Assembly (NCBI GenBank): GCA_963823555.1 | Contig: CAWGMA010000003.1 | Coordinates: 227,614 to 291,613, forward strand | Length of the DNA stretch: 64,000 nucleotides | Direction: 5' to 3' | From: Candidatus Eiseniibacteriota bacterium | GTDB taxonomy: Bacteria; Eisenbacteria; RBG-16-71-46; CAVPCR01 | In this document: positions 1 to 64,000 of the stretch, piece by piece | How the letters are laid out: each line of letters starts with the position of its first letter | How positions within the stretch are numbered: the first letter of the stretch is position 1 | Program-made: the position numbers and the translations under genes | The notes under the pieces: model-generated | The model's database searches: none | Told to the model about the DNA's origin: nothing | The model's input: only the letters and a program-made list of their open reading frames with translations

Positions 1-821
1 GCGATGGCGACGCCGTAGGCGAGATCCGGAGTATCGATCGCCCCGATGATCGCCGGCGCGGTGGGGTTCGCCACATTCACGATCTGGAGGCCGGCGTTCC
101 AGTCGGCAACGTAGGCGAGGCCTCCGATCACGGTCACGCCGCGGGCGGTGCCGGGCGTGTCCGCATTGCCGACCATCCGGGGCGCGGCCGGATTCGTGAT
201 GTCGATGACCTCGAGACCGAAGTAGCTGTCGGCGACATAGGCGTAGGAGCCGGCGACATCGATGCCGAGGGCATAGCCGGGAGTGTCGATCGTCGCGATG
301 ATCGCGGGTGCCGTGGGATCCGAGATGTCCACGACCTGGAGACCGGCATTCCAGTCGGCGAGATAGGCGATGGAGCCGGCGACAGAGACCGCGAAGGCGA
401 TCCCGGGCGTATCGATCGCGCCCACGATGACGGGCGCCCTGGGGTTCGACACATCGACGATCTTGAGCCCGGCGTCATAATCGGTGACCAGGACCAGGGG
501 ATAGGCGACGGTAACCCCGAACGCATAGCCGGGGGTGTCGGCGGTGCCGACGATCACCGGGGTCGCGGGGTTCGAGATGTCCACGATCTGGAGCCCCGCG
601 TCCCAGTCGCCCACGTAGGCGTAATAGCCGTGAACCGCTACTCGATATCCCGATCCCGGCGTATCGACTCCCCCTGTCCAGTGCAGGTAGTTGCCGTACT
701 CGATGCAATCGCTGGCGGCCGCGGTTCCATGAATGATGACGGCGGCAAGGAGGACGAGAGGTAGTGGGCGACACGAGGCCCGGAAGAGACCCTTTCTGAA
801 GCGCGTGGCGACTGATTGCAA
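1..821 (-). CDS. secreted LVIVD-repeat beta-propeller protein (3' end runs off the window)
   Basis: Absent from the ORF track because it is open at the window edge. The reverse-strand frame reads MQSVATRFRKGLFRASCRPLPLVLLAAVIIHGTAAASDC (signal-peptide-like). It continues with ~40-aa units such as DWDAGLQIVDISNPATPVIVGTADTPGYAFGVTV, DYDAGLKIVDVSNPRAPVIVGAIDTPGIAFAVSV and DWNAGLQVVDISDPTAPAIIATIDTPGYALGIDV, which fit the LVIVD repeat pattern. The TTG start at 821 lies 8 nt after AAGGAGG; an alternative in-frame ATG is at 851. Confidence 0.6.
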   Translation of the reverse strand, partial: MQSVATRFRKGLFRASCRPLPLVLLAAVIIHGTAAASDCIEYGNYLHWTGGVDTPGSGYRVAVHGYYAYVGDWDAGLQIVDISNPATPVIVGTADTPGYAFGVTVAYPLVLVTDYDAGLKIVDVSNPRAPVIVGAIDTPGIAFAVSVAGSIAYLADWNAGLQVVDISDPTAPAIIATIDTPGYALGIDVAGSYAYVADSYFGLEVIDITNPAAPRMVGNADTPGTARGVTVIGGLAYVADWNAGLQIVNVANPTAPAIIGAIDTPDLAYGVAI

Positions 822-895
822 CGGCCAGCCCTCCTTCGGATGCGCCATCATGGATGCCGGTCGAGGCCCATGACGCCGTGGCCGGGGATATCTTG

Positions 896-904
896 TGCTA
901 GAGT
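896..904 (+). promoter_or_regulatory. extended -10 like element TGcTAGAGT upstream of the yitJ-like gene
   Basis: TGCTAGAGT sits in the divergent intergenic region, about 70 nt before the ATG at 973. A GC hairpin (about 918-940) follows it. Motif match only. Confidence 0.25.
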
Positions 905-972
905 AGGGTCCGTTTTCCCGGGCGCCGCCCGGCGCCCCTTCGAACCCCCCGCTCCTCGAGCGACGCAAGGTA

Positions 973-2916
973 TTGCCCATGACGTCCAAGACCGCGGCTT
1001 CCGGCACTCCGGGAGCAGCCGGGCGTTCCCCCGGAGGGGAGTCCACCCCTCGCGGCGGCGCTCCCGCACCCCGGCGCACCAAGTCATTCCTCGATGCCGT
1101 CCAGAACTCGATCGTCGTGTCCGACGGCGCCATGGGCACCATGCTCTATGCGCGGGGCATCTTCCTGAATCGCTGCTTCGACGAGCTCAACCTCACGAGC
1201 CCGGCGCTCATCGCCGAGATCCACAAGCAGTATCTCGACGCCGGCGCCGAGGTGCTCACCACCAATACCTTCGGCGCAAACCGATACAAGCTGCAGCCCC
1301 ACGGGCTCGAGGACAAGGTCCAGGAGCTCAATCAGCGGGGGGCCGCCATCGCCCGCCAGGTGGCGGGTGACTCAGCCTGGGTCGCCGGCTCGGTGGGACC
1401 CGTGGGCGGCCAGCTGCATCCGCTCGGTCCGCTCGATCCTCCGGAGGTCGAGGCCGCGTTCCGGGAGCAGATCCTGGGTCTCGCCGCGGGCGGGGCGGAC
1501 CTGATCGTTCTCGAGACATTCCATGCCCTACCCGAGATGGGGGCCGCGCTCCGGGCCGCACGGGGGGCAGCCGAGCTACCGGTCATCGCCAGCTTCTCCT
1601 TCGACCACAACCGGCTGACCAACATCGGGGTCTCCCCCGAGGAGGCGGCCGCCTTCGCCGAGATCGAGGGCGCCGACGTGATCGGCGTCAACTGCTCGAC
1701 CGGTCCCAACGACGTGCTCGAGGTCGTCGAGCGCATGGTGCGGATCACCAAGAAGCCGATCGCGGTGCAGCCCAACGCCGGCCTGCCGCGCGAGGTGCAG
1801 AACCGGCTCATCTTCCTCGCCACGCCGGAGTACCTCGCCGAGTACGCTCGCCGATTCATCCAGTCCGGGGCGAGCATGGTGGGCGGGTGCTGCGGCACCA
1901 CCCCCGAGCACATCAAGCAGATGCGAGTCTTCGTGCGCCAGCTGGTGCCGATGAAGGCGGCCACGCGTCAGATCGAGGTGGTCGAGGAAGCCCCGCATCC
2001 GATGCGCAAGCAGAAGCCTCCCGCGGAGAAGACGCCGCTGGGGGCCAAGCTCGGGAAGACGTTCGTGGTCTCGGTGGAGATCGATCCGCCGCGCGGCACC
2101 GACCCGACCAAGGCGGTCGAGGGGGCGATGATGCTGCGCGGTGAAGGGATCGATGCCATCAACATCGCCGACGGCCCCCGGGCCTCGGCGCGCATGAGTC
2201 CGCTGGCCCTCGCTGTGCTCATGATGAACCAGGGAGTGGAGACGATCGTCCACTTCTGCTGCCGCGACCGGAACCTCCTCAGCATGCAGGCGGATCTCAT
2301 CGGCTTGAATGCGATCGGGCTGCGCAACGTCCTCATCGTCACCGGCGATCCGCCCAAGATGGGTGACTATCCCGACGCCACGGCGGTCTTCGACGTCGAC
2401 TCGATCGGCCTCACGCGCTTTGCCAGCCGCCTGAACGTCGGGCTCGACATGGCGGGAAACGAAGTCGGCGAGCCGACCTCATTGCTCCTCGGCGTGGGCG
2501 CCAACCCGGGAGCCATCGATCTCGACACCGAGGTGCAGCGTTTCAAGCTCAAGCTCGAGGCGGGCGCCGAGTACTGCCTCACCCAGCCGGTCTATGACGT
2601 CCGGTTCCTCGAGGAGTTCCTGCGGCGGGCGCGCCCGGTGCCGATCCCGGTCCTGGTCGGGATCCTGCCGCTCTCGAGCTATCGCAACGCCGAGTTCCTC
2701 CACAACGAGGTGCCGGGAATGGCGATTCCGGCGTCGATCCGCGAGCGCATGAAGCGGGCGAGCGACGCCTCCAAGGAAGCGGCGCAGGCCGAAGGCATCG
2801 CCATCGCGCGCGAGGCTCTGGCCGCCGCCAAGGAGTTTCCCGAGATCCAGGGCTGCTACATCATGCCGCCCTTCGGACGCTACTCGACCGCGCTCGAGGT
2901 CCTCGAAGCGATCTAG
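973..2916 (+). CDS. yitJ: bifunctional homocysteine S-methyltransferase / 5,10-methylenetetrahydrofolate reductase
   Basis: 647-aa ORF. The N-terminal half (VVSDGAMGTMLYARGI, GVNCSTGP, GGCCGTTPEHI zinc-ligand motif) is a Hcy S-methyltransferase domain. The C-terminal half (VSVEIDPPRG, HFCCRDRN, IVTGDPPKMGDYP, CLTQPVYD) is a MetF/MTHFR barrel. B. subtilis YitJ has the same fusion architecture. Confidence 0.85.
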   Translation: MPMTSKTAASGTPGAAGRSPGGESTPRGGAPAPRRTKSFLDAVQNSIVVSDGAMGTMLYARGIFLNRCFDELNLTSPALIAEIHKQYLDAGAEVLTTNTFGANRYKLQPHGLEDKVQELNQRGAAIARQVAGDSAWVAGSVGPVGGQLHPLGPLDPPEVEAAFREQILGLAAGGADLIVLETFHALPEMGAALRAARGAAELPVIASFSFDHNRLTNIGVSPEEAAAFAEIEGADVIGVNCSTGPNDVLEVVERMVRITKKPIAVQPNAGLPREVQNRLIFLATPEYLAEYARRFIQSGASMVGGCCGTTPEHIKQMRVFVRQLVPMKAATRQIEVVEEAPHPMRKQKPPAEKTPLGAKLGKTFVVSVEIDPPRGTDPTKAVEGAMMLRGEGIDAINIADGPRASARMSPLALAVLMMNQGVETIVHFCCRDRNLLSMQADLIGLNAIGLRNVLIVTGDPPKMGDYPDATAVFDVDSIGLTRFASRLNVGLDMAGNEVGEPTSLLLGVGANPGAIDLDTEVQRFKLKLEAGAEYCLTQPVYDVRFLEEFLRRARPVPIPVLVGILPLSSYRNAEFLHNEVPGMAIPASIRERMKRASDASKEAAQAEGIAIAREALAAAKEFPEIQGCYIMPPFGRYSTALEVLEAI

Positions 2917-3168
2917 TGACGGAGGAATTTCGCCGTGTCGCTACCGCCGGGAAAGCGTCTCGGCCTCGCGGCCGGGGTTGTTTCCTAAGTCTCATCCAGG
3001 CTTGCGCATAGCCGGATCTGAGGCCCGGGTGGATCAGCTGCAAGACCCGACCGGCCGTCGCCGGGCCTGCGCGAGGGATCCGAAGCGGAGCGCGTGGGGT
3101 CCCGGGCGTGCTACCGTCTGGCCCATCGGGCCGCTTCGGAAATCGCCGCTTGCCGGGAGGCTCTCGCC

Positions 3169-4635
3169 ATGGCGATCAAGACCTACGCCGACTACCTCGC
3201 CTCGCTCCGGGCCATGCGCCCGAACATCTACAAGTTCGACGAGCTCATCACCGACGTCACCACGCATCCCGCCACACGTCGCACGGTCGAGGGCCACGGC
3301 TGGACCTTCAAGGCCGCCGCCGATCCCGAGCTGCGACCGCTCGTCACCGCGACTTCGCATCTCACGGGCGAACCCATCAGTCGCTACCTCTCCATCCTTC
3401 GCTCGCCGGAAGACATGTACGCCAATTCACGTATGAAACGGCTCATGTTCCATCTCACGGGCACCTGTACCGGAGGGCGCTGTGCCGGCTGGAACGCGCT
3501 CAACGCGATGTTCATCACCACCTGGGAGATGGATCGCGATCTCGGAACGGGCTATCACGAACGTCTGCTCCGGTGGCTTCGTGAGGCACAGAGCCTCGAT
3601 ATCACGATCTCCGGAGCGCTCACCGATGCCAAGGGGGATCGCACCAAGACTCCCTCGCAGCAGGAGGATCCCGATCTCTTCCTCAGGATCGTCGAGCGGC
3701 GCGACGACGGCATCGTGGTGCGAGGCGCCAAGCTCATGATCTGCGGGGTGGCCGCCGCCAACGAGATCTTCGTCCTGCCCGGGAGCGCCTACGGCGAGGC
3801 GGAGGCCGACTACGCGGTGTCTTTCGTCATTCCCCGCGACAGCGAGGGGCTCACCATCGTCGAGACCCGCCATCCCAGCGATGGCCGCGACTACGAGGAG
3901 GGCTTCGATAACCCGGTCTGCGAAGGCGGCATCACCCAGGCCTTTCTTCTCTTCGAGGACGTGTTCGTGCCGCGCGAACGCATCTTCATGTGTGGAGAGG
4001 TGAGTCACACCAAGACGGCCGTGATGAGCTTCATCGGTCCCTACCGCGCCGCGATCGGAGGCTGTGTCGCCGGGCAGGGCGACGTCAAGATCGGGTCCGC
4101 GATCCTCACCGCGAGGGCCAACGGGCTCTCGGCCAAGGTCTTCACGGATAAGGTGGTCCAGATGCACATCAACAACGAGACCACCTTCGGCATGGGCATC
4201 GCGGCGGCGGCGATGGGACGGCCCCATCCCTCCGGAGCATGGCAGTGCGATCAGCTCCTCTCGAACGTCAACAAGGTGCACGTGGCCACCTTGCCCTATC
4301 AGACGTCGGTGCTGGCGCAGGACATCGCCGGCGGCATCGCGGAAACGGGATGTATGCCGTCGGCCAAGGACTTCGCCTCGACCCGCTACGGTCATTTGAT
4401 CCAGAAGTACATGAAGGCCCGGGCGAGCGGCGAGGCGCGGGCGAGAGCGGCACGGCTCGTCGAGTGGTGCACGATCGGCGGCGGGGTGCCGGGATGCATG
4501 CACGGCGGGGGTTCTCCCGATGGGGCGAAGCTCATGATTCGCACCCTCGCCCACCTCGAGGACAAGGTCGAGATCGCCCGTCGTCTGGCCCGCATCGAGG
4601 AGGAGATCCCCGATCCGGCGCCCGCCCGGCGCTAG
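3169..4635 (+). CDS. 4-hydroxybutyryl-CoA dehydratase/vinylacetyl-CoA isomerase (AbfD) / HpaB-family protein
   Basis: The ORF 3094..4635 is trimmed to the ATG at 3169 (MAIKTYADYL), which lies 8 nt after GGGAGG. The block DAKGDRTKTPSQQEDPDLFLRIVERRDDGIVVRGAKL is a strong family signature. Cys-containing stretches TCTGGRC and IGGCVAG are also present. Confidence 0.75.
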   Translation: MAIKTYADYLASLRAMRPNIYKFDELITDVTTHPATRRTVEGHGWTFKAAADPELRPLVTATSHLTGEPISRYLSILRSPEDMYANSRMKRLMFHLTGTCTGGRCAGWNALNAMFITTWEMDRDLGTGYHERLLRWLREAQSLDITISGALTDAKGDRTKTPSQQEDPDLFLRIVERRDDGIVVRGAKLMICGVAAANEIFVLPGSAYGEAEADYAVSFVIPRDSEGLTIVETRHPSDGRDYEEGFDNPVCEGGITQAFLLFEDVFVPRERIFMCGEVSHTKTAVMSFIGPYRAAIGGCVAGQGDVKIGSAILTARANGLSAKVFTDKVVQMHINNETTFGMGIAAAAMGRPHPSGAWQCDQLLSNVNKVHVATLPYQTSVLAQDIAGGIAETGCMPSAKDFASTRYGHLIQKYMKARASGEARARAARLVEWCTIGGGVPGCMHGGGSPDGAKLMIRTLAHLEDKVEIARRLARIEEEIPDPAPARR

Positions 4636-4660
4636 GCCGCGCGGCAGGGCGACCGGGCTG

Positions 4661-4688
4661 CCCCGGCGGCCGGCACCGGCCGCCGGGG
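4661..4688. terminator. perfect GC palindrome between convergent genes (bidirectional terminator candidate)
   Basis: CCCCGGCGGCCGG-CA-CCGGCCGCCGGGG lies between the stop of the AbfD-like gene (4635) and the stop of the minus-strand BNR gene (4702). There is no clear U-tract. Confidence 0.4.
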
Positions 4689-4701
4689 ACATCACGCTCG
4701 G

Positions 4702-6521
4702 CTATTCGAGCAGCACCATCGCCTGCGAGGTGCTGCCGTTTCTCGACTCGAGCCGGCAGTAGTACACACCCGAGGCCAGTGACTGGCCCCTCTCGTCGCG
4801 CCCATCCCAGGTCACGCTCTCGATGCCGTTGCCGGCGGCGCCGGAGAAGAGCGTCCGCACGAAGCGGCCGTCGATGTCGTAGACCGCGAGGCGCACGGTC
4901 TCGCCGGCGGCCTCGAAGCGGATGGTCGTGGCCGGGTTGAACGGATTGGGCGAGCTCGGGTAGAGGCGGAGGGCCGAGCTTGCCGCGGGCGCCCCGCTAT
5001 CCACCATCGCGACGATGTCCTCGCACTCATCGGGAATGCCGTTCTGGTTCGTGTCCGGGCTCGTGCCGAGCTGGATGTCGAGCGTGTCGGGAACGCTGTT
5101 CACGTTGCAGTCGTAGTCACCGATCCGCGTGTAGTAGACGTCCTGCTCGCCGTTGAAGGTGGCCGCCCAGGCCAGGCTTGGCGCCCACGTCATCCGAGAT
5201 CATGTGGTAGTAGTCGCCGATCTTGTTCTGCTGGGGCCAGCCGAGGAAGCTGTCCCAGTACTCGCTCACCCGCTCGTTCGGCCGACCAGGTCGCGCCGCC
5301 GTCGGTCGAGAACGAGTAGTAGAGCGCAGAGTCAGTTGACGACTCCGGTGTCCCGGGTGTCGTTCCAGACGGCATCGATGCGACCGTTCGGCGCCACCGA
5401 CATCGTGGCGAACCACTGCCAGTTGTTGGGTGCGCTCGGGTCGTCGTTGACGCGGACCCACGGGCCCAAGGTGACGCCGCCGTCGGTCGAGCGCGCGAAA
5501 TGGACGTCGAGGGGATCGGTGCCGGCGGGGTTCGACCGACGCCAGGACGTAGACCCAGCCGCCGGTGGGACCATCCGAGTGATCGACGGCGATCCAGAAC
5601 TGGCCCAGGAGCCCGCCCGGGTTGGGGCCGGTCGAGAAGCCGAGATTGCCGCCCATGTCGACATCGGCCAGCTGGAAGGTGGGCGAGGATCCGCGAGTTC
5701 TGCGCGTTGGTCGAGCGGGCGACGTAGAACGGGGAGCCGAAGTCGCTCCCCGAGATGTAGAGCGTGCCGTTCGGGCGCCACGTCGAGCGTGCCCCAGACC
5801 GGCGTGTTGGGGATCGTCACCGGCGTCTGGAAGCTCTGCCCGCCGTCGGTCGAGCGGGTGAAGATATTGCTCCCGCAGCAGCTCCCCGCCGTGCTCCAGC
5901 TCTGATAGAGGTAGCCCGATCCCGATGCCATCGGTGCGATCGATGGTGATCCACTGCTTGTCGCCGCCGAAGGCGGCCACCGGCGAGCCCCAGGTCATCC
6001 CGTTGTCGGTCGAGCGGAAGAGATCGACAAGAAAGGTCTGCTGGAGGCTCGAGTAGTAGAAGACGCCGTCCTTGTCGAAGGTGAGCACCGGATCGCTGCG
6101 GAAGACGTCCGGGTCGAGCACGCCGGGGAAGGTCCAGGTCCGCCCGCCGTCGGTCGTGTAGGCCCAGCCGGCCTGGCGGAAGTTCGAGCTCACGGTGTCG
6201 AACTGCCGCCAGCCGATCGCCATCTTGTTGGGTTCGAGCGGGTTCACCGCGATCGACGGCTCGTTGGCGGCGTCGCCCTGGATGTTGGCGCCGACCAGGC
6301 TCGACGTTGACCTGATGCGCGGTGTACTGGCGGAAGCGGACGGGCTCGGCCGGGGGCGCCAGCGGATCGGGCCGGGCGGGGATGCCCGGCGGGTCGTCGA
6401 GGACCTCGGGCGCCGGCCGGGGGAGACTCGGGTCGGCTGCTGCCCGGGGCGGCGATGACAGCGAGAGGATGCCGAAGAGGGCGCAGGCGATCAGGATCAG
6501 AGGTCGGTTTCGCTCGGGCAT
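4702..6521 (-). pseudogene. BNR/Asp-box (sialidase-fold) secreted protein with C-terminal sorting domain, multiply frameshifted
   Basis: ORF fragments 5817..6521, 5117..6247, 5332..5931, 5190..5375 and 4702..5193 tile one gene only if the frame is switched. The parts are a signal peptide (MPERNRPLILIACALFGILSLSS), five Asp-boxes (YTTDGGRTW, RSTDNGMTW, RSTDGGQSF, RSTDGGVTL, FSTDGGATW), and an intact NPFNPATTIRFE...SGVYYCRLE C-terminal domain. At least eight frame changes are needed, near 6298, 5925, 5773, 5690, 5528, 5332, 5282 and 5185. Confidence 0.7.
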
Positions 6522-6639
6522 GATGTCTCCGTTCGAGGCCCAGGGGAAGGTTGAGCGTCAGGCGCGCGAGTCGCGAGGACAGCGTGGCGGCACGCCCTCC
6601 ATTGTAGCTGATCGGCGGCCGCTCGGCCCGGGCGGGTCC

Positions 6640-7419
6640 TCAGCCCGAGAAGAGCGCCTCCTCGTAGCGGGCGACGGGGGCGAAGCCGAGGCGTTCATAG
6701 CAGCCGATGGCGGTCGCGTGGTCCGCCTTGACGTTGAGGCCTATGAGATCGGTTGACGCGAGGAGCGCCTGGACGAGCCGCGCGGTGGTCCCGGTGGCGA
6801 GACCGCGGCCGCGCCGATCCGGGCGGGTGGTGATGTTGCCGAGCGCCGCCACCCGGTAGCGCGCCGAGTAGACATGCACGCCGGCGACGCTCACGAGCTC
6901 GCCTCGCTCCCGGATCCCGAAGTAGTAGCCGGTTTCGAGCATGCGCGGATCGAACCAGTGGCCAGGATAGCTCGCCTCGTAGAGCGCTTCGAGGGCGTCG
7001 CGGTCGCGGGCCGTCAGCTGCCCGGCGGTGCTGCCATCGGTGGCGCGGGCCCGGGCGGGATCGGTGAGCGCCATCTTGAGATGGGTGCCGCGGGCATCGA
7101 CTCGTCTCCCCGGTGTCAGTCGGGAGGCGAGATCCCCACTCAGGTGCGAGTAGAAGCGCGGCGGCAGATCGGGCGCGAGAGCGGTGAGCAGGCTCGCCAT
7201 CGGTCCTGGGTCGCGGTCGAGCGCGAGCAGAACGGGCAGGTCGCTGCCGGTGTAGAGGAGCGCCACGGCGGTGAGCAGGTTCCCGTCGCGGAGTCCGTAC
7301 CAGGTGGTGTGCGGCCAGAAGAAGTCGTCGAGATCGCCGATCTCGTAGAGATGGAGGAACGCGTCGCGGCGCAGGTAGGTCTCGATCTCGGATCGTGAAG
7401 TCAGACGCTCGGCACGCAC
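6640..7419 (-). CDS. GNAT family N-acetyltransferase
   Basis: 259 aa. The C-terminal acetyl-CoA binding core reads ALGNITTRPDRRGRGLATGTTARLVQ...GCYERLGF. Confidence 0.75.
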   Translation of the reverse strand: MRAERLTSRSEIETYLRRDAFLHLYEIGDLDDFFWPHTTWYGLRDGNLLTAVALLYTGSDLPVLLALDRDPGPMASLLTALAPDLPPRFYSHLSGDLASRLTPGRRVDARGTHLKMALTDPARARATDGSTAGQLTARDRDALEALYEASYPGHWFDPRMLETGYYFGIRERGELVSVAGVHVYSARYRVAALGNITTRPDRRGRGLATGTTARLVQALLASTDLIGLNVKADHATAIGCYERLGFAPVARYEEALFSG

Positions 7420-7447
7420 GAGGTCGCTCGATGGCGCTCGTGATGGA

Positions 7448-8314
7448 CTAGGACTCGGGTCCGTAGTCCCGTGAGTGCGGCTGATGGAGGGCCTGAGCCA
7501 GCGCTTCCCCGTTCGCTGCGGACTCTCCCGGCAGCGGGGGGGGCGTCTCCATCACGCGCGAGCCGCCGGCTTCTGGCGCGCGGTGCACGTGAGGCATGCG
7601 TGGAGTCGGCGTCTCCTCACGGGCTGCCGTCCCGCGGTGGCGGGCTCCCAGATCCGGATAGCGCAGATGGATGACCTCCTCGACGAGCCGCACGCGCTCC
7701 TGCATGGAGAGGCTGGCCACGGTGATGTAGGGAACCGCATACATCTCGAGCAGGAGCTTCACCATGCCATCGATGAGGACGACGTCCTCCCAGCGCAGCG
7801 CGGCGCGGATGCCGTCGGTCTGCACCAGATCGGGATGCGGCCGGACGAAGAAGACCAGGCCCCCGGCTACCCAGCGCATGTATTCCTCGAGCGCCGGATC
7901 GCGGAACAGCTCGTGCATGACGGTGCCGTGGTTGGCCGTGTAGGCGAGATTGCAGAAGGCGCGGTCGGATACGAAGGCGTCACCGGCATCGCGCTCGGCT
8001 TCGATCTGGCGGCGAAAGACCTCGATCTGGTAGCGATTCACCTGGTCGAGATTCGAGCGCAGGCGATCGAGGCTGACCTCCATCTCGGCGAGGATCGAGC
8101 GGGCGACTTCGCTGATGAGCTTGAGCCCGTAGCGGTCGCGGACATAGCGAGCGAGCGTGGTCTTGCCGGTGGCATGGGCGCCGACGAAGTAGATGCGTAA
8201 CGACCGGCGATCGCTCCCCCGGGAGTGGGTGAAGCCCGCACCGGGGCGAGAGGCAGGCTCGGACCATCCGGATCTGGAATTGGGGTCATGCGGTCCGGTG
8301 GGACGTGTCGCCAT
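7448..8314 (-). CDS. AAA_28 / NadR-like P-loop ATPase
   Basis: Walker A is GAHATGKTTLARYV. The track ORF extends to 8689, but that extension is an R/P-rich low-complexity stretch. The ATG at 8314 (MATRPTG) lies 8 nt after AGAGGAGG. Confidence 0.65.
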   Translation of the reverse strand: MATRPTGPHDPNSRSGWSEPASRPGAGFTHSRGSDRRSLRIYFVGAHATGKTTLARYVRDRYGLKLISEVARSILAEMEVSLDRLRSNLDQVNRYQIEVFRRQIEAERDAGDAFVSDRAFCNLAYTANHGTVMHELFRDPALEEYMRWVAGGLVFFVRPHPDLVQTDGIRAALRWEDVVLIDGMVKLLLEMYAVPYITVASLSMQERVRLVEEVIHLRYPDLGARHRGTAAREETPTPRMPHVHRAPEAGGSRVMETPPPLPGESAANGEALAQALHQPHSRDYGPES

Positions 8315-8807
8315 AGAGCAAACCTCCTCTGGCCGGCGCAGCGCTCCGCTTCGCGGCGCCGGGGCCCGACATCCTAGCACGGGGCCCCCAGATCGTTCCG
8401 GCCCTCTTCGCGCCGCGGTCCGCGCCCGCCCCGGGCGCAGCCGCCGCGGGGAAAGGCGGGAAAAATGTCGGGGAAGCGTCGGGCGACCTTCCGTTCCTGA
8501 GAAGATGAGAGCGATCGAGGCCGAGGTCCGGTTCCAGGCCATCCTCCTCCCCGGACCTCCGGCCTCAGGCGGCCTCCAGTCGGGGCCGGTGTCGTCTCTC
8601 CAGGGAAGCCGGATCCGGTGCGGGTGATTGGGGGAGCCCAGCCGGGTTCTGCGAGCTCGTGGCCTCGGGTTTCGGACCCAGCCAGCCATCCTCGGAGCGA
8701 GCGCCCGGGAGAGACGACGCCGGCCCCGGCCTATTTCTGCCTGCCTTCATGACTTACGGCCGCCTTTCGCCGTCACTCGGGCCCGCCACCCGTCCCGCGC
8801 GGTGCTC

Positions 8808-8837
8808 TTGACAGCTGTTCGATCCCATTCCTAGACT
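8808..8837 (+). promoter_or_regulatory. sigma70-like promoter candidate for the ABC operon
   Basis: TTGACA (8808-8813), an 18-nt spacer, then TAGACT (8832-8837), about 215 nt upstream of the ATG at 9053. Confidence 0.35.
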
Positions 8838-9052
8838 CTCTGCCTGTTTTCCGGACACTGCGCGCTCGTCCCCGGAGGCCGGGAAAGCATCGCTGGCGTC
8901 CCGCTCAACCGGGATGTTCCGGCGAGGCTCTTTCATTCGCGGTCGCGAATCCCTCGACTGGCGATGTCCCGAACCGGTGCTCGAGGCGGGTCACGGCCCG
9001 CCCACCGGGTCGAATGCCTCCGACTCGGGCGCGCGCTTCCCAACTGAAAGCC

Positions 9053-10027
9053 ATGATTCAAGTCAAGAGTCTGAGCAAGCGGTTCGGGCCGACCATCGCC
9101 GTCGAGAACGTGAGCTTCGATGTTCAGCGCCGGGAAGTGGTCGGCTTCCTCGGGCCGAACGGCGCCGGCAAGACGACCACCATGCGCATGCTCACGTGTT
9201 ACTTGCCTCCCGACGCCGGGTCGGCCGAGGTGGCGGGCTTCGACGTCATGCGGCAACCCCTGGATGTGCGGCGAAGGATCGGATACCTGCCGGAGAGCGC
9301 CCCGCTCTACGCCGAGATGGGAGTCCTCGACTACCTCGAGTTCATCGCCGAGGTGCGGGGACTCGCCGGCCCGCGCCGGCGCCAGCGCATCCAGGACATG
9401 ATCGGCATCTGCGGGCTGGAGCGCGTCGTCAAGAAGGACATCGGCGAGCTGTCGAAGGGATATCGCCAGCGTGTCGGCCTGGCCCAGACCCTGATCCACG
9501 ATCCCGATGTGCTGATCCTCGATGAGCCGACCTCGGGACTCGACCCGAAGCAGATCATCGAGATCCGCGAGCTCATCAAGGAGATCGGACGGGAGAAGAC
9601 CGTCATCCTCTCCACGCACATCCTCCCCGAGGTCAACGCCACCTGCAACCGCGTGATCATCATCCACAACGGGCAGATCGTCGCTGACGGCGCTCCCGAC
9701 GAGCTCGGGGAGCGGGCTCGGGGTGGTGATCGCTTCTTCGTCACGCTGCGTGGTCCGGCGGAGGACATCTCGGCCCGCCTCGCCGAGGTGCCCGGCGTGC
9801 ACGCCTTGCGTGCCGTCGGCCGGCCCGCTGGAGATCGCGTCCGCTTCGAAGTCAAGGCGGCGCACGAGGACGACGTGGCCGAACGCATCTTCCAGGTCGC
9901 GGTCGACCATCGGTGGCCACTGAGCGAGCTTGCGCCGGAGGCATCGTCTCTCGAAGACGTCTTCATCCGGCTCACGCAGTCGGAACCGGGAACGGGGCCG
10001 GGTGCAGCTGGCACGGGCTCTGGATAG
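9053..10027 (+). CDS. ABC transporter ATP-binding protein (GldA-like, ABC-2 type)
   Basis: Begins MIQVKSLSKRFG. Walker A is GPNGAGKTTT, the signature is LSKGYRQRV, and Walker B is LILDEPTSGLD. Trimmed from the track start at 9014. Confidence 0.85.
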   Translation: MIQVKSLSKRFGPTIAVENVSFDVQRREVVGFLGPNGAGKTTTMRMLTCYLPPDAGSAEVAGFDVMRQPLDVRRRIGYLPESAPLYAEMGVLDYLEFIAEVRGLAGPRRRQRIQDMIGICGLERVVKKDIGELSKGYRQRVGLAQTLIHDPDVLILDEPTSGLDPKQIIEIRELIKEIGREKTVILSTHILPEVNATCNRVIIIHNGQIVADGAPDELGERARGGDRFFVTLRGPAEDISARLAEVPGVHALRAVGRPAGDRVRFEVKAAHEDDVAERIFQVAVDHRWPLSELAPEASSLEDVFIRLTQSEPGTGPGAAGTGSG

Positions 10028-10042
10028 CCGCGAAAGAACCAG

Positions 10043-10756
10043 ATGAAAACGATCCTTGCCATCTTCAAGCGCGAGTTCAAGAGCTACTTCCGCTCGCCCA
10101 TCGCTTACATCTTCATCAGCGCCTTCCTGATCGTGTCGGGGTGGTTCTTCTACCAGACCTTCTTCGTGATCGATTACGCGTCGATGCGGAACTACTTTGA
10201 CATCTTGCCCTGGCTTTTCCTCTTCTTCGTGCCCGTGGTCACCATGCGCCTGTGGGCCGAGGAGCGGAAGATCGGCACGATGGAAGTGCTCATGACATTG
10301 CCGGTGCGCGACCATGAGGCCGTGCTCGGCAAGTACCTGGCGGGTCTTGCGTTTCTTGCCGTCGGCCTCGCGCTCACCCTTCCCATCCCGCTCACCGTGG
10401 CCCGGTTCGGCGATCCCGATGTGGGCGTCATCGTGGCCGGTTACGTCGGCGGCATGCTGATGGGAGCGGCCTATCTGGCGATCGGGATCTTCGTCTCGAG
10501 CATGAGCTCGAACCAGATCGTGGCCGCCATCGTGGGCTGGGTGGTCTGTTTCATCCTCTTCTTCATCGGCAACGATCTGGTGCTCTTCAATGCCCCCAAG
10601 GCGGTGGTTCCGTTCTTCGACTATCTGGGGCTCGGCAACCACTTCGAGTCGATCGGGCGGGGCGTGCTGGATTCGCGTGATCTGATCTACTACGGGTCCG
10701 TGATCGCGTTCTTCCTCTTTCTGAATGTCCGCGTGATCGAGGCGCGGAAGGCATAG
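10043..10756 (+). CDS. ABC-2 family permease (GldF-like)
   Basis: 237-aa polytopic membrane protein directly after the ATPase. Its N-terminus is MKTILAIFKREFKSYFRSPIAYIF, as in GldF-type permeases. Confidence 0.75.
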   Translation: MKTILAIFKREFKSYFRSPIAYIFISAFLIVSGWFFYQTFFVIDYASMRNYFDILPWLFLFFVPVVTMRLWAEERKIGTMEVLMTLPVRDHEAVLGKYLAGLAFLAVGLALTLPIPLTVARFGDPDVGVIVAGYVGGMLMGAAYLAIGIFVSSMSSNQIVAAIVGWVVCFILFFIGNDLVLFNAPKAVVPFFDYLGLGNHFESIGRGVLDSRDLIYYGSVIAFFLFLNVRVIEARKA

Positions 10757-10802
10757 CCGCGCCGGGCGCGGTGAATGGTGGAATGGCTATGAGGTCGATG
10801 TC

Positions 10803-12458
10803 ATGAGTTCGCGACGGATGCAAGCCGGACGCAACGCGGTCGTCGCGTCCATCCTGTTCCTTGCCATCCTGGTGCTCGTCAACTACCTGGCGGCCAGGAA
10901 TTTCTCCCGGATCGACTTGACCCAGAACAAGGAGTTCACGATCTCACCAGCGACCCGTTCCATTCTCGGGCGCATGGACGACATCGTGAACCTCAAGGTC
11001 TACTTCTCGAAGGACCTGCCCTCATATCTCGCCACACTGAACAGCGAGGTTCGAGATCTGCTCGACGAGTTCGCCGCCTATTCGCACGGCAATCTGGTCG
11101 TCGATTTCGAGGATCCATCGACCGACCCCGAGGTCGAGAACCGGGTGCGGCGGCTCGGCATCCCCCAGGTCCAGCTCGATGTCATCCAGAGCGACAGCCG
11201 CTCGATCCAGAACGCCTACCTCGGCATGGCCATGCTCTATGAGGACCGCAGCGAGACCATTCCGGTGGTCTATTCGACCGAGAACCTGGAGTACGATCTG
11301 GCCTCCTCGATCGTCAAGGTCCTGCAAGAGAAGAAGAAGGTGATCGGTTTCCTGACCGGGCACGGCGAGCCGGGTATCAACGACGCGTTCGACCCCGTGC
11401 GCCAGGAAGCCGAGAAGCAGTACACGGTGCGCGCGGTGGATCTCCAGGGCGGGCGGAGCCCGGTGCCGGCCGACGTCGACGTGCTGGTCATCGCCGGCGC
11501 GGACGCGATCAGCGAACGCGAGAAGTACCTGATCGACCAGTACTTCATGCGCGGCGGACGCCTGATCGTGCTCGAGGACGCCATCGCGCTCATGGGCGGA
11601 GCCCTGCAGGCCCGGCCCCTGCGCTCGGGACTCGAGAACCTGCTCCCGGCCTACGGCGTGCGGATCGACGAGGATCTGGTCCTCGACAACGTGAGCGCGA
11701 CAGCCGGCTTCACCTCCGGCTACATGCGGTTCATGGTCCGGTATCCGTACTGGCCGCGCATCGTGAAGCAGAACTTCGATCAGACCAATCCGATCGTGAG
11801 CAAGCTCGAATCGCTGGTGCTGCCGTGGGTGAGCCCGGTCGAGGAAACCGAGATGAAGCCGGCCGCGGTCACCTTCACCAAGCTCGCCTGGACGTCGGAT
11901 CAGTCCTGGACGCAGAGCGGCCCCTTCAACCTGGCGCCGCAACAGCAGTGGATGCCGGATCCCAACCGCATCAAGAGCCATGGAGTGGTGGCGGCGCTCA
12001 GCGGCCAGTTCCAGAGCTATTTCGCCGGCAAGGACATCCCGCCGGCTCCGGCCGATACGACGGCGGGGGTGGCGCCGGCGCCGCCCGACGAGCCGCTGAT
12101 CGATCTCAGCACCGAGACGCAGCTCCTGGTGGTGGGGACCTCGCAGTTCATCAACGCCAACTTCCTGAGCCAGTATCCGTCGAACATCACCTTCTTCCTG
12201 AACGCGCTCGATTGGATGGCGCTCGGAGACGAGCTCATCGCCATCCGCTCCCGTACGGTGAGCGACCGCCCCCTCGATCCCGAAATCCTCAAGGATGAGG
12301 CCGCCGGCAAGCGGAGCGCGATCAAGTACGCCGGGATCTTCGGCATGCCGATCCTGCTCACGATCTTCGGCATCGGCCAGTGGATGGCGCGACGGCGCGG
12401 GAAGCAGACGTTCGAGTCCGCGCTGCGAGGCCCCTCGGGGGGGACGGGGAGCATCTAG
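10803..12458 (+). CDS. GldG-like ABC-transporter auxiliary protein (ABC_transp_aux)
   Basis: 551 aa with N- and C-terminal TM anchors and a large periplasmic part. It is third in the GldA/F/G-type gene order. Confidence 0.7.
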   Translation: MSSRRMQAGRNAVVASILFLAILVLVNYLAARNFSRIDLTQNKEFTISPATRSILGRMDDIVNLKVYFSKDLPSYLATLNSEVRDLLDEFAAYSHGNLVVDFEDPSTDPEVENRVRRLGIPQVQLDVIQSDSRSIQNAYLGMAMLYEDRSETIPVVYSTENLEYDLASSIVKVLQEKKKVIGFLTGHGEPGINDAFDPVRQEAEKQYTVRAVDLQGGRSPVPADVDVLVIAGADAISEREKYLIDQYFMRGGRLIVLEDAIALMGGALQARPLRSGLENLLPAYGVRIDEDLVLDNVSATAGFTSGYMRFMVRYPYWPRIVKQNFDQTNPIVSKLESLVLPWVSPVEETEMKPAAVTFTKLAWTSDQSWTQSGPFNLAPQQQWMPDPNRIKSHGVVAALSGQFQSYFAGKDIPPAPADTTAGVAPAPPDEPLIDLSTETQLLVVGTSQFINANFLSQYPSNITFFLNALDWMALGDELIAIRSRTVSDRPLDPEILKDEAAGKRSAIKYAGIFGMPILLTIFGIGQWMARRRGKQTFESALRGPSGGTGSI

Positions 12459-12525
12459 CGGATCGCGCCCGGGTCGGCGCCGGCGGGAGGTTTGCCGGCG
12501 GCCGGACAGGAGGAGTAGGCAGGAC

Positions 12526-13527
12526 ATGGAAGCTCGACAGATGCGCAACATGGCGCTCGTTCTCCTGGGTCTCTTGCTCGTCGCTCTGGTCCTGGAACAG
12601 CCGTGGTCGGGAGGAAAGAAGAAGACAGACGAGCTCTACCCCGATTTCAAAGCGGAAGAGATCGATCGTATCCACGTCGTGAATCGTGCCGATACCGTCG
12701 ATCTCGTGCTCCGCGATGGATTGTGGCTGATCGGCGGCCCACGCCCGTTGCCCGCCGATACCGCCTCGATCAACCGGGCGCTGGAGGCGGTCGACCGATT
12801 CGAGAAGACGCAGCTCGTGTCCAAGAACGCCGAGAAGTTCACGGTCTTCGAGGTCGATTCAGCGAGCGCGGCTCATGTCCAGCTCTATGCCGGCGGCGGT
12901 GATCCCGTCGTCGACATGCTCCTCGGCAAGTTCACCCCGGAGGGGGGCAACTACTTCCGTCCATCCGGCGAGGAGTTCGTCTATTCCTCCACCGATCGGG
13001 TCCGGGCCCTCTTCGCGCGCGATGCGCGCGCCTGGCAGGATCGGAAGATCTTCGATGTCGAGCCGGTTGACCTCACCAGGCTCATAGTCGAGCGCGGTGA
13101 TTCGACCATCGTCTTCGAGAAGGAGGCCGATGGCAGCTGGCTCCTCAAGGAGCCGCTCAGTTTCCCGGTGCGCACCGAAGAGATGGACAACCTTCTACGC
13201 AACGTGGCCAAGCTCATCGCCAATGCCTATCCCGATTCCGCGGTCACGGTGGCCGAGGCCGGGCTCGACAAGCCCAGGCTCCGGGTGCGGGCGGAGCGCC
13301 TCGACGGCACCGGGATCGAGCTCCTGGTCGGGGCGCAAGGCGGCAACGGGCTCTACTACGCCAAGGCCGCGGACCGCGACTGGATCTACGAGCTGGCGCC
13401 CTACCGCATCGATCCCTTCTACAAGGATCTCCTGAGCATGAAGGCCGAGGCGCCGCCGGCGCCTCCGGCAGGAGAAGCTCCGTCAGGCGATGCTCCGGCC
13501 GGCGGAGCGCCGGGCACGAGCGGATAA
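12526..13527 (+). CDS. DUF4340-like periplasmic protein
   Basis: Trimmed to the ATG at 12526 (MEARQMRNMALVLLGLLLVALVL), which is preceded by AGGAGGAG. It has a single N-terminal TM. Its position after the gldG-like gene is typical for DUF4340. Confidence 0.6.
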   Translation: MEARQMRNMALVLLGLLLVALVLEQPWSGGKKKTDELYPDFKAEEIDRIHVVNRADTVDLVLRDGLWLIGGPRPLPADTASINRALEAVDRFEKTQLVSKNAEKFTVFEVDSASAAHVQLYAGGGDPVVDMLLGKFTPEGGNYFRPSGEEFVYSSTDRVRALFARDARAWQDRKIFDVEPVDLTRLIVERGDSTIVFEKEADGSWLLKEPLSFPVRTEEMDNLLRNVAKLIANAYPDSAVTVAEAGLDKPRLRVRAERLDGTGIELLVGAQGGNGLYYAKAADRDWIYELAPYRIDPFYKDLLSMKAEAPPAPPAGEAPSGDAPAGGAPGTSG

Positions 13528-13572
13528 ACGGCTGCCGTCGAATCGATCCCGGCGCCACCTCGCCGGCGCGAG

Positions 13573-14874
13573 ATGATAAGGTCGCGCGCCATGAAGCGAG
13601 CATCGGGCATCGAGACGGGCGCGCAGCGCACCCACCCCTGGCGGTCGGGCCTCGCCGCGCTGGTGGTCTTGACCTCCATGGCCGTGTGGTCGCCGGCCGA
13701 GGTCTCCGCCTCCGATGATGCGAGTCCCGGCACGGAGGGTGCCGCCGACTCGATTCTTGTCGCCCTCGATCGCGATGCGCGCGAGGCAATGACCGGGCGC
13801 GACCTGGAGCGGCTCCTGGACCTCGGCGATGAGGCCCGGGTCTTTCCGGTCGGGATGGGGACCCCGCTCATCGAGGTCCTGGCGGCGGTCGCCGACCTTC
13901 GCGCCGGCAGCATCCCCGCTGCCGTCACGCGCCTCCGCTACGTCAGCCCGCTCGCCGTGGTGGCGGTCATTGCCGTCACCGCGCTGGCTGCGGTCCTCCT
14001 CGCCATCTGTCTCTATCTCCCGATCGCGCTCTTCGTCTGGGTGGCCGGCGAGCGCCGCATGGTCGCCGACCTGGCGGCGAGCACGTCCGGGGATGGTGAT
14101 GGCGTGCCTCCGGCCAAGTCCGACCGCGCCGCCCGGCGCGCCCTGGCCTCCTGGCGCGCTCCGCTCGGGCTCGGAGCCGGGCTCTTCCTGACCGCGATCG
14201 ACGATCTGATCGGTATCGGCGCCGCCTTCGCCATCGCCTGGATTGGCTTCGGCGCGCCCGAGTCGGTGCTGGCCATCGACGACATCACGCGTGCCGGGGC
14301 CATCTCCACGCTCGCCGGCACCGCAGCCGGCAACCTGGGGACGCTGCTCCTGGTCGCTTTCGTCTATCGCGCGCGGGGAGTGGGCATGGGTGGCGCCGGC
14401 CTGGCGCCGGTGTCCGCCCGCGACGTCCTGCGCCCGGCTCTTCTCCTCAGCGTGCCTCTGGTCATCCTCTCCGCAGCGCACGACCTCGCCTTCACGAAGA
14501 TCGTGGGCCGTGAACCACACTCGAACGCCGAGCCGTTGCTCGAGATGCTGCTCGGACCGGCCGGGGGAATGTTGGGTGTGGTGGCGGTCGCGGTCACGGT
14601 TGTCGTCACCGCGCCGGTCATCGAAGAGGTGGTCTATCGCGGGGTGATCTATCGGGCCTTTCGCGATCGCGCCGGGGTGCCGCTGGCGGTGTTCGCCTCG
14701 GGCTTCATCTTCGCCGTCGCCCACCTCGACATGGACCACGTGCTCCCGCTGTGGTGGATCGGGATGACCCTGGCGCTGGTGGTGGAGCGCACCGGATCGA
14801 TCATCCCCGCCATCGCGCTCCACGCCCTCTATAACGCGCTCTCGCTCATCCTCTACCTGATGGGACGGGTCTGA
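13573..14874 (+). CDS. CPBP (CAAX/Abi) family intramembrane metalloprotease
   Basis: The C-terminal motifs are EEVVYRG, FAVAHL and ALHALYNA. It is a multi-TM protein with a long N-terminal extension. Confidence 0.75.
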   Translation: MIRSRAMKRASGIETGAQRTHPWRSGLAALVVLTSMAVWSPAEVSASDDASPGTEGAADSILVALDRDAREAMTGRDLERLLDLGDEARVFPVGMGTPLIEVLAAVADLRAGSIPAAVTRLRYVSPLAVVAVIAVTALAAVLLAICLYLPIALFVWVAGERRMVADLAASTSGDGDGVPPAKSDRAARRALASWRAPLGLGAGLFLTAIDDLIGIGAAFAIAWIGFGAPESVLAIDDITRAGAISTLAGTAAGNLGTLLLVAFVYRARGVGMGGAGLAPVSARDVLRPALLLSVPLVILSAAHDLAFTKIVGREPHSNAEPLLEMLLGPAGGMLGVVAVAVTVVVTAPVIEEVVYRGVIYRAFRDRAGVPLAVFASGFIFAVAHLDMDHVLPLWWIGMTLALVVERTGSIIPAIALHALYNALSLILYLMGRV

Positions 14875-14884
14875 CTCCTGCGGA

Positions 14885-16960
14885 TCAGGGGGCGATGATC
14901 ACGCGCTGCGAAGCCTGGCGCCCTCCCGCGTCCAGGCTCAAGAAGTAGACCCCGGGCGCGAGATCGCGATTCAGCGTGAAACGATGGCTGCCGGCCGCCT
15001 GCATGCCCTGATCGATGCGCGCCGCCACCCTCCCCGTGACGTCCACCAGGCGGACGACGACCTCGAGCGGTCGATCGAGCGAGTACTCGACGGCAAACGG
15101 CCCCGGGGCCGGGTTGGGCCGGACCGGGGCGAGCTGGAAGGCCAGGGCGGGGGAGGCCACCGGGCCGGGCGTGGCCGTGGTCGGCGGATCCACCTCGACC
15201 GCGCCGCGGAGGATCCAGTAGTACGGGTCGAAGAGCACGGCAACCGGCTCCCCGCTCGCGGCGACTGCAAAGCTCTGCACGGCGAGACTGTCGGTGATCA
15301 CCGACCAGGTGGTGTCGCCGGCGGCACTGACGACGCCGATATCGATCGGCATCGTGAACGGCGGTGCATTGATCTGCACCTGCTCGACATGCAGGCTCAC
15401 CGCCCAGTCGCCGCCGCCCCGATCCACCGGCAGCCACCAGTAGGTGTAGAGCGGGCGGTTCACGCCGTAGATCCAGGGCATGAAGAACCAGTCGAGATCG
15501 GCGCCATGGATCGACTCGGCGAGGGCCTGGAAGTCCGCGGTCACGGCGTTCCCGTATGCGTACTGGATCGCCCACTGGCGGAGCAGCTGTTCGAAGGCGG
15601 CATCTCCCATCACATGGCGGAGCATGTGCAGCACCCACCCGCCCTTCTTGTAGACGGTGCTGCTGAAGAGGTAGGTCGGATCGTAGATCGGCCCCTGGAA
15701 GGAGCCGATGTCGAGCCCGCGCATGTAGAGGACATAGGCATCGAATCCCTGCACGGCCTCGACCCAGACCGCCTCGCTGTAGGTGGCGAAGCCCTCGTTG
15801 AGCCAGATATCCCGCCAGTCCCCGAGCGTGACGGAATCCCCCCACCACTGGTGGGACAGCTCGTGCGCCACGACCCAGTCATAGGAGTGGTCGCCGCGGG
15901 TGAGACCCGCCGAGTAGGTGGTGCAGGTCTGATGCTCCATGGCGCCGCCCCACTGGAACATCGCCATCCCGTACTTCTCCGCGAGGAACGGGTACTCCCC
16001 GAAACGGTCGGCGTAGATCTCGATCATGGGCACGGTGACGCTCCAGTCCTCCTGTGCCTGTGTGAGCCGCTCCGGATACGAGTAGAAGATGACCGGCATC
16101 GTGTCCTGGCTCGCCGAAATGTACTGGTCCTCGAAGACGGTGAAGTTGGTCGCGGTGACGCTCACCAGGTAGGTCGAGATCGGATAGATCTCCCGCCAGT
16201 GGTAGGTGATCTTGCCTGGGGCCGGCGCGGTGGTGCCGACGAGGAGGCCGTTCGAGGCGACGACCATGGTGTCGGGTACGGTGAAGTGCAAGTCCGCCGT
16301 GGCCTTGTCGTCCGGCACGTCCTTGCAGGGCCACCAGTTCCGCGCGTAGTTGGGCTCGGAGAGGGAGGCGGCGATCAGCGCGCCGTTGTGGGCTCCGAAG
16401 CCGAAGGCCAGGAATCCCCCTTGGGCCGGTTGCCCACCATAGGTGACCCGCACCGCGAACGGCTCGCCGGGGGCAAAGGGCCGGTCGAGGTTCACGGTGA
16501 GGAGGTTGTTGGCGTGAGTGTAGGGGAGCGGGATGCCGTCGCGGTCGACCGCGCTCACCACCATGGCGGGGTGCAGATCGAGGACGAGCGTCGTCAGGCT
16601 CGCCACGATGCTCTCGCTGGTCACCGTGAGGACGCCGCTGATCGATTCGCCGATGAAATCGATGTCGAGAGCGAGGTCATAGTGGAGGACATCGAAGTCG
16701 GTCTGACCCAGGGCCGGCTCGATGGACATCGGCTCGCGCTGCATCTCGAGGGCGTGCTTGGCATCGATCAGCGGGTGCGGTTCCTGGGGGAACAGCGCCG
16801 GATCAGCGAAGGGATGCAGCTCGAGCGGCGTGGCAAGAGCCGGTGGCGCGAGGAAGAGGGCCGTGGTCAGGGCGAGCGCCAGCGCGAGCGGGAGGACGGG
16901 CCACAAGAGTCGGATCCGGGAGGCGGATCCCGGACTGGGGCGCCGCGGAAGACCGATCAT
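14885..16960 (-). CDS. M1 family aminopeptidase with C-terminal sorting-type domain
   Basis: Contains GAMEHQ, HELSHQWWGD and WLNEGFATY (the HExxH-E gluzincin M1 signature) and a signal peptide. The last ~85 aa (VRPNPAPGPFAVEYSL...PGVYFLSLDAGG) resemble the FlgD-Ig/T9SS-type CTD. Confidence 0.85.
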   Translation of the reverse strand: MIGLPRRPSPGSASRIRLLWPVLPLALALALTTALFLAPPALATPLELHPFADPALFPQEPHPLIDAKHALEMQREPMSIEPALGQTDFDVLHYDLALDIDFIGESISGVLTVTSESIVASLTTLVLDLHPAMVVSAVDRDGIPLPYTHANNLLTVNLDRPFAPGEPFAVRVTYGGQPAQGGFLAFGFGAHNGALIAASLSEPNYARNWWPCKDVPDDKATADLHFTVPDTMVVASNGLLVGTTAPAPGKITYHWREIYPISTYLVSVTATNFTVFEDQYISASQDTMPVIFYSYPERLTQAQEDWSVTVPMIEIYADRFGEYPFLAEKYGMAMFQWGGAMEHQTCTTYSAGLTRGDHSYDWVVAHELSHQWWGDSVTLGDWRDIWLNEGFATYSEAVWVEAVQGFDAYVLYMRGLDIGSFQGPIYDPTYLFSSTVYKKGGWVLHMLRHVMGDAAFEQLLRQWAIQYAYGNAVTADFQALAESIHGADLDWFFMPWIYGVNRPLYTYWWLPVDRGGGDWAVSLHVEQVQINAPPFTMPIDIGVVSAAGDTTWSVITDSLAVQSFAVAASGEPVAVLFDPYYWILRGAVEVDPPTTATPGPVASPALAFQLAPVRPNPAPGPFAVEYSLDRPLEVVVRLVDVTGRVAARIDQGMQAAGSHRFTLNRDLAPGVYFLSLDAGGRQASQRVIIAP

Positions 16961-17186
16961 GGTTGAGGTATCTCCTCGTCAGGACGGTGATGGTCGGGAA
17001 AGCGTCCGAGGGACCCAGAACAGGCCATCGCCAGGTGGGGCCGCCGCCGGCGGTTGTTCGATATCTGGCTGGTGGGAGCGCACCACCATTATACACGAGC
17101 AGCCGGCCACGGCGCTGACCAGCAGAAGACCGTTCTGATTCAACCTGGAACAGGGCCTCAGCCGGGGCATTGCCCCCTCGTTCAGG

Positions 17187-17215
17187 TTGACGGCACTGCC
17201 GGGGGAGGGGAGAAT
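17187..17215 (+). promoter_or_regulatory. sigma70-like promoter candidate for the adhesin cassette
   Basis: TTGACG (17187-17192), a 17-nt spacer, then GAGAAT (17210-17215). The -35 overlaps the 3' arm of an inverted repeat (17139-17151 / 17180-17190). Confidence 0.35.
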
Positions 17216-17340
17216 TGATGCCGCGTTCGCGTCCCAGCACAGGAAAGCCTGGGAATCGCGCGACTTCACCCGCTGCTGCCACCGATGTTCGGGTGCCCCC
17301 GGCTGCGGGCGACGGAGTAACCACCACGCCCACAGACCTC

Positions 17341-18690
17341 ATGCTCGAGCGCATCAATCACCATCAACTCGGCGTCCACATCCTGAGCCTGTTCCTGGCC
17401 GTTTCCGTCTCGGCATGTGTCCCGGTCTACGAGCGGCGCCTGGAGCGCTACCGGGCCGGCGGCGACCTCGCTGCCGCCGAGCAACTCCTCGATTCGGCTC
17501 TGGAGGGGCATCCCGACAACCCGGACGTTCTGCGCGATAGCGGCATCGTCGCGTTCGAGCAGGGTGATCTGGATCAGGCGATCGATCGGCTGGCTCGTGC
17601 CCATGCGCTCGATCCCGATGACGGACGCACCGAGGTCTACCTGGCAGCCGCCTACGAGAGATCCTCCCGCTACGCTGAGGCCGCCGTCCACTATCGCCAC
17701 CTGGAGCACCGCGTGGTCGCCGGAGACGGGATCAGCGATTACGAAGCCGATCTCATTTGCCGGCGCAGCCTCGTCGAGTCGCAGTACGTGGCTGACCTCG
17801 TGGCGACGCGCCTGGCCGAGGAGAAGGCCGGAACCCTCCCTCCCGGCGACCGGCTGCTCATCCTGCCCTTCAGGCTGTATCAGGCGACGCCCGGCGCCCA
17901 GAGTCTCAGGCTCGGGCTGGCCTCGGTGCTGAGCGCTGACTGGAGGGCCGCGCCGTCACCGGAAGCGGTGCCTTTCGCCGAGGTCGAGGCTTTCATGACC
18001 GCGCTCGAGGTGCCTCTCGATGCGGTGATCGGCAACGACCTGCGCGATCGGCTGGCCCGCCTCACGGGGGCTCGTTACGTTCTCGACGGCACGCTGTCGG
18101 ATGTGGGAGAGGTCATCTCGGCGGCTCCCGTGCTCATCGACCTGAATGCCCGCTCCGCCGCTGGCGAGGACAACGCCTCGCCACGGGAGGTGCATCTCGA
18201 GTACCAGCAGGCACGCACCGGATCTCTCGTCGAGTTCGAGCAGACGCTGCTCTTCCACGTGACCCAGGCCCTCGAGATCGAGTTCTCGCCGGTGGATGAG
18301 GCAGGGATGAGGCGCTTCTCCTCCCAGAGCGGATATGCCATCGCTCTCTATGGTGAGGGTATGGCCCTCGAGCGGGCAGGAGACCGGGCGGCGGCAATGG
18401 AAAAGCTGGCCCAGGCCACCGCCCTCGATCCAGACTTCGCCGCGGCGCGGGAAGCCCAGCTGCGGCTCACGTCTTGTCGCGGAAAGGCGGGGGAGCCGGA
18501 GTCGGTCCTTCAAGCCTACGAGGTCGCGCTCGCGGACGCCCGAGCCCGCTCATCCGAACGCGACCTCCTTGCCCGCACCACGAACGAGGTGGGGCGAGTG
18601 GGCGGGCCCGCCGGAGATGGCGACAACTTCTCCATCAATCGCGCGGCGGGAGCCGGCTCGGCCGTGTTCCCGGTGCGGTTGCCGCGATGA
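17341..18690 (+). CDS. TPR-repeat lipoprotein with central CsgG/LpoB-like segment
   Basis: Trimmed to MLERINHHQLGVHILSLFLAVSVSAC (lipobox). TPR-like helices are present at both ends (DLDQAIDRLARAHALDPDD; DRAAAMEKLAQATALDPDF). The central part reads LLILPFRLYQ...GARYVLDGTLSDVG. Confidence 0.6.
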   Translation: MLERINHHQLGVHILSLFLAVSVSACVPVYERRLERYRAGGDLAAAEQLLDSALEGHPDNPDVLRDSGIVAFEQGDLDQAIDRLARAHALDPDDGRTEVYLAAAYERSSRYAEAAVHYRHLEHRVVAGDGISDYEADLICRRSLVESQYVADLVATRLAEEKAGTLPPGDRLLILPFRLYQATPGAQSLRLGLASVLSADWRAAPSPEAVPFAEVEAFMTALEVPLDAVIGNDLRDRLARLTGARYVLDGTLSDVGEVISAAPVLIDLNARSAAGEDNASPREVHLEYQQARTGSLVEFEQTLLFHVTQALEIEFSPVDEAGMRRFSSQSGYAIALYGEGMALERAGDRAAAMEKLAQATALDPDFAAAREAQLRLTSCRGKAGEPESVLQAYEVALADARARSSERDLLARTTNEVGRVGGPAGDGDNFSINRAAGAGSAVFPVRLPR

Positions 18691-19943
18691 TGGGCCCGAT
18701 GCGCGCATCACTCGCCCGGAGGCGGCCACAGCCGGCAGCTGAGATGGAAAGGCCCGGCCCTGGCTCGACGACGTGGGCCGTCATCATCTTCGGGCTTCAG
18801 CTCCTCGTCCTTGGGTCCACTGTGTCCTGGGCGGATTCCATCGTGCAGCGCGAGTTGCAGCCGTTCGATGTCGGTCCGACTCCGATCGGCGCCACCTCGA
18901 TCGATGTCGGTCTCAACTACCGCACCTGGTCCATCCAGCAGGAGAGCGGCGACTCGAGCGTCGATCAGTTCGCCGTACCCGTCTTCGTGCGCACATCGCT
19001 CACGAAGAGCCTCGATTTCTCCTACCTGTTCAGCGCCGCCTCCTCCGGCCTCTCCCTCGGTGCCGGTGAGGAAGGAACGCTCGAGGGTGTGACCGACGGC
19101 AAGCTCGGCGTCAACTACCTCCTCCCCGGCAATCGCGTCTCCCTCGGGCTCGGCGTGCGTGTGCCCACCGGCGAGAGCGTCCTCGATCCGCAGGAGGATG
19201 CGGTGGCCCGGGTCCTCAATGACCGCATCCTCGGATTCTGGGTGAAACGCTACGGGGAGGGCACCGATGTCGAGATGCGCGGCGGCTACTCGGCCGTCCT
19301 GGGGCGCGGCGTCGCCCTCGCGGGTGGTGTCTCCTACACCCTGAAGGGCGACTTCCCCTTCCAGGACCCCCTGTCCGGAGTCGAGGCCAACTACGAGCCT
19401 GGAGATGAGCTATCGGTTCTGGTCCGACTCGAGGCGCGGGCCATCGCCCGGGACTGGCGGACTCAGGTTCGTTTCGCCACGTACGGAACCGATCAGCGCG
19501 ACGGCGTGGACGAGATCCAGGAAGGGAGCGAGGTCGAGCTCGGCTTGACCATGGCCGAGGAGCATCTGGCGGGGGTCCTCGAGCTCGACGCGGGAGCGCT
19601 CTTCAAGCAAGACACCGAGATCGTGAGCGCCGAGGGCGCGTCTCCGGTCCGTGATGTCGGTGGCAATATCTTGCGAGTAGGAGGGGGATTCTACGGCAAG
19701 CTGAGCGCGGCGAGCCGTCTGGGCGGACGGGTCGGAGCCAGCTGGTACGGCGAAGCGAAAAGCGGCACGGGCGATGGTTTCGTGTTCGAGGTCGGTCCGC
19801 GCTACCGGCGGCAGTTCGGATCCGCCATCACTGCCGATCTTGCCTACACCTTCTATGCGGGTAATGCCGAGGACAAGACCATCGATTTGATCGGTCACGA
19901 CGTGACGATCGCGTTCGGACTCCTCGCCTGGGGCCGGCGATGA
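18687..19943 (+). CDS. putative outer-membrane beta-barrel protein
   Basis: The signal peptide is ...WAVIIFGLQLLVLGSTVSWA|DS. It is followed by a long run of alternating hydrophobic/polar short strands rich in G, Y and aromatic residues. The ATG at 18687 overlaps the upstream stop (ATGA); an alternative ATG is at 18744. No named family was recognised. Confidence 0.5.
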   Translation: MMGPMRASLARRRPQPAAEMERPGPGSTTWAVIIFGLQLLVLGSTVSWADSIVQRELQPFDVGPTPIGATSIDVGLNYRTWSIQQESGDSSVDQFAVPVFVRTSLTKSLDFSYLFSAASSGLSLGAGEEGTLEGVTDGKLGVNYLLPGNRVSLGLGVRVPTGESVLDPQEDAVARVLNDRILGFWVKRYGEGTDVEMRGGYSAVLGRGVALAGGVSYTLKGDFPFQDPLSGVEANYEPGDELSVLVRLEARAIARDWRTQVRFATYGTDQRDGVDEIQEGSEVELGLTMAEEHLAGVLELDAGALFKQDTEIVSAEGASPVRDVGGNILRVGGGFYGKLSAASRLGGRVGASWYGEAKSGTGDGFVFEVGPRYRRQFGSAITADLAYTFYAGNAEDKTIDLIGHDVTIAFGLLAWGRR

Positions 19944-20827
19944 GGGGGCCGCTGACCTCGCGGCGCGCCCTGCGCGCGGTCGCGCTCCTCGCCATCCTCA
20001 TCATCGGCGCCGACTGCGCCCACGATCCGGCCGTGGCCCCCATCGTGGCCCCTGGCGCCGTGTCCTTCGCCGTCCATGTGGTCGAGGGTCCACTGGCGCC
20101 CGCCGCGGGAGCTCCAGGTGTCCGGGGGGCGGCTCCCTGCGAGCCCGTACCGACCGGATTTCCGACCGAGGTCGAAGTCGAGATCGACCTCCGTTCCGAG
20201 GTCGGAGAGACGAGCACGCACACCTTCACGATCCCGGCGCGCACCGAGTCGAGTGACCTCGTCATCGGCGACCTGCCTCCGGGGAGTGGCTACTCGGCGC
20301 AGCTCACCGTGACGGCCCTCAAGGAGATCGTGTTCACGGGTCATGGCGGTCCGTTCGCCGTGCCCTCCGGGTCCAGACAGCGGATCGTCGTTCCGCTCTA
20401 CCCCACCGGCCGCCGGGCGGTGCTCGCGATCGGCGCGCCGCAGATCGCGGCCAATGACGAGATCGTGATCCCCGTCATGGCGTCCCACTCGGCGCCCGTG
20501 CGCGCGATCGAGCTCGATCTCTGCTTCGATTCGGCTCTCCTCGAGCCGCTCGGGGCTGCGGCGACGGGAACCAGGGTCGCCGCCTTCCGCGGCGCGGGCG
20601 GCCAGCCCGGGGTCCCCGGTCTCTACCGCGCCGTCTTGTGGTCGGAGGACGGCGCAGCCAGGATCGCCCCCGGCCAGGACGAGGTGCTCGAGATCCGATT
20701 CCGTTTCCGGCCGGAGGCGCCGGGCGACCTCGTGACCGATCTCATCTTCCAGGGCGCCATCTTCACCGATGCCGCGGCTGAGCCGCCCTTCACGGTCTAC
20801 TTCTTCGACGGCCAGGTGCGGCGATGA
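19940..20827 (+). CDS. lipoprotein with cohesin-like C-terminal domain
   Basis: The lipobox is LAILIIGADC. The C-terminal ~125 aa (IVIPVMASHSAPVRAIELDLCFDSALLEP...DEVLEIRFRFRPEAPGDLVTDLIFQG) follow the type I cohesin pattern. The start overlaps the upstream stop (ATGA). Confidence 0.55.
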   Translation: MRGPLTSRRALRAVALLAILIIGADCAHDPAVAPIVAPGAVSFAVHVVEGPLAPAAGAPGVRGAAPCEPVPTGFPTEVEVEIDLRSEVGETSTHTFTIPARTESSDLVIGDLPPGSGYSAQLTVTALKEIVFTGHGGPFAVPSGSRQRIVVPLYPTGRRAVLAIGAPQIAANDEIVIPVMASHSAPVRAIELDLCFDSALLEPLGAAATGTRVAAFRGAGGQPGVPGLYRAVLWSEDGAARIAPGQDEVLEIRFRFRPEAPGDLVTDLIFQGAIFTDAAAEPPFTVYFFDGQVRR

Positions 20828-23800
20828 GCGCGCGCCCCCACCGCATTCGTCCGGTGCTCGCGGTCTGGCTCGGCCTCCTCGCCGCGACCTGTTGCCTGGC
20901 TGCCTCCGCATGGGCGCAGTCGCCGCCGGTCGCCGATCCCGGCGGACCGTACTCCGGCAACGAAGGCCAGCCGATCGCCTTCGATGGAACGGGCTCCTTC
21001 GATCCGGACGGTGGCCTCCTCGGCTACGTCTGGGACTTCGGAGACGGGACCACCGCCACCGGTGCCACGCCGAGTCACACCTACGCCGCCGGCGGTCCCT
21101 TCGTCGTGACGCTCACGGTCACCGACCCCGAGTTCCTGACCGACGTCGCCACGACGACGGCCACGGTGAACCGGACGCCGGCCGCGAATCCGAACGGTCC
21201 CTATGCGGCCAACCTGGGCCAGCCGATCAGCTTCTCGTCGGCGGGGTCGAGCGATCCGGACGGCGATCAGCTCAGCTACCTCTGGGACTTCGGTGACGGA
21301 TCCACCGCCACGCAGCGCAATCCGAACCATACGTACTCGAGCGGAGGCATCTTCACGGTCACCCTCACCGTGACCGATCCCGGCGGGCTATCGGATGCAG
21401 GAACGACGACGGCGACGGTGAACCGCCCGCCGGTGGCGAATCCGAACGGTCCCTATACGGCCAACCTGGGCCAGCCGATCGCGTTCTCGTCGGCGGGCTC
21501 GAGCGATCCCGACGGCGACACGCTCACCTACCGGTGGGACTTCGGGGACGGCTCGACCTCGACTGCGGCCAACCCGACGAAGACGTACGCGACGGGAGGC
21601 GTGTTTGTCGTTCTCCTCCAGGTCATGGATCCGGGAGGGCTCACGAACCAGGTCTCGACGACGGCGACGATCAACCGGCCGCCGGTGGCGGAGGCGAACG
21701 GTCCCTATACGGCCAGCCTGGGGCAGCCGATCAACTTCTCGTCGGCGGGCTCGAGCGATCCCGACGGCGATACGCTCGCCTATCTGTGGAGCTTCGGGGA
21801 CGGGACGACGTCGACGCAGGCCAACCCGACGAAGACGTACGCGGTGGGTGGCGTGTACACGGTGACCTTGCGGGTGACCGATCCGGGCGGGCTCTTCGCC
21901 GAGGACACGGCCGAGGCCACGATCGCCCGCCCGCCGGTGGCGAACGCCAACGGTCCCTACACGGGGAACCAGGGGCAACCGATCGCATTCTCGTCGGCGG
22001 GCTCGAGCGATCCGGATGGCCAGGCGCTGACCTACCTGTGGACGTTTGGTGACGGGACGACCTCGACTGCGGCCAATCCGACGAAGACGTACGCGGTGGG
22101 CGGCGTGTACACGGTGACGTTGCGCGTGACCGATCCGGATCTCCTGTTCGATGAGGACACGACGACGGCGACGATCAACCGGCCGCCGGTGGCGGAGGCG
22201 AACGGTCCCTACACGGGGAACCAGGGCTCACCGATCGCATTCTCGTCGGCGGGCTCGAGCGATCCGGATGGCCAGGTGCTGACCTATCTCTGGACGTTTG
22301 GCGACGGGACGACCTCGACGCAGGCCAATCCGGCGAAGACGTACGTGGTGGGTGGTGTGTACACGGTGACGCTCAGAGTGACGGATCCGGGCGGGCTCTT
22401 CAGCGAGGACACGGCCGAGGCGACGGTGAACCGGCCGCCGGTGGCGGAGGCGAACGGTCCCTACACGGGGAACCAGGGCTCACCGATCGCATTCTCGTCG
22501 GCGGGCTCGAGCGATCCGGATGGCCAGGCGCTCACCTATCTCTGGACCTTCGGCGACGGGACGACCTCGACGGCGGCCAATCCGACGAAGACGTACGCCG
22601 TGGGTGGCGTGTACACGGTGACGCTCCGGGTGACGGATCCGGGCGGGCTCTTCAGCGAGGACACGGCCGAGGCGACGGTCAACCGGCCGCCGGTGGCGGA
22701 GGCGAACGGTCCCTACACGGGGAACCAGGGTCAGGCGATCGCGTTCTCGTCGGCGGGCTCGAGCGATCCGGAGGGCGGCGCGCTCACCTATCTCTGGAAC
22801 TTCGGAGACGGCTCGACCTCGACTGCGGCCAATCCGAGTCACACCTATGCGACCGGCGGCGTCTTCGCCGCAACGCTCCGGGTGACGGATCCGGGGGGGC
22901 TCTTCAGCGAGGACGCGGCTGCGGTCCGCGTGAACCGGCCGCCGGTGGCGGAGGCGAACGGTCCCTATACGGCCAGCCTGGGGCAGCCGATCAACTTCTC
23001 GTCGGCGGGCTCGAGCGATCCCGACGGCGACGCGCTCGCCTATCTGTGGACCTTCGGGGACGGGACGACCTCGACGCGGCCAATCCGACGAAGACGTACG
23101 CGGTGGGTGGCGTGTACACGGTGACCTTGCGCGTGACCGATCCGGGCGGGCTCTTCGCCCAGGATACGACGACCGCCACGATCGCCCGGCCGCCGGTGGC
23201 GAACGCCAACGGTCCCTACGCGGGGAACCAGGGCCAGCCGATCGCGTTCTCGTCGGCGGGCTCGAGCGATCCGGATGGCCAGGCGCTGACCTACCTGTGG
23301 ACGTTTGGCGACGGGACGACCTCGACGGCGGCCAATCCGACGAAGACGTACGCGGTGGGTGGCGTGTACACGGTGACGCTCCGGGTGACCGACCCGGATC
23401 TCCTGTTCGATGAGGACACGACGACGGCCACGATCAACCGGCCGCCGGTGGCGGAGGCCAATGGGCCCTACACGGGGAACGCGGGTCAGCCGATTGCATT
23501 CTCGTCGGCGGGCTCGAGCGATCCGGAGGGCGGTGCGCTCACGTATCTCTGGACCTTCGGCGACGGGACGACCTCGACGGCAGCCAATCCGGCGAAGACA
23601 TACGCGGTGGGTGGTGTGTACGCGGTGACGCTCAGAGTGACGGATCCGGGCGGGCTCTTCAACGAGGACACGGCCGAGGCGACGGTGAACCGGCCGCCGG
23701 TGGCGAACGCCAACGGTCCGTACGCGGGGAACCAGGGCTCACCGATCGCGTTCTCGTCGGCGGGTTCGAGCGATCCGGATGGCCAGGCGCTGACCTACCT

Positions 23801-26800
23801 TTGGACGTTCGGCGACGGGACGACGTCGACGCAGGCCAATCCGGCGAAGACATACGCGGTGGGTGGCGTGTACGCGGTGACGCTCCGGGTGACGGATCCG
23901 GGCGGGCTCTTCAACGAGGACACGGCGCAGGCGACGGTCAATCGCCCGCCGGTGGCCGAGGCCGGCCCGCCCTCGGCGCCGATCTACAACGGAGACCGCG
24001 GCGTCCCGATCGCGTTCTCGTCGGCGGGTTCGAGCGACCCTGACGGAGATGCGCTGACATATCTCTGGGAGTTCGGCGACGGGACGACCTCGACCCAGGC
24101 CAATCCGTCGAAGACCTACGCCCAGGGCGGCGCCTACACCGCGACCCTGCGCGTTCGCGACCCCGGGGGCCTGATCGGGACAGACACCGCCCCCGTGCTC
24201 GTGAACGACCTCGTCGTCACGGCGCCGGCGGCCGGAGTGGTGTGGTCGGAAGGCTCGACGCAGTCGATCCAGTGGACCGCGATCGGGTCGATCGGCCAGG
24301 TGGCCGTCGAGTACCGCCTGCGGCCCACCTCGACGTGGACGCTCATCGGCACCGCGCCGGCGGATGCCGGCTCTCTCCAGTGGCAGGTGCCGGACATCGG
24401 CAGTGCAGACGAGACCGGCGTCCTCGTCCGCGTCCGCCGCGCCGCGGATCCGCAGCTCGAGGACCGGAGCGATCCCTTCACGATCCGGAACCGCGTGCTC
24501 ACGGTCACCGCGCCGGCGAGCGGGGACTCCTTCTACGAGACGACGGTCACCGACATCAGGTGGACGAGTGTCGGATTCGTATCGCAGGTGCGGCTCGAGG
24601 TCCGCCTGTCGCCGACGGGCGCCTGGCAGCAGATCGCCGCCACCGAGCCCAACGACGGCCGCTATACCTGGACCGTGCCCGAAGTAGCGGCGACCCAGAA
24701 CCGCGCCCAGGTGCGCATCCTGGATGCCGCCGACACCCTGTCCACGCGGGACACGAGCGACGAGTTCACGATCCGCAACCGTTCACTCGCGATCTCGTCG
24801 CCGTCGGCCGGAGTCGTGTGGTCCGAGGCCTCCAGCCAGACGATCGAGTGGACGGTGAACGGGCCGGTGGGGGATGTCGCCATCGAATTCCGCCGGAACC
24901 CGCTCGAGATCTACCAGGAGATCGCGCGGCGGCCCGCGACCGATGGGAGCTATGTCTGGCTCGTGGCGGCGGTGACGCAGGATCAACCCCAGGCGCAGGT
25001 CCGGATCCGGGAGCTCGACCCGCGAAGCGATCCGATCAACAGCGAATCCCAGCTCTTCATCATCCAGAACCGCGCTCTCTCGATCGTCGATCCGGCACCG
25101 GGCAGCGAGATCTCGGAACGCATCCAGACGCCGATCACGTGGTCGAGCGCCGGACTCATCGACAACGTGCGGATCGAGTTCCGGCGCCGGCCCGCTGATG
25201 CCTGGGAGGCCGTTGCCGCCTCCGTGCCCAACTCCGGTTCCTACCAGTGGAACACGCCGGAGGTGGCGGCCGACGAGCCGGAAGCGCAGATCCGCATCAC
25301 GGATGTCGCGGTCGGCCCGGATCTCGCTCAGGCTCTGAGCCAACCCTTCACCCTGGTCAATCGCACGCTCACGCCGGTCCTGCCCGCGCCCGGGAGCATC
25401 GAGTGCGAGGCGGACACGGTTGCGATCGTGTGGGAGACGCGGGGTTCGGTTCCGACCGTGGACATCGAGTGGCGCATCGACCCCGATTCGGCCTGGAATC
25501 CGGTGGTCACGGCCGTTCCCAACACGGGGTCCGCCCTCTTCCCGACTCCCGATGTCCCGGCCACGAGCGATCAGGTTCAGCTGCGCGTGCGACAGGCCAC
25601 GGACCAGACCGTGACGGCTACCTGGTCACCGTTCACGCTCACCAATCGCGCCATCGCCTTCCTGCGCCCGGTAGGTGGCGAAACCTACACCGAGGGCGAT
25701 GCCGTGCCCGTGAGCTGGCTCTCCGACTGCATCGATTCGGTGCTGGTGGAAGCTCGCATTCGCCCCGGCGCGGCGTGGGTGCCGCAGGGGCCTGGAGTAT
25801 GGCCCAACACCGAGCAGATCATCTGGACCGTGCTCCGCGTCGACCAGGAGGAGAACGCAGTTCAGCTCCGGATCTCGGACGCCTCGGATCCAGGCGCGGT
25901 GCTCTCGGTGTCGAACCCGTTCACCGTGCTCAACCGCGTGCTCGACGTGGTGCGTCCGACGGTGACCGACAGCCTCTCGGAAACGACCACCTTCCGGATC
26001 GAATGGGACTGGGCGGGGACCCTGCAGCGGGTCTCGATCGACTACCGACTCGATCCAGCGCTCGACTGGGTGCCGATCACGAGCAACGTGGCGAACACGG
26101 GCAGCTACAACTGGCAGGTGCCGCTCGTGGATCGCGACTATCGCGCAGCCCAGATCCGCGTCACCGACACCAACAACCCGGGCGTCTTCGACGAGGGTGA
26201 TCCCTTCATCATCATGAACCGCGCTCTTTTGATCACGCGCCCGGCGGTGCTCGACACGCTCACCGAGACGGCGGCCGATACCATCCGCTGGTCGACGCGG
26301 GGGGAGGTGCCGGTGGTGACGGTGAGCTATCGCGAGAGCCCGAGCGATACCTGGCAGGTGATCGCCTCGGAGCAGCCCAACACCGGCTTCCTGCCGTGGG
26401 TGGTGCCCGCGGTCAACGGGGACGCGACCGCGGCCCGGGTGCGTCTCGACTACCCGGCGGCCCCGGAGGTGACGGTGGAGAGCGGTCCTTTCGTCATCCT
26501 CGACCGCGCCTTCCTCGTGCTCTCCCCGGCCGGCGGCGAGAGCTGGTCCGAGGCCACGACACAGCTCCTCCGCTGGCGCACCGTGGGTGAGATCGATTCG
26601 GTGCGGATCGAGCTCGTGCTGCCGGGAGGCGGCAGTCAAGTGCTCTTCCCCTCGACGCCCAATGACGGCGAGGAGCCCTGGCTCGTCCCCGAGCTCTCGC
26701 TCACGCTCCCCGGCGTGCGCATCCGCGTCATCGATCCGCGGCCGCCGTCGACCGGGGCCACGTCGCAGCCATTCACGCTCGTGAACCGTTCGCTCACCAT

Positions 26801-27989
26801 CACCGCTCCGGCGCCGGGCGCGCGCGTCGAGTGGCGTATCGGCTCCACGCAGGCGATTCGGTGGGCGACCGCGGGTGTCGTCGATTCGGTGTCGATCGAG
26901 CTCGGGCGTGATGGTCCGGTGGGATCCTTCGAGACCGTGGTGGCATCGACGCCCAATGACGGCGAGTTCCTCTGGCTCGTGACCGCACCCGAGACCTTCA
27001 ATGCCGTGCTGCGCATGCGCGGGGTGGGGGTCCCGGATGTGGTCGCCATCACCCCCAGCGTCTTCGCGATCTACGACCTGGTGCCACCCGATCTGTGCGC
27101 CGACTTCGACCATTCCGGGAGCGTCACGCTCGACGAGCTGGTGCGTGTCGAGAGCATCATCATCGGGGATGCGGTGGCCAGCGAGGCCGATTCACTGGCC
27201 GCGGATGGAACCCGTGATGCGCTCATCGACGTTCGCGACATTCTCTGCGGCGTCGATGACATGATCGCGGGGGAGATCGCCGGGCGCGGGCGGCCCTTCG
27301 TGGATGCCGGGTTCGAGGAGAGCGCGGCCCATGGCGCGCTCATTGCCCTCGGCCCGCCACCGGCGGCCGGGATCGTGCCGATCGAGATCACGACCGCGGA
27401 CCCGCTGGCCGGCCTCCTGGTGGCGGTGGAGGTCGAGGGGGGGAGCGCCGACCCCGAGCTGGGCCCCGACGGGGAGGGGCTGGTCATGGTCTGGACCGCG
27501 ACTGGACCCGGACGCCTGACGGCGACCGTGCGCCGCACACCCGGCGGCCCCGTGCTGGCCGCGGGAACGAGCTGGCCTCTCCAGCTGCGAGTGCGCGCCG
27601 CAGCGACCGGCGATGTGATGGTGCGCGTCACGCGCGCGGAGGCAGTGGGGGTCGATGCGAACCCGAAGCCGGTGCATCTCCTGGCCGGCGAGGCGGCGGT
27701 CCTCCCGCTCCAGGTGGCGCTCGGACAGAACCGGCCGAACCCGTTCAATCCATCGACCGTGATCCCCTTCGAGCTGCCGGCGGCAGCGCGGGTCGAGCTC
27801 CGGGTGCATGACGTGGGCGGACGGCTGATCAAGCGCGTGATCGACGGCGCCACGTTCCCGGCGGGCTACCACAGCGCGCGCTGGGATGGGCGGGACGAGC
27901 GCGGACTCACCGTGGCGAGCGGAGTGTATCTGGCCACGCTCCGCGCGGGAGGGGAGACCTTCACCCGCAAGATGATGGTGATCCGCTAG
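20824..27989 (+). CDS. giant (~2,388 aa) surface protein: 13 PKD + 10 Ig-like repeats + dockerin-like + cohesin-like + C-terminal sorting domain; interrupted by one frameshift
   Basis: Track ORFs 20824..23124 and 23046..27989 are one gene split at about 23077 by a missing base. It has a signal peptide (VLAVWLGLLAATCCLAASAWA). The motif W(D/T/S/N/E)FGDG(T/S)T occurs 13 times. Ten units end in F(T/I/V)(I/L/V)xNR. The dockerin-like segments are DFDHSGSVTLDEL and ADGTRDALIDVRDIL. The terminal domain is NRPNPFNPSTVIPFEL...SGVYLATLRAGG. Confidence 0.8.
20923..24206 (+). repeat. 13 tandem 252-bp (84-aa) PKD-domain coding repeats
   Basis: The unit boundary AACCGGCCGCCGGTGGC recurs, for example at 22177 and 22429 (252 bp apart). 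Neighbouring units share stretches of about 100 identical nt. Confidence 0.85.
24207..27060 (+). repeat. about 10 tandem ~285-bp (~95-aa) divergent Ig-like coding repeats
   Basis: The recurrent pattern is xxxPxxGxxWxxGxxxxIxW...G...V.IE(Y/F)R.....W..I....N.G.Y.W.VP......A.(V/I)R(V/I)......S..F.(I/L).NR. Confidence 0.7.
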
Positions 27990-28083
27990 CGCGCGCGGCC
28001 GTCGCTGCGATAGAATCCCGGCCCCCCTGGCCCCCTTGCCCTGGCCCCCGTCTGCGGCTCACTCCCGCATCGAGGAGCAGTCC

Positions 28084-28419
28084 ATGTCCGAGACTTACTA
28101 CAAGCCCGCCGACCTGTCGCGCTTTGCCGAGATGGGTGAGGGTGCCCCCGAGCTCTGGAAGAAGTACATGGAGTACTACTCTGCGGTGTTCGCCGAGGGG
28201 GCCCTCGGCGAGCGGGAGAAGTCCCTGATCGCGCTCGCGGTGGCCACCGCCGTGCAATGTCCGTACTGCATCGATGCCTACACCCAGGCCTGCCTCGAGA
28301 AGGGGTCGAACCTGGAGCAGATGACCGAGGCCATCCATGTCGCCAACGCGATTCGCGGCGGAGCATCCCTGGTGCACGGGGTGCAGATGAAGAACATCGT
28401 CTCCAAGCTGGGCATGTAG
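28084..28419 (+). CDS. AhpD/carboxymuconolactone-decarboxylase-like protein (arsenosugar-biosynthesis-associated peroxidase-like)
   Basis: Trimmed to MSETYYKPADL after GAGGAG. It carries the CxxC motif VQCPYCIDAY and sits immediately upstream of the ArsS-type radical SAM gene, the usual pairing. Confidence 0.7.
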   Translation: MSETYYKPADLSRFAEMGEGAPELWKKYMEYYSAVFAEGALGEREKSLIALAVATAVQCPYCIDAYTQACLEKGSNLEQMTEAIHVANAIRGGASLVHGVQMKNIVSKLGM

Positions 28420-28428
28420 GGCGGGCGC

Positions 28429-29472
28429 ATGGTGAATTCCGTCTTGAGCCTCAAGCGCCGCGAGAGTCCGCTCGCCGATCCCCGCCACCAGCGGGAAATC
28501 CTCGCCGGGGCGAACGGTCTCCCGCGCTTCGAGGACAAGCTCCGCCGGGTCGGTCTCTGGCCCCTCCGCACCACGCAGATCCAGGTCATGCAGATCAACC
28601 TCGGCAAGCTCTGCAACCAGACCTGCCGGCATTGTCATGTCGACGCCGGTCCGGACCGCCGCGAGACAATGAGCGCGGAGACCGCCGCAGCGTGCCTGCG
28701 CGTGTTGAGCGAGACCGAGATACCGATCGTGGACCTCACCGGCGGTGCGCCGGAGCTCCATCCCGCCTTCCGCCCTCTGGTCCACGGTGCGCGAAAGCTC
28801 GGCCGTCATGTCATCGATCGCTGCAACCTCACCGTCCTCAATGTGGAGCCGCAGTCGGACCTGATCGCCTTCCTGGCCGCGAACGAGGTGGAGATCATCG
28901 CCAGCTTGCCCTATTACCAGGAGCGCCAGACCGACGCGCAGCGCGGGGATGGGGTCTTCGCGAGTTCGATCCGCGCTCTCGAGCGGCTGAATGAAGCCGG
29001 ATACGGCCGGGGGAGCGGGCTCCGCCTGACGCTCGTCACCAACCCGGTCGGCGCTTTCCTGTCGCCGCCGCAGGAGAGTGTCGCGGCCGACTTCAAGCGC
29101 GAGCTCTCCCGTCGCCACGGGATCGCCATCGACGGCGTCTACACCATCACGAACATGCCGATCAGCCGCTTCCTCGATTTCCTGATCGAGAGCGGCAACT
29201 ACGAAGGCTACATGCAACGGCTGATCGACGCCTTCAACCCCCTGGCCGCCGAGTCGGTGATGTGCCGCAGCATGATCTCCGTGGGCTGGGACGGTCAGCT
29301 CTACGACTGCGATTTCAACCAGATGCTCGAGCTACCGGTCGAAGCCGGCGCCGGCCGGGACATCCTCGATTTCGATCTCGCGCGTCACGAGGGGCGGGCG
29401 ATCGTCACTTCACGGCACTGCTTCGGCTGTATCGCCGGGGCCGGCTCGAGCTGCGGCGGAGCCACGGCCTGA
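28429..29472 (+). CDS. arsS: radical SAM / Cys-rich domain protein, ArsS (arsenosugar biosynthesis) family
   Basis: The radical SAM cluster motif is CNQTCRHC (CxxxCxxC). The C-terminal Cys-rich part reads CRSMISVGWDGQLYDCDFNQ...SRHCFGCIAGAGSSCGG. Confidence 0.75.
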   Translation: MVNSVLSLKRRESPLADPRHQREILAGANGLPRFEDKLRRVGLWPLRTTQIQVMQINLGKLCNQTCRHCHVDAGPDRRETMSAETAAACLRVLSETEIPIVDLTGGAPELHPAFRPLVHGARKLGRHVIDRCNLTVLNVEPQSDLIAFLAANEVEIIASLPYYQERQTDAQRGDGVFASSIRALERLNEAGYGRGSGLRLTLVTNPVGAFLSPPQESVAADFKRELSRRHGIAIDGVYTITNMPISRFLDFLIESGNYEGYMQRLIDAFNPLAAESVMCRSMISVGWDGQLYDCDFNQMLELPVEAGAGRDILDFDLARHEGRAIVTSRHCFGCIAGAGSSCGGATA

Positions 29473-29514
29473 GTGCGGGATGGCGTGAGCGGCGTCAGGT
29501 GCCAGATGGCGCCG

Positions 29515-30348
29515 TCAGTCGCGCGCCGAGTGGGCGAGCGCCAGCACGGCGAGCATCTCGTCGTGGATGAGCGCGTTCGAGGCGCAAACCCCCGCGGTGA
29601 CCAGGCGGAAGGCGCCGCCATCGGTCTCGGTGATCCGGCCTCCAGCCTCGCGCACGAGGAGCGCCCCGGCCGCCAGGTCCCATGGCTTGAGCCGGAGCTC
29701 CCAGAACCCATCGAAGCGGCCGCAGGCCACATAGGCGAGATCGATGGCCGCCGCTCCCGCGCGGCGGATGGCGAGGGCGCGGGTCGCGAAGCGCCCGAAG
29801 TGATCGAGATTGTTGCTGGGATTGGTGCGGATGTCGTACGGGAAACCGGTGGCGAGGAAGCCGCGGTCGAGCCGCGGCGTCGCGGAAACCTGGATCGGCG
29901 CTCCGTTCAGCGTGGCGCCGCCGCCGTGCGCCGCCGAGAAGAGCTCGCCCAGCATCGGCACGTGGACGGCTCCGGCCGCGAGCTCGCCGTTCAGCTCGGC
30001 GCCCACCGAGACGGCGAACATGGGGAAAGAGCGGGCGAAGTTGGTGGTGCCGTCGAGGGGATCGATGATCCATCGCACGCCCCGGATCACCGGCTCCCCA
30101 TCGCCGCCGCGCTCCTCGGCGAGCAAGGCATCCCCGGGCCGCTCGCCGCGAATGGCGCGCACGATGATCTCCTCCGCGGCGTGATCAGCCTCGGTGACGA
30201 GATCGATGGCCCCCTTGAGGGTGATGCGACCGCTCCTGCCGAACTGGTCGCGGAGGTAGTCGCCGGCCAGAAGCGCGGCGCGTTCGGCGAGCTCGCGGAG
30301 GGCGGCCGGAGTGGGGATGGTGATGGGCGAAGGCGCTGATTGGGACAT
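29515..30348 (-). CDS. suhB: inositol monophosphatase family protein
   Basis: Contains LVTEADHAAEE, WIIDPLDGTTNF and the WDLAAG motif (KPWDLAAGALLVREAGG). Confidence 0.8.
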   Translation of the reverse strand: MSQSAPSPITIPTPAALRELAERAALLAGDYLRDQFGRSGRITLKGAIDLVTEADHAAEEIIVRAIRGERPGDALLAEERGGDGEPVIRGVRWIIDPLDGTTNFARSFPMFAVSVGAELNGELAAGAVHVPMLGELFSAAHGGGATLNGAPIQVSATPRLDRGFLATGFPYDIRTNPSNNLDHFGRFATRALAIRRAGAAAIDLAYVACGRFDGFWELRLKPWDLAAGALLVREAGGRITETDGGAFRLVTAGVCASNALIHDEMLAVLALAHSARD

Positions 30349-30487
30349 GGATGTGTTTCTTGGCCACGGGGCTGGGCGATGGTCCTCGGCGGCGGGCCGT
30401 GATCGATGGCACCCGGGCGCCGGCCGCTGAGACTACGGAAGCCGGACCCGGGCTGCAAGCGCGGCCGACCGGCACCGGGGGACGAAG

Positions 30488-31183
30488 ATGGCACATGAGG
30501 GCGATACGCTCGCGATTCCACCGCTCACGATCGCACCCGAACTCGCGCCTCTCCTCGATCTCGGGCTCCTGACCGCAGGCGGCCTCGCGGTCGGTCCCAG
30601 CGGACCGGAGATCGCACGAGCCATCGCCGCCGTGGCGGAGGCGCATCGCACGAGGCACGCGGACCAGGCGATCGGCAACGTCCCGGGCATCGGGCCGGTC
30701 CGGCGTCTCATGAGCGCCCTCGGCACCGATCCCACCAAGAACCGGCCCTCGTCCGAGGCCCTTCTCCGCCGCGTTCTCAAGGGGCAGGGGCTCCATGCGG
30801 TGAACAATGTCGTCGACACCGTGAACCTGTGCTCGCTGCGCTGGCTCCTGCCCATGGGGCTCTATGATCATTCGGCGCTCCATGGACCGCTGCTTCTCAG
30901 GCGGGGTGCTCCCGGCGACGGCTATCCCGGGATTGGAAAGGAGCGGGTGAACCTCGAGAATCGCCCCGCTTTGTTCGACGACGGGGAGCCCTTCGGCGCC
31001 CCGACCTCGGACTCGTTCCGCACCCGAGTACACGAGGGCACCACCCGCATCTTCCTCGTCATCTACGCGCCGCGCGGGGCGGGCGTGGCGGATCTCCTCC
31101 CGCGCTGCCTCGCCGATACCCGGCAGGCGCTCGTCGATCTGTGTGGGGCCGTGCCAGGCGAGGAACGAGTGCTCGACGGGTGA
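30488..31183 (+). CDS. B3/B4 tRNA-binding domain protein
   Basis: LGTDPTKNRPSSEALLRRVLKGQGLHAVNNVVDTVNLCSLRWLLPMGLYD matches the B3_4 domain pattern. Confidence 0.65.
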   Translation: MAHEGDTLAIPPLTIAPELAPLLDLGLLTAGGLAVGPSGPEIARAIAAVAEAHRTRHADQAIGNVPGIGPVRRLMSALGTDPTKNRPSSEALLRRVLKGQGLHAVNNVVDTVNLCSLRWLLPMGLYDHSALHGPLLLRRGAPGDGYPGIGKERVNLENRPALFDDGEPFGAPTSDSFRTRVHEGTTRIFLVIYAPRGAGVADLLPRCLADTRQALVDLCGAVPGEERVLDG

Positions 31184-31198
31184 TGCTATGCTCCGGGC

Positions 31199-32605
31199 AT
31201 GCAACGACTCCTCATCGCCGGGCCGCGGAGCGGTGTCGGCAAGACCACGATCACGCTCGGGATCCTCGCCGCGCTCGTCGAACGTAAGCTGAAGGTTCAG
31301 CCGTTCAAGGTCGGCCCCGACTTCATCGACACGAGCTTCCATGCCGCGCTCACGCGCCGGCCCTGCTACAACCTCGATGGCTGGATGATGCCGGGGGATC
31401 GCCTCGATGCCACCTTCACCCGCGCGCTCCGCGGCGGTGCCGACATCGCCGTCGTCGAGGGCATGATGGGACTCTTCGACGGCGCCGGCGCCGGCGAGAG
31501 CGGAACCGCAAGCGCGGACATCGCCAAGCGACTCGGTCTGCCCGTGATCCTCGTGCTCGACGTGTTCGCCATGGCCGGCTCCGCGGGTGCCGCCGCCCTC
31601 GGCTATCGCCTCTTCGATCCCGAGGTGAACGTGGCCGGTGTCGTTCTCAATCGCGTCGTCGGCGATCGACATGCCCAGGCTTGCGCCGAGGCGCTCGCGA
31701 AGGCCGAGCTTCCCGTGCTCGGCGCGGTGCCGGCCGAGGAGCGCCTCAGGATGCCGGAGCGGCATCTCGGTCTCATCCCGGCCTGGGAGCAAACCGGAGC
31801 GGCGAAGGCCTTGCGGGAGATGGCGCTCGAGGTGGCAAGCCATCTCGATATCGATGCCATCCTGGACATCGCCACCCGGGTGCCGGCGCTCGCGGCCGCA
31901 GAGGCGGGACGCCGGCGGAACGGGGGTGCGCGGCCGGCACCGGTTCGGATCGGCATCGCCCGCGACGAAGCGTTCGGGTTCTACTATCAGGACACGCTCG
32001 ACGGGCTCATCGCCGCTGGCGCCGAACTCGTGCTCTTCTCGCCGATGCACGACGAGGAGCTGCCGGAGAATCTGGGCGGGCTCTATCTGGGCGGCGGATT
32101 TCCGGAGCGGCATCTCGATGCGCTCGAGGCCAACACGATCCTCCGCGCCGAGATCGCCGAGTCGGCGCGTTCCGGCATGCCCATCTACGCCGAATGCGGC
32201 GGGCTCATGTATCTCTGCCGCTCGATTGCCGCCGCGCGCGGGCCGCGGCGGGCGATGGTGGGGGTCCTCGACGGTCACGTGCGCATGGGTGGGCGGCAAG
32301 CGATCGCCTACGTCGACATCGATGTCGAGGTTGATACGCCGCTCGTTCCCGCCGGCAGTCACCTGCGCGGCCACGTGTTCCACAACTCGGTGGTGGAGCT
32401 TCCCGGGGAAGGCGCGCGCTTCGCCTATCGCCTCGACCCAGGGCCGGGGATCGCCGGCGTAGCCGACGGCTGGCTCGAGGGGAACGTGCTCGCGAGCTAT
32501 GTCCACCTGCCGCTTGCCGCCTATCCGGAGCTCGTCGAGCGCTGGCTCGACCGCTGTCGCGACTTCCGTGGCGGGGATGCTGCAGCACGCGACGACCGTG
32601 GTTGA
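31199..32605 (+). CDS. cbiA: cobyrinate (or related tetrapyrrole) a,c-diamide synthase
   Basis: The N-terminal ATPase part reads IAGPRSGVGKTTITLGILAAL...FKVGPDFID. The C-terminal GATase part reads IYAECGGLMYL and ends ...GHVFHNS. Confidence 0.8.
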   Translation: MQRLLIAGPRSGVGKTTITLGILAALVERKLKVQPFKVGPDFIDTSFHAALTRRPCYNLDGWMMPGDRLDATFTRALRGGADIAVVEGMMGLFDGAGAGESGTASADIAKRLGLPVILVLDVFAMAGSAGAAALGYRLFDPEVNVAGVVLNRVVGDRHAQACAEALAKAELPVLGAVPAEERLRMPERHLGLIPAWEQTGAAKALREMALEVASHLDIDAILDIATRVPALAAAEAGRRRNGGARPAPVRIGIARDEAFGFYYQDTLDGLIAAGAELVLFSPMHDEELPENLGGLYLGGGFPERHLDALEANTILRAEIAESARSGMPIYAECGGLMYLCRSIAAARGPRRAMVGVLDGHVRMGGRQAIAYVDIDVEVDTPLVPAGSHLRGHVFHNSVVELPGEGARFAYRLDPGPGIAGVADGWLEGNVLASYVHLPLAAYPELVERWLDRCRDFRGGDAAARDDRG

Positions 32606-32860
32606 CGCCGGGGCACCATGGCGAGCTGGGAAGTGCAAGCCACGAGAGCCGATGGCCCTGTCGGAAGGGGCGCTGGCCAGCCAGGCATCGAACTTGCTTC
32701 TACTCCCTGGGGCCCACCGCAAAGCCGGGAGATCGCGCCCTGGGCCGGACAGGAAGCGACCGGATCGGTCCATTCTCGACCGGGCGGTTCAACCCAGGAT
32801 GGGCTCATGGGGGCTTCGGGGGTGGAGGGAGCCCCTGATCCAGTAGAGGAGATTCGTACG

Positions 32861-33796
32861 ATGAGCGCTTGCACGTTTTCGCGCCGCTCGGCGCGCCTCT
32901 GGCCACTCGGCATCGCCTTGAGTCTCGCCGTGGCGGTCATCCTCACCGGCTGCGACGACAGCGGGGTCCTCGACACCGTCAACGAGGACGAGCTGGCACC
33001 GCCGCTCGGGCTCACGAGCATCACCGGCAACGGGGAAGTCTCGCTCATCTGGTTCACGAGCAACTTCGAGAGCGGGTTCGAAGGTTACATCGTCTTCATG
33101 CGTGAAGGGGATTACGAGACGGACCGCTCGGCGCAGCTGCCGACGGGGTTCGTCGAGGTCGACCGCATGCCGTTCGGCGCGTCCGGTGTGCAGCGGAGCA
33201 CGCTGATCGGGGGCCTCGAGAACGGCCGCACGTACAGCTTCAGCGTGTGCGCTTTCCGTGATGGTGGCGGCGAGATCAGCCTCGCGAGCAACATCATCGC
33301 CGATACCCCGCGCCCGGACATCTCGGGCATCGTGCTCGCATCCGCCTCCACGAACGACGTCATTGGCGACGACTCGCGAGCCGGGTTCGATTTCGAGGGT
33401 TTCCAGGTCGAGGCGGTTCCGCTCGATCTCGCATCGGCGAACTACACGAACAACAGCGGCACCGACATCGTGCACGAGGCCTTCGATCCAGGCGTCAACA
33501 ACACCAACATCCGCTCGTGGCTCGCCGGCATGAACGGCGGCGGCGTGCAGGATCTGGGCTGGATGGCGGACCTGGACGGCTCGAGCGTGGCTCCGATTGA
33601 CGGCTATGCCTCGACCGGCGAGTCGGTGCTCCTGACGGTCGGCCACGTGTACGCGGTCCGGACCGGCAACAACCACTATGCGAAGCTCATCGTGACGAGC
33701 ATCCAGGGGGCTCCGTCCTTCCTCGTCACGTTCAACGCGGCCTACCAGACGAAGCTCGACGAGCCCAATTACTTCCCCGCGCTCGGTATCCATTAG
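32861..33796 (+). CDS. lipoprotein with fibronectin type III-like domain
   Basis: Trimmed to MSACTFSRRSARLWPLGIALSLAVAVILTGC (lipobox) after AGAGGAG. The FN3-like part is GLTSITGNGEVSLIWF...GLENGRTYSFSVCAF. The C-terminal domain is unassigned. Confidence 0.6.
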   Translation: MSACTFSRRSARLWPLGIALSLAVAVILTGCDDSGVLDTVNEDELAPPLGLTSITGNGEVSLIWFTSNFESGFEGYIVFMREGDYETDRSAQLPTGFVEVDRMPFGASGVQRSTLIGGLENGRTYSFSVCAFRDGGGEISLASNIIADTPRPDISGIVLASASTNDVIGDDSRAGFDFEGFQVEAVPLDLASANYTNNSGTDIVHEAFDPGVNNTNIRSWLAGMNGGGVQDLGWMADLDGSSVAPIDGYASTGESVLLTVGHVYAVRTGNNHYAKLIVTSIQGAPSFLVTFNAAYQTKLDEPNYFPALGIH

Positions 33797-33818
33797 CCCG
33801 GGGGGCGCGGGCGGGAGC

Positions 33819-33857
33819 GCAGAAGGGCGGCGGGATCGATCCTGCCGCCCTCTCTGC
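33819..33857. terminator. long GC hairpin between convergent genes
   Basis: GCAGAAGGGCGGC...GCCGCCCTCTCTGC with an internal GGATC/GATCC extension. It lies between the stops at 33796 (+) and 33868 (-). Confidence 0.45.
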
Positions 33858-33867
33858 TGGTGCCCGG

Positions 33868-34290
33868 CTACTCTCCGATGATCTTCAGCAGCACCCGCTT
33901 CGGGCGCCGGCCGTCGAACTCGCCGTAGAAGATCTGCTCCCAGGGGCCGAAGTCGAGCTGTCCGTCCGTGATCGCGACCACCACCTCGCGGCCCATGATC
34001 TGCCGCTTCAGATGCGCATCCGCGTTGTCCTCGCCGGTCCTATGGTGCTGGTAGTGCTCGGGCCCGGGGCGGTAGGGAGCGAGCTCCTCGAGCCAGCGGG
34101 CGAAGTCGGCGAGAAGTCCCGACTCGTCATCGTTGATGTAGACGCTCGCGGTGATGTGCATCGAGTTGACCAGACAGAGCCCGTTCTGGACCCCGCTCGC
34201 CGCGACCGCGGCCTCCACCTGGGGCGTGATGTTCAGGAACTCGCGTTCCTTGCGGGTCGTGATCTTGAGCTCCTGGCGATGGGTCTTCAT
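33868..34290 (-). CDS. yjbQ: YjbQ/UPF0047 family protein (secondary thiamine-phosphate synthase-like)
   Basis: 140 aa. Contains ITPQVEAAV...[23 protein letters not shown]...HLKRQIMG...[13 protein letters not shown]. Confidence 0.8.
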
Positions 34291-35141
34291 GCCGAATCGT
34301 CCTCCTCCGGCGTGGCAGGTAGCTTGAAGAACGGATCATCGAGATAGGTGTCGGTGAGATAGCGTCGGCGCCGCGGGATCATACGGCGCACCGTCCGGCG
34401 GCCGAACGCGCTCGCGATCAAGAAGGCGCGCTCGACGGTGCCGATCTCGGCGAGGGGCCGGGTGAGGATGCCGATCCGGCGCAGCCGCTCCTCGGTGACC
34501 TCCGTCGTCCGCTCGAGGAATCCCGGCAGCTGGCGGAGCACCGGATGTTCGGGATCGGCGGCGCGGGCGATGGCGCCACGGGCGAAGCGGCGCATGGCGA
34601 TCAAGCTCACCAGGTTGAGCCCGAGAAGATGCCGCGCCAGGGTCGGATCGGCGGCCACCGCGCGGCGCGTGCGCTCCTCGCCGAAGTCGACATGCCGTTC
34701 CTCCTGCTTGACCGCGTTCTCGAGCGAGCGCCGGATCCGCGGTTCGTCGATGAGATCGATGAGCGCGTAGAACACCATGAGGACGAAGCCCTCGCCCTGC
34801 GCCATCTCGAGGGCGACATGCTCCTCGAAGGCGCCGCCGATGAATCCGGTGGCGAGGAAGCGCATGAGCGGGTGCGGAGGCGTCGGCTCGACACCCAGAA
34901 TGTCGAAGATGCGGCGGATGTGGACGACGTGAGTGAGCTCCTCCACCGACTGCCGGGCGAAGAAGCGGGCGGCCGCGAAATCAGGGGCGTGATGGAGCCA
35001 GTGCCCGACCTGGATCCCCGTCACCTCCCCGTAGAGGAACTGGCTGAAGATGAAGACGAGGAGCTCGCGGTCCCGCTCGACATCGAGGCGGGCGCCGCCG
35101 AAGTCGTAGCTCATTTCCTCGCGGGTGAAGAGCATGGTCAT
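34287..35141 (-). CDS. ferritin-like di-iron carboxylate protein, function unknown
   Basis: Trimmed to [10 protein letters not shown]. Two ExxH motifs ([19 protein letters not shown]) plus upstream Glu residues ([16 protein letters not shown]) give a four-helix di-iron pattern. There are ATGA overlaps with both neighbours. Confidence 0.55.
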
Positions 35142-36312
35142 CCTCGCTCGGTGGTGGCGGATCTCGGGGCTCCGGTCATGCCGGATGTCCGAAGCGCGTG
35201 GATGCCGTCCCAGGCCGTGAGCAGTCGCTCCCCGGTGGCGGCGAGCGCGGTCTCCGGTAGCCCGGCGGCGACGAGCGCCCGCTCGAGCTCGGGCCAGTCT
35301 CCGAGATGACGGACCCCGCAGGGACAGGCGGTGCTGCCCCGCGGCCGCCAGATCATCCCGTTCAGATCGCTGCCGAGCGCGATCGCCTCGGCACCGGCAA
35401 CCTGTGCCAGATGCCGGTAGTGGAGCACATAGGCATCGGTGGTGCCGGGGACGAATCCCGCGGGACGCGCAGCACGGGGGACCGCAAGCAGACGGCGCCA
35501 CAGGCTGACGCCGATCATGCCCCCGCGCGTCGCGACCGACTGCGCCTCCTCATCGGCGAGGTTGCGTTCGCCCGGGGCCAGAGCACGGCTCCCGGTGTGC
35601 GTGACCAGAAGCGGCGTCGAGTCACTCGCCGTGAGCGCGAGCACTTCCTGGAAGGCGCGATCGCTGGCATGGGCGAGATCGATCACCATTCCCAGTTGCT
35701 GCATGCGGCGCACGACCTCGGTGCCGAGCGCGGTGAGTCCGCGCTCGTTGCGCCAGATGCCGCGCGCGCGCCGGCGGCGCGTGAACCACCAGTTCGGTCC
35801 ATCGAGCGGATGGCGCGCCGCGGCCGCGGCGGCCACCGCATTGTCCCTGAGGTGGGCGAGGGTCAGGAGGCGCACCCCGGCGCCGTGGAGCGCCGCCACG
35901 TCGTCGGCCGTGGCGATGCCATGGGCGCCCTCGACGGCGAGGACCAGCGCGGTGCGACCGCTCAGGGCGATGCGCCGCGCCGCTCCGGGTCGAGCGCCAT
36001 CTCGACCTGGGCGGGATGAGCCCGGGCGAAATCGCGGACTGCGGCGGCCTGGCGCTGGATCTCCCGCAAGTGGCCCCGCCCGCGATGGAGGATCGCGGGC
36101 GAGTAGAGAGCCACGACGGCGATTCCGAAGCCACCCGCGCGCCAGCCGGCGACGGTGACCTGGTTGCGGAAGATGTCATCGGGGTCGAGCGCCACGCCGC
36201 CCCGCCCCGGGCGCCCGCGGAAGAAGAAGAGCGCTTCATCCATCAAGGCGTGGACATGGAGATCGGCGCGGGACATCGGCATCACTCGGGCTTGGGGGCG
36301 ACTGCATGACAC
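35138..36312 (-). pseudogene. M19 (membrane/renal) dipeptidase family gene with one frameshift
   Basis: The N-terminal fragment 35962..36312 reads RADLHVHALMDE...AVVALYSP. The C-terminal fragment reads ...RIALSGRTALVLAVEGAHGI...VIDLAHASDRAF...LLVTHTGSRAL...NLADEEAQSVATRGGMIGVSL. The two frames can be joined only by a 1-nt shift somewhere around 35900-35990. Confidence 0.6.
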
Positions 36313-36463
36313 GATGGCAGGGATGAAGAGGAACTCGGCCCTGGGATCTCGGTCGCCCGTCGGCGGTCGAGTCTACCAGCTCCGCGGTCTGCGGTCTCGA
36401 AGCCGAGACCCTCTCGGCCGCTCGCTCCCCGGCCCGCCCTTCCGCTACCCGCAGGAGATCGAG

Positions 36464-36472
36464 TGCTAGACT
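36464..36472 (+). promoter_or_regulatory. extended -10 like element TGcTAGACT upstream of uup-like gene
   Basis: TGCTAGACT lies about 130 nt before the ATG at 36599. Motif match only. Confidence 0.25.
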
Positions 36473-36598
36473 GGGGGCTGCTGCAAGAAGGCGTCCAGTG
36501 CAGAAGGGCCTGGCGGATTCAGTGGTGGGCGATGTCAGGGAGGCCGTTCCCGATCCCGGGTCCCGGCTTCTGATGCAGGGGAGGAGACGAGTGATCCC

Positions 36599-38395
36599 AT
36601 GGCGTTGCTCAGCCTGAACGACGTGAGCCTCACCTTCGCCGGGCCCGCCGTCCTCAACTCGGTGAATCTCCAGATTGAAGACGGGGAACGGCTCGGGCTC
36701 CTGGGGCGCAATGGCGCCGGCAAGTCGACCCTCCTCAAGGTTCTCGAGGGCACCCTCGTCCCGGACTCCGGCGAAGTGATCCGCAAGCCGGGCCTGCGCG
36801 TGGCGAGCCTCCCGCAGGACGTGCCCCCGGATCTTGCCGGTACCGTCCGCGAGTACCTGCATGATGTGTGCGGCGCGACCCGGAGCGACGCCGCATGGGA
36901 GATCGAAACCCGAATCGATCGGGCCGCGCACGACCTGACGCTCGATCTGGACGCCGCCTTCGAGGCGCTTTCCGCCGGGTCCAAGCGGCGCGTCCTGCTG
37001 GCGGCGGCCCTCGTGCGCGATCCAGATCTCCTCATCCTCGACGAGCCGACCAATCATCTCGATATCGACGCCATCCGTCACCTCGAGGAGGCGCTCAAGC
37101 GCAGGCGGGGCACGCTGGTCTTCGTCACCCACGATCGGAGCTTTCTCCGCAACCTCACCACGCGCATCCTCGATCTGGACCGCGGCGTGATCCGCAGCTA
37201 TCGCTCCACGTATGACGCCTATCTCGAGAAGCGGGAAGACGAGCTCCGCATCGAGGCGGCGCAAGACGCGCTCTTCGACAAGAAGCTGGCACAGGAGGAG
37301 GCATGGGTGCGGCGCGGAATCAAGGCGCGGCGCACGCGGAATGAGGGTCGGGTGCGGGCCCTCGAGTCCCTGCGCGCCGAGCGCCGGGCGCGTCGCGACG
37401 AGACGGGACGCGTGAAGGCGCAGCTGCAGGAGGCCGAGAGGTCCGGGCGCGTGGTGCTGCGCTGCCGGGATCTCGGGTACGCATTTGACAGCGGACCGAT
37501 CGTTCGCGGATTCACCTGGACCCTGCTGCGCGGCGATCGCGTTGGGATCCTGGGACCGAACGGGTGCGGCAAGACGACGCTGATCAGCCTGCTCCTCGGC
37601 GAGGTGCTACCCGCAGGGGGCACGGTGACCGCGGGCACCAAGCTCGAGGTCGCGCACTTCGAGCAGCTTCACGAAGGCCTCGATGATGCCAAGACCGTCC
37701 TCGAGAATGTCGCCGAAGGACGCGAGATGATCGCGGTGGGTCGCGGTGAACGCCACGTGGTGGGCTATCTGCGCGACTTCCTCTTCACACCGGACCAGAT
37801 CCAGGGTCCTGTCCTCAAACTGTCCGGCGGCGAGCGAAAGCGGCTTCGCCTGGCGAAGATCCTCGCCCGTCCCTGCAACCTCCTCGTCCTGGACGAACCA
37901 ACCAACGATCTCGATCTCGAGACGCTCGAACTGCTCGAAGATCTGCTGCTCGAGTTTCAGGGCACATTGCTCGTCGTCTCACACGACCGATCGTTCCTCG
38001 ACAACGTGGTCACCTCGACCCTCGCCTGGGAGGGCGGCGGCCAGTGGCGCGAGTACATCGGCGGCTACGAAGACTGGCTCCGCCAGCAGAAGTCCGCCGC
38101 GGCTCCGCCCGCCGCCAGGCCGGCCCGGCCGAAACCGGCGCCGGCCACGGCGCCATCGCGGCGCATCGGGTTCAAGGAAAAGCGCGAGCTGGGGGAGCTG
38201 CCGGGGAGAATCGAGAGCCTCGAGGCCGAGAGACGGAACCTCTACACGCTGATGGCGTCACCGGAGTTCTACGCGACGCGAGGAGACGAGGTCGCGTCGG
38301 CGACGCAGCAGCTGGCCACGGTCGAAGGCGAGATTCAGAAGGCCTATGCGCGGTGGATGGAGCTCGAGACCCTCATGGCCGGCGACGAGCCGTGA
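36599..38395 (+). CDS. uup: ABC-F family ATPase, Uup-like
   Basis: It has two ABC cassettes (GRNGAGKSTLL, GPNGCGKTTLI; LSGGERKRL) with no TM domain. There is an inter-domain linker and a C-terminal coiled coil (LPGRIESLEAERRNLY...GEIQKAYARWMELE). Confidence 0.8.
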   Translation: MALLSLNDVSLTFAGPAVLNSVNLQIEDGERLGLLGRNGAGKSTLLKVLEGTLVPDSGEVIRKPGLRVASLPQDVPPDLAGTVREYLHDVCGATRSDAAWEIETRIDRAAHDLTLDLDAAFEALSAGSKRRVLLAAALVRDPDLLILDEPTNHLDIDAIRHLEEALKRRRGTLVFVTHDRSFLRNLTTRILDLDRGVIRSYRSTYDAYLEKREDELRIEAAQDALFDKKLAQEEAWVRRGIKARRTRNEGRVRALESLRAERRARRDETGRVKAQLQEAERSGRVVLRCRDLGYAFDSGPIVRGFTWTLLRGDRVGILGPNGCGKTTLISLLLGEVLPAGGTVTAGTKLEVAHFEQLHEGLDDAKTVLENVAEGREMIAVGRGERHVVGYLRDFLFTPDQIQGPVLKLSGGERKRLRLAKILARPCNLLVLDEPTNDLDLETLELLEDLLLEFQGTLLVVSHDRSFLDNVVTSTLAWEGGGQWREYIGGYEDWLRQQKSAAAPPAARPARPKPAPATAPSRRIGFKEKRELGELPGRIESLEAERRNLYTLMASPEFYATRGDEVASATQQLATVEGEIQKAYARWMELETLMAGDEP

Positions 38396-39260
38396 CCCTT
38401 CCAGGTTCAGCGGCGAGGATCTCCTCGGCCACGGCGGCCCAGCCGCGCGGGCCCGGCGCCGGGGCGACCGGAGCCCGGGGGAGGCCGCGTCGGAGGTAGG
38501 GATCGGGCTTCCCGTCCGGATGCGGCACGATGACCGGCCGGTCGACGGCGCGGAGGAGGGCGAGATCATGGGGGCCATCGCCCAGCCCCACCGTCACGAA
38601 CGGACCGTGAGCGCGGGTGAGCCAGCGCATGACGATGCGCGCCGCGTGCCCCTTGTCGGTGCGCCCGTGCAGGTGGTTCATGATCGCGCCGCGGGTGATC
38701 GCAAGCCCGCGGTCGGCCAGAAGGAGGCGAATGGCCTTCCGGTGCGGGCGCGGATCACGCAGGAAGACGAAGGGTTCATCGAACTCGCGGCGCCGCGATC
38801 GCGTCACCGCTGCGGGCTTGAGCCCGGTCCAGGCCAGCACTTCGCGCCGGGTCATGTCGGTGAAACCGCGGACTCCGCCCGGCATCAAGCGCTCGATGGC
38901 GGCGAGCCCGGCGCGTACCTCGTCGATGCCGGCGGCCAGCGGGACGAGCAGCCCGTCGCGCGTGCGGGAGCCGCGACCCGCCGGGACGGGCAGCGTCCCC
39001 ACCGGGACCACCACGGCGCCCCCGCTTTCGATGATCGCTGGGAGACGGAGGCCGAGCTCCTCGCGGAGAACGCGTACCTCCGCCCGGGTCTTGCTCGTGC
39101 AGAGGATGATCGGGATCCCACTCCGGGCGAGCCGGCGGGCGGCAACGCGCGCCGGGCCGAGGCGATAGGTGCGGGCATCGAGGAGGCAGCCATCGACATC
39201 GGTGATCACGGCCAGGCGTGCCCCGGCGGGGAGCGGACGCAGGAGGCGGGAGTTCCCCAT
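38373..39260 (-). CDS. HAD-IIB phosphatase, mannosyl-/glucosyl-3-phosphoglycerate phosphatase family
   Basis: HAD motif I is VITDVDGCLLD. It also contains IPIILCTSKT and a C-terminal GLGDGPHDLALL. Its 3' end overlaps the convergent uup-like gene by 23 nt. Confidence 0.65.
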   Translation of the reverse strand: MGNSRLLRPLPAGARLAVITDVDGCLLDARTYRLGPARVAARRLARSGIPIILCTSKTRAEVRVLREELGLRLPAIIESGGAVVVPVGTLPVPAGRGSRTRDGLLVPLAAGIDEVRAGLAAIERLMPGGVRGFTDMTRREVLAWTGLKPAAVTRSRRREFDEPFVFLRDPRPHRKAIRLLLADRGLAITRGAIMNHLHGRTDKGHAARIVMRWLTRAHGPFVTVGLGDGPHDLALLRAVDRPVIVPHPDGKPDPYLRRGLPRAPVAPAPGPRGWAAVAEEILAAEPGRVTARRRP

Positions 39261-39275
39261 CTCACCCGCTCGTCT

Positions 39276-40529
39276 TTAGACCGAGGGGATGAGAGTGTCC
39301 CAGTGCTCGAGGCGCTGGATGAGATAGGGCTTCTCGTGCTCGAAGATCTCGGCCTGCCGCTCGACGATCTCATCGGCCTCGGCCGTCGTCATGTCCGCGG
39401 TCTCGATCATGTAGGAGGCGATGCGGCCGTAGTAGATGGGCGTCATCGTCTCGATGAGCTTGTAGCGGTCGCGCGACCAGCGCAAGTAGCTGTAGGCGAA
39501 GTCGTACACCATGTGGGACCAGGTCTGCGCATCGAAGGACGCCTCCGGCGCCTGATGGGAAGCGAGCTCGGCCAGGCGGTCGTAGGTCTCGGGGGCGAGG
39601 ATCTCGCGCCACAGTGGGCTGAAGTGCTCGAAGCCAGCCCGGAAGTTGGTGTGCATGCGATCGATGGCCGGCGTGATCGGCGGCGGCTCGACCTCGGCGG
39701 GAGTGCCGAGGAGCGGGATCGGCTCCGAGCCCTGGACCCGCCGCCAGGTGGTCTCGTAGCGCGGCATCATGCCGAACAGCGTGCCGACCACCTGCCGGAA
39801 CATGGGCCCGAGGTGCAGCGCCGGGTCCTTGGGGTCATGGATCTTGGCGCCGAGGTGCGCCTCGCAGACGCGGAAGCCCTCGTTGATGGCGACCGTGGTC
39901 ATCCAGATGTCGACGCCGAACTTGGCGACATCGGAATCCCAGACATCGGCATGGGTGAAGAACTCGATCATCGGCCGCGAGAAGGCGAAATCGCCGCCGA
40001 TCGGTTGCCGCACGCGTTTGCCGTAGAGCGCACGGGTCATGGCATAGGCGATGTGATTGGTGATCGTGCCGTCGTACTTGTGCCGGATGTAATAGGGGCT
40101 CGCAAAGTCATACCCCTGGTTGAGCACCGGTTCGATGAGCGCCGGCACCCATTCCGGGGTAATGCTGCGGAGATCCGAGTCGAAGACGGCGCAGGCCTTG
40201 ACCCCCAGCCGCTCGCCGGCCTGGAACACGGCCCTGAGTGCCGTGCCCTTGCCGCCGATGCCGCGGTAGATGGCGACGATCTTGGGGACCTTCGGCGACT
40301 TGGTCTTCTGGGCGAGCTCGCGCGTGTAATCGAGAGATCCGCCGTCGGAGACGTAGAGCACGCAGCGGCGATCCGGGTAATAGCGCTCGAGCCCGGCATA
40401 GACCGCGCTCATCACCGTGACAATGGACTCTTCGCTGTTGTAGGCGGGGATGCCGACGAGGAGGTCCGCAGCGCCGATCTCGGCGATCTTGCTCAGGACG
40501 TACTCACGCAGGGCGGTATCGAACTTCAT
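39276..40529 (-). CDS. GT-A fold glycosyltransferase, probable glucosyl(-3-phospho)glycerate synthase type
   Basis: Contains VGIPAYNSEESI, VSDGGSLD and VFDSDL (a DxD-like motif). It is ~400 aa and adjacent to the MPGP-family phosphatase. The specific product is inferred from context. Confidence 0.5.
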   Translation of the reverse strand: MKFDTALREYVLSKIAEIGAADLLVGIPAYNSEESIVTVMSAVYAGLERYYPDRRCVLYVSDGGSLDYTRELAQKTKSPKVPKIVAIYRGIGGKGTALRAVFQAGERLGVKACAVFDSDLRSITPEWVPALIEPVLNQGYDFASPYYIRHKYDGTITNHIAYAMTRALYGKRVRQPIGGDFAFSRPMIEFFTHADVWDSDVAKFGVDIWMTTVAINEGFRVCEAHLGAKIHDPKDPALHLGPMFRQVVGTLFGMMPRYETTWRRVQGSEPIPLLGTPAEVEPPPITPAIDRMHTNFRAGFEHFSPLWREILAPETYDRLAELASHQAPEASFDAQTWSHMVYDFAYSYLRWSRDRYKLIETMTPIYYGRIASYMIETADMTTAEADEIVERQAEIFEHEKPYLIQRLEHWDTLIPSV

Positions 40530-40641
40530 GGCGATGATCTCTCTCTGACGACATGATGAGTGTCATACGCTAACATGACCTTACCTGCCACGAAGCCTGC
40601 GGTCAATCGCCGGGGATCGGGAGCCGAGGAGGGGGCTCGAG

Positions 40642-42018
40642 ATGATGTCGCCTCATGCCGGTGCGGTAGAAGATTCCAGAGCCGCCGCCCGCGTGATCTG
40701 GGAGGCGGCGCTCGCGGCTGTGCAGCCGCATCGCCTCGTCGAGCGCGCGCTCGCCGTCGACAACGAGGCGATCGTCGTGGGCGGGAAGCGCGAGCCGCTC
40801 GTCCCGGGCGGCCGCCTTCGCCTGCTTGCGCTCGGCAAGGCGGCGCCGGCGCTGGCCCAGGCGGTCGCAACACGTCTCGATGATCGCCACGCGGACGGAC
40901 TCGTCATCACCAAGGAAGGGCATGCGCGTGGTCCCATGCCGCCGCGTGTGGAAGTGGTCGAGGCGGGGCATCCGCTCCCCGATGCGCGCAGCGTTCGCGC
41001 CGGCGCGCGCGTGATCGAGTTCCTCGGCGGCGGGCGGGCTGATGATCTCGTTCTCGTTCTCGTCACCGGTGGGGCCTCCGCGCTCGTCTGCGTGCCGCGT
41101 CCGCCGCTCACGCTGGATGCGATCGAGGCGGTGACGGCGCTCCTGCTCCGGAGCGGAGCCGATATCGACGAGCTCAACACGGTGCGGAAGCACATGGACC
41201 TGGTGAAGGGTGGGGGGCTCCTCCGGATGGCGGCGCCGGCCCGCGTCGTGGCGCTCCTGATCTCGGATGTGATCGGCGACTCGCCGGCGACGATCGGGAG
41301 CGGGGTCGCTGCCGCCGATCCGACGACGTTTGCCGCCGCGCTCGCCATTCTCGATCGTCGCGCCGGCGGGGCGCCCGCCGCGGTGCGGGATCTCTTCGCG
41401 CGCGGCGCGCGCGGCGAGGAAGCCGAGACCCTCAAGCCGGCGGATGCGCTGGCATCCCGCGCTCGGAGCCACATTCTCGGCAGCGGCGCCATGGCCGCCG
41501 AGGCGGCGGCGGAGAAGGCGGCGGAGCTCGGGTTCCGATCGCTCGTCCTCTCGACCGAGGTCGCCGGCGAAGCGCGGGAGGTGGGACGGATGATGGCGGC
41601 CCAGGCGCGCGCGATCCGTGGCGCCGGCGATCCAGCGCCGCCCGTCGCGCTCATCTGGGCGGGCGAGACCACGGTCACCGTGCGCGGCGCGGGGCGCGGT
41701 GGGCGGAACCAGGAACTCGCGCTCGCGGCCGCCATGGTCCTCGACGGGGTGCGGGATATCTGCCTCGCCGCGCTCGGCACCGACGGCACCGATGGGCCGA
41801 CCGACGCCGCCGGCGCGCTCGTCGATGGATCGACGGCTCGCGCCGCCCGGGAGGCAGGTCTCGACCTCGCCGCCGCGCTCGAGCGCAACGACTCCTATCC
41901 CACGCTCGATGCACTCCACTGTCTGATCCGCACCGGGCCCACCGGGACTCACGTCAACGATCTCGGCCTCGCCCTGATCGGGGCCGGCGGGACCGGGGCC
42001 GGTGCCGGGGCGGGCTAG
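40642..42018 (+). CDS. glycerate 2-kinase / hydroxypyruvate reductase family (DUF4147 + MOFRL)
   Basis: Contains LLALGKAAPAMA-like LLALGKAAPALAQA, LVTGGASAL, GRGGRNQELALA and GTDGTDGPTDAAGA. Confidence 0.75.
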   Translation: MMSPHAGAVEDSRAAARVIWEAALAAVQPHRLVERALAVDNEAIVVGGKREPLVPGGRLRLLALGKAAPALAQAVATRLDDRHADGLVITKEGHARGPMPPRVEVVEAGHPLPDARSVRAGARVIEFLGGGRADDLVLVLVTGGASALVCVPRPPLTLDAIEAVTALLLRSGADIDELNTVRKHMDLVKGGGLLRMAAPARVVALLISDVIGDSPATIGSGVAAADPTTFAAALAILDRRAGGAPAAVRDLFARGARGEEAETLKPADALASRARSHILGSGAMAAEAAAEKAAELGFRSLVLSTEVAGEAREVGRMMAAQARAIRGAGDPAPPVALIWAGETTVTVRGAGRGGRNQELALAAAMVLDGVRDICLAALGTDGTDGPTDAAGALVDGSTARAAREAGLDLAAALERNDSYPTLDALHCLIRTGPTGTHVNDLGLALIGAGGTGAGAGAG

Positions 42019-42105
42019 CGCCCGCAGCGCGCGAAACTCGTCTATGCTCTCGCTCGCTGGCCGGGCCGGCGTCCCTCGCCGCCCCGATGGATACCGAGGG
42101 CCCTG

Positions 42106-44082
42106 ATGCTCGCTCCCTTTCTCCGCGATCTCGCCGTTCTCCTCGCCCTGGGCGTGGTCGTGGTGCTCCTCTTCCATCGCCTGCGCCTGCCGGCGATCGT
42201 CGGCTTCCTCCTTGCCGGCGTCCTCGCCGGTCCTCATGGGCTCGGGCTCATCCGGCACGCCGAGCAGGTGGAGAGCCTCGCCGAGGTCGGGGTCATCGTC
42301 CTCATGTTCACGATCGGGCTCGAGTTCTCCCTGGGCGAGCTCCGGCGTCTGCGCTCGATCGCGCTCACCGCGGGGACCGTGCAGGTGGGGGTGACCATCG
42401 CGCTCACCGCCGCCGCCGCGATGTCGTTCCTCGGCATGACGCTCCGCGAAGGGATCTTCGCCGGCATGCTGGTCGCTCTCAGCTCGACCGCCATCGTCTT
42501 GAAGCTCCTTAGCGATCGTGGCGAGATCGACGCCCCGCACGGGCGCATCGCCGTCGCCATCCTCATCTTCCAGGATCTGTGCGTGGTCCCGATGATGCTC
42601 GTGACCCCGCTCCTGGCCGGCGGGAAGACCGAGGTGACGCGGCTCCTCCTGGTTCTCGGGCAGGCGGTGCTCGTCATCTTCTTCACCGTGGTCCTCTCCC
42701 GGCGGGTCGTGCCCCGACTGCTCGCGGTCGCGGCCAACACCCGGAGCCGGGAGGTCTTCGTCCTTTCCGTCATCCTCGTCTGCATCGGCACGGCCTGGAT
42801 CTCTCAGCGCATCGGTCTCTCGCTCGCTCTCGGCGCCTTCATCGCCGGGCTCGTGATCTCGGAATCCGAGTACAGCCACCAGGCCCTGAGCGATGTGCTG
42901 CCATTCCGTGACACGCTGGCGAGCGTCTTCTTCCTCTCCGCCGGCATGTTGCTCAACCTGCGTGTGATCGCCGCCGCTCCCCTCTTCATGTTGATCTTCG
43001 TCCTCGCGGTGGTGCTGCTCAAGGCGATCGTGACCGGGTTCGCGGTATTCCTTCTCCTGCGCTATCCGCAGCGCGTGGGGCTCGTCGCGAGCCTGGGGCT
43101 GGCCCAGGTCGGGGAGTTCTCCTTCGTCCTCGCCGCCGTCGGATTCGGCTATGGACTCACTCCCGAGCATCTCCGGCAGCCGATCCTGGCCTCGGCGGTC
43201 CTCAGCATGATGGCGACACCCTTCCTCCTGAGCGGCGGGGTGAAGCTGGCCGGGCTGTTCGCCCGCCGCCATGCCGAGGGCGATGGGTCCGCCGACGCCA
43301 GGGTCCGGGCGCATTCCCCGGACGAGCTCCAGGATCACACGATCATCATCGGCTTCGGGCTCAACGGCCGGAACCTGGCCCATGTGCTCGAGGAGGCGGA
43401 CATCCGCTATGTCGTCGTCGAGATGAATGCGCAGACGGTAGCCGCCGAGCGCCAGCGCGACGTGCCGATCGTGTACGGAGATGCCTGCCAGGCCTCGGTC
43501 CTCGAGGGCATCAACGTGCGCCAGGCGAGAGTGATCGTGATCGCGATCTCGGACCCGGCGGCGACTCGCCGCATCACCGAGCTGGCACGGCGCCTGAATC
43601 CGCAGGCGGACGTCATCGTTCGCACGCGCTACTTCCAGGAGGTGGAGCCGCTCGCGGTGGCCGGGGCCAGCGAGGTGGTGCCGGAGGAGTTCGAGACCTC
43701 GATCGAGATCTTCTCGCGCGTCCTACGCCACTACATGGTGCCGGGGGATGTCATCGAGGAGCTGAGCAGCGCCATCCGGCAGGATGCCTACGTCATGCTC
43801 CGCTATCGCGATCTGCCGGGCGTGAGCCTCATCGGCAACCTGGCGGGGATCAAGACCGAGATCGTGCGCGTCGAGCGCGAGTCCCCGGTGGCGGGAATGA
43901 CGCTCGCCGAGAGCCAGATCCGGAGCCGCACCGGGGCTGCGGTGGCCGCCGTCAAGCGCGGCGCCGAGGCGATCTCGAACCCGCCGCCCGACACGCGGCT
44001 CGAGGTGGGCGATGTCGTTCTGCTCCTCGGCACCAAGGATCAGGTCGCGGCCGGCGAGGCGCTCCTGCGCGGAGTGACCTGA
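42106..44082 (+). CDS. CPA2 family cation:proton antiporter with TrkA-N and TrkA-C (RCK) domains
   Basis: A polytopic Na_H_exchanger N-terminal part is followed by HTIIIGFGLNGRNLA (a Rossmann GxGxxG) and a C-terminal RCK_C part (VERESPVAGMTLAE...GDVVLLLG). Confidence 0.8.
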   Translation: MLAPFLRDLAVLLALGVVVVLLFHRLRLPAIVGFLLAGVLAGPHGLGLIRHAEQVESLAEVGVIVLMFTIGLEFSLGELRRLRSIALTAGTVQVGVTIALTAAAAMSFLGMTLREGIFAGMLVALSSTAIVLKLLSDRGEIDAPHGRIAVAILIFQDLCVVPMMLVTPLLAGGKTEVTRLLLVLGQAVLVIFFTVVLSRRVVPRLLAVAANTRSREVFVLSVILVCIGTAWISQRIGLSLALGAFIAGLVISESEYSHQALSDVLPFRDTLASVFFLSAGMLLNLRVIAAAPLFMLIFVLAVVLLKAIVTGFAVFLLLRYPQRVGLVASLGLAQVGEFSFVLAAVGFGYGLTPEHLRQPILASAVLSMMATPFLLSGGVKLAGLFARRHAEGDGSADARVRAHSPDELQDHTIIIGFGLNGRNLAHVLEEADIRYVVVEMNAQTVAAERQRDVPIVYGDACQASVLEGINVRQARVIVIAISDPAATRRITELARRLNPQADVIVRTRYFQEVEPLAVAGASEVVPEEFETSIEIFSRVLRHYMVPGDVIEELSSAIRQDAYVMLRYRDLPGVSLIGNLAGIKTEIVRVERESPVAGMTLAESQIRSRTGAAVAAVKRGAEAISNPPPDTRLEVGDVVLLLGTKDQVAAGEALLRGVT

Positions 44083-45015
44083 TTACTGCGGCTCGCCGGA
44101 TCCGGAATGCATCTCCGCTCCCGGATGCGCCGCCTGGACCGCTTCGGCGAGCCGGGTGCCGGCGAGCATCGCCGCGATGCGCCCGAATCCCGGGAGGCAG
44201 GCTTCGAGGTGGTTTCGCTCGCACTCGAAGACGACGGCGCGCAGGTTGGGGGTGCGCGGTACCACATGCTCGAAGATCTGCCAGGTGTCGGGGAGGACGT
44301 CGACATTGTGGTCGTCCTCGAGGAAGCGGAAGCCGGCGACCTCGCTCTCGCTGGCGCCGGCCACGTGGAGCTCGGTCACGCGCTCCAGGGGAAAGCCGTC
44401 GAGGGCGGTGAGCGGCGGGTGACCCTTGGCGCGCTGATAGATGGCGAGATGGGCGCAGTCGAGGAGCATCCCGGTGTCGGCGAGGTCGATGACGCGCGCA
44501 AAGTAGTCGAGCAGGTGCAGATCACCGAGGTAGACCATGCCCGAGGGATTCTCCGGTAGCACCTCGAGGCCCGAGGCGTTACGCAGGCGCACGATCCCCG
44601 CCGCCGCGGCCCGCGCCGAATCCTCCGACAGCACGGGCGGCAGGAGCAGCATGTGTCCGCGCTCGCGCGAGCCGGAGTGCCAGAGCCCGGCATCTCCGCA
44701 CATCCAGGACGGGCGGATCCAGGCAGCGATCGCCCGCACCTCGGCGATCCAGGCGTCGTCGAAATCCTCCGGCTCGTCGAGGTTGACGTCCAGGAGGCGG
44801 TAGGTCGTGGGCCAGCCGCGTTCGACCCAGGCGCTGGCGTGACGATCGAGCCCCTTCGCGACCTCGATGCCGATCTCGAGGAAGCGCGCGTAGGCAGGAT
44901 ACCGCTCGCGGAGCGCAATCGGGTCGAGGGCGCTTGCGGTGTCGCCGGCCCCGTATTCCGTCGACACCCCGAGTCCGAGCCGCGGCAGCCGGCTTACTTG
45001 GGACAGGAAACTCAT
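44083..45015 (-). CDS. DUF692 / UPF0276 family protein (MbnB/TglH/HvfB-type TIM-barrel iron enzyme family)
   Basis: Contains LGLGVSTEY, FLEIGIE, VLPENPSGMVYLGDLHLLDY, LLDCAHLAIY, ELHVAG and DDHNVDV. The first ATG is at 45015; the track uses the GTG at 45054. Its stop abuts the Kef stop with zero spacer. Confidence 0.65.
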   Translation of the reverse strand: MSFLSQVSRLPRLGLGVSTEYGAGDTASALDPIALRERYPAYARFLEIGIEVAKGLDRHASAWVERGWPTTYRLLDVNLDEPEDFDDAWIAEVRAIAAWIRPSWMCGDAGLWHSGSRERGHMLLLPPVLSEDSARAAAAGIVRLRNASGLEVLPENPSGMVYLGDLHLLDYFARVIDLADTGMLLDCAHLAIYQRAKGHPPLTALDGFPLERVTELHVAGASESEVAGFRFLEDDHNVDVLPDTWQIFEHVVPRTPNLRAVVFECERNHLEACLPGFGRIAAMLAGTRLAEAVQAAHPGAEMHSGSGEPQ

Positions 45016-45140
45016 GGCCGTCTCCGATCCTCGCGGATCAAGGGATTGTCGCACGGGCGGCGGATCCTCGCCACCCGCCGCCGGCTCCTGCCCATGGTAT
45101 GCTCGGCCGCGGACGTCTCCCCGCGGTGCTGCGAGCCGTC

Positions 45141-46406
45141 ATGCCGTATCCCATCGATTCCATCGTCATCGGGCTCATCCAGGCGCTTGCCATCGGCTTC
45201 CTGATCGGCGCCGAGCGCGAGAGCCGGGGCATGGACGCCGCACGGGCCGCTGCCCCCGGGCTCCGCGATTTCATCTTCATCGCCATCTCCGGCAGCGTCG
45301 CCGGTTTCCTCGAGTCGGTGCCCATCACCGCCATCTCGTTCGCCGCCATGGTCGTGATCATCGCGGTTCGTCGCATCAAGGATCGCACCGAGCACGGGAT
45401 CACGACCGAGCTCGCCGCGCTCCTGACCTTCTGGCTCGGGTTCATGACGCAGCAGTCCGATCTCGGCCTCCTCGCCCTGGGCGTGGCCGTCGGCGTCACC
45501 ATCATCTTGATGGTGAAGGCTCCGGTCACCCATCTCGTGCGCGATGTCATCTCCAAGGTCGAGTTCTACGACACGGTCAAGTTCCTGGCCATCGTCTTCA
45601 TCGTCTATCCCCTGCTGCCGGAAGGCGAGTACGGCCCCTACGGCTTCTTCGCGCCGCGGACCATCTGGAAGTTCGTGATCCTGGTGTCTTCCGTCTCCTA
45701 TGTCGGGTACTTCCTCACCCGATTCCTGGGCGGGTCCCGGGGCCTCCTCCTGACCGGGATCATGGGTGCGGTCGCCTCCACCACGGCCACCACCACGGCT
45801 TTCGCCGAGGGCGCGCGCGAGGAGCCCGAGCGCTGGCGGGAATACGCCTGGGCCGCGATCATCTCGAACGCCGTCCAGTTTCCGCGCGTGGCGGTGATCA
45901 TCTACGCCATGAACCAGGAGATGGCCCTCCGCGCCCTGAGGCCGCTCATGGCGATGTTCGCCGCTGGCCTCGTGATCGGCTGGTGGGTGGCGCGCCGGGT
46001 GCGGCGGACGGGCCCCGAGGGGGCAGCCGGGGCACGCCCCATCCTGCGCAACCCGTTCTCGCTCCGGCCTGCCCTCCAGTTCGGCCTCATCTTCACCGTG
46101 ATCCTCTTCATCTCGAAGGTCGCGGCCGCCCGCTTCGGTGCCAGCGGCGCGTTGACCTCGAGCCTGGTCGCCGGACTCATCGACGTCGATGCCATCTCGA
46201 TCTCGCTCGCCAATCTGGTCAAGCAAGGTCAACTGGGAATGGCGGCGGGTCTCCTGTCGGTGCTCGCCGCCCTTCTCGCCAACGCCGTCTTCAAGACCGG
46301 CTTCGGCTTTGCCGCCGGCGGGACACGATTCGGCAGAACCCTCCTCCTGGCGTTCCTCGGCATGTTCGCCGTCGGCCTCGGAGTCATCGTCCTCGTTGCA
46401 GCGTGA
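45141..46406 (+). CDS. MgtC/SapB + DUF4010 family membrane protein
   Basis: Trimmed to MPYPIDSIVIGLIQALAIGFLIGAERE (an MgtC-type N-terminus). It is a polytopic protein of about 420 aa. Confidence 0.65.
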   Translation: MPYPIDSIVIGLIQALAIGFLIGAERESRGMDAARAAAPGLRDFIFIAISGSVAGFLESVPITAISFAAMVVIIAVRRIKDRTEHGITTELAALLTFWLGFMTQQSDLGLLALGVAVGVTIILMVKAPVTHLVRDVISKVEFYDTVKFLAIVFIVYPLLPEGEYGPYGFFAPRTIWKFVILVSSVSYVGYFLTRFLGGSRGLLLTGIMGAVASTTATTTAFAEGAREEPERWREYAWAAIISNAVQFPRVAVIIYAMNQEMALRALRPLMAMFAAGLVIGWWVARRVRRTGPEGAAGARPILRNPFSLRPALQFGLIFTVILFISKVAAARFGASGALTSSLVAGLIDVDAISISLANLVKQGQLGMAAGLLSVLAALLANAVFKTGFGFAAGGTRFGRTLLLAFLGMFAVGLGVIVLVAA

Positions 46407-46444
46407 GCGACGCCGGGCGCGAACCGGTGTATGATGCCAGGGCG

Positions 46445-48010
46445 ATGAAGCCATCGACTGCCAGACCCCGATGTCCCGCGCCACTCGTCGCCGCGGGTTC
46501 GAGCTTTCTTCTCCTCATCTCCCTCCTTGTCTCTGATCCGCTGCTCGCAGGTGTTCCCGATGATCTCGTCAAGGAGATCAAGCTGCCCAACGGCATGCGC
46601 TTCCTCTTCGTCGAGCGCCACCAGTCACCGACCGTGGCGGCCTTCATCGCCTTCCGGGTGGGGAGCGCCGACGAGCCGCGCGGCGCGACCGGCATGGCGC
46701 ATTTTCTCGAGCACATGCAGTTCAAGGGCACCGCGCGCCTGGGCACCGCCGACTGGGGCGCCGAGAAGGAGACGCTCGCGGCGATCGAGCGCGCCATGGA
46801 TGCGATCGATGCCGAGCAGGATCGGCTTCTTGCCACGAATCCGCCGGGGGTGCTGGCGGCCCCCGATCCACCGACGAGCCCGGAGCTCGAGCGCTTGACC
46901 GCCGAGGCCGAACGGCTAGAGGCGGAAATGCGGCAACATGTCATCAAGAACGAGATCTGGGGCACCTACGATCGCCATGGCGGCAGCATCAAGAACGCCT
47001 TCACCGGTCGCGACATGACCGGATACTATGTCGTCCTGCCCTCGAACCAGCTCGAGGTGTGGGCGATGATCGAAGCCGAGCGCCTCACCGGGTCCGTGCT
47101 CCGCGAGTTCTACTCGGAGCGGAGCGTGGTCCAGGAGGAGCGCCGCCGCTCCCGGGAGTCGACACCGGAGGGAATGCTCTCCGAGGCCCTGGCCGCGACC
47201 GCGTTCACCGTGCATCCCTACGGGAACCCGGTCATCGGCTGGATGAGCGATCTCGAGCATCTCAGGCGCGATCAGGTGCTCGAGTTCTACCGGACCTTCT
47301 ATCAGCCGGCGAATGCCGTGGGCATTCTCGTCGGGGACTTCGCCCCGGAGGCCGCCGAGGCCCTGGTGCGCAAGCACTTCGGACGCATCGAATCGCGCCC
47401 GGTGGCGCGACCGCGGCGCCCCGCGGAACCGCCGCTCCAGGGCCGCCGTGAGCGCCTGGTCGAGTTCGACGCGGAGCCACAGCTAACCCTCGCCTACCGT
47501 GTTCCCAGTTTCCATCATCCGGACTTTCCAGCCCTCGATGTGCTGACCACGGTGCTCGGCGACGGGCGCACCTCCCGGCTCCGGAAGCGGCTCATTCTCA
47601 CCGAGCAGGCGGCGCGCTACGCCCGGGCGGATCTCGAGCTGGGCATCGATCCCGGGCTCCTCGAGGTTGCGCTCCAGCCGCTGGCCGGGCGCTCGCTCAC
47701 CGAGGTCGAGGCCATGGCGCGCGAGGAGATGGCGCGCCTCGCCCAGGCGCCGGCCTCGCCCGACGAGCTTGCGGCCGTGCGCAAGCGAATGCGCGCGAGC
47801 CTCGTCTACCGGTTCGAGTCGAACATCTCCTTCGCGCGGTGGCTTGCGCAGAACGAGTGCATGGCCGGGAGCTGGCGCGCCGGTTACGAGTACGTGGATC
47901 GGATCGACGCCGTCACGGCGGATGACGTGATGCGCGTGGCAGCCGAATACCTGACGCCGCGGAACGAGATCCGCGTCGAGCTCAGGCGACCGGAGGAGGG
48001 GGAGCCATGA
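46445..48010 (+). CDS. M16 (pitrilysin) family zinc peptidase, catalytic-type subunit
   Basis: Trimmed from the 1023-aa track ORF to MKPSTARPRCPAPLVAAGSSFLLLISLL (signal peptide). It carries the inverted zinc motif HFLEH in GMAHFLEHMQFKG. Confidence 0.8.
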   Translation: MKPSTARPRCPAPLVAAGSSFLLLISLLVSDPLLAGVPDDLVKEIKLPNGMRFLFVERHQSPTVAAFIAFRVGSADEPRGATGMAHFLEHMQFKGTARLGTADWGAEKETLAAIERAMDAIDAEQDRLLATNPPGVLAAPDPPTSPELERLTAEAERLEAEMRQHVIKNEIWGTYDRHGGSIKNAFTGRDMTGYYVVLPSNQLEVWAMIEAERLTGSVLREFYSERSVVQEERRRSRESTPEGMLSEALAATAFTVHPYGNPVIGWMSDLEHLRRDQVLEFYRTFYQPANAVGILVGDFAPEAAEALVRKHFGRIESRPVARPRRPAEPPLQGRRERLVEFDAEPQLTLAYRVPSFHHPDFPALDVLTTVLGDGRTSRLRKRLILTEQAARYARADLELGIDPGLLEVALQPLAGRSLTEVEAMAREEMARLAQAPASPDELAAVRKRMRASLVYRFESNISFARWLAQNECMAGSWRAGYEYVDRIDAVTADDVMRVAAEYLTPRNEIRVELRRPEEGEP

Positions 48011-49539
48011 CCCCGGTCCGACCGCCGCGATGGGTCGCCCTGCGGGGGGGCGCCTTCCTTGGCGCCATCGTTCTCTCCTTGACCATGACCGCCGCGGTCC
48101 CGGCCCAGCACGAAGAGGAGGAACCAGAGGCCGGCGCGGATCGGCGGCAATCCGAGCTCGTGCGAGAGATCGAGAAGCTCGCGTCTCCGCCCATCACGTG
48201 GCGGGTCCCAGCCGTGGGCCGCGAGGTGGAGCGGCTCGTCTTCGACAACGGACTCACGATCTTCCTCTATCCCGAGTCGAGCGTGCCGCGGGTCGGGATC
48301 ATCATCCGGCTCAAGGATGGGGTCTTCTTCGAAGAGGCGAACGAGGAGCGCGAGTCGGCCATGCTCGCTCAGCTCATCCAGATCGGTGGCGCGGAGAACC
48401 GCTCGAGCGACGAGGTGGATGCTCTCCTCGATCGCATCGCCGCCCGCATGAGCATCTGGAGCGATGTCGAGAGCGCGGGCGGCACGCTCCGCTGCCTTCC
48501 CGAGGATGCGCCGGAGGCGATCGCGCTGCTATCCGACCTTCTCCTCCGTCCAGCTCTGCCCGACGAGAAGCTCGCTCTCGTGAAGAAGTCCGAGCGTGCC
48601 TCGATCCTCCGCCAGAAGGACCATCCGGGTTGGGTCTCGAGCACCCTCTTCGAGCATCAGCTGTATGGCGACCATCCCCTGGGACGGATCCTCCGGCTCT
48701 CGGCCGTGGAGGGGGTCACGCGTGACGATCTTGCTTCCCGCCATGATCGCTTCTACGTGCCGGAGCGGACGCTCATCGGGCTGGCCGGTGACTTCGCTCG
48801 GGATCCCGTGCTCGAGCTCCTGCATCGCGCCTTCGGCGACTGGCCGCGTGGTTCGGGCGAGCTCGCAGCCCCCCCGCCGGTGGATCGCGCGGCGACCGCG
48901 CCGGCGAGGATCTACCTTTTCCAGAAGGACATCCCGCAGACCACGATCCGGATCGGACATCTCGGCGTCGAGCGCGGGCATCCCGATGAGTTCGCGATCC
49001 GGGTCATGAACTTCATCCTCGGCGGACGGGGCTTCCGTTCCCGGCTCGGGGAGCGGGTGCGCAGCGATGAAGGGCTCGCCTATGCAGTGCGCAGCCGCTA
49101 CGAGCTCGACACACCCGATATCGGTCTCTTCGCGGCCTGGTGCGAGACCAAGGCGGCGAGCACTTACCGCGCCGTCGAGATCATGACCGACGAGATCCAG
49201 GGCATGCAGACCCGCCCGCCCGATGCGGCCGCCGTGGAGGAAGCCAAGGATTCGATCGCCCATTCCTATGTGCAGCGCTGGACCAATGCGGTGACCACGC
49301 TGGAGCAACTCATGGACCTCGAGCTTTCGGGGCGTGACCCGGGCTACTTCGATACCTATCTCGATCGCCTGCGCGCCGTGACCGCCGCCCAGGTGGAGCA
49401 CGCTGCCCGGGAGTACCTGCATCCCGACGACCTGGTCACGGTGCTCGTCGGCAATGCTCCGGCGATCGGCGACCCTCCGGGGGGAGAGCCGCTCATCCCC
49501 TTGAGCCTGCCCCCCGAGTACACGGGCGAAGCGCGCTGA
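48007..49539 (+). CDS. M16 family peptidase-like protein lacking HxxEH (non-catalytic partner)
   Basis: It has an ATGA overlap with the upstream M16 gene, M16 N/C domain-like length and a signal-like N-terminus. No HxxEH motif was seen. Confidence 0.7.
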   Translation: MTPVRPPRWVALRGGAFLGAIVLSLTMTAAVPAQHEEEEPEAGADRRQSELVREIEKLASPPITWRVPAVGREVERLVFDNGLTIFLYPESSVPRVGIIIRLKDGVFFEEANEERESAMLAQLIQIGGAENRSSDEVDALLDRIAARMSIWSDVESAGGTLRCLPEDAPEAIALLSDLLLRPALPDEKLALVKKSERASILRQKDHPGWVSSTLFEHQLYGDHPLGRILRLSAVEGVTRDDLASRHDRFYVPERTLIGLAGDFARDPVLELLHRAFGDWPRGSGELAAPPPVDRAATAPARIYLFQKDIPQTTIRIGHLGVERGHPDEFAIRVMNFILGGRGFRSRLGERVRSDEGLAYAVRSRYELDTPDIGLFAAWCETKAASTYRAVEIMTDEIQGMQTRPPDAAAVEEAKDSIAHSYVQRWTNAVTTLEQLMDLELSGRDPGYFDTYLDRLRAVTAAQVEHAAREYLHPDDLVTVLVGNAPAIGDPPGGEPLIPLSLPPEYTGEAR

Positions 49540-49540
49540 G

Positions 49541-52500
49541 ATGGTGATGCACCGCGATCGGGTGCAAGCCGAGCTGCCACTCCCCGACGATGCGACCGAT
49601 CCCGGTTCCCCGCCGGCATGGGTCACCGAGCCGGCGAGCGAGGAGGCCATCGCCACCGCGGTCGCCGACCTCGACGCCGACCAGCTGGCCGCGGTGATGC
49701 ACGGCGAGGGGCCGCTCCTGGTCGTCGCCGGCGCCGGTACCGGCAAGACGCGAGTGATCGCCCATCGCATCGCGTACCTGATCGCCGCCAAGAAGGCCCA
49801 CCCCGCCGAGATTCTCGCGCTCACGTTCACCGAGCGCGCCGCCGCCGAGATGGAGGCGCGGGTCGACCTGCTCGTGCCGTACGGCTACACCGACATGTGG
49901 ATCTCCACCTTCCATGCCTTCGGCGATCGCCTCTATCGCGAATATGCGCTCGAGCTCGGGCTGCCCGACACCGCCATCGTGCTGAACGAGCCCGAGCGCA
50001 TGGTCTTCTTCCGCGAGCGCCTCTTCCGCCTGCCGCTCCGGCGCCTCTTGCCGCTCGGGAATCCGGGCCGCCATCTGGCCGCGCTCATGCGCCTCATCGC
50101 TCGGGCCAAGGACGAAGCGGTGCTCCCGGAGGATTACCTGGTCTACGCCCGCAAGGAGCGCGCCGCGGTCGAGGCGGCGGTCGCCGCGGATCCGCAGGAT
50201 CCGGAGGCGCGGGCCCGGCTCGCCCAGGCCGAGCGCCAGCTCGAGATCGCCGAGGTCTACCGGGTCATGGACGAGGAGCTTCATGCGGCGAACCGCATCG
50301 ACTTCGGCGATCAGCTCCTGTTGGCGCTCCGCCTCCTCCGCGAACACGAGCATGTGCTGGCAGCGGTGCGCCGCCGCTTCCGCTACATCCTGGTCGATGA
50401 GTTCCAGGACACGAACGTGGTCCAGTTCGAGCTCCTGAAGCTCCTCGCCGGCGAGCGCCGCAACGTGACCGTGGTCGGCGACGACGACCAGTCGATCTAC
50501 AAGTTCCGGGGCGCCGCCTTGAGCAACATCCTGGGTTTCACGGCAGCCTATCCAGATCGCAAGCTCGTCGTGCTCACCCGCTCCTATCGTTCCGGGCAGA
50601 ACATCCTCGATGCGGCCTACCGGCTCATCCAGTACAACAACCCCGAGCGGCTCGAGGTGAAGGAGTCGATCGAGAAGCGCCTGCGCTCGATGGTCGACGC
50701 TCCCGGAACGATCGAGCAGCATCGCCATGACATCCTGGGGACGGAGGCGGATGCGGTGAAGGCCCGCATTGCCGAGCTGGTGGCCAGCGGCCGGTACGGC
50801 TACCGCGACATCGCGATCCTCGTCCGCTCGAATCGCGATGCCGAGCCGTTCCTGGCCGCTCTCGGCGCCGCCGGTATCCCGCACGAGTTCTCGGGCGCCC
50901 GCGGCCTGTTCCGGCGCGAGGAAGTGCGGACGGCGATCGATTTCATGCGCGCGGTGGCCCGACCGACCGAGTCCCAGAGCCTGTTCGCGCTCGCTGCCTC
51001 GGATGTCTACCGGGTGCCGATGCTCGATCTGACGACCCTCGCCGACCTCGCCCGGCTCAAGCGACGCCCCCTCGCCTGGGCGATGGCGCAGGCAGCGGCC
51101 GCCGGGGGCGCGGCGGTCGAGAGCGGTGTTGAAGGGTCTGAACCGCTGAGCGCGGAGGGAGTGGCTGCCATCGAGCGCCTCCACCGCGATCTCGCTCATT
51201 ACCGTGAGCGATCACGGCATCTGGCAACGGGGAGCCTCCTCTACGAGTTTCTCACCGACACCGGCTACCTCGCCGAGCTGACGGCCGCCGAGACCCTGGC
51301 TGCCGAGGACCAGGTCCGAAACCTCGCCCGCTTCTTCCATCAGGTCCAGCGCTACGAGGAGATCGCGGTCGCGGATCGCGTCCACTCCTTCGTGGATCAT
51401 CTCGAGCTCCTGATCGAAGCGGGAGAAGATCCGCAAGCGGTCGAGCCCGATCCCGATTTCGACGCGGTGCGCGTTCTCACCGTGCATCGGGCCAAGGGCC
51501 TCGAGTTCCGCGTCGTCTTCGTCGTCAATCTGGTGGATCAGAAGTTCCCGACCACCAGTCGGGGCGAGGCGCTCGAGATGCCGCTCGAGCTCTACCGGCA
51601 GAAGGTCGCCGGCGGGAATTTCCATCGCCAGGAAGAGCGCCGTCTCTTCTATGTGGCCATGACGCGGGCGCGGGAGCTCTTGATCCTGACGAGCGCGGCG
51701 GACCACGGCGGGCCGCGGCTCCGGAAGACCAGCTCCTTCGTGCTCGAGGCGCTCGACCTGCCGGCGGAGGCGGCGCAGGCGACCGGGGCGGCGGGGACGA
51801 TCGCCGTGCTCGGAAAGCACGCCGCGAACCCGGCACCCCCGCCCGCCCCCCCGCGGCTCGTGGGACCCGACGAGACGATCCGCCTCTCCTGGTCCCAGAT
51901 CGACACCTACCGCGAATGTCCGCTCCGTTATCGCTATGGCTACATCCTCAAGGCGCCGGCGATCGCTCACCACAGCCAGAATTTCGGCAAGGCGGTGCAC
52001 GCGGCGATCGCCGAGTTCCTCAAGGGGAAGATGCGCGGCGATCCGCCACCGCTGCCCGCGGTGCTGGATGTCCTCAGGAAGAACTGGCGCAGCGAGGGCT
52101 TCTTGAGTCGCGAGCACGAGGAACGGCGGTTGGCAGCAGGAATCCGCGCGATCGAGCGCTTCCACGCCGAGGAGGCCACGTCGACCACGATACCAGCCCA
52201 GGTCGAGAAGCCGTTTTCCATCGTCCGGGGCAAGGTGCAGGTGGAGGGGCGTTTCGATCGCGTGGATCTCGATCCGGACGGCGCGACGATCATCGACTAC
52301 AAGACCTCTCAGGTCGAGGATGCCGCGGAAGCGGCGGAGCGAGCACGGAAGAGCGACCAGCTCCGGCTCTACGCCCTCGCCTATGCGGCCCAGGCCGGGA
52401 TCGAGCCGCGGGCGGTCGAGCTGCGTTTCGTCGAGTCGGGGTGCCGGGGCCGGGTTGCGCCGAGCGCCGAGGATCTCTCGAGGGCGGAGGATCTCGTCGC

Positions 52501-52606
52501 GAAGACCGAGGATGGGCTGCGCCGCGGCGATTTCACGGCTCGTCCCTCCCTCCGCACCTGCGACCGCTGCGATTTCAGGCGGATCTGTCCCCAGGCGGTC
52601 TGGTAG
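49541..52606 (+). CDS. UvrD/PcrA-type helicase fused to Cas4/AddB-type PD-(D/E)XK nuclease with Fe-S cysteines
   Basis: Helicase motifs are AGAGTGKT, ILVDEFQDTN, VGDDDQSIYKFRGA, TVHRAKGLEF and YVAMTRARE. The C-terminal nuclease part has ECPLRY...GRFDRVDL...IIDYKT...QLRLYAL...CDRCDFRRIC (a C...CxxCx5C pattern). Confidence 0.8.
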   Translation: MVMHRDRVQAELPLPDDATDPGSPPAWVTEPASEEAIATAVADLDADQLAAVMHGEGPLLVVAGAGTGKTRVIAHRIAYLIAAKKAHPAEILALTFTERAAAEMEARVDLLVPYGYTDMWISTFHAFGDRLYREYALELGLPDTAIVLNEPERMVFFRERLFRLPLRRLLPLGNPGRHLAALMRLIARAKDEAVLPEDYLVYARKERAAVEAAVAADPQDPEARARLAQAERQLEIAEVYRVMDEELHAANRIDFGDQLLLALRLLREHEHVLAAVRRRFRYILVDEFQDTNVVQFELLKLLAGERRNVTVVGDDDQSIYKFRGAALSNILGFTAAYPDRKLVVLTRSYRSGQNILDAAYRLIQYNNPERLEVKESIEKRLRSMVDAPGTIEQHRHDILGTEADAVKARIAELVASGRYGYRDIAILVRSNRDAEPFLAALGAAGIPHEFSGARGLFRREEVRTAIDFMRAVARPTESQSLFALAASDVYRVPMLDLTTLADLARLKRRPLAWAMAQAAAAGGAAVESGVEGSEPLSAEGVAAIERLHRDLAHYRERSRHLATGSLLYEFLTDTGYLAELTAAETLAAEDQVRNLARFFHQVQRYEEIAVADRVHSFVDHLELLIEAGEDPQAVEPDPDFDAVRVLTVHRAKGLEFRVVFVVNLVDQKFPTTSRGEALEMPLELYRQKVAGGNFHRQEERRLFYVAMTRARELLILTSAADHGGPRLRKTSSFVLEALDLPAEAAQATGAAGTIAVLGKHAANPAPPPAPPRLVGPDETIRLSWSQIDTYRECPLRYRYGYILKAPAIAHHSQNFGKAVHAAIAEFLKGKMRGDPPPLPAVLDVLRKNWRSEGFLSREHEERRLAAGIRAIERFHAEEATSTTIPAQVEKPFSIVRGKVQVEGRFDRVDLDPDGATIIDYKTSQVEDAAEAAERARKSDQLRLYALAYAAQAGIEPRAVELRFVESGCRGRVAPSAEDLSRAEDLVAKTEDGLRRGDFTARPSLRTCDRCDFRRICPQAVW

Positions 52607-52617
52607 AAGGGCGGGGT

Positions 52618-54174
52618 ATGTCGCGCATCGTCCGCAACACCTCGGCAGTCGCCGCCGCCTTTGCCACCAACACGCTTCTCTCTTTCCTCCAGATCAAGCT
52701 CCTCACGCGCTACTTCACCCAGGCAGCACTGGGGGAGTACTCGGCGACATTCGCCATCGGAGCCATCGTCTCGGTGCTGGCGGCCGTGGGTCTGCCCACG
52801 GTCGTCCTGCGCTACACGGCGAAGTACGATGCGCTGGGCGAAGTGGGCCGGATCCGGCGCTTGCTCGCCCTGGCCTGGAGCCTCGTCGGCATCCTCGCCG
52901 TGATCCTGCTCCTCGTCGTGGCGCATGTCGCGCCATCGATCCTCGCGCGTCTCTACACCGTGCCACCGGCCGTGACCAACGTGCTTCTGGCCACTGCGGT
53001 CTTCGTCGCCACCGCGCTCCGCCAGGTGACCTACGCCGGTTTCGATGGGCTCCGCCGCATGAGTTACCCGGCCGTGCTCGAGAACCTGAACGTGGGAGCG
53101 ATCACGCTCGGCATCCTCGTCCTCCGCGAACGGCTCACCGTCCCCCTCCTGCTCTCGATGAGCCTCATCTCGGGTCTCGTCGTCGCCGCGATCGCCATCG
53201 GACTCTTGCTGCGCGTGCTGCGCCAGCCGCCAGCCACGGGAACGGAGCGGAGGGCGCGCGACCTGCCGCCACTCCTCGCCGATATCACCCCCTTCTGGTG
53301 GGGGGCGGCGATCAACGGCATCATCGGCATCGGCTTCGGCTATGCGGACAAGCTCCTGGTGAGTCTCTTCCTCTCCTTCGAGCTGGTCTCCATCTTCTTC
53401 GTCGCCGAGCGCATCACCTTCCTTCTGAAGCGTCTGCTGGCGGTGCCGCTGCAGGTCGCCGCCCCCGAGATCACCCGGCGCTGGGAACTGGGCCGCCGCG
53501 AGGAGCTCAGGTACGACGTCGGCTTCCTGATCAAGGTCCAGCTCGCCGTGGCCATGCTGTTCGCCGTGCTCGTCCTGGCGGCGGCCGAGGTGGCAGTGCT
53601 CGTGGTCGCGAACCCCACGTTCCTGGCGGCCGCTGATCTCCTCCGCGTGCTCACGATCTCAGTCGTGCTCATGGCGGCCTATGCTCCGATCACGACTCTC
53701 CTGCGCGCCATCGACCGTATCGGGCTCGCCCTCACCTCGGACGTGATCTGGCTGGCGACCTACGTCGGACTGGGCATGTTCCTGATGCCCCGGCTCGGCC
53801 TCCGGGGCATCGTCATCGCGCACCTCGCCGCCTCGACGCTGGCCGCCATATGGAATGTCCTGGCCGGGGATCGGGTGGCCGCCATCGCCTGGGATCACGC
53901 CGGTCTCGCGCGCGTGCTCGTGATCGGCGCCGCGATCGGCCTCGGCGGTTACGTGGCAGCCATTCGTCTGGCTCAAGGCCGTCCGCTCGTCGAGCTGGGT
54001 CTGGCTGTTCTCGTTCTCGTCACCTACAACCTGCTCCTGCCGCTCACAGGAGCGCTCCGCGCCGATGATCGACTGCGCTTCATGCAGCTTGCCGGCCCCG
54101 GCCGGCTCGGCGCGATGCTCGACCGGCTCCTGTTCTGGCCCCTGCGCCTCTTCCAGCGGAGCGAGCCGCGTTGA
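52618..54174 (+). CDS. MOP-superfamily (Wzx/polysaccharide biosynthesis type) flippase
   Basis: Trimmed to MSRIVRNTSAVAAAFATNTLLSFLQIKLLTRYF. It is a polytopic protein of about 518 aa with the usual N-terminal flippase signature. Confidence 0.65.
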   Translation: MSRIVRNTSAVAAAFATNTLLSFLQIKLLTRYFTQAALGEYSATFAIGAIVSVLAAVGLPTVVLRYTAKYDALGEVGRIRRLLALAWSLVGILAVILLLVVAHVAPSILARLYTVPPAVTNVLLATAVFVATALRQVTYAGFDGLRRMSYPAVLENLNVGAITLGILVLRERLTVPLLLSMSLISGLVVAAIAIGLLLRVLRQPPATGTERRARDLPPLLADITPFWWGAAINGIIGIGFGYADKLLVSLFLSFELVSIFFVAERITFLLKRLLAVPLQVAAPEITRRWELGRREELRYDVGFLIKVQLAVAMLFAVLVLAAAEVAVLVVANPTFLAAADLLRVLTISVVLMAAYAPITTLLRAIDRIGLALTSDVIWLATYVGLGMFLMPRLGLRGIVIAHLAASTLAAIWNVLAGDRVAAIAWDHAGLARVLVIGAAIGLGGYVAAIRLAQGRPLVELGLAVLVLVTYNLLLPLTGALRADDRLRFMQLAGPGRLGAMLDRLLFWPLRLFQRSEPR

Positions 54175-54208
54175 CCCTCGTCCAGACCGCATGCTAGCTT
54201 GCCCGCCC

Positions 54209-54952
54209 ATGACGGCCATGATCGAGGTGCGTGACCTCACCAAGACCTTCGACGGAGGAAAGTCGGGGCCAGTGCATGCGGTCGAGCAGTTCTCGTTCGC
54301 CGTGGACGGCGGAGAGGTCTTCGGTCTCCTGGGCCTGAACGGCGCCGGCAAGACGACCACCCTGCGCATGCTCGCCACCGTACTCAAACCGACCTCGGGA
54401 TCGGCCTCCATCGCCGGATACGACATCGCCAGCCAAGGCGACGAGGTGCGGGGAGCCATCGGTTTCCTCTCCGGCGACACCCGTCTCTATGACCGGTTGA
54501 CCGCCCGCGAGATCCTCGTCTATTTCGGACAGCTCGAGGGTCTGAGCGCGGCCGAGGCCGGTCGCAGGTCGGGAGTGCTCATCGATCGGTTCGCCCTCCG
54601 CTCCTTTGCCGACCGGCGGGTCGGCCGGCTCTCGACCGGGCTCAAGCAGCGGGTCAACCTGGCGCGCGCGCTCATCCACGATCCGCCGGTGCTCATCCTC
54701 GACGAACCGACCGCCGGCCTCGACGTGCTGGGCGCCCGTGAAGTGGGTCACCTGATCCGCGAGATGCGGGGTGATGGGCGCTGCGTTCTCTTCTCGACGC
54801 ACGTCATGCACGAAGCGGCCCGGCTCTGCGATCACGTCGCGGTCATCCACCGCGGGCGTCTGCTTGCCCATGGCACTCCGCACGAGCTCACGATCGGATA
54901 CGAGGATCTGGAGGCGGCCTTTGCCGCCGCCGTCGCCGAGGTGGACGGGTAG
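54209..54952 (+). CDS. ABC transporter ATP-binding protein (NatA-like)
   Basis: Contains MTAMIEVRDLTKTF, GLNGAGKTTTLRML, LSTGLKQRVNLA and LILDEPTAGLD. Alternative ATGs are at 54191 and 54218. Confidence 0.8.
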   Translation: MTAMIEVRDLTKTFDGGKSGPVHAVEQFSFAVDGGEVFGLLGLNGAGKTTTLRMLATVLKPTSGSASIAGYDIASQGDEVRGAIGFLSGDTRLYDRLTAREILVYFGQLEGLSAAEAGRRSGVLIDRFALRSFADRRVGRLSTGLKQRVNLARALIHDPPVLILDEPTAGLDVLGAREVGHLIREMRGDGRCVLFSTHVMHEAARLCDHVAVIHRGRLLAHGTPHELTIGYEDLEAAFAAAVAEVDG

Positions 54953-55038
54953 GCGAGGAACCCGGCCAGATGCTATCCTGGGCCCGCAGTATGGTCCGAT
55001 GCGAAGTGCTCGCTCGATCCTGAGAGAACAGAGGAACC

Positions 55039-56220
55039 GTGCGTCGAACCTGGATCGTTGCTCGCAAGGAGCTCCTCGATACGATTCGCGATTCGCGGAC
55101 GTTGTTGCTCGCCTTTGTCCTGCCCCTGGTCCTCTATCCGATCGTCTTCATCACCATCGGGCAGGTGTCCCGGGCCAACGAGGCCCGCACCAGCGAACGG
55201 AGCCTCAGGGTCGCCATCGCCGGAGCCGAGCACGCCCCGCACCTCGCCGCCACGCTGTCGGGATGGAAGCAGATCGAGATCGTTCCGGTCGATCTCGGGC
55301 CGACGGCGGTCAAGAAAGGATTCATCGAGGCGCTGATCATCGTGCCGCCGGCCTACGAGCAGGCCGTCGTCGTCGGCGCGCCATCGACGCTCCGCATCTT
55401 CTACGACGAGACGAGCACCCTCTCCCGCCGGGCCCGGAGCCAGGTCGAGGAGGGGTTGGGACGATATCGGGAGCAGATCCTGCGCGCCGAGCTCGGCCGG
55501 CTGGGGGGGGCGGGGGGAGAGGTCGATGCGGCCCGCATCCGTTCCGAGAACGTGGCCACCGCCCAGGAAATGGGGTCCTATCTTCTCGGTACGCTCGTCC
55601 CCTACATCCTGGTGCTTCTCATCGCCTCCGCCGCCTCGCATACGGCCATCGACACCACGGCTGGGGAGAAGGAGCGCAGCACCCTCGAAACCGTCCTGGT
55701 GAGCGCCGCCTCGCGGTCTCAGCTGCTCCTTGGCAAGTTCTTCGCCACTTCGCTGATGGCCACGGCGGCCGGGGTGATGGGTCTCACCGGGCTCACCCTG
55801 ACCCTGTCCCTGCCGCTCACCGCGCAATCGCTCGCCGATGGCCAGATCGTTCTGCCGCTGTGGGCGATCGGTGTCCTCCTCGTCATGATCTTGCCGGTCG
55901 CCTTCCTCATGAGCGCGACCTTGCTCGCCTTCGGCTGCTTCGCGCGCAGCACGCGCGAAGGGCAGACCTTCGCCACTTACTTCATCATGTGTGTCGCGGT
56001 GCTCGCGGTGCTCTCGGTGGCCAGTGAAGCCGAGCCCACGACTCAGGGGTTCCTTCTGCCCATCGTGGGCACGACTCAGGTGCAGCGCCAGATCCTGGCC
56101 GGGGGCGCCGAACCGACGCATATTCTGCTCGCGATCGCCAGCACCCTGTTCATCGGGCTCCTGGGGCTGGTGGTCGCGCTCAGGTTGTTCGCCAACGAAC
56201 GGGTCATGTTCCGCCAGTGA
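55039..56220 (+). CDS. ABC-2 type permease (NatB-like)
   Basis: GTG start. The N-terminal TM is followed by a large extracytoplasmic loop and then 5 C-terminal TMs. It begins ARKELLDTIRD. Confidence 0.7.
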   Translation: MRRTWIVARKELLDTIRDSRTLLLAFVLPLVLYPIVFITIGQVSRANEARTSERSLRVAIAGAEHAPHLAATLSGWKQIEIVPVDLGPTAVKKGFIEALIIVPPAYEQAVVVGAPSTLRIFYDETSTLSRRARSQVEEGLGRYREQILRAELGRLGGAGGEVDAARIRSENVATAQEMGSYLLGTLVPYILVLLIASAASHTAIDTTAGEKERSTLETVLVSAASRSQLLLGKFFATSLMATAAGVMGLTGLTLTLSLPLTAQSLADGQIVLPLWAIGVLLVMILPVAFLMSATLLAFGCFARSTREGQTFATYFIMCVAVLAVLSVASEAEPTTQGFLLPIVGTTQVQRQILAGGAEPTHILLAIASTLFIGLLGLVVALRLFANERVMFRQ

Positions 56221-56232
56221 TAGGAGCAACCG

Positions 56233-56715
56233 ATGTTGCGGAACTCACCGCGAAGTGAGGTTCCCCGCCGGCTGGCCATCAGCATGGCGGTCGCGATCGG
56301 GGTCGCTGCCTGCAACCCCGCCGCCGAGATCTCCGCTCCCGTCATGACGCTCGCCGACATCGAGGTGCGAGCGTTCTCCGGAGGGACGGTCAACCTCAGC
56401 CTGGTTCTCACCGTCGACAATCAGAACAGCTTCGAGATCACTCTGGTCGAGATCGCCGGAGCTCTGACCCTCGACGAGGTTTCGGTCGGGGAGGTGCGCT
56501 GGTCCGGAGAGATCAAGTGTCCGAAGCAGGACACGACGACCGTTCGCATCCCCGTCCACCTGGTGGTGGGAGAAGGAAGCGACGTCTTCCGGGACCTCAT
56601 CGATCAGCGCCCCATGGTCCAGACCTTGCGTGGCGAAGCCACCATCGCTCGCGGCGTCATCACCCGTTCCTTTGCGATCAACCTGAGTCGCGACTCGGGT
56701 CGCGAAGGGAGGTGA
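56233..56715 (+). CDS. LEA_2 (late embryogenesis abundant type 2 / NDR1-HIN1-like) lipoprotein
   Basis: The lipobox is AIGVAAC. It also contains VNLSLVLTVDNQNSFEITLVEIAGALTLDEVSVG. Confidence 0.55.
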   Translation: MLRNSPRSEVPRRLAISMAVAIGVAACNPAAEISAPVMTLADIEVRAFSGGTVNLSLVLTVDNQNSFEITLVEIAGALTLDEVSVGEVRWSGEIKCPKQDTTTVRIPVHLVVGEGSDVFRDLIDQRPMVQTLRGEATIARGVITRSFAINLSRDSGREGR

Positions 56716-56769
56716 CCTCCGATCTACGAAGTCAGGCAGGAACGCAACCGGCGCGAACGGGCGCTGCTC

Positions 56770-57855
56770 GTGGGTATTGCGGAAGGCGGACTGCACGGCG
56801 GGTGGAAGGAGTCGCTCGAAGAGCTGGCGGAACTGGCCGGCACCGCCGGGGCCCGGGTGGTCGAGACCGTCATCCAGCCCCACGGCCGCATGAATCCCGC
56901 GACCTTCGTCACGCGCGGCAAGGTCGATGAGATCAGGTCCAAGGCCGCCCAAGCCAGTGCCGACATCGTCGTGTTCGATCACGATCTGACGCCGGCCCAG
57001 CTCCGCAATCTGGAGAAGGCGACCGGGCGCAAGATCATCGATCGTTCCGAGATCATCCTCGACATCTTCGCCTCCCGGGCGCGGACGCGGGAGGCGCGTA
57101 TTCAGGTCGAGCTGGCCCAGCTCCAGTACACCTTGCCGCGACTGACCCGGATGTGGCAGCACCTGTCGCGCACCGGCGGGGGCATCGGCACGCGCGGTCC
57201 CGGCGAGACTCAGCTCGAAGTCGATCGCCGGCGGGTGCGCGAGAAGATCGCGCTCCTCAAGCGCAAGCTGGCCGACATCCAGAAGGAACGCACTGTCCAG
57301 CGGCGCCGGCGCCGCAGTGTCTTTCGAGTGGCGCTCGTCGGCTATACCAATGCCGGCAAGTCGACTCTCTTCAACCTGCTCACCCGATCCCAGGTGTTCA
57401 CCGAGAACCGGCTGTTCGCCACCCTCGATGCGACCACCCGCCAGCTGGTGCTGCCGGGCCGGCATCTTGTCCTCCTCTCGGATACCGTCGGCTTCATCCG
57501 CAATCTGCCTCATCATCTGATCGCATCCTTCCGCGCGACGCTGGAAGAAGTCACTGAAGCCGACCTGCTCGTCCATGTCGTGGATGCCACCAGCGCCTAC
57601 GTCATGCAGCACATCGCGGCGGTGCACACGGTTCTCGAGGAGCTCGGTTGCATGGCCAAGCCGCGAATCCTGGTCTTCAACAAGATCGACCTGATGCCGG
57701 CGGACGACATCCGGCTGATGGGGCTCAGGGCCTCGCACCCCCTGAGCCTGGCGGTCTCGAGCACCACCCGCGAGAACGTGGATGAGCTCATCCGGAACCT
57801 GCTCGCCGGGCACGCCCAGCACTGGACACGCCACGGTCCAGGCGGGGAGGAATAG
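56770..57855 (+). CDS. hflX: GTPase HflX
   Basis: The HflX N-domain reads TFVTRGKVDEI...DHDLTPAQLRNLEK...IILDIFASRA and LAQLQYTLPRL. The G domain has GYTNAGKSTLFN, DTVGF and FNKID. The GTG start is uncertain: an in-frame stop lies only 19 codons upstream, and the conserved ERALLVGI begins before the GTG. Confidence 0.8.
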   Translation: MGIAEGGLHGGWKESLEELAELAGTAGARVVETVIQPHGRMNPATFVTRGKVDEIRSKAAQASADIVVFDHDLTPAQLRNLEKATGRKIIDRSEIILDIFASRARTREARIQVELAQLQYTLPRLTRMWQHLSRTGGGIGTRGPGETQLEVDRRRVREKIALLKRKLADIQKERTVQRRRRRSVFRVALVGYTNAGKSTLFNLLTRSQVFTENRLFATLDATTRQLVLPGRHLVLLSDTVGFIRNLPHHLIASFRATLEEVTEADLLVHVVDATSAYVMQHIAAVHTVLEELGCMAKPRILVFNKIDLMPADDIRLMGLRASHPLSLAVSSTTRENVDELIRNLLAGHAQHWTRHGPGGEE

Positions 57856-58052
57856 CCGGAGCCCGGGAATTTCCCGGTTCATTCTCCCGCCAGGGGTGAT
57901 TTGTCGCATGAGGACGCGCCTTTTCGCTTGCTCGAGTCGAATCCGGACTGGTAGCATCACGCCACGCGCGCCCTGGACATGCACCTCTTCGCGTTGCCAG
58001 GACGCCGGCGACTGTCTCGCGGACGTGCCCCGAATCCAACGATCCGCGACGC

Positions 58053-58084
58053 GAGGGCCTCTGCTCGCAAGAGCAGGGGCCCTC
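58053..58084 (+). terminator. 14-bp GC stem with GCAA tetraloop
   Basis: GAGGGCCTCTGCTC-GCAA-GAGCAGGGGCCCTC (one G-U pair) followed by TTCAAT. It lies about 200 nt after the hflX stop. Confidence 0.4.
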
Positions 58085-58120
58085 TTCAATGCATGGCGGG
58101 CTCTTTCCTCCCCGTCAAGA

Positions 58121-58149
58121 TTGACGCCGGACCACGATTCAGCTATACT
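58121..58149 (+). promoter_or_regulatory. near-consensus sigma70 promoter
   Basis: TTGACG (58121-58126), exactly 17 nt of spacer, then TATACT (58144-58149). It lies about 290 nt upstream of the protease ATG. Confidence 0.45.
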
Positions 58150-58442
58150 ACAGTTGTCGGATCGCCTTCACGGACAACGTGTTGCGGCACCGAAGCCTCC
58201 CTGATCCAGCCGGTCGCGCCATCAGCGGTGGTTAACCTGTCTCCGGCAATCTTCGGTTCTCCTGGACCCGGTGTCACTCGCTTCGGGCGAGTGACCCATG
58301 CCGGCCACCCGGCGCCAGCGGTGGAGCTCATTCCCGAAGGCAAGTGGCGGCCCAGTGCAATCGCCGGCCCGTTGCCTTCGCCCTGCGTGTGCATCATGGA
58401 CGAGCCCGCGCCCGAGAGCGGACTCGACAAAGAGGAGCAGTG

Positions 58443-61376
58443 ATGGCCATGAAGCGATTGGGATTCCTCCTCGCCATCGGATGTCTCATGGTCGGTGCCG
58501 GTCAGGCGCTGGCCATCGTCCAGAGCGAGGACGCTCACGTCTTCGACATCGCCCTCCCGGAGACCCCGCCCATCGTCGATCCGGCGGGTATTCCGGGAGC
58601 CACGGCGACCATCGACGAGATGACCGCCCGCTACGGCGGCACCTGGCAGGTCGCACTCTGGGATCCGCTCTCGCGCTCTCCCGAGCTGGTGCTCGGCTCG
58701 GGCGTCGAGCTCGCGCCGGCGGGACTTCTCGCCGACACCGAGGCTGCGGAGACCGCCGACCGATTCGTCGCCGGCAATGCCGATCTGCTCGGCGCGGACG
58801 CTTCCGACCTGATGGTGGAAAACGTCGTGCGTGGGGCCGGCAAGGTGGCGGTGCACTACGGGCAGCGCTATCACGGAATCCCGGTCATCGGCGGGCGCGT
58901 GCGCACGGTCTTCACCGAGACCGGGCGTCTCTTCGTCTTCGGCTCGAGCTTCCATCGTGGGATCGATGTGAACCCGGCGCCGGCAATCCAGGGCCAGGAG
59001 GCCGAGGGCATCGCGCGCGCGGCGTTGCCCTTCAACCCGGCGACCGACCGCGTGCTCTCCGCGCCCGAGCTCCTCGTCCTGCCGGTTCCCGGCGGCGAGA
59101 GCGGGGTCGAGTACCACCTCGTGTGGCGGATGACGGTGGCGACGGCCGAGCCCTACGGGGCCTGGGTGTCCCATGTCGACGCCCACTCGGGTCAGATCAT
59201 CTGGCGCTACAACGACGTCCACAATGCCTACTCCGGGACGGTGACCGGAGTGGTCGACGAGGGCAGCGGCTACTGCGCGGGCCCGGCTCCCGACCCGTGG
59301 CCGCTCAGCGAAATGACGGTGACCGTGACCGGGGCCGGGACCGCGACCACCGATATCAACGGTGATTTCTCGATCGCCGGTACCGGCGGCAATCGCGCCG
59401 TGACCTGCCAGTTCGACGGCACCAACCTCAACGTCAACGACGTTCAGTTCGGGGATGCCGTCTTCAACGGGACGATCCAGGAGGACGTGCCGCTCGCGAT
59501 CAACTTCACGGATGCCACGCCGTCGCGGCGCGCCGAGCGCGATTGCTTCTACTGGATCAACGCCACCAACCGCTTCATCACCGGCATCGATCCCACCTGG
59601 AGCATTCCCAAGCACAATGCCAACGTCAACGTCAACTCGAGCTGCAACGCCAACTGGACGACGTGGACGATGAACTTCTTCCGCGAGGGCGGCGGTTGCG
59701 CCAACACCGGCATCATCAACGATGTCATGGCGCACGAGTACGGTCACGGCATCCAGTACACGCTCCTCGGCGGCCAGGGTGGAGAGGGCCTCGGCGAGGG
59801 CAACTCGGACATCTCGGGCAGCCTCATGATCGACGACTCGGTCATCGGTCGTGGCTTCTACCTGAACAACTGCACGAGCGGGATCCGCGATTGCGAGAAC
59901 ACGCTGCGCTACCCCGGAGACGTGGTCGGTCAGCCCATCCACTCGGCCGGGCGCGTGATCTGCGGGTTCAACTGGGATTCGCGGCAGGCGCTCGAGCTGT
60001 CGCTCGGTCCGGAGCAGGGCAAGGCGACCATCGCCGATCTCTGGCACTTCAGCCGCAAGGTCCTCCGTCCCCAGACCCAGCCGGATCAGGTGCTCGCCTA
60101 CTTCATCACCGATGACGACGACGGCAACGTGAACAACGGCACCCCGCACTACGATGAGCTGTGCGAGGGGGCGATGAACCACGGCTTCTCCTGCCCGGAG
60201 ATCCTCATCGTCCAGGTCCAGCACACGCCGCCGCACTCGACGACCGACCACGTGAACGCCTTCACCATCGAGGCCAACGTCGTGGCCTACCAGGGTGCGA
60301 TCGAGGACGTGCGGCTCTTCTACCGGATCGACGGCGGGGCGTTCACCGAGGAGCCGATGACGAGCTCCGGCCCGGACACGTACTCGGCAGAGATCCCGCC
60401 GCAGGCGCAGGACGCCTCGGTCGAGTACTACATCTACAGCCGGAACGACGAGGGCTTCGAGCGGACCTCGCCGCCCGATGCCCCGAACACGTTGCACCAG
60501 TTCTTCGTGGCGACGGTCGTCGACGAGCTCGAGATCAACTCCGGCTGGACCGTCGGCGCCCCGGGCGACAACGCCACGACCGGGATCTGGGTGCGCGTGG
60601 ATCCCAACGGCACCGCCGCGCAGCCGGAGGATGACTACACGCCGGCGCCGGGCGTCAACTGCTTCGTCACCGGCCAGGGCACACCGGGCGGCGCGATCGG
60701 CGAGAATGACGTGGACGGCGGGACGACCTCGCTCCTGACGCCGGTCTACGATCTCTCGCAGGCGACCCAGAACTGCAAGGTGGCGTACTACCGCTGGTAC
60801 TCGAACAACCGCGGCAGCTCGCCCAACGCCGACAACTGGGTGGTCGATGTCTCGAACGACGGCGGTGTCAACTGGACGAGCGTCGAGAACATCAATCCGC
60901 CGGACACCCAGCAGAACACCTGGGTGCCGATCGTGGTCGACATCGTGGCCCTCTTCGGGACTCCCGACCAGGTCCAGCTCCGCTTCAGGGCGAGCGACCT
61001 CGGTACGGGGTCGATCGTCGAGGCGGCGGTGGACGATCTCGTGATCCTCACCAACCAGGCCTCGGCGGCGGTTTCGGAGCCGGCGGCGGCGGTTCCCGCC
61101 CGCTTTGCGGTCGGGCCGAACCAGCCCAACCCCTTCAACCCGTCGACGACCATCAGCTACTCGCTGCCGGAGCGGAGCGAGGTCGCGGTCACGGTCTTCG
61201 ATGTCTCCGGGCGCCAGGTGCGTACGCTCGTGCGCGCGGTCCAGGAGGCGGGCGAGAAGTCGGTCACCTGGAACGGCCTCGATGACGGCGGCCAGAGCGT
61301 GTCGTCCGGGGTCTACTACTACCGCGTCGAGGCGGCCGGTCAGGCGGCGACGCGGAAGATGGTGCTCGTGAAGTAG
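58443..61376 (+). CDS. secreted thermolysin-clan (M4/M36-like) zinc metalloprotease with propeptide and C-terminal sorting domain
   Basis: Trimmed to MAMKRLGFLLAIGCLMVGAGQALA after AGAGGAG. The zinc site is HEYGH followed 17 residues later by EGNSD (HExxH...ExxSD gluzincin spacing). An FTP/PepSY-like N-terminal region is present. The terminal domain is NQPNPFNPSTTISYSL...SGVYYYRVEAAG. Confidence 0.75.
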   Translation: MAMKRLGFLLAIGCLMVGAGQALAIVQSEDAHVFDIALPETPPIVDPAGIPGATATIDEMTARYGGTWQVALWDPLSRSPELVLGSGVELAPAGLLADTEAAETADRFVAGNADLLGADASDLMVENVVRGAGKVAVHYGQRYHGIPVIGGRVRTVFTETGRLFVFGSSFHRGIDVNPAPAIQGQEAEGIARAALPFNPATDRVLSAPELLVLPVPGGESGVEYHLVWRMTVATAEPYGAWVSHVDAHSGQIIWRYNDVHNAYSGTVTGVVDEGSGYCAGPAPDPWPLSEMTVTVTGAGTATTDINGDFSIAGTGGNRAVTCQFDGTNLNVNDVQFGDAVFNGTIQEDVPLAINFTDATPSRRAERDCFYWINATNRFITGIDPTWSIPKHNANVNVNSSCNANWTTWTMNFFREGGGCANTGIINDVMAHEYGHGIQYTLLGGQGGEGLGEGNSDISGSLMIDDSVIGRGFYLNNCTSGIRDCENTLRYPGDVVGQPIHSAGRVICGFNWDSRQALELSLGPEQGKATIADLWHFSRKVLRPQTQPDQVLAYFITDDDDGNVNNGTPHYDELCEGAMNHGFSCPEILIVQVQHTPPHSTTDHVNAFTIEANVVAYQGAIEDVRLFYRIDGGAFTEEPMTSSGPDTYSAEIPPQAQDASVEYYIYSRNDEGFERTSPPDAPNTLHQFFVATVVDELEINSGWTVGAPGDNATTGIWVRVDPNGTAAQPEDDYTPAPGVNCFVTGQGTPGGAIGENDVDGGTTSLLTPVYDLSQATQNCKVAYYRWYSNNRGSSPNADNWVVDVSNDGGVNWTSVENINPPDTQQNTWVPIVVDIVALFGTPDQVQLRFRASDLGTGSIVEAAVDDLVILTNQASAAVSEPAAAVPARFAVGPNQPNPFNPSTTISYSLPERSEVAVTVFDVSGRQVRTLVRAVQEAGEKSVTWNGLDDGGQSVSSGVYYYRVEAAGQAATRKMVLVK

Positions 61377-61423
61377 CAACGGCCGGAAGGTGCGCCGGTC
61401 GGCCGGCGCGTCCGGCAAACCGT

Positions 61424-61470
61424 GGCGGGGCGGTGCGGGCGAGTCCCGCGCCGCCCCGCCGTCACTTTGC
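61424..61470 (+). terminator. rho-independent terminator candidate
   Basis: A 16-bp stem GGCGGGGCGGTGCGGG / CCCGCGCCGCCCCGCC with loop CGAGT is followed by GTCACTTTGCCTGCTTG. It lies 48 nt after the protease stop. Confidence 0.55.
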
Positions 61471-61527
61471 CTGCTTGCCGCCGGGAGCTCGCGGCGGCAC
61501 AATGCCGGGCCGGGGGAGGGTGGTGAT

Positions 61528-61797
61528 ATGTCAAGCCAGCTCTATCAGGTGCGCAATCTCTACAGCGATCAGCGATTCAACGGCTTCGTCCTCAAGGCCG
61601 GCAAGAAGGCTCGAGTCCGCGTCGAGGTCGGTCCGATCGAGAACGGCAAGTACCGCGGCCAGGCGCTCCTGCTCGATGCCGGTGGGCGAGTGGTGGCCGA
61701 AGCCGAAGGCGATCATCCCGACGCGGCCTTCGATGCCGTTGTGGTCCGGCTCTACGACACGCATTTCAACTTCGTGGCGCGGATCGACGGCGCCTAG
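61528..61797 (+). CDS. hypothetical 89-aa protein
   Basis: The ATG lies 8 nt after GGGGGAGGG. Third codon positions are mostly G/C, like neighbouring genes. No family was recognised. Confidence 0.5.
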   Translation: MSSQLYQVRNLYSDQRFNGFVLKAGKKARVRVEVGPIENGKYRGQALLLDAGGRVVAEAEGDHPDAAFDAVVVRLYDTHFNFVARIDGA

Positions 61798-61835
61798 AAC
61801 CGTTCCAGTCGCCTTGACCGTTGACGGGCCGAGCT

Positions 61836-61864
61836 TTGCCCCGGCGCGCCGTCAATGGTAGAAT
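61836..61864 (+). promoter_or_regulatory. sigma70-like promoter candidate with flanking inverted repeat
   Basis: TTGCCC (61836-61841), 17 nt of spacer, then TAGAAT (61859-61864). The inverted repeat CCGTTGACGG (61818-61827) / CCGTCAATGG (61849-61858) brackets the -35. Confidence 0.4.
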
Positions 61865-61968
61865 AATGCCCAGTCACTGGCTGTCTCCCCCGTTCCCGCC
61901 GGTGTCCCGCCCCCGCTAGGTCCCGGCACGGGGTGAATTCCCCCGGGAGCGGCACCCTGAAGCTGATC

Positions 61969-64000
61969 ATGTCCATCCCACTTCGAGATTCCCGCCTGGA
62001 CCCGCCGCCTGCGCGTCTCCGCGGTGCCCGGTCCTGGAAGCGGTCCAGGGCGGCCGTCCTCCTCGCGATCGGCCTCGTGGCGCTCGCCTGCTCCTCGACG
62101 GTCGAGCCGCCCGAGCTACCGGCCGACTCCACCCCGCCCACGGTCGTGCAGACCACTCCGATCGCCGGTGCCGCCGATATCGATACCGCCGCTACGATCA
62201 TCGTTGTCTTCAGCGAGGCGATGAATCCGTCCACCGTGCGGCCAGGATCGACGTTTCACGTCTCCACGCAGTCCATTGCCATATCAGGCACGGTGGTCGG
62301 CGACACGGATCAGCAACGGTTCGTCTTCATTCCCGACCATGCACTCCCGGGCGATCGCCAGGTCGATGTCATGGTTCGCGACGTCGCCTCAGCTGGCGGT
62401 GGCTGGCTCGAGGATCCCTTTGCGTTCTCGTTCCAGACCGGTGGCGAGAGTCCGGTACCGCCGCGTGTGCCCTCGAGTCCGTATCCCACCGACGGTGCCA
62501 ATGCGGTCCCGGTTGATACGATGTTCACGTGGACCGGTGGATCGGATGGCGGCGAACAGGTGGTCTACGACTTCTGGCTCGGGACCGACGTCGAGAGCTT
62601 GGATCAGATCGCGACGGATCTCGCGGTATCCGAGTACGCCCCTGGTGCCCTCGCCCACGCCACGGCCTACGTCTGGAGGGTGGTGGCCCGATCGGCCGGC
62701 GGCAGCGCCGAAGGCCCGCCCTGGCGTTTCACCACGGTGCCGTTCACACCGGAGAACTCGCCGCCGGATACGCCGTGCAGCCCCTATCCCGCCGATCAGG
62801 CGCCGTCGGTGGCGGACACGACGCGCCTCGCATGGGGCTGCGCCACCGATCCGGACGAGGATGAGCTCAGTTTCGAGGTCTATCTCGGCACCACCACGAA
62901 TCCACCGCTCATGGCCACGGTGTCGTCCCCGCTCCACGTCCCGGCGACACCGCTCGATCTCGAAACCCGCTACTACTGGCGGATCGTCGCCGATGATGGG
63001 CGCGGTGGCCGGACCGCCAGTCCCTTGTGGAGCTTCACGACCGCCGCACCGGGGAACCAGCCCCCCAGCGCGCCGTGCAACCAGTATCCCCCCCAGCTGG
63101 CGACGGGGGTCGCGGATACGACGCGCCTGGTCTGGGGCTGCGGCACGGATCCCGACGGGGACACGGTCGTCTTCGAGGTCTATCTCGGCACTACCCAGAA
63201 CCCTCCGCTCGCCGCCACCGTGGCCGCGCCACCCTACGCTCCGCCGGCGCCCCTGGCGCGCGAGACGCGCTACTACTGGAAGATCGTCGCCGATGATGGA
63301 CGGGGTGGCCGTACCGCGGGGCCCTTGTGGTGGTTCACCACCGAGCTACCCGAGAACCAGCCGCCCTCGGCCCCTGCTCCACCGATCAACCCGGCCGACG
63401 GCGCCACCATCGACAGCCTGGCCGTCACGCTCACCTGGTCCGGAGGGATCGATCCGGAACTGGATCCCGTGACCTTCGCGGTGCGCTTCGGCACGCAGAC
63501 GCCGCCCCCCTTCTTCGCCGAGGTCTCGACCCGGTCCTTGCGCCTGGCCGACCTGGAATCGGATACGGACTACTACTGGCAGGTGGAGGCTGCGGACGAT
63601 CACGGTCACACGGTGCCGGGGCCGATCTGGCAGTTCCGGACCGCGGAGCCGCCGAACACGCCGCCGAGCGTACCCACCGCTCCCGATCCGCCGCACAACG
63701 CGAAGGAAGTCCTCATCGATGCCACTCTCACCTGGAGCGGCGGTGACGATGTCGAAGGGGACGCCGTCGAGTTCGTGGTCTTCCTCGAGCGTGGCGATGC
63801 CACCGATCCGGACTCGGTGGCCACCGTGACGGAAAAGGCCTACTCGCCGGTGCTCGAGGAGGGCGCCGATTACTTCTGGCGGATCGAGGCCCGTGATGAG
63901 CGTGGTGCGGCGACCTCGGGGCCGATCTGGCAGTTCACCACCAACTACCCGCCGGACGAACCCTGCAACCCGAACCCGGACGACGGCGAAACCGATGTCG
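61969..64000 (+). CDS. probable lipoprotein with Big_5/SbsA-type Ig domain followed by tandem 100-aa FN3-like modules (3' end runs off the window)
   Basis: Not in the ORF track because it is open at the window edge. I translated it by hand and found no stop from 61969 to 64000. It begins MSIPLRDSRL...AAVLLAIGLVALACSS. The Big_5-like part reads DSTPPTVVQTTPIAGAADIDTAATIIVVFSEAMNPSTV. Modules then start at 62761, 63061, 63361 and 63661 (300-nt period), each ending in YYW.(V/I).A.D..G....GP.W.F.T. Confidence 0.7.
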   Translation, partial: MSIPLRDSRLDPPPARLRGARSWKRSRAAVLLAIGLVALACSSTVEPPELPADSTPPTVVQTTPIAGAADIDTAATIIVVFSEAMNPSTVRPGSTFHVSTQSIAISGTVVGDTDQQRFVFIPDHALPGDRQVDVMVRDVASAGGGWLEDPFAFSFQTGGESPVPPRVPSSPYPTDGANAVPVDTMFTWTGGSDGGEQVVYDFWLGTDVESLDQIATDLAVSEYAPGALAHATAYVWRVVARSAGGSAEGPPWRFTTVPFTPENSPPDTPCSPYPADQAPSVADTTRLAWGCATDPDEDELSFEVYLGTTTNPPLMATVSSPLHVPATPLDLETRYYWRIVADDGRGGRTASPLWSFTTAAPGNQPPSAPCNQYPPQLATGVADTTRLVWGCGTDPDGDTVVFEVYLGTTQNPPLAATVAAPPYAPPAPLARETRYYWKIVADDGRGGRTAGPLWWFTTELPENQPPSAPAPPINPADGATIDSLAVTLTWSGGIDPELDPVTFAVRFGTQTPPPFFAEVSTRSLRLADLESDTDYYWQVEAADDHGHTVPGPIWQFRTAEPPNTPPSVPTAPDPPHNAKEVLIDATLTWSGGDDVEGDAVEFVVFLERGDATDPDSVATVTEKAYSPVLEEGADYFWRIEARDERGAATSGPIWQFTTNYPPDEPCNPNPDDGETDV
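62455..64000 (+). repeat. tandem 300-bp coding repeats (FN3-like modules)
   Basis: Units at 62761 and 63061 are closely similar at the DNA level (GCGGA(C/T)ACGACGCGCCT..., TTCGAGGTCTATCTCGGCAC..., CGCTACTACTGG(C/A)(G/A)GATCGTCGCCGATGATGG). Confidence 0.7.

Follow-up and report, generated by a model that had tools for sequence, protein, structure and literature searches.

In the sprCDBF-type loci of Flavobacterium johnsoniae, the giant T9SS adhesin SprB is encoded together with a dedicated barrel of the PorP/SprF family. To our knowledge, neither a cohesin nor a dockerin is involved in SprB anchoring. Surface lipoproteins are exported by Slam proteins (type 11 secretion), which combine a TPR domain with a DUF560 barrel, and CsgG forms its own 36-strand channel. 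Among non-cellulosomal cohesin-dockerin systems are CTD-bearing scaffoldin-like proteins that have been inferred in the Cloacimonadota (PMC8542988; Peer et al., 2009, as cited in that study).

Here, we describe a cassette of four same-strand genes (g1 to g4, + strand) from an uncultured Eisenbacteria-like bacterium. The cassette lies in a 64,000-nucleotide stretch of DNA (the window) that had been annotated by eye beforehand. With moderate confidence, we propose that the four genes form an operon for an outer-membrane platform dedicated to anchoring one giant adhesin, the product of g4, through a non-cellulosomal cohesin-dockerin contact. As in sprCDBF-type loci, a huge repetitive adhesin with a T9SS sorting domain adjoins a dedicated outer-membrane beta-barrel (predicted for g2) and accessory envelope proteins. 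However, the g4 tail is type-A-like rather than type B, and g2 has no match in Pfam or NCBIfam, libraries expected to hold PorP/SprF models. The cassette shares with the Cloacimonadota proteins (PMC8542988) the occurrence of cohesin- and dockerin-like modules on secreted proteins, together with a T9SS-type CTD, in a non-cellulolytic context within the FCB superphylum. In contrast to that system, it contains neither dockerin-bearing enzymes nor a scaffoldin with several cohesins. Instead, a single giant adhesin has both a dockerin and a cohesin fold, one of each, in its tail, and the genes for a barrel and a CsgG-like lipoprotein are accompanied by one for a separate protein with one cohesin. 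The window modules are also too diverged for Pfam thresholds.

The ORFs of g1 (17341 to 18690; 449 aa), g2 (18687 to 19943; 418 aa), g3 (19940 to 20827; 295 aa), and g4 (20824 to 27989; 2,388 aa once one base is restored) are joined by the ATGA overlaps noted in the sequence-only reading, and all three junctions read gcgATGA. The promoter-like TTGACG-N17-GAGAAT that it placed ahead of the genes is present (17187 to 17215, +) in the sole intergenic gap 5′ of g1. This is the only sigma-70-like match in the 11.4 kb from 16900 to 28300, against a chance expectation of 0.6; the site is not significant alone, its position is merely suggestive, and the sigma-70 consensus may not be that of this phylum. 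Terminator-like sites were found neither between the cassette genes nor at their ends. We infer that the four genes share a transcript and that their translation is coupled. The flanking genes encode an ABC transporter, an Rce1-like protease, an M1 peptidase, a CMD protein, and a radical SAM protein. As first noted by eye, no glycoside hydrolase is seen nearby; the ORFs scanned were those flanking the cassette and the largest ones in the rest of the window.

All Eisenbacteria contigs of sufficient length (loci L001, L003/L004/L007, L005/L008, L006, L012, L013, L014, and L016) keep the g1-g2-g3 order, at 42 to 65% identity, and g4 comes next wherever the contig extends past g3. In KSB1 (L009) and Caldithrix (L010), all four families are clustered in the order g1-g2-giant-g3, and the giants carry fn3 repeats in place of PKD. 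The g3-like profile from these two lineages aligns over 197 columns with that of the g3 family (64% probability, E 6.6e-5), and a search with the g3 HMM recovers the KSB1 copy at E 6e-8. The rearranged order and the different repeats point to a functional link between the genes, not to descent of an ancestral order. Co-occurrence in related genomes, on which the sequence-only reading had staked its proposal, is thus strong and spans three phyla, and the trend among loci links the cassette to a giant CTD protein, not to exopolysaccharide genes.

The product of g1 is a putative outer-membrane lipoprotein with a canonical lipobox (VSAC, Cys26), TPR matches at residues ∼30 to 121 and ∼329 to 403, and a central CsgG/LpoB-like alpha/beta domain (residues ∼165 to 260; nt 17833 to 18120, +). 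Cys26 and many central-domain residues are invariant across the family. Profile searches gave no CsgG match on the window protein itself; the assignment, made earlier by eye, is supported through full-length homologues from KSB1 (L009:8460-9812; g1 HMM E 2.5e-39) and Caldithrix (L010:8613-9887; E 1e-29). These score 40.5 and 30.9 bits against Pfam CsgG (threshold, 20.8 bits) in a domain collinear with the window segment. Weaker LpoB and FlgO matches accompany CsgG in the g1 orthologues. Like the lipoproteins of the CsgG/LpoB/FlgO group (PF03783, PF13036, and PF17680), g1 is predicted to be lipidated, and the similarity of its orthologues to CsgG lies in the N-terminal alpha/beta half. The matches span only profile positions ∼10 to 100 of 210, which is the periplasmic alpha/beta part without the transmembrane hairpins. 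Unlike CsgG, g1 would not form its own channel; its domain lies between TPR arrays and is paired with a separate, predicted monomeric barrel.

That barrel, g2, carries a signal peptide and is modeled by AF2 as an all-beta protein (pLDDT, 77.8; pTM, 0.72), consistent with an outer-membrane beta-barrel of ∼16 to 18 strands, as its strand periodicity had first indicated. Sequence searches of Pfam, NCBIfam, and PDB returned no match. Foldseek aligned the model with many outer-membrane barrels at a probability of 1.0 (OccK/OprD, CymA, FapF, and BcsC), with TM values of ≤0.48 and no single barrel family standing out. In these searches, g2 fits no described family. Its best-conserved parts are two long loops, residues 174 to 196 (LNDRILGFxVKRYGEGTDVE) and 320 to 330 (PVRDVGGNILR).

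An alternative that we consider unlikely, though the strongest of the rivals, is that g1 and g2 act not as an anchor but as a dedicated translocon, in which a ring of the CsgG-like lipoprotein together with the barrel would work like the curli CsgG channel, Slam/type 11 secretion, or PelB-PelC. Either g3 or g4 would then cross the outer membrane without any T9SS, and cohesin-dockerin contact would occur only after export. The CsgG domain of the g1 homologues favors such a role, but the matched region does not cover the transmembrane hairpins. The conserved g2 segments, in a barrel modeled as wide, are loops placed like pore loops, yet g2 shows no DUF560/Slam, FapF, or TpsB signal in Pfam, NCBIfam, or PDB sequence searches. 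As in Slam systems, TPR and barrel are encoded beside a putative lipoprotein cargo (g3); unlike in Slam, they are separate polypeptides, and the TPR_Slam matches that recur among g1 homologues (window, L010, and L011) and in the adjacent kinase of L009 reach 23 to 26 bits, below the 35.2-bit cutoff. At L011, the locus of a distant g2 paralogue, a CsgG-CsgG-barrel triad occurs with no giant gene seen downstream and with the contig ending just upstream, so the g1-g2 pair may have a more general role. Bacteroidetes-type gliding machinery was also reported absent from the Caldithrix abyssi genome (PMC5317091), which favors a translocon and counts against the platform. In contrast, two further CTD-tagged proteins in the window (the M1 peptidase and ORF 58236-61376) have no g1-g3 partners; a general CTD pathway therefore appears to exist, and g1-g3 would be specific to g4 rather than a general exporter.

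As given, g4 consists of two ORFs, 20824 to 23124 (766 aa, then a stop) and the frame-shifted 23046 to 27989 (1647 aa), split by a 1-nt deletion (−1 frameshift) at ∼23076/23077. The PKD unit from 23059 reads ACGCGGCC, while neighboring units read ACGGCGGCC or ACGCAGGCC, and the following unit lies 251 nt away rather than the usual 252. The orthologue at L003 is an uninterrupted ORF of 2,721 aa, which suggests that the break arose in assembly or through a mutation of very recent date. The ∼2,388-aa length first assigned to g4 holds after frame correction, although the frameshift itself had been missed. Following a signal peptide (AWA|Q; 20824 to 20916, +), the corrected protein contains 13 tandem PKD domains (20920 to 24200, +) with a 252-nt period and 10 tandem Ig-like units of ∼95 aa (24201 to 27065, +), the same counts as obtained by eye. 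The PKD region scores 620 and 299 bits for PKD_4 in Pfam, with 13 WxFGDG motifs, and TRF gives a period of 252 with 11.8 copies at 82% identity. The Ig-like units are Kre9_KNH-like (Pfam, 46.5 bits).

In the tail of g4, a dockerin-like module comes first and a cohesin-fold sandwich second, ahead of a T9SS-type C-terminal domain. The dockerin-like module (27078 to 27290, +) comprises the two EF-hand-like segments located earlier, here read as Ca-loop/helix (F-hand) segments whose starts are 34 residues apart. Its Ca-ligand positions D13, E24, D47, D51, and D58 are invariant, as is the first of two flanking Cys residues; the second occurs in 5/8 profile sequences. The window protein gives no Dockerin_1 match in Pfam or NCBIfam, only EF-hand at E 0.04, but hhalign aligns the family profile, at 93.7% probability (E 1.9e-7), with a set of eight P0036 dockerin repeats verified by Pfam, over 51 ungapped columns that include both loops, and the KSB1 orthologue scores 26.5 bits for Dockerin_1 at the aligned position (threshold, 22.9). 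The AF2 model of the tail is moderate overall (pLDDT, 64.8) and unreliable over the dockerin segment (pLDDT, <50). The cohesin-like module ascribed to g4 (27282 to 27719, +) has no sequence match in Pfam or PDB and is recognized by its predicted fold (pLDDT, ∼70 to 80). Cohesins dominate the single-domain Foldseek matches in PDB (2w1n, E 9.5e-9; 2xdh, TMt 0.67; 2jh2, TMt 0.65 at 3.7 Å; 6kgf; 3fnk; and 2b59). The type-A-like C-terminal sorting domain (27720 to 27986, +), with a QNRPNPFNP motif and FlgD_ig fold, exceeds the FlgD_ig threshold (33 to 35 bits versus 27), in keeping with its original assignment, but not that of TIGR04183 (21.6 versus 23 bits). Foldseek matches it to the PorU CTD. 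For Por_Secre_tail, the window protein scores 14 bits, whereas its orthologues from KSB1 and Caldithrix reach 28 to 33 bits; in the KSB1 giant, dockerin and sorting domain both exceed Pfam thresholds.

The g3 protein has an N-terminal beta-rich domain followed by a cohesin-like domain (residues 162 to 282; nt 20423 to 20785, +). The window protein scores 16 bits for Pfam Cohesin against a threshold of 24 (E 0.013), Cohesin is matched by 9/12 family members without a competing family (best E 3.7e-5), and the family profile returned cohesins alone from PDB (1g1k and 2vn5; E ∼0.07). The cohesin signal is weak but consistent. A conserved Cys closes the signal peptide, but the lipobox is non-canonical, with D at position −1 in the window, R in most homologues, and GGC in just two. 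Nearly all of the by-eye domain calls survive, including the cohesin-like end of g3, whereas the description of g3 as a clear lipoprotein was overstated. It is secreted and possibly a lipoprotein; it may be surface exposed, although its lipobox does not fix the side of the outer membrane.

The modular tail could also support self-assembly of g4, a possibility we regard as doubtful. Here, the dockerin would bind the cohesin fold of the next molecule, by analogy with an anchoring scaffoldin or pilus-like head-to-tail polymerization, to form surface fibers or a matrix, and g3 would serve only as the basal, cell-bound cohesin. The sequence-only reading had offered self-polymerization as one option and tethering to the g3 cohesin as the other, both at the barrel. 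The adjacency of dockerin and cohesin fold, which holds across the Eisenbacteria family and recurs collinearly in KSB1, fits self-assembly, as does the distant resemblance of the g3 and g4 cohesin-like modules (hhalign, just 14.7%), which is compatible with different specificities. However, the modules lie ∼10 residues apart, so that an intramolecular contact, auto-inhibitory or purely structural, is equally plausible, and no further dockerin or cohesin was found elsewhere in the window.

It is improbable, in our estimation, that there is no specific pairing, the "dockerin" being a Ca-binding, stabilizing EF-hand pair, the "cohesins" generic beta-sandwiches, and g1-g3 envelope proteins beside g4 through co-regulation or descent only. 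Every cohesin and dockerin score of the window proteins is under curated thresholds, jelly-roll sandwiches are common folds, and the tail model is of moderate quality. Yet independent searches converge on cohesin alone, the dockerin register and loop spacing fit true dockerins, an orthologue passes the Pfam threshold, and the gene set outlasts rearrangement across phyla. Weak TPR similarity of g1 to PgaA, BcsC, and PrsT, and the presence of BcsC among the Foldseek barrel matches for g2, speak for a TPR-plus-barrel exopolysaccharide export gate (AlgK/AlgE, PelB/PelC, BcsC, or PgaA type) with g4 as an unrelated neighbor. This reading is very improbable, since the TPR scores are far under family cutoffs and no polysaccharide synthase or glycosyltransferase occurs in or beside the cassette at any locus.

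In the anchoring platform that we favor, g4 would pass the inner membrane via Sec and reach the surface by the general CTD-protein route of the lineage, presumably T9SS. Its ∼23 Ig-type domains (13 PKD and 10 Kre9-like) would extend outward from the cell. Its tail, next to the membrane, would carry a dockerin that depends on Ca and, directly ahead of the sorting domain, a cohesin-fold module. The cohesin-like domain of g3 would be the cell-bound receptor of the g4 dockerin; the g2 barrel may hold g3 at the outer membrane or pass it through, and g1, with its TPR and putatively oligomerizing CsgG/LpoB-like domain, may organize the periplasmic face of a g1-g2-g3 complex. The overlapping junctions behind a single promoter-like site and without terminator-like sites support this reading, as do Eisenbacteria synteny, KSB1/Caldithrix co-clustering, the domain evidence for all four proteins, and the other CTD-tagged proteins that lack g1-g3. 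Weighing against it, besides the C. abyssi report, are the sub-threshold scores of the window dockerin and both cohesin-like modules, the low-confidence dockerin model, the non-canonical g3 lipobox, the L011 triad without a giant downstream, and the frameshift of g4 in this assembly. No published account of this four-gene cassette was found in the literature, and the cassette seems to be a so far undescribed means of fixing a giant adhesin to the cell surface.

Four genes on the forward strand fill positions 17341 to 27989 of the window: g1 (17341 to 18690), g2 (18687 to 19943), g3 (19940 to 20827), and the large g4, which starts at 20824. GC3 is 0.80 to 0.88 in the proposed frames. Where the g1 and g2 ORFs could extend farther upstream, it falls to ~0.6, in favor of the starts chosen for both genes. 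The sequence-only reading had described a cassette joined by ATGA overlaps, and all three junctions indeed read gcgATGA; the overlap also occurs at the g1/g2 and g2/g3 junctions of three related contigs (L003, L004, and L006). The promoter-like TTGACG-N17-GAGAAT of the same reading is present at 17187 to 17215, within the sole intergenic gap, and is the single match in 11.4 kb. However, because 0.6 such matches are expected by chance, it is suggestive only as a cassette promoter.

The giant g4 had been described as a protein of ~2,388 aa with 13 PKD and 10 Ig-like domains. These numbers match once one base is restored, but the g4 frame is interrupted in the sequence: a first ORF of 766 codons ends at 23124, and a second frame of 1647 codons spans 23046 to 27989. 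The interruption comes from the loss of one base within a PKD repeat (23059 to 23090). The repeat starting at 23059 reads ...TCGACGCGGCC..., its neighbors read ...TCGACGGCGGCC... or ...TCGACGCAGGCC..., and the repeat spacing at this unit is 251 nt, not 252. With that base restored, the frame runs for 2,388 aa without a stop and contains 13 WxFGDG PKD units along with 10 Ig-like units, each of ~95 aa. A mis-assembly or basecalling indel is plausible because the PKD array repeats with a 252-nt period over 11.8 copies at 82% identity. Given that the frame downstream of the shift stays open for 1,647 codons with a GC3 of 0.88, and that the L003 orthologue is an intact 2,721-aa ORF, we attribute the shift to faulty assembly or basecalling or else to a mutation that arose very recently; g4 is unlikely to be a pseudogene. 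A signal peptidase site is predicted at 20914 to 20922, between AWA and QSPP (ARA and QSPP in the L003 protein). Cleavage would leave an N-terminal Gln, which recalls the Bacteroidetes "Q-rule," a rule not valid across the whole FCB group (PMC5837995).

All retrieved loci were searched with HMMs of the four cassette parts. Every Eisenbacteria contig of sufficient length (L001, L003/L004/L007, L005/L008, L006, L012, L013, L014, and L016) carries g1-g2-g3 in this order, followed by g4 wherever the contig extends further; a metagenome scan added five short contigs and no more. The loci of a KSB1 MAG (L009) and a Caldithrix MAG (L010) are ordered as a second CsgG-TPR lipoprotein, a g1 homologue, a g2 homologue (25 to 29% identity), a giant gene, and a protein of 310 to 321 aa. 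Here the giant is ~1,670 aa long and built of fn3 repeats, with a tail as in g4. Between the protein of 310 to 321 aa and the g3 family, hhalign aligned 197 columns (64%, E = 6.6e-5); the KSB1 copy of this protein matches the g3 HMM (E = 6e-8), and its Caldithrix copy shows a weak match to Pfam Cohesin (E = 0.005). Thus, the neighborhood conservation on which the sequence-only reading had hinged was found, with all four families co-occurring in the Eisenbacteria, KSB1, and Caldithrix loci. Because the gene set persists despite a different order, another type of adhesin repeat, and phylum-level divergence, we regard this pattern as good evidence that the cassette genes are functionally linked.

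Additional genes flank the KSB1 and Caldithrix cassettes, namely, three Ser/Thr kinases with TPR or PEGA domains along with the second CsgG-TPR lipoprotein (L009, 6 to 7710; L010, 278 to 8352) and, downstream, an FHA plus FliN_C protein (L009, 17678 to 19240; L010, 17188 to 18906) with a weak FliM match in the KSB1 copy. The kinase and FHA/FliN_C neighbors hint that the system may be phospho-regulated. A distant Eisenbacteria paralogue locus (L011, 25 to 3108) encodes a CsgG-domain protein, a CsgG-TPR protein, and a g2-like barrel. Beyond that barrel the genes run on the opposite strand and include no giant CTD gene; on the other side, the contig terminates right before the first gene. Since this triad is not followed by a giant gene, the lipoprotein-barrel pair may be an older, more general module.

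The first gene product, g1, has a canonical lipobox (VSAC) with an invariant Cys26. TPR repeats at both ends are its sole family matches in Pfam and NCBIfam besides a sub-threshold TPR_Slam. The central LLILPF...GARYVLDGTLS segment, which had been likened to the CsgG/LpoB fold, has no match in Pfam or among PDB sequences. Support for that assignment comes by transitive homology: full-length g1 homologues in the KSB1 MAG (L009, 8460 to 9812; E = 2.5e-39 with the g1 HMM) and the Caldithrix MAG (L010, 8613 to 9887; E = 1e-29) exceed the Pfam CsgG threshold of 20.8 bits at the collinear position (40.5 and 30.9 bits, respectively), with weaker LpoB and FlgO matches. The CsgG match in these orthologues spans only positions ~10 to 100 of the 210 in the profile, the N-terminal alpha/beta half. 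A CsgG curli channel (PF03783) was rejected for g1, as the match in the orthologues does not reach the transmembrane hairpin region and the window protein has no CsgG match. A Slam/T11SS assignment of g1 and g2 is likewise not supported: TPR_Slam stays at 23 to 26 bits, below its cutoff of 35.2, no DUF560 match is seen in g2, and the two are separate genes. In the Caldithrix locus, both putative lipoproteins (L010, 8613 to 8700 and 16182 to 16260) have Asn at lipobox position -1 (FFNC and LLNC), which may be a lineage-specific variant.

No match to g2 was obtained among PDB sequences or, at E values up to 0.1, in Pfam and NCBIfam. The absence of a family match at this cutoff extends to the PorP/SprF adhesin-partner barrel (PF11751/TIGR03519). 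The AlphaFold2 (AF2) model, built with 19 homologues, is an all-beta barrel of ~16 to 18 strands behind a signal peptide (pLDDT 77.8, pTM 0.72), as the strand periodicity had led the sequence-only reading to expect. Foldseek matched it at probability 1.0 to many outer membrane barrels, including OccK/OprD, CymA, FapF, and BcsC; because no match exceeds a TM of 0.48, no specific barrel family is indicated for the model. The most conserved stretches, residues 174 to 196 and 320 to 330, both fall in the model's two long loops, the remaining loops all being short. Judging from general porin architecture, these loops would be lumen facing or extracellular, with a conserved partner. The closest relatives of g2 are metagenomic (42 to 65% identity), some of them in MAGs that bear the names Candidatus Eisenbacteria and Eiseniibacteriota.

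Homologues of g3 number eight among 5.8 billion clusters, all unannotated. The signal for its proposed C-terminal cohesin-like domain is weak but convergent. The window protein reaches only 16.1 bits with Pfam Cohesin (PF00963; E = 0.013) against a gathering score of 24.1 bits, but Cohesin was matched in 9 of 12 family members (best E = 3.7e-5) and is the only recurrent family, the other match being DUF3666 in one member (E = 0.35). Searched against the PDB, the g3 family profile matched only cohesins, in two sequences (1g1k and 2vn5; E ≈ 0.07). The lipoprotein assignment is similarly partial: a conserved Cys stands where the signal peptide ends, but most members have Asp or Arg at position -1 (Arg in most of the Eisenbacteria family), so g3 is a putative lipoprotein only. 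In most homologues, the mature protein starts C-A-D-D, which we take to resemble the acidic lipoprotein export signal of Bacteroidota that directs lipoproteins to the cell surface; by this analogy, the motif offers a lead toward a surface-export signal in g3.

The dockerin alignments, the matches of the KSB1 orthologue, and the Foldseek matches to cohesins indicate that the g4 tail consists of a dockerin, a cohesin fold, and a type-A-like sorting domain, in that order. The tail family is small, since an exhaustive HMMER search of representatives with the residues encoded by 27066 to 27725 yielded nine proteins. Seven of these belong to the family; another, P0036, is unrelated and carries eight Dockerin_1 repeats verified with Pfam. 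A word-based search retrieved one fragment, 95% identical. The tail contains duplicated Ca-binding loop-helix (F-hand) segments with conserved Asp/Asn/Glu ligands. Loop 1 (DFDHSGSVTLDE) and loop 2 (DGTRDALIDVRD) start 34 residues apart, as in the P0036 repeats, and the family shows no variation at the ligand positions. These correspond to the two EF-hand-like dockerin segments of the sequence-only reading. In the window protein itself, Pfam Dockerin_1 (PF00404) gave no match at E values up to 10, and only EF-hand was matched (E = 0.04). In contrast, hhalign aligned the g4 dockerin profile with the eight verified repeats at 93.7% probability (E = 1.9e-7) over 51 ungapped columns, with both Ca loops in register. 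The KSB1 orthologue, whose tail is collinear with g4 residues 2099 to 2388 (E = 6.5e-15), passes Dockerin_1 at the aligned position (26.5 bits versus 22.9). Against PDB sequences, the dockerin profile gave weak dockerin and EF-hand matches (E > 0.4) beneath a spurious top match to a designed repeat protein, and the whole tail matched only FlgD.

The AF2 model of the tail has an overall pLDDT of 64.8. Its dockerin part (<50) is unreliable; the sandwich (~70 to 80) and the CTD (~80) are usable. Cohesins lead the Foldseek matches to the model (single cohesins, TMt 0.5 to 0.67, root mean square deviation 3.7 to 5 Å), among which a PorU CTD also appears. The top match, the cohesin-FN3 pair 2w1n (E = 9.5e-9), mirrors the sandwich-CTD arrangement of g4. 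Thus, on a model of moderate confidence, the module at 27282 to 27719 on the forward strand is predicted to have a cohesin fold. The cohesin-like module that had been ascribed to g4 is therefore backed by the predicted structure but not by sequence, as no family match was found in Pfam or among PDB sequences; hhalign compared the g3 and g4 modules at 14.7%. For the CTD, the FlgD-Ig half of the T9SS/FlgD-Ig assignment holds (FlgD_ig, 35 bits versus 27), whereas TIGR04183 (21.6 versus 23) and PF18962 Por_Secre_tail (14 versus 27) fall short in the window protein. The g4 orthologues pass PF18962 (28 to 33 bits); the KSB1 orthologue, whose tail scores 43.5 with FlgD_ig and 28 with Por_Secre_tail, is named "T9SS type A sorting domain-containing protein" by NCBI.

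Two other proteins in the window bear the same tag: a divergently transcribed M1 peptidase upstream of the cassette (14885 to 16960, reverse strand) and a 1,046-aa protein with no other Pfam domain (58236 to 61376, forward strand). A large Big_5/fn3 protein (61867 to 64000, forward strand) runs past the window end. This genome seems to use FlgD_ig/Por_Secre_tail as a general tag for sorting. No T9SS core component (SprA, PorK/L/M/N, PorU/V) was matched by Pfam or NCBIfam among the ORFs scanned, a subset of those in the window, which covers 64 kb of an 852-kb contig. Farther upstream lie a GldA/GldF/GldG-like ABC transporter, a DUF4340 protein, and an Rce1-like (CPBP) protease (8753 to 14874). 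The transporter block is syntenic upstream of the cassette in L003 (450 to 6127, complete), L006 (99 to 5744, complete), and L005 (1 to 3606, cut at the contig end). Directly downstream of g4 are a CMD-family gene and a radical-SAM/DUF3641 gene (28036 to 29472), which are unrelated to the cassette and not beside it in L003, and an inositol monophosphatase gene follows among the downstream neighbors. As had been noted from the sequence, no glycoside hydrolase lies among the flanking genes, nor does a polysaccharide synthase.

We infer an anchoring platform as the reading that uses all four parts. In this model, g4 would be exported by the general CTD route, and its dockerin would then be held on the g3 cohesin; the g2 barrel would seat g3, and g1 would lie on the periplasmic face. 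The closest competitor, in which g1 and g2 form a dedicated translocon, is kept alive by the Caldithrix abyssi genome paper, which reports no Bacteroidetes-type gliding machinery (PMC5317091). Alternatively, g4 could polymerise head-to-tail via its own cohesin, or specific cohesin-dockerin pairing could be absent altogether. A role as general CTD-export machinery was rejected, because the M1 peptidase and the 58236 to 61376 product carry the same sorting domain without such partners; g1 to g3 are instead taken to be specific to g4. An exopolysaccharide-export cassette was dismissed, as the loci contain no synthase genes.

The SprB/SprF pair of Flavobacterium exemplifies a giant T9SS adhesin with its own partner barrel. 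Non-cellulosomal cohesin and dockerin modules are also already known; for Cloacimonadota, a scaffoldin-like protein that bears a CTD has been inferred together with enzymes tagged by dockerins (PMC8542988). Unlike both precedents, the cassette combines an adhesin tail of a single dockerin plus a cohesin fold, a separate one-cohesin protein (g3), a barrel (g2) matching no described family, and a lipoprotein (g1) joining TPR and CsgG-like parts. Homologues of g1 to g3 are publicly annotated as "hypothetical," and our literature search found no description of the cassette and nothing specific on T9SS in Eisenbacteria or Calditrichota.

Cohesin-dockerin pairs are thought of mainly as the glue of Gram-positive cellulosomes, and to our knowledge, almost nothing is known of what keeps giant adhesins attached to the outer membrane in diderms outside Bacteroidota. 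A broader and distinctly speculative proposal, which we consider improbable though worth stating, is that g1 and g2 form the core of an undescribed outer membrane apparatus shared by the FCB-group phyla Eisenbacteria, KSB1, and Calditrichota. This apparatus would export and hold the g3 receptor, whose cohesin would capture the dockerin tail of the giant adhesin, a "handshake" distinct from, and possibly replacing, PorU/PorZ/A-LPS attachment where a classical T9SS is undemonstrated. A four-gene cassette kept across three phyla, two of whose protein families are annotated only as "hypothetical," provides a concrete, testable model of surface mounting. Its minimal parts set (barrel, lipoprotein, cohesin receptor, and dockerin tag) might be reused for surface display, and it raises the wider question of what role the very common FlgD_ig/Por_Secre_tail tag may play in phyla without a demonstrated T9SS.
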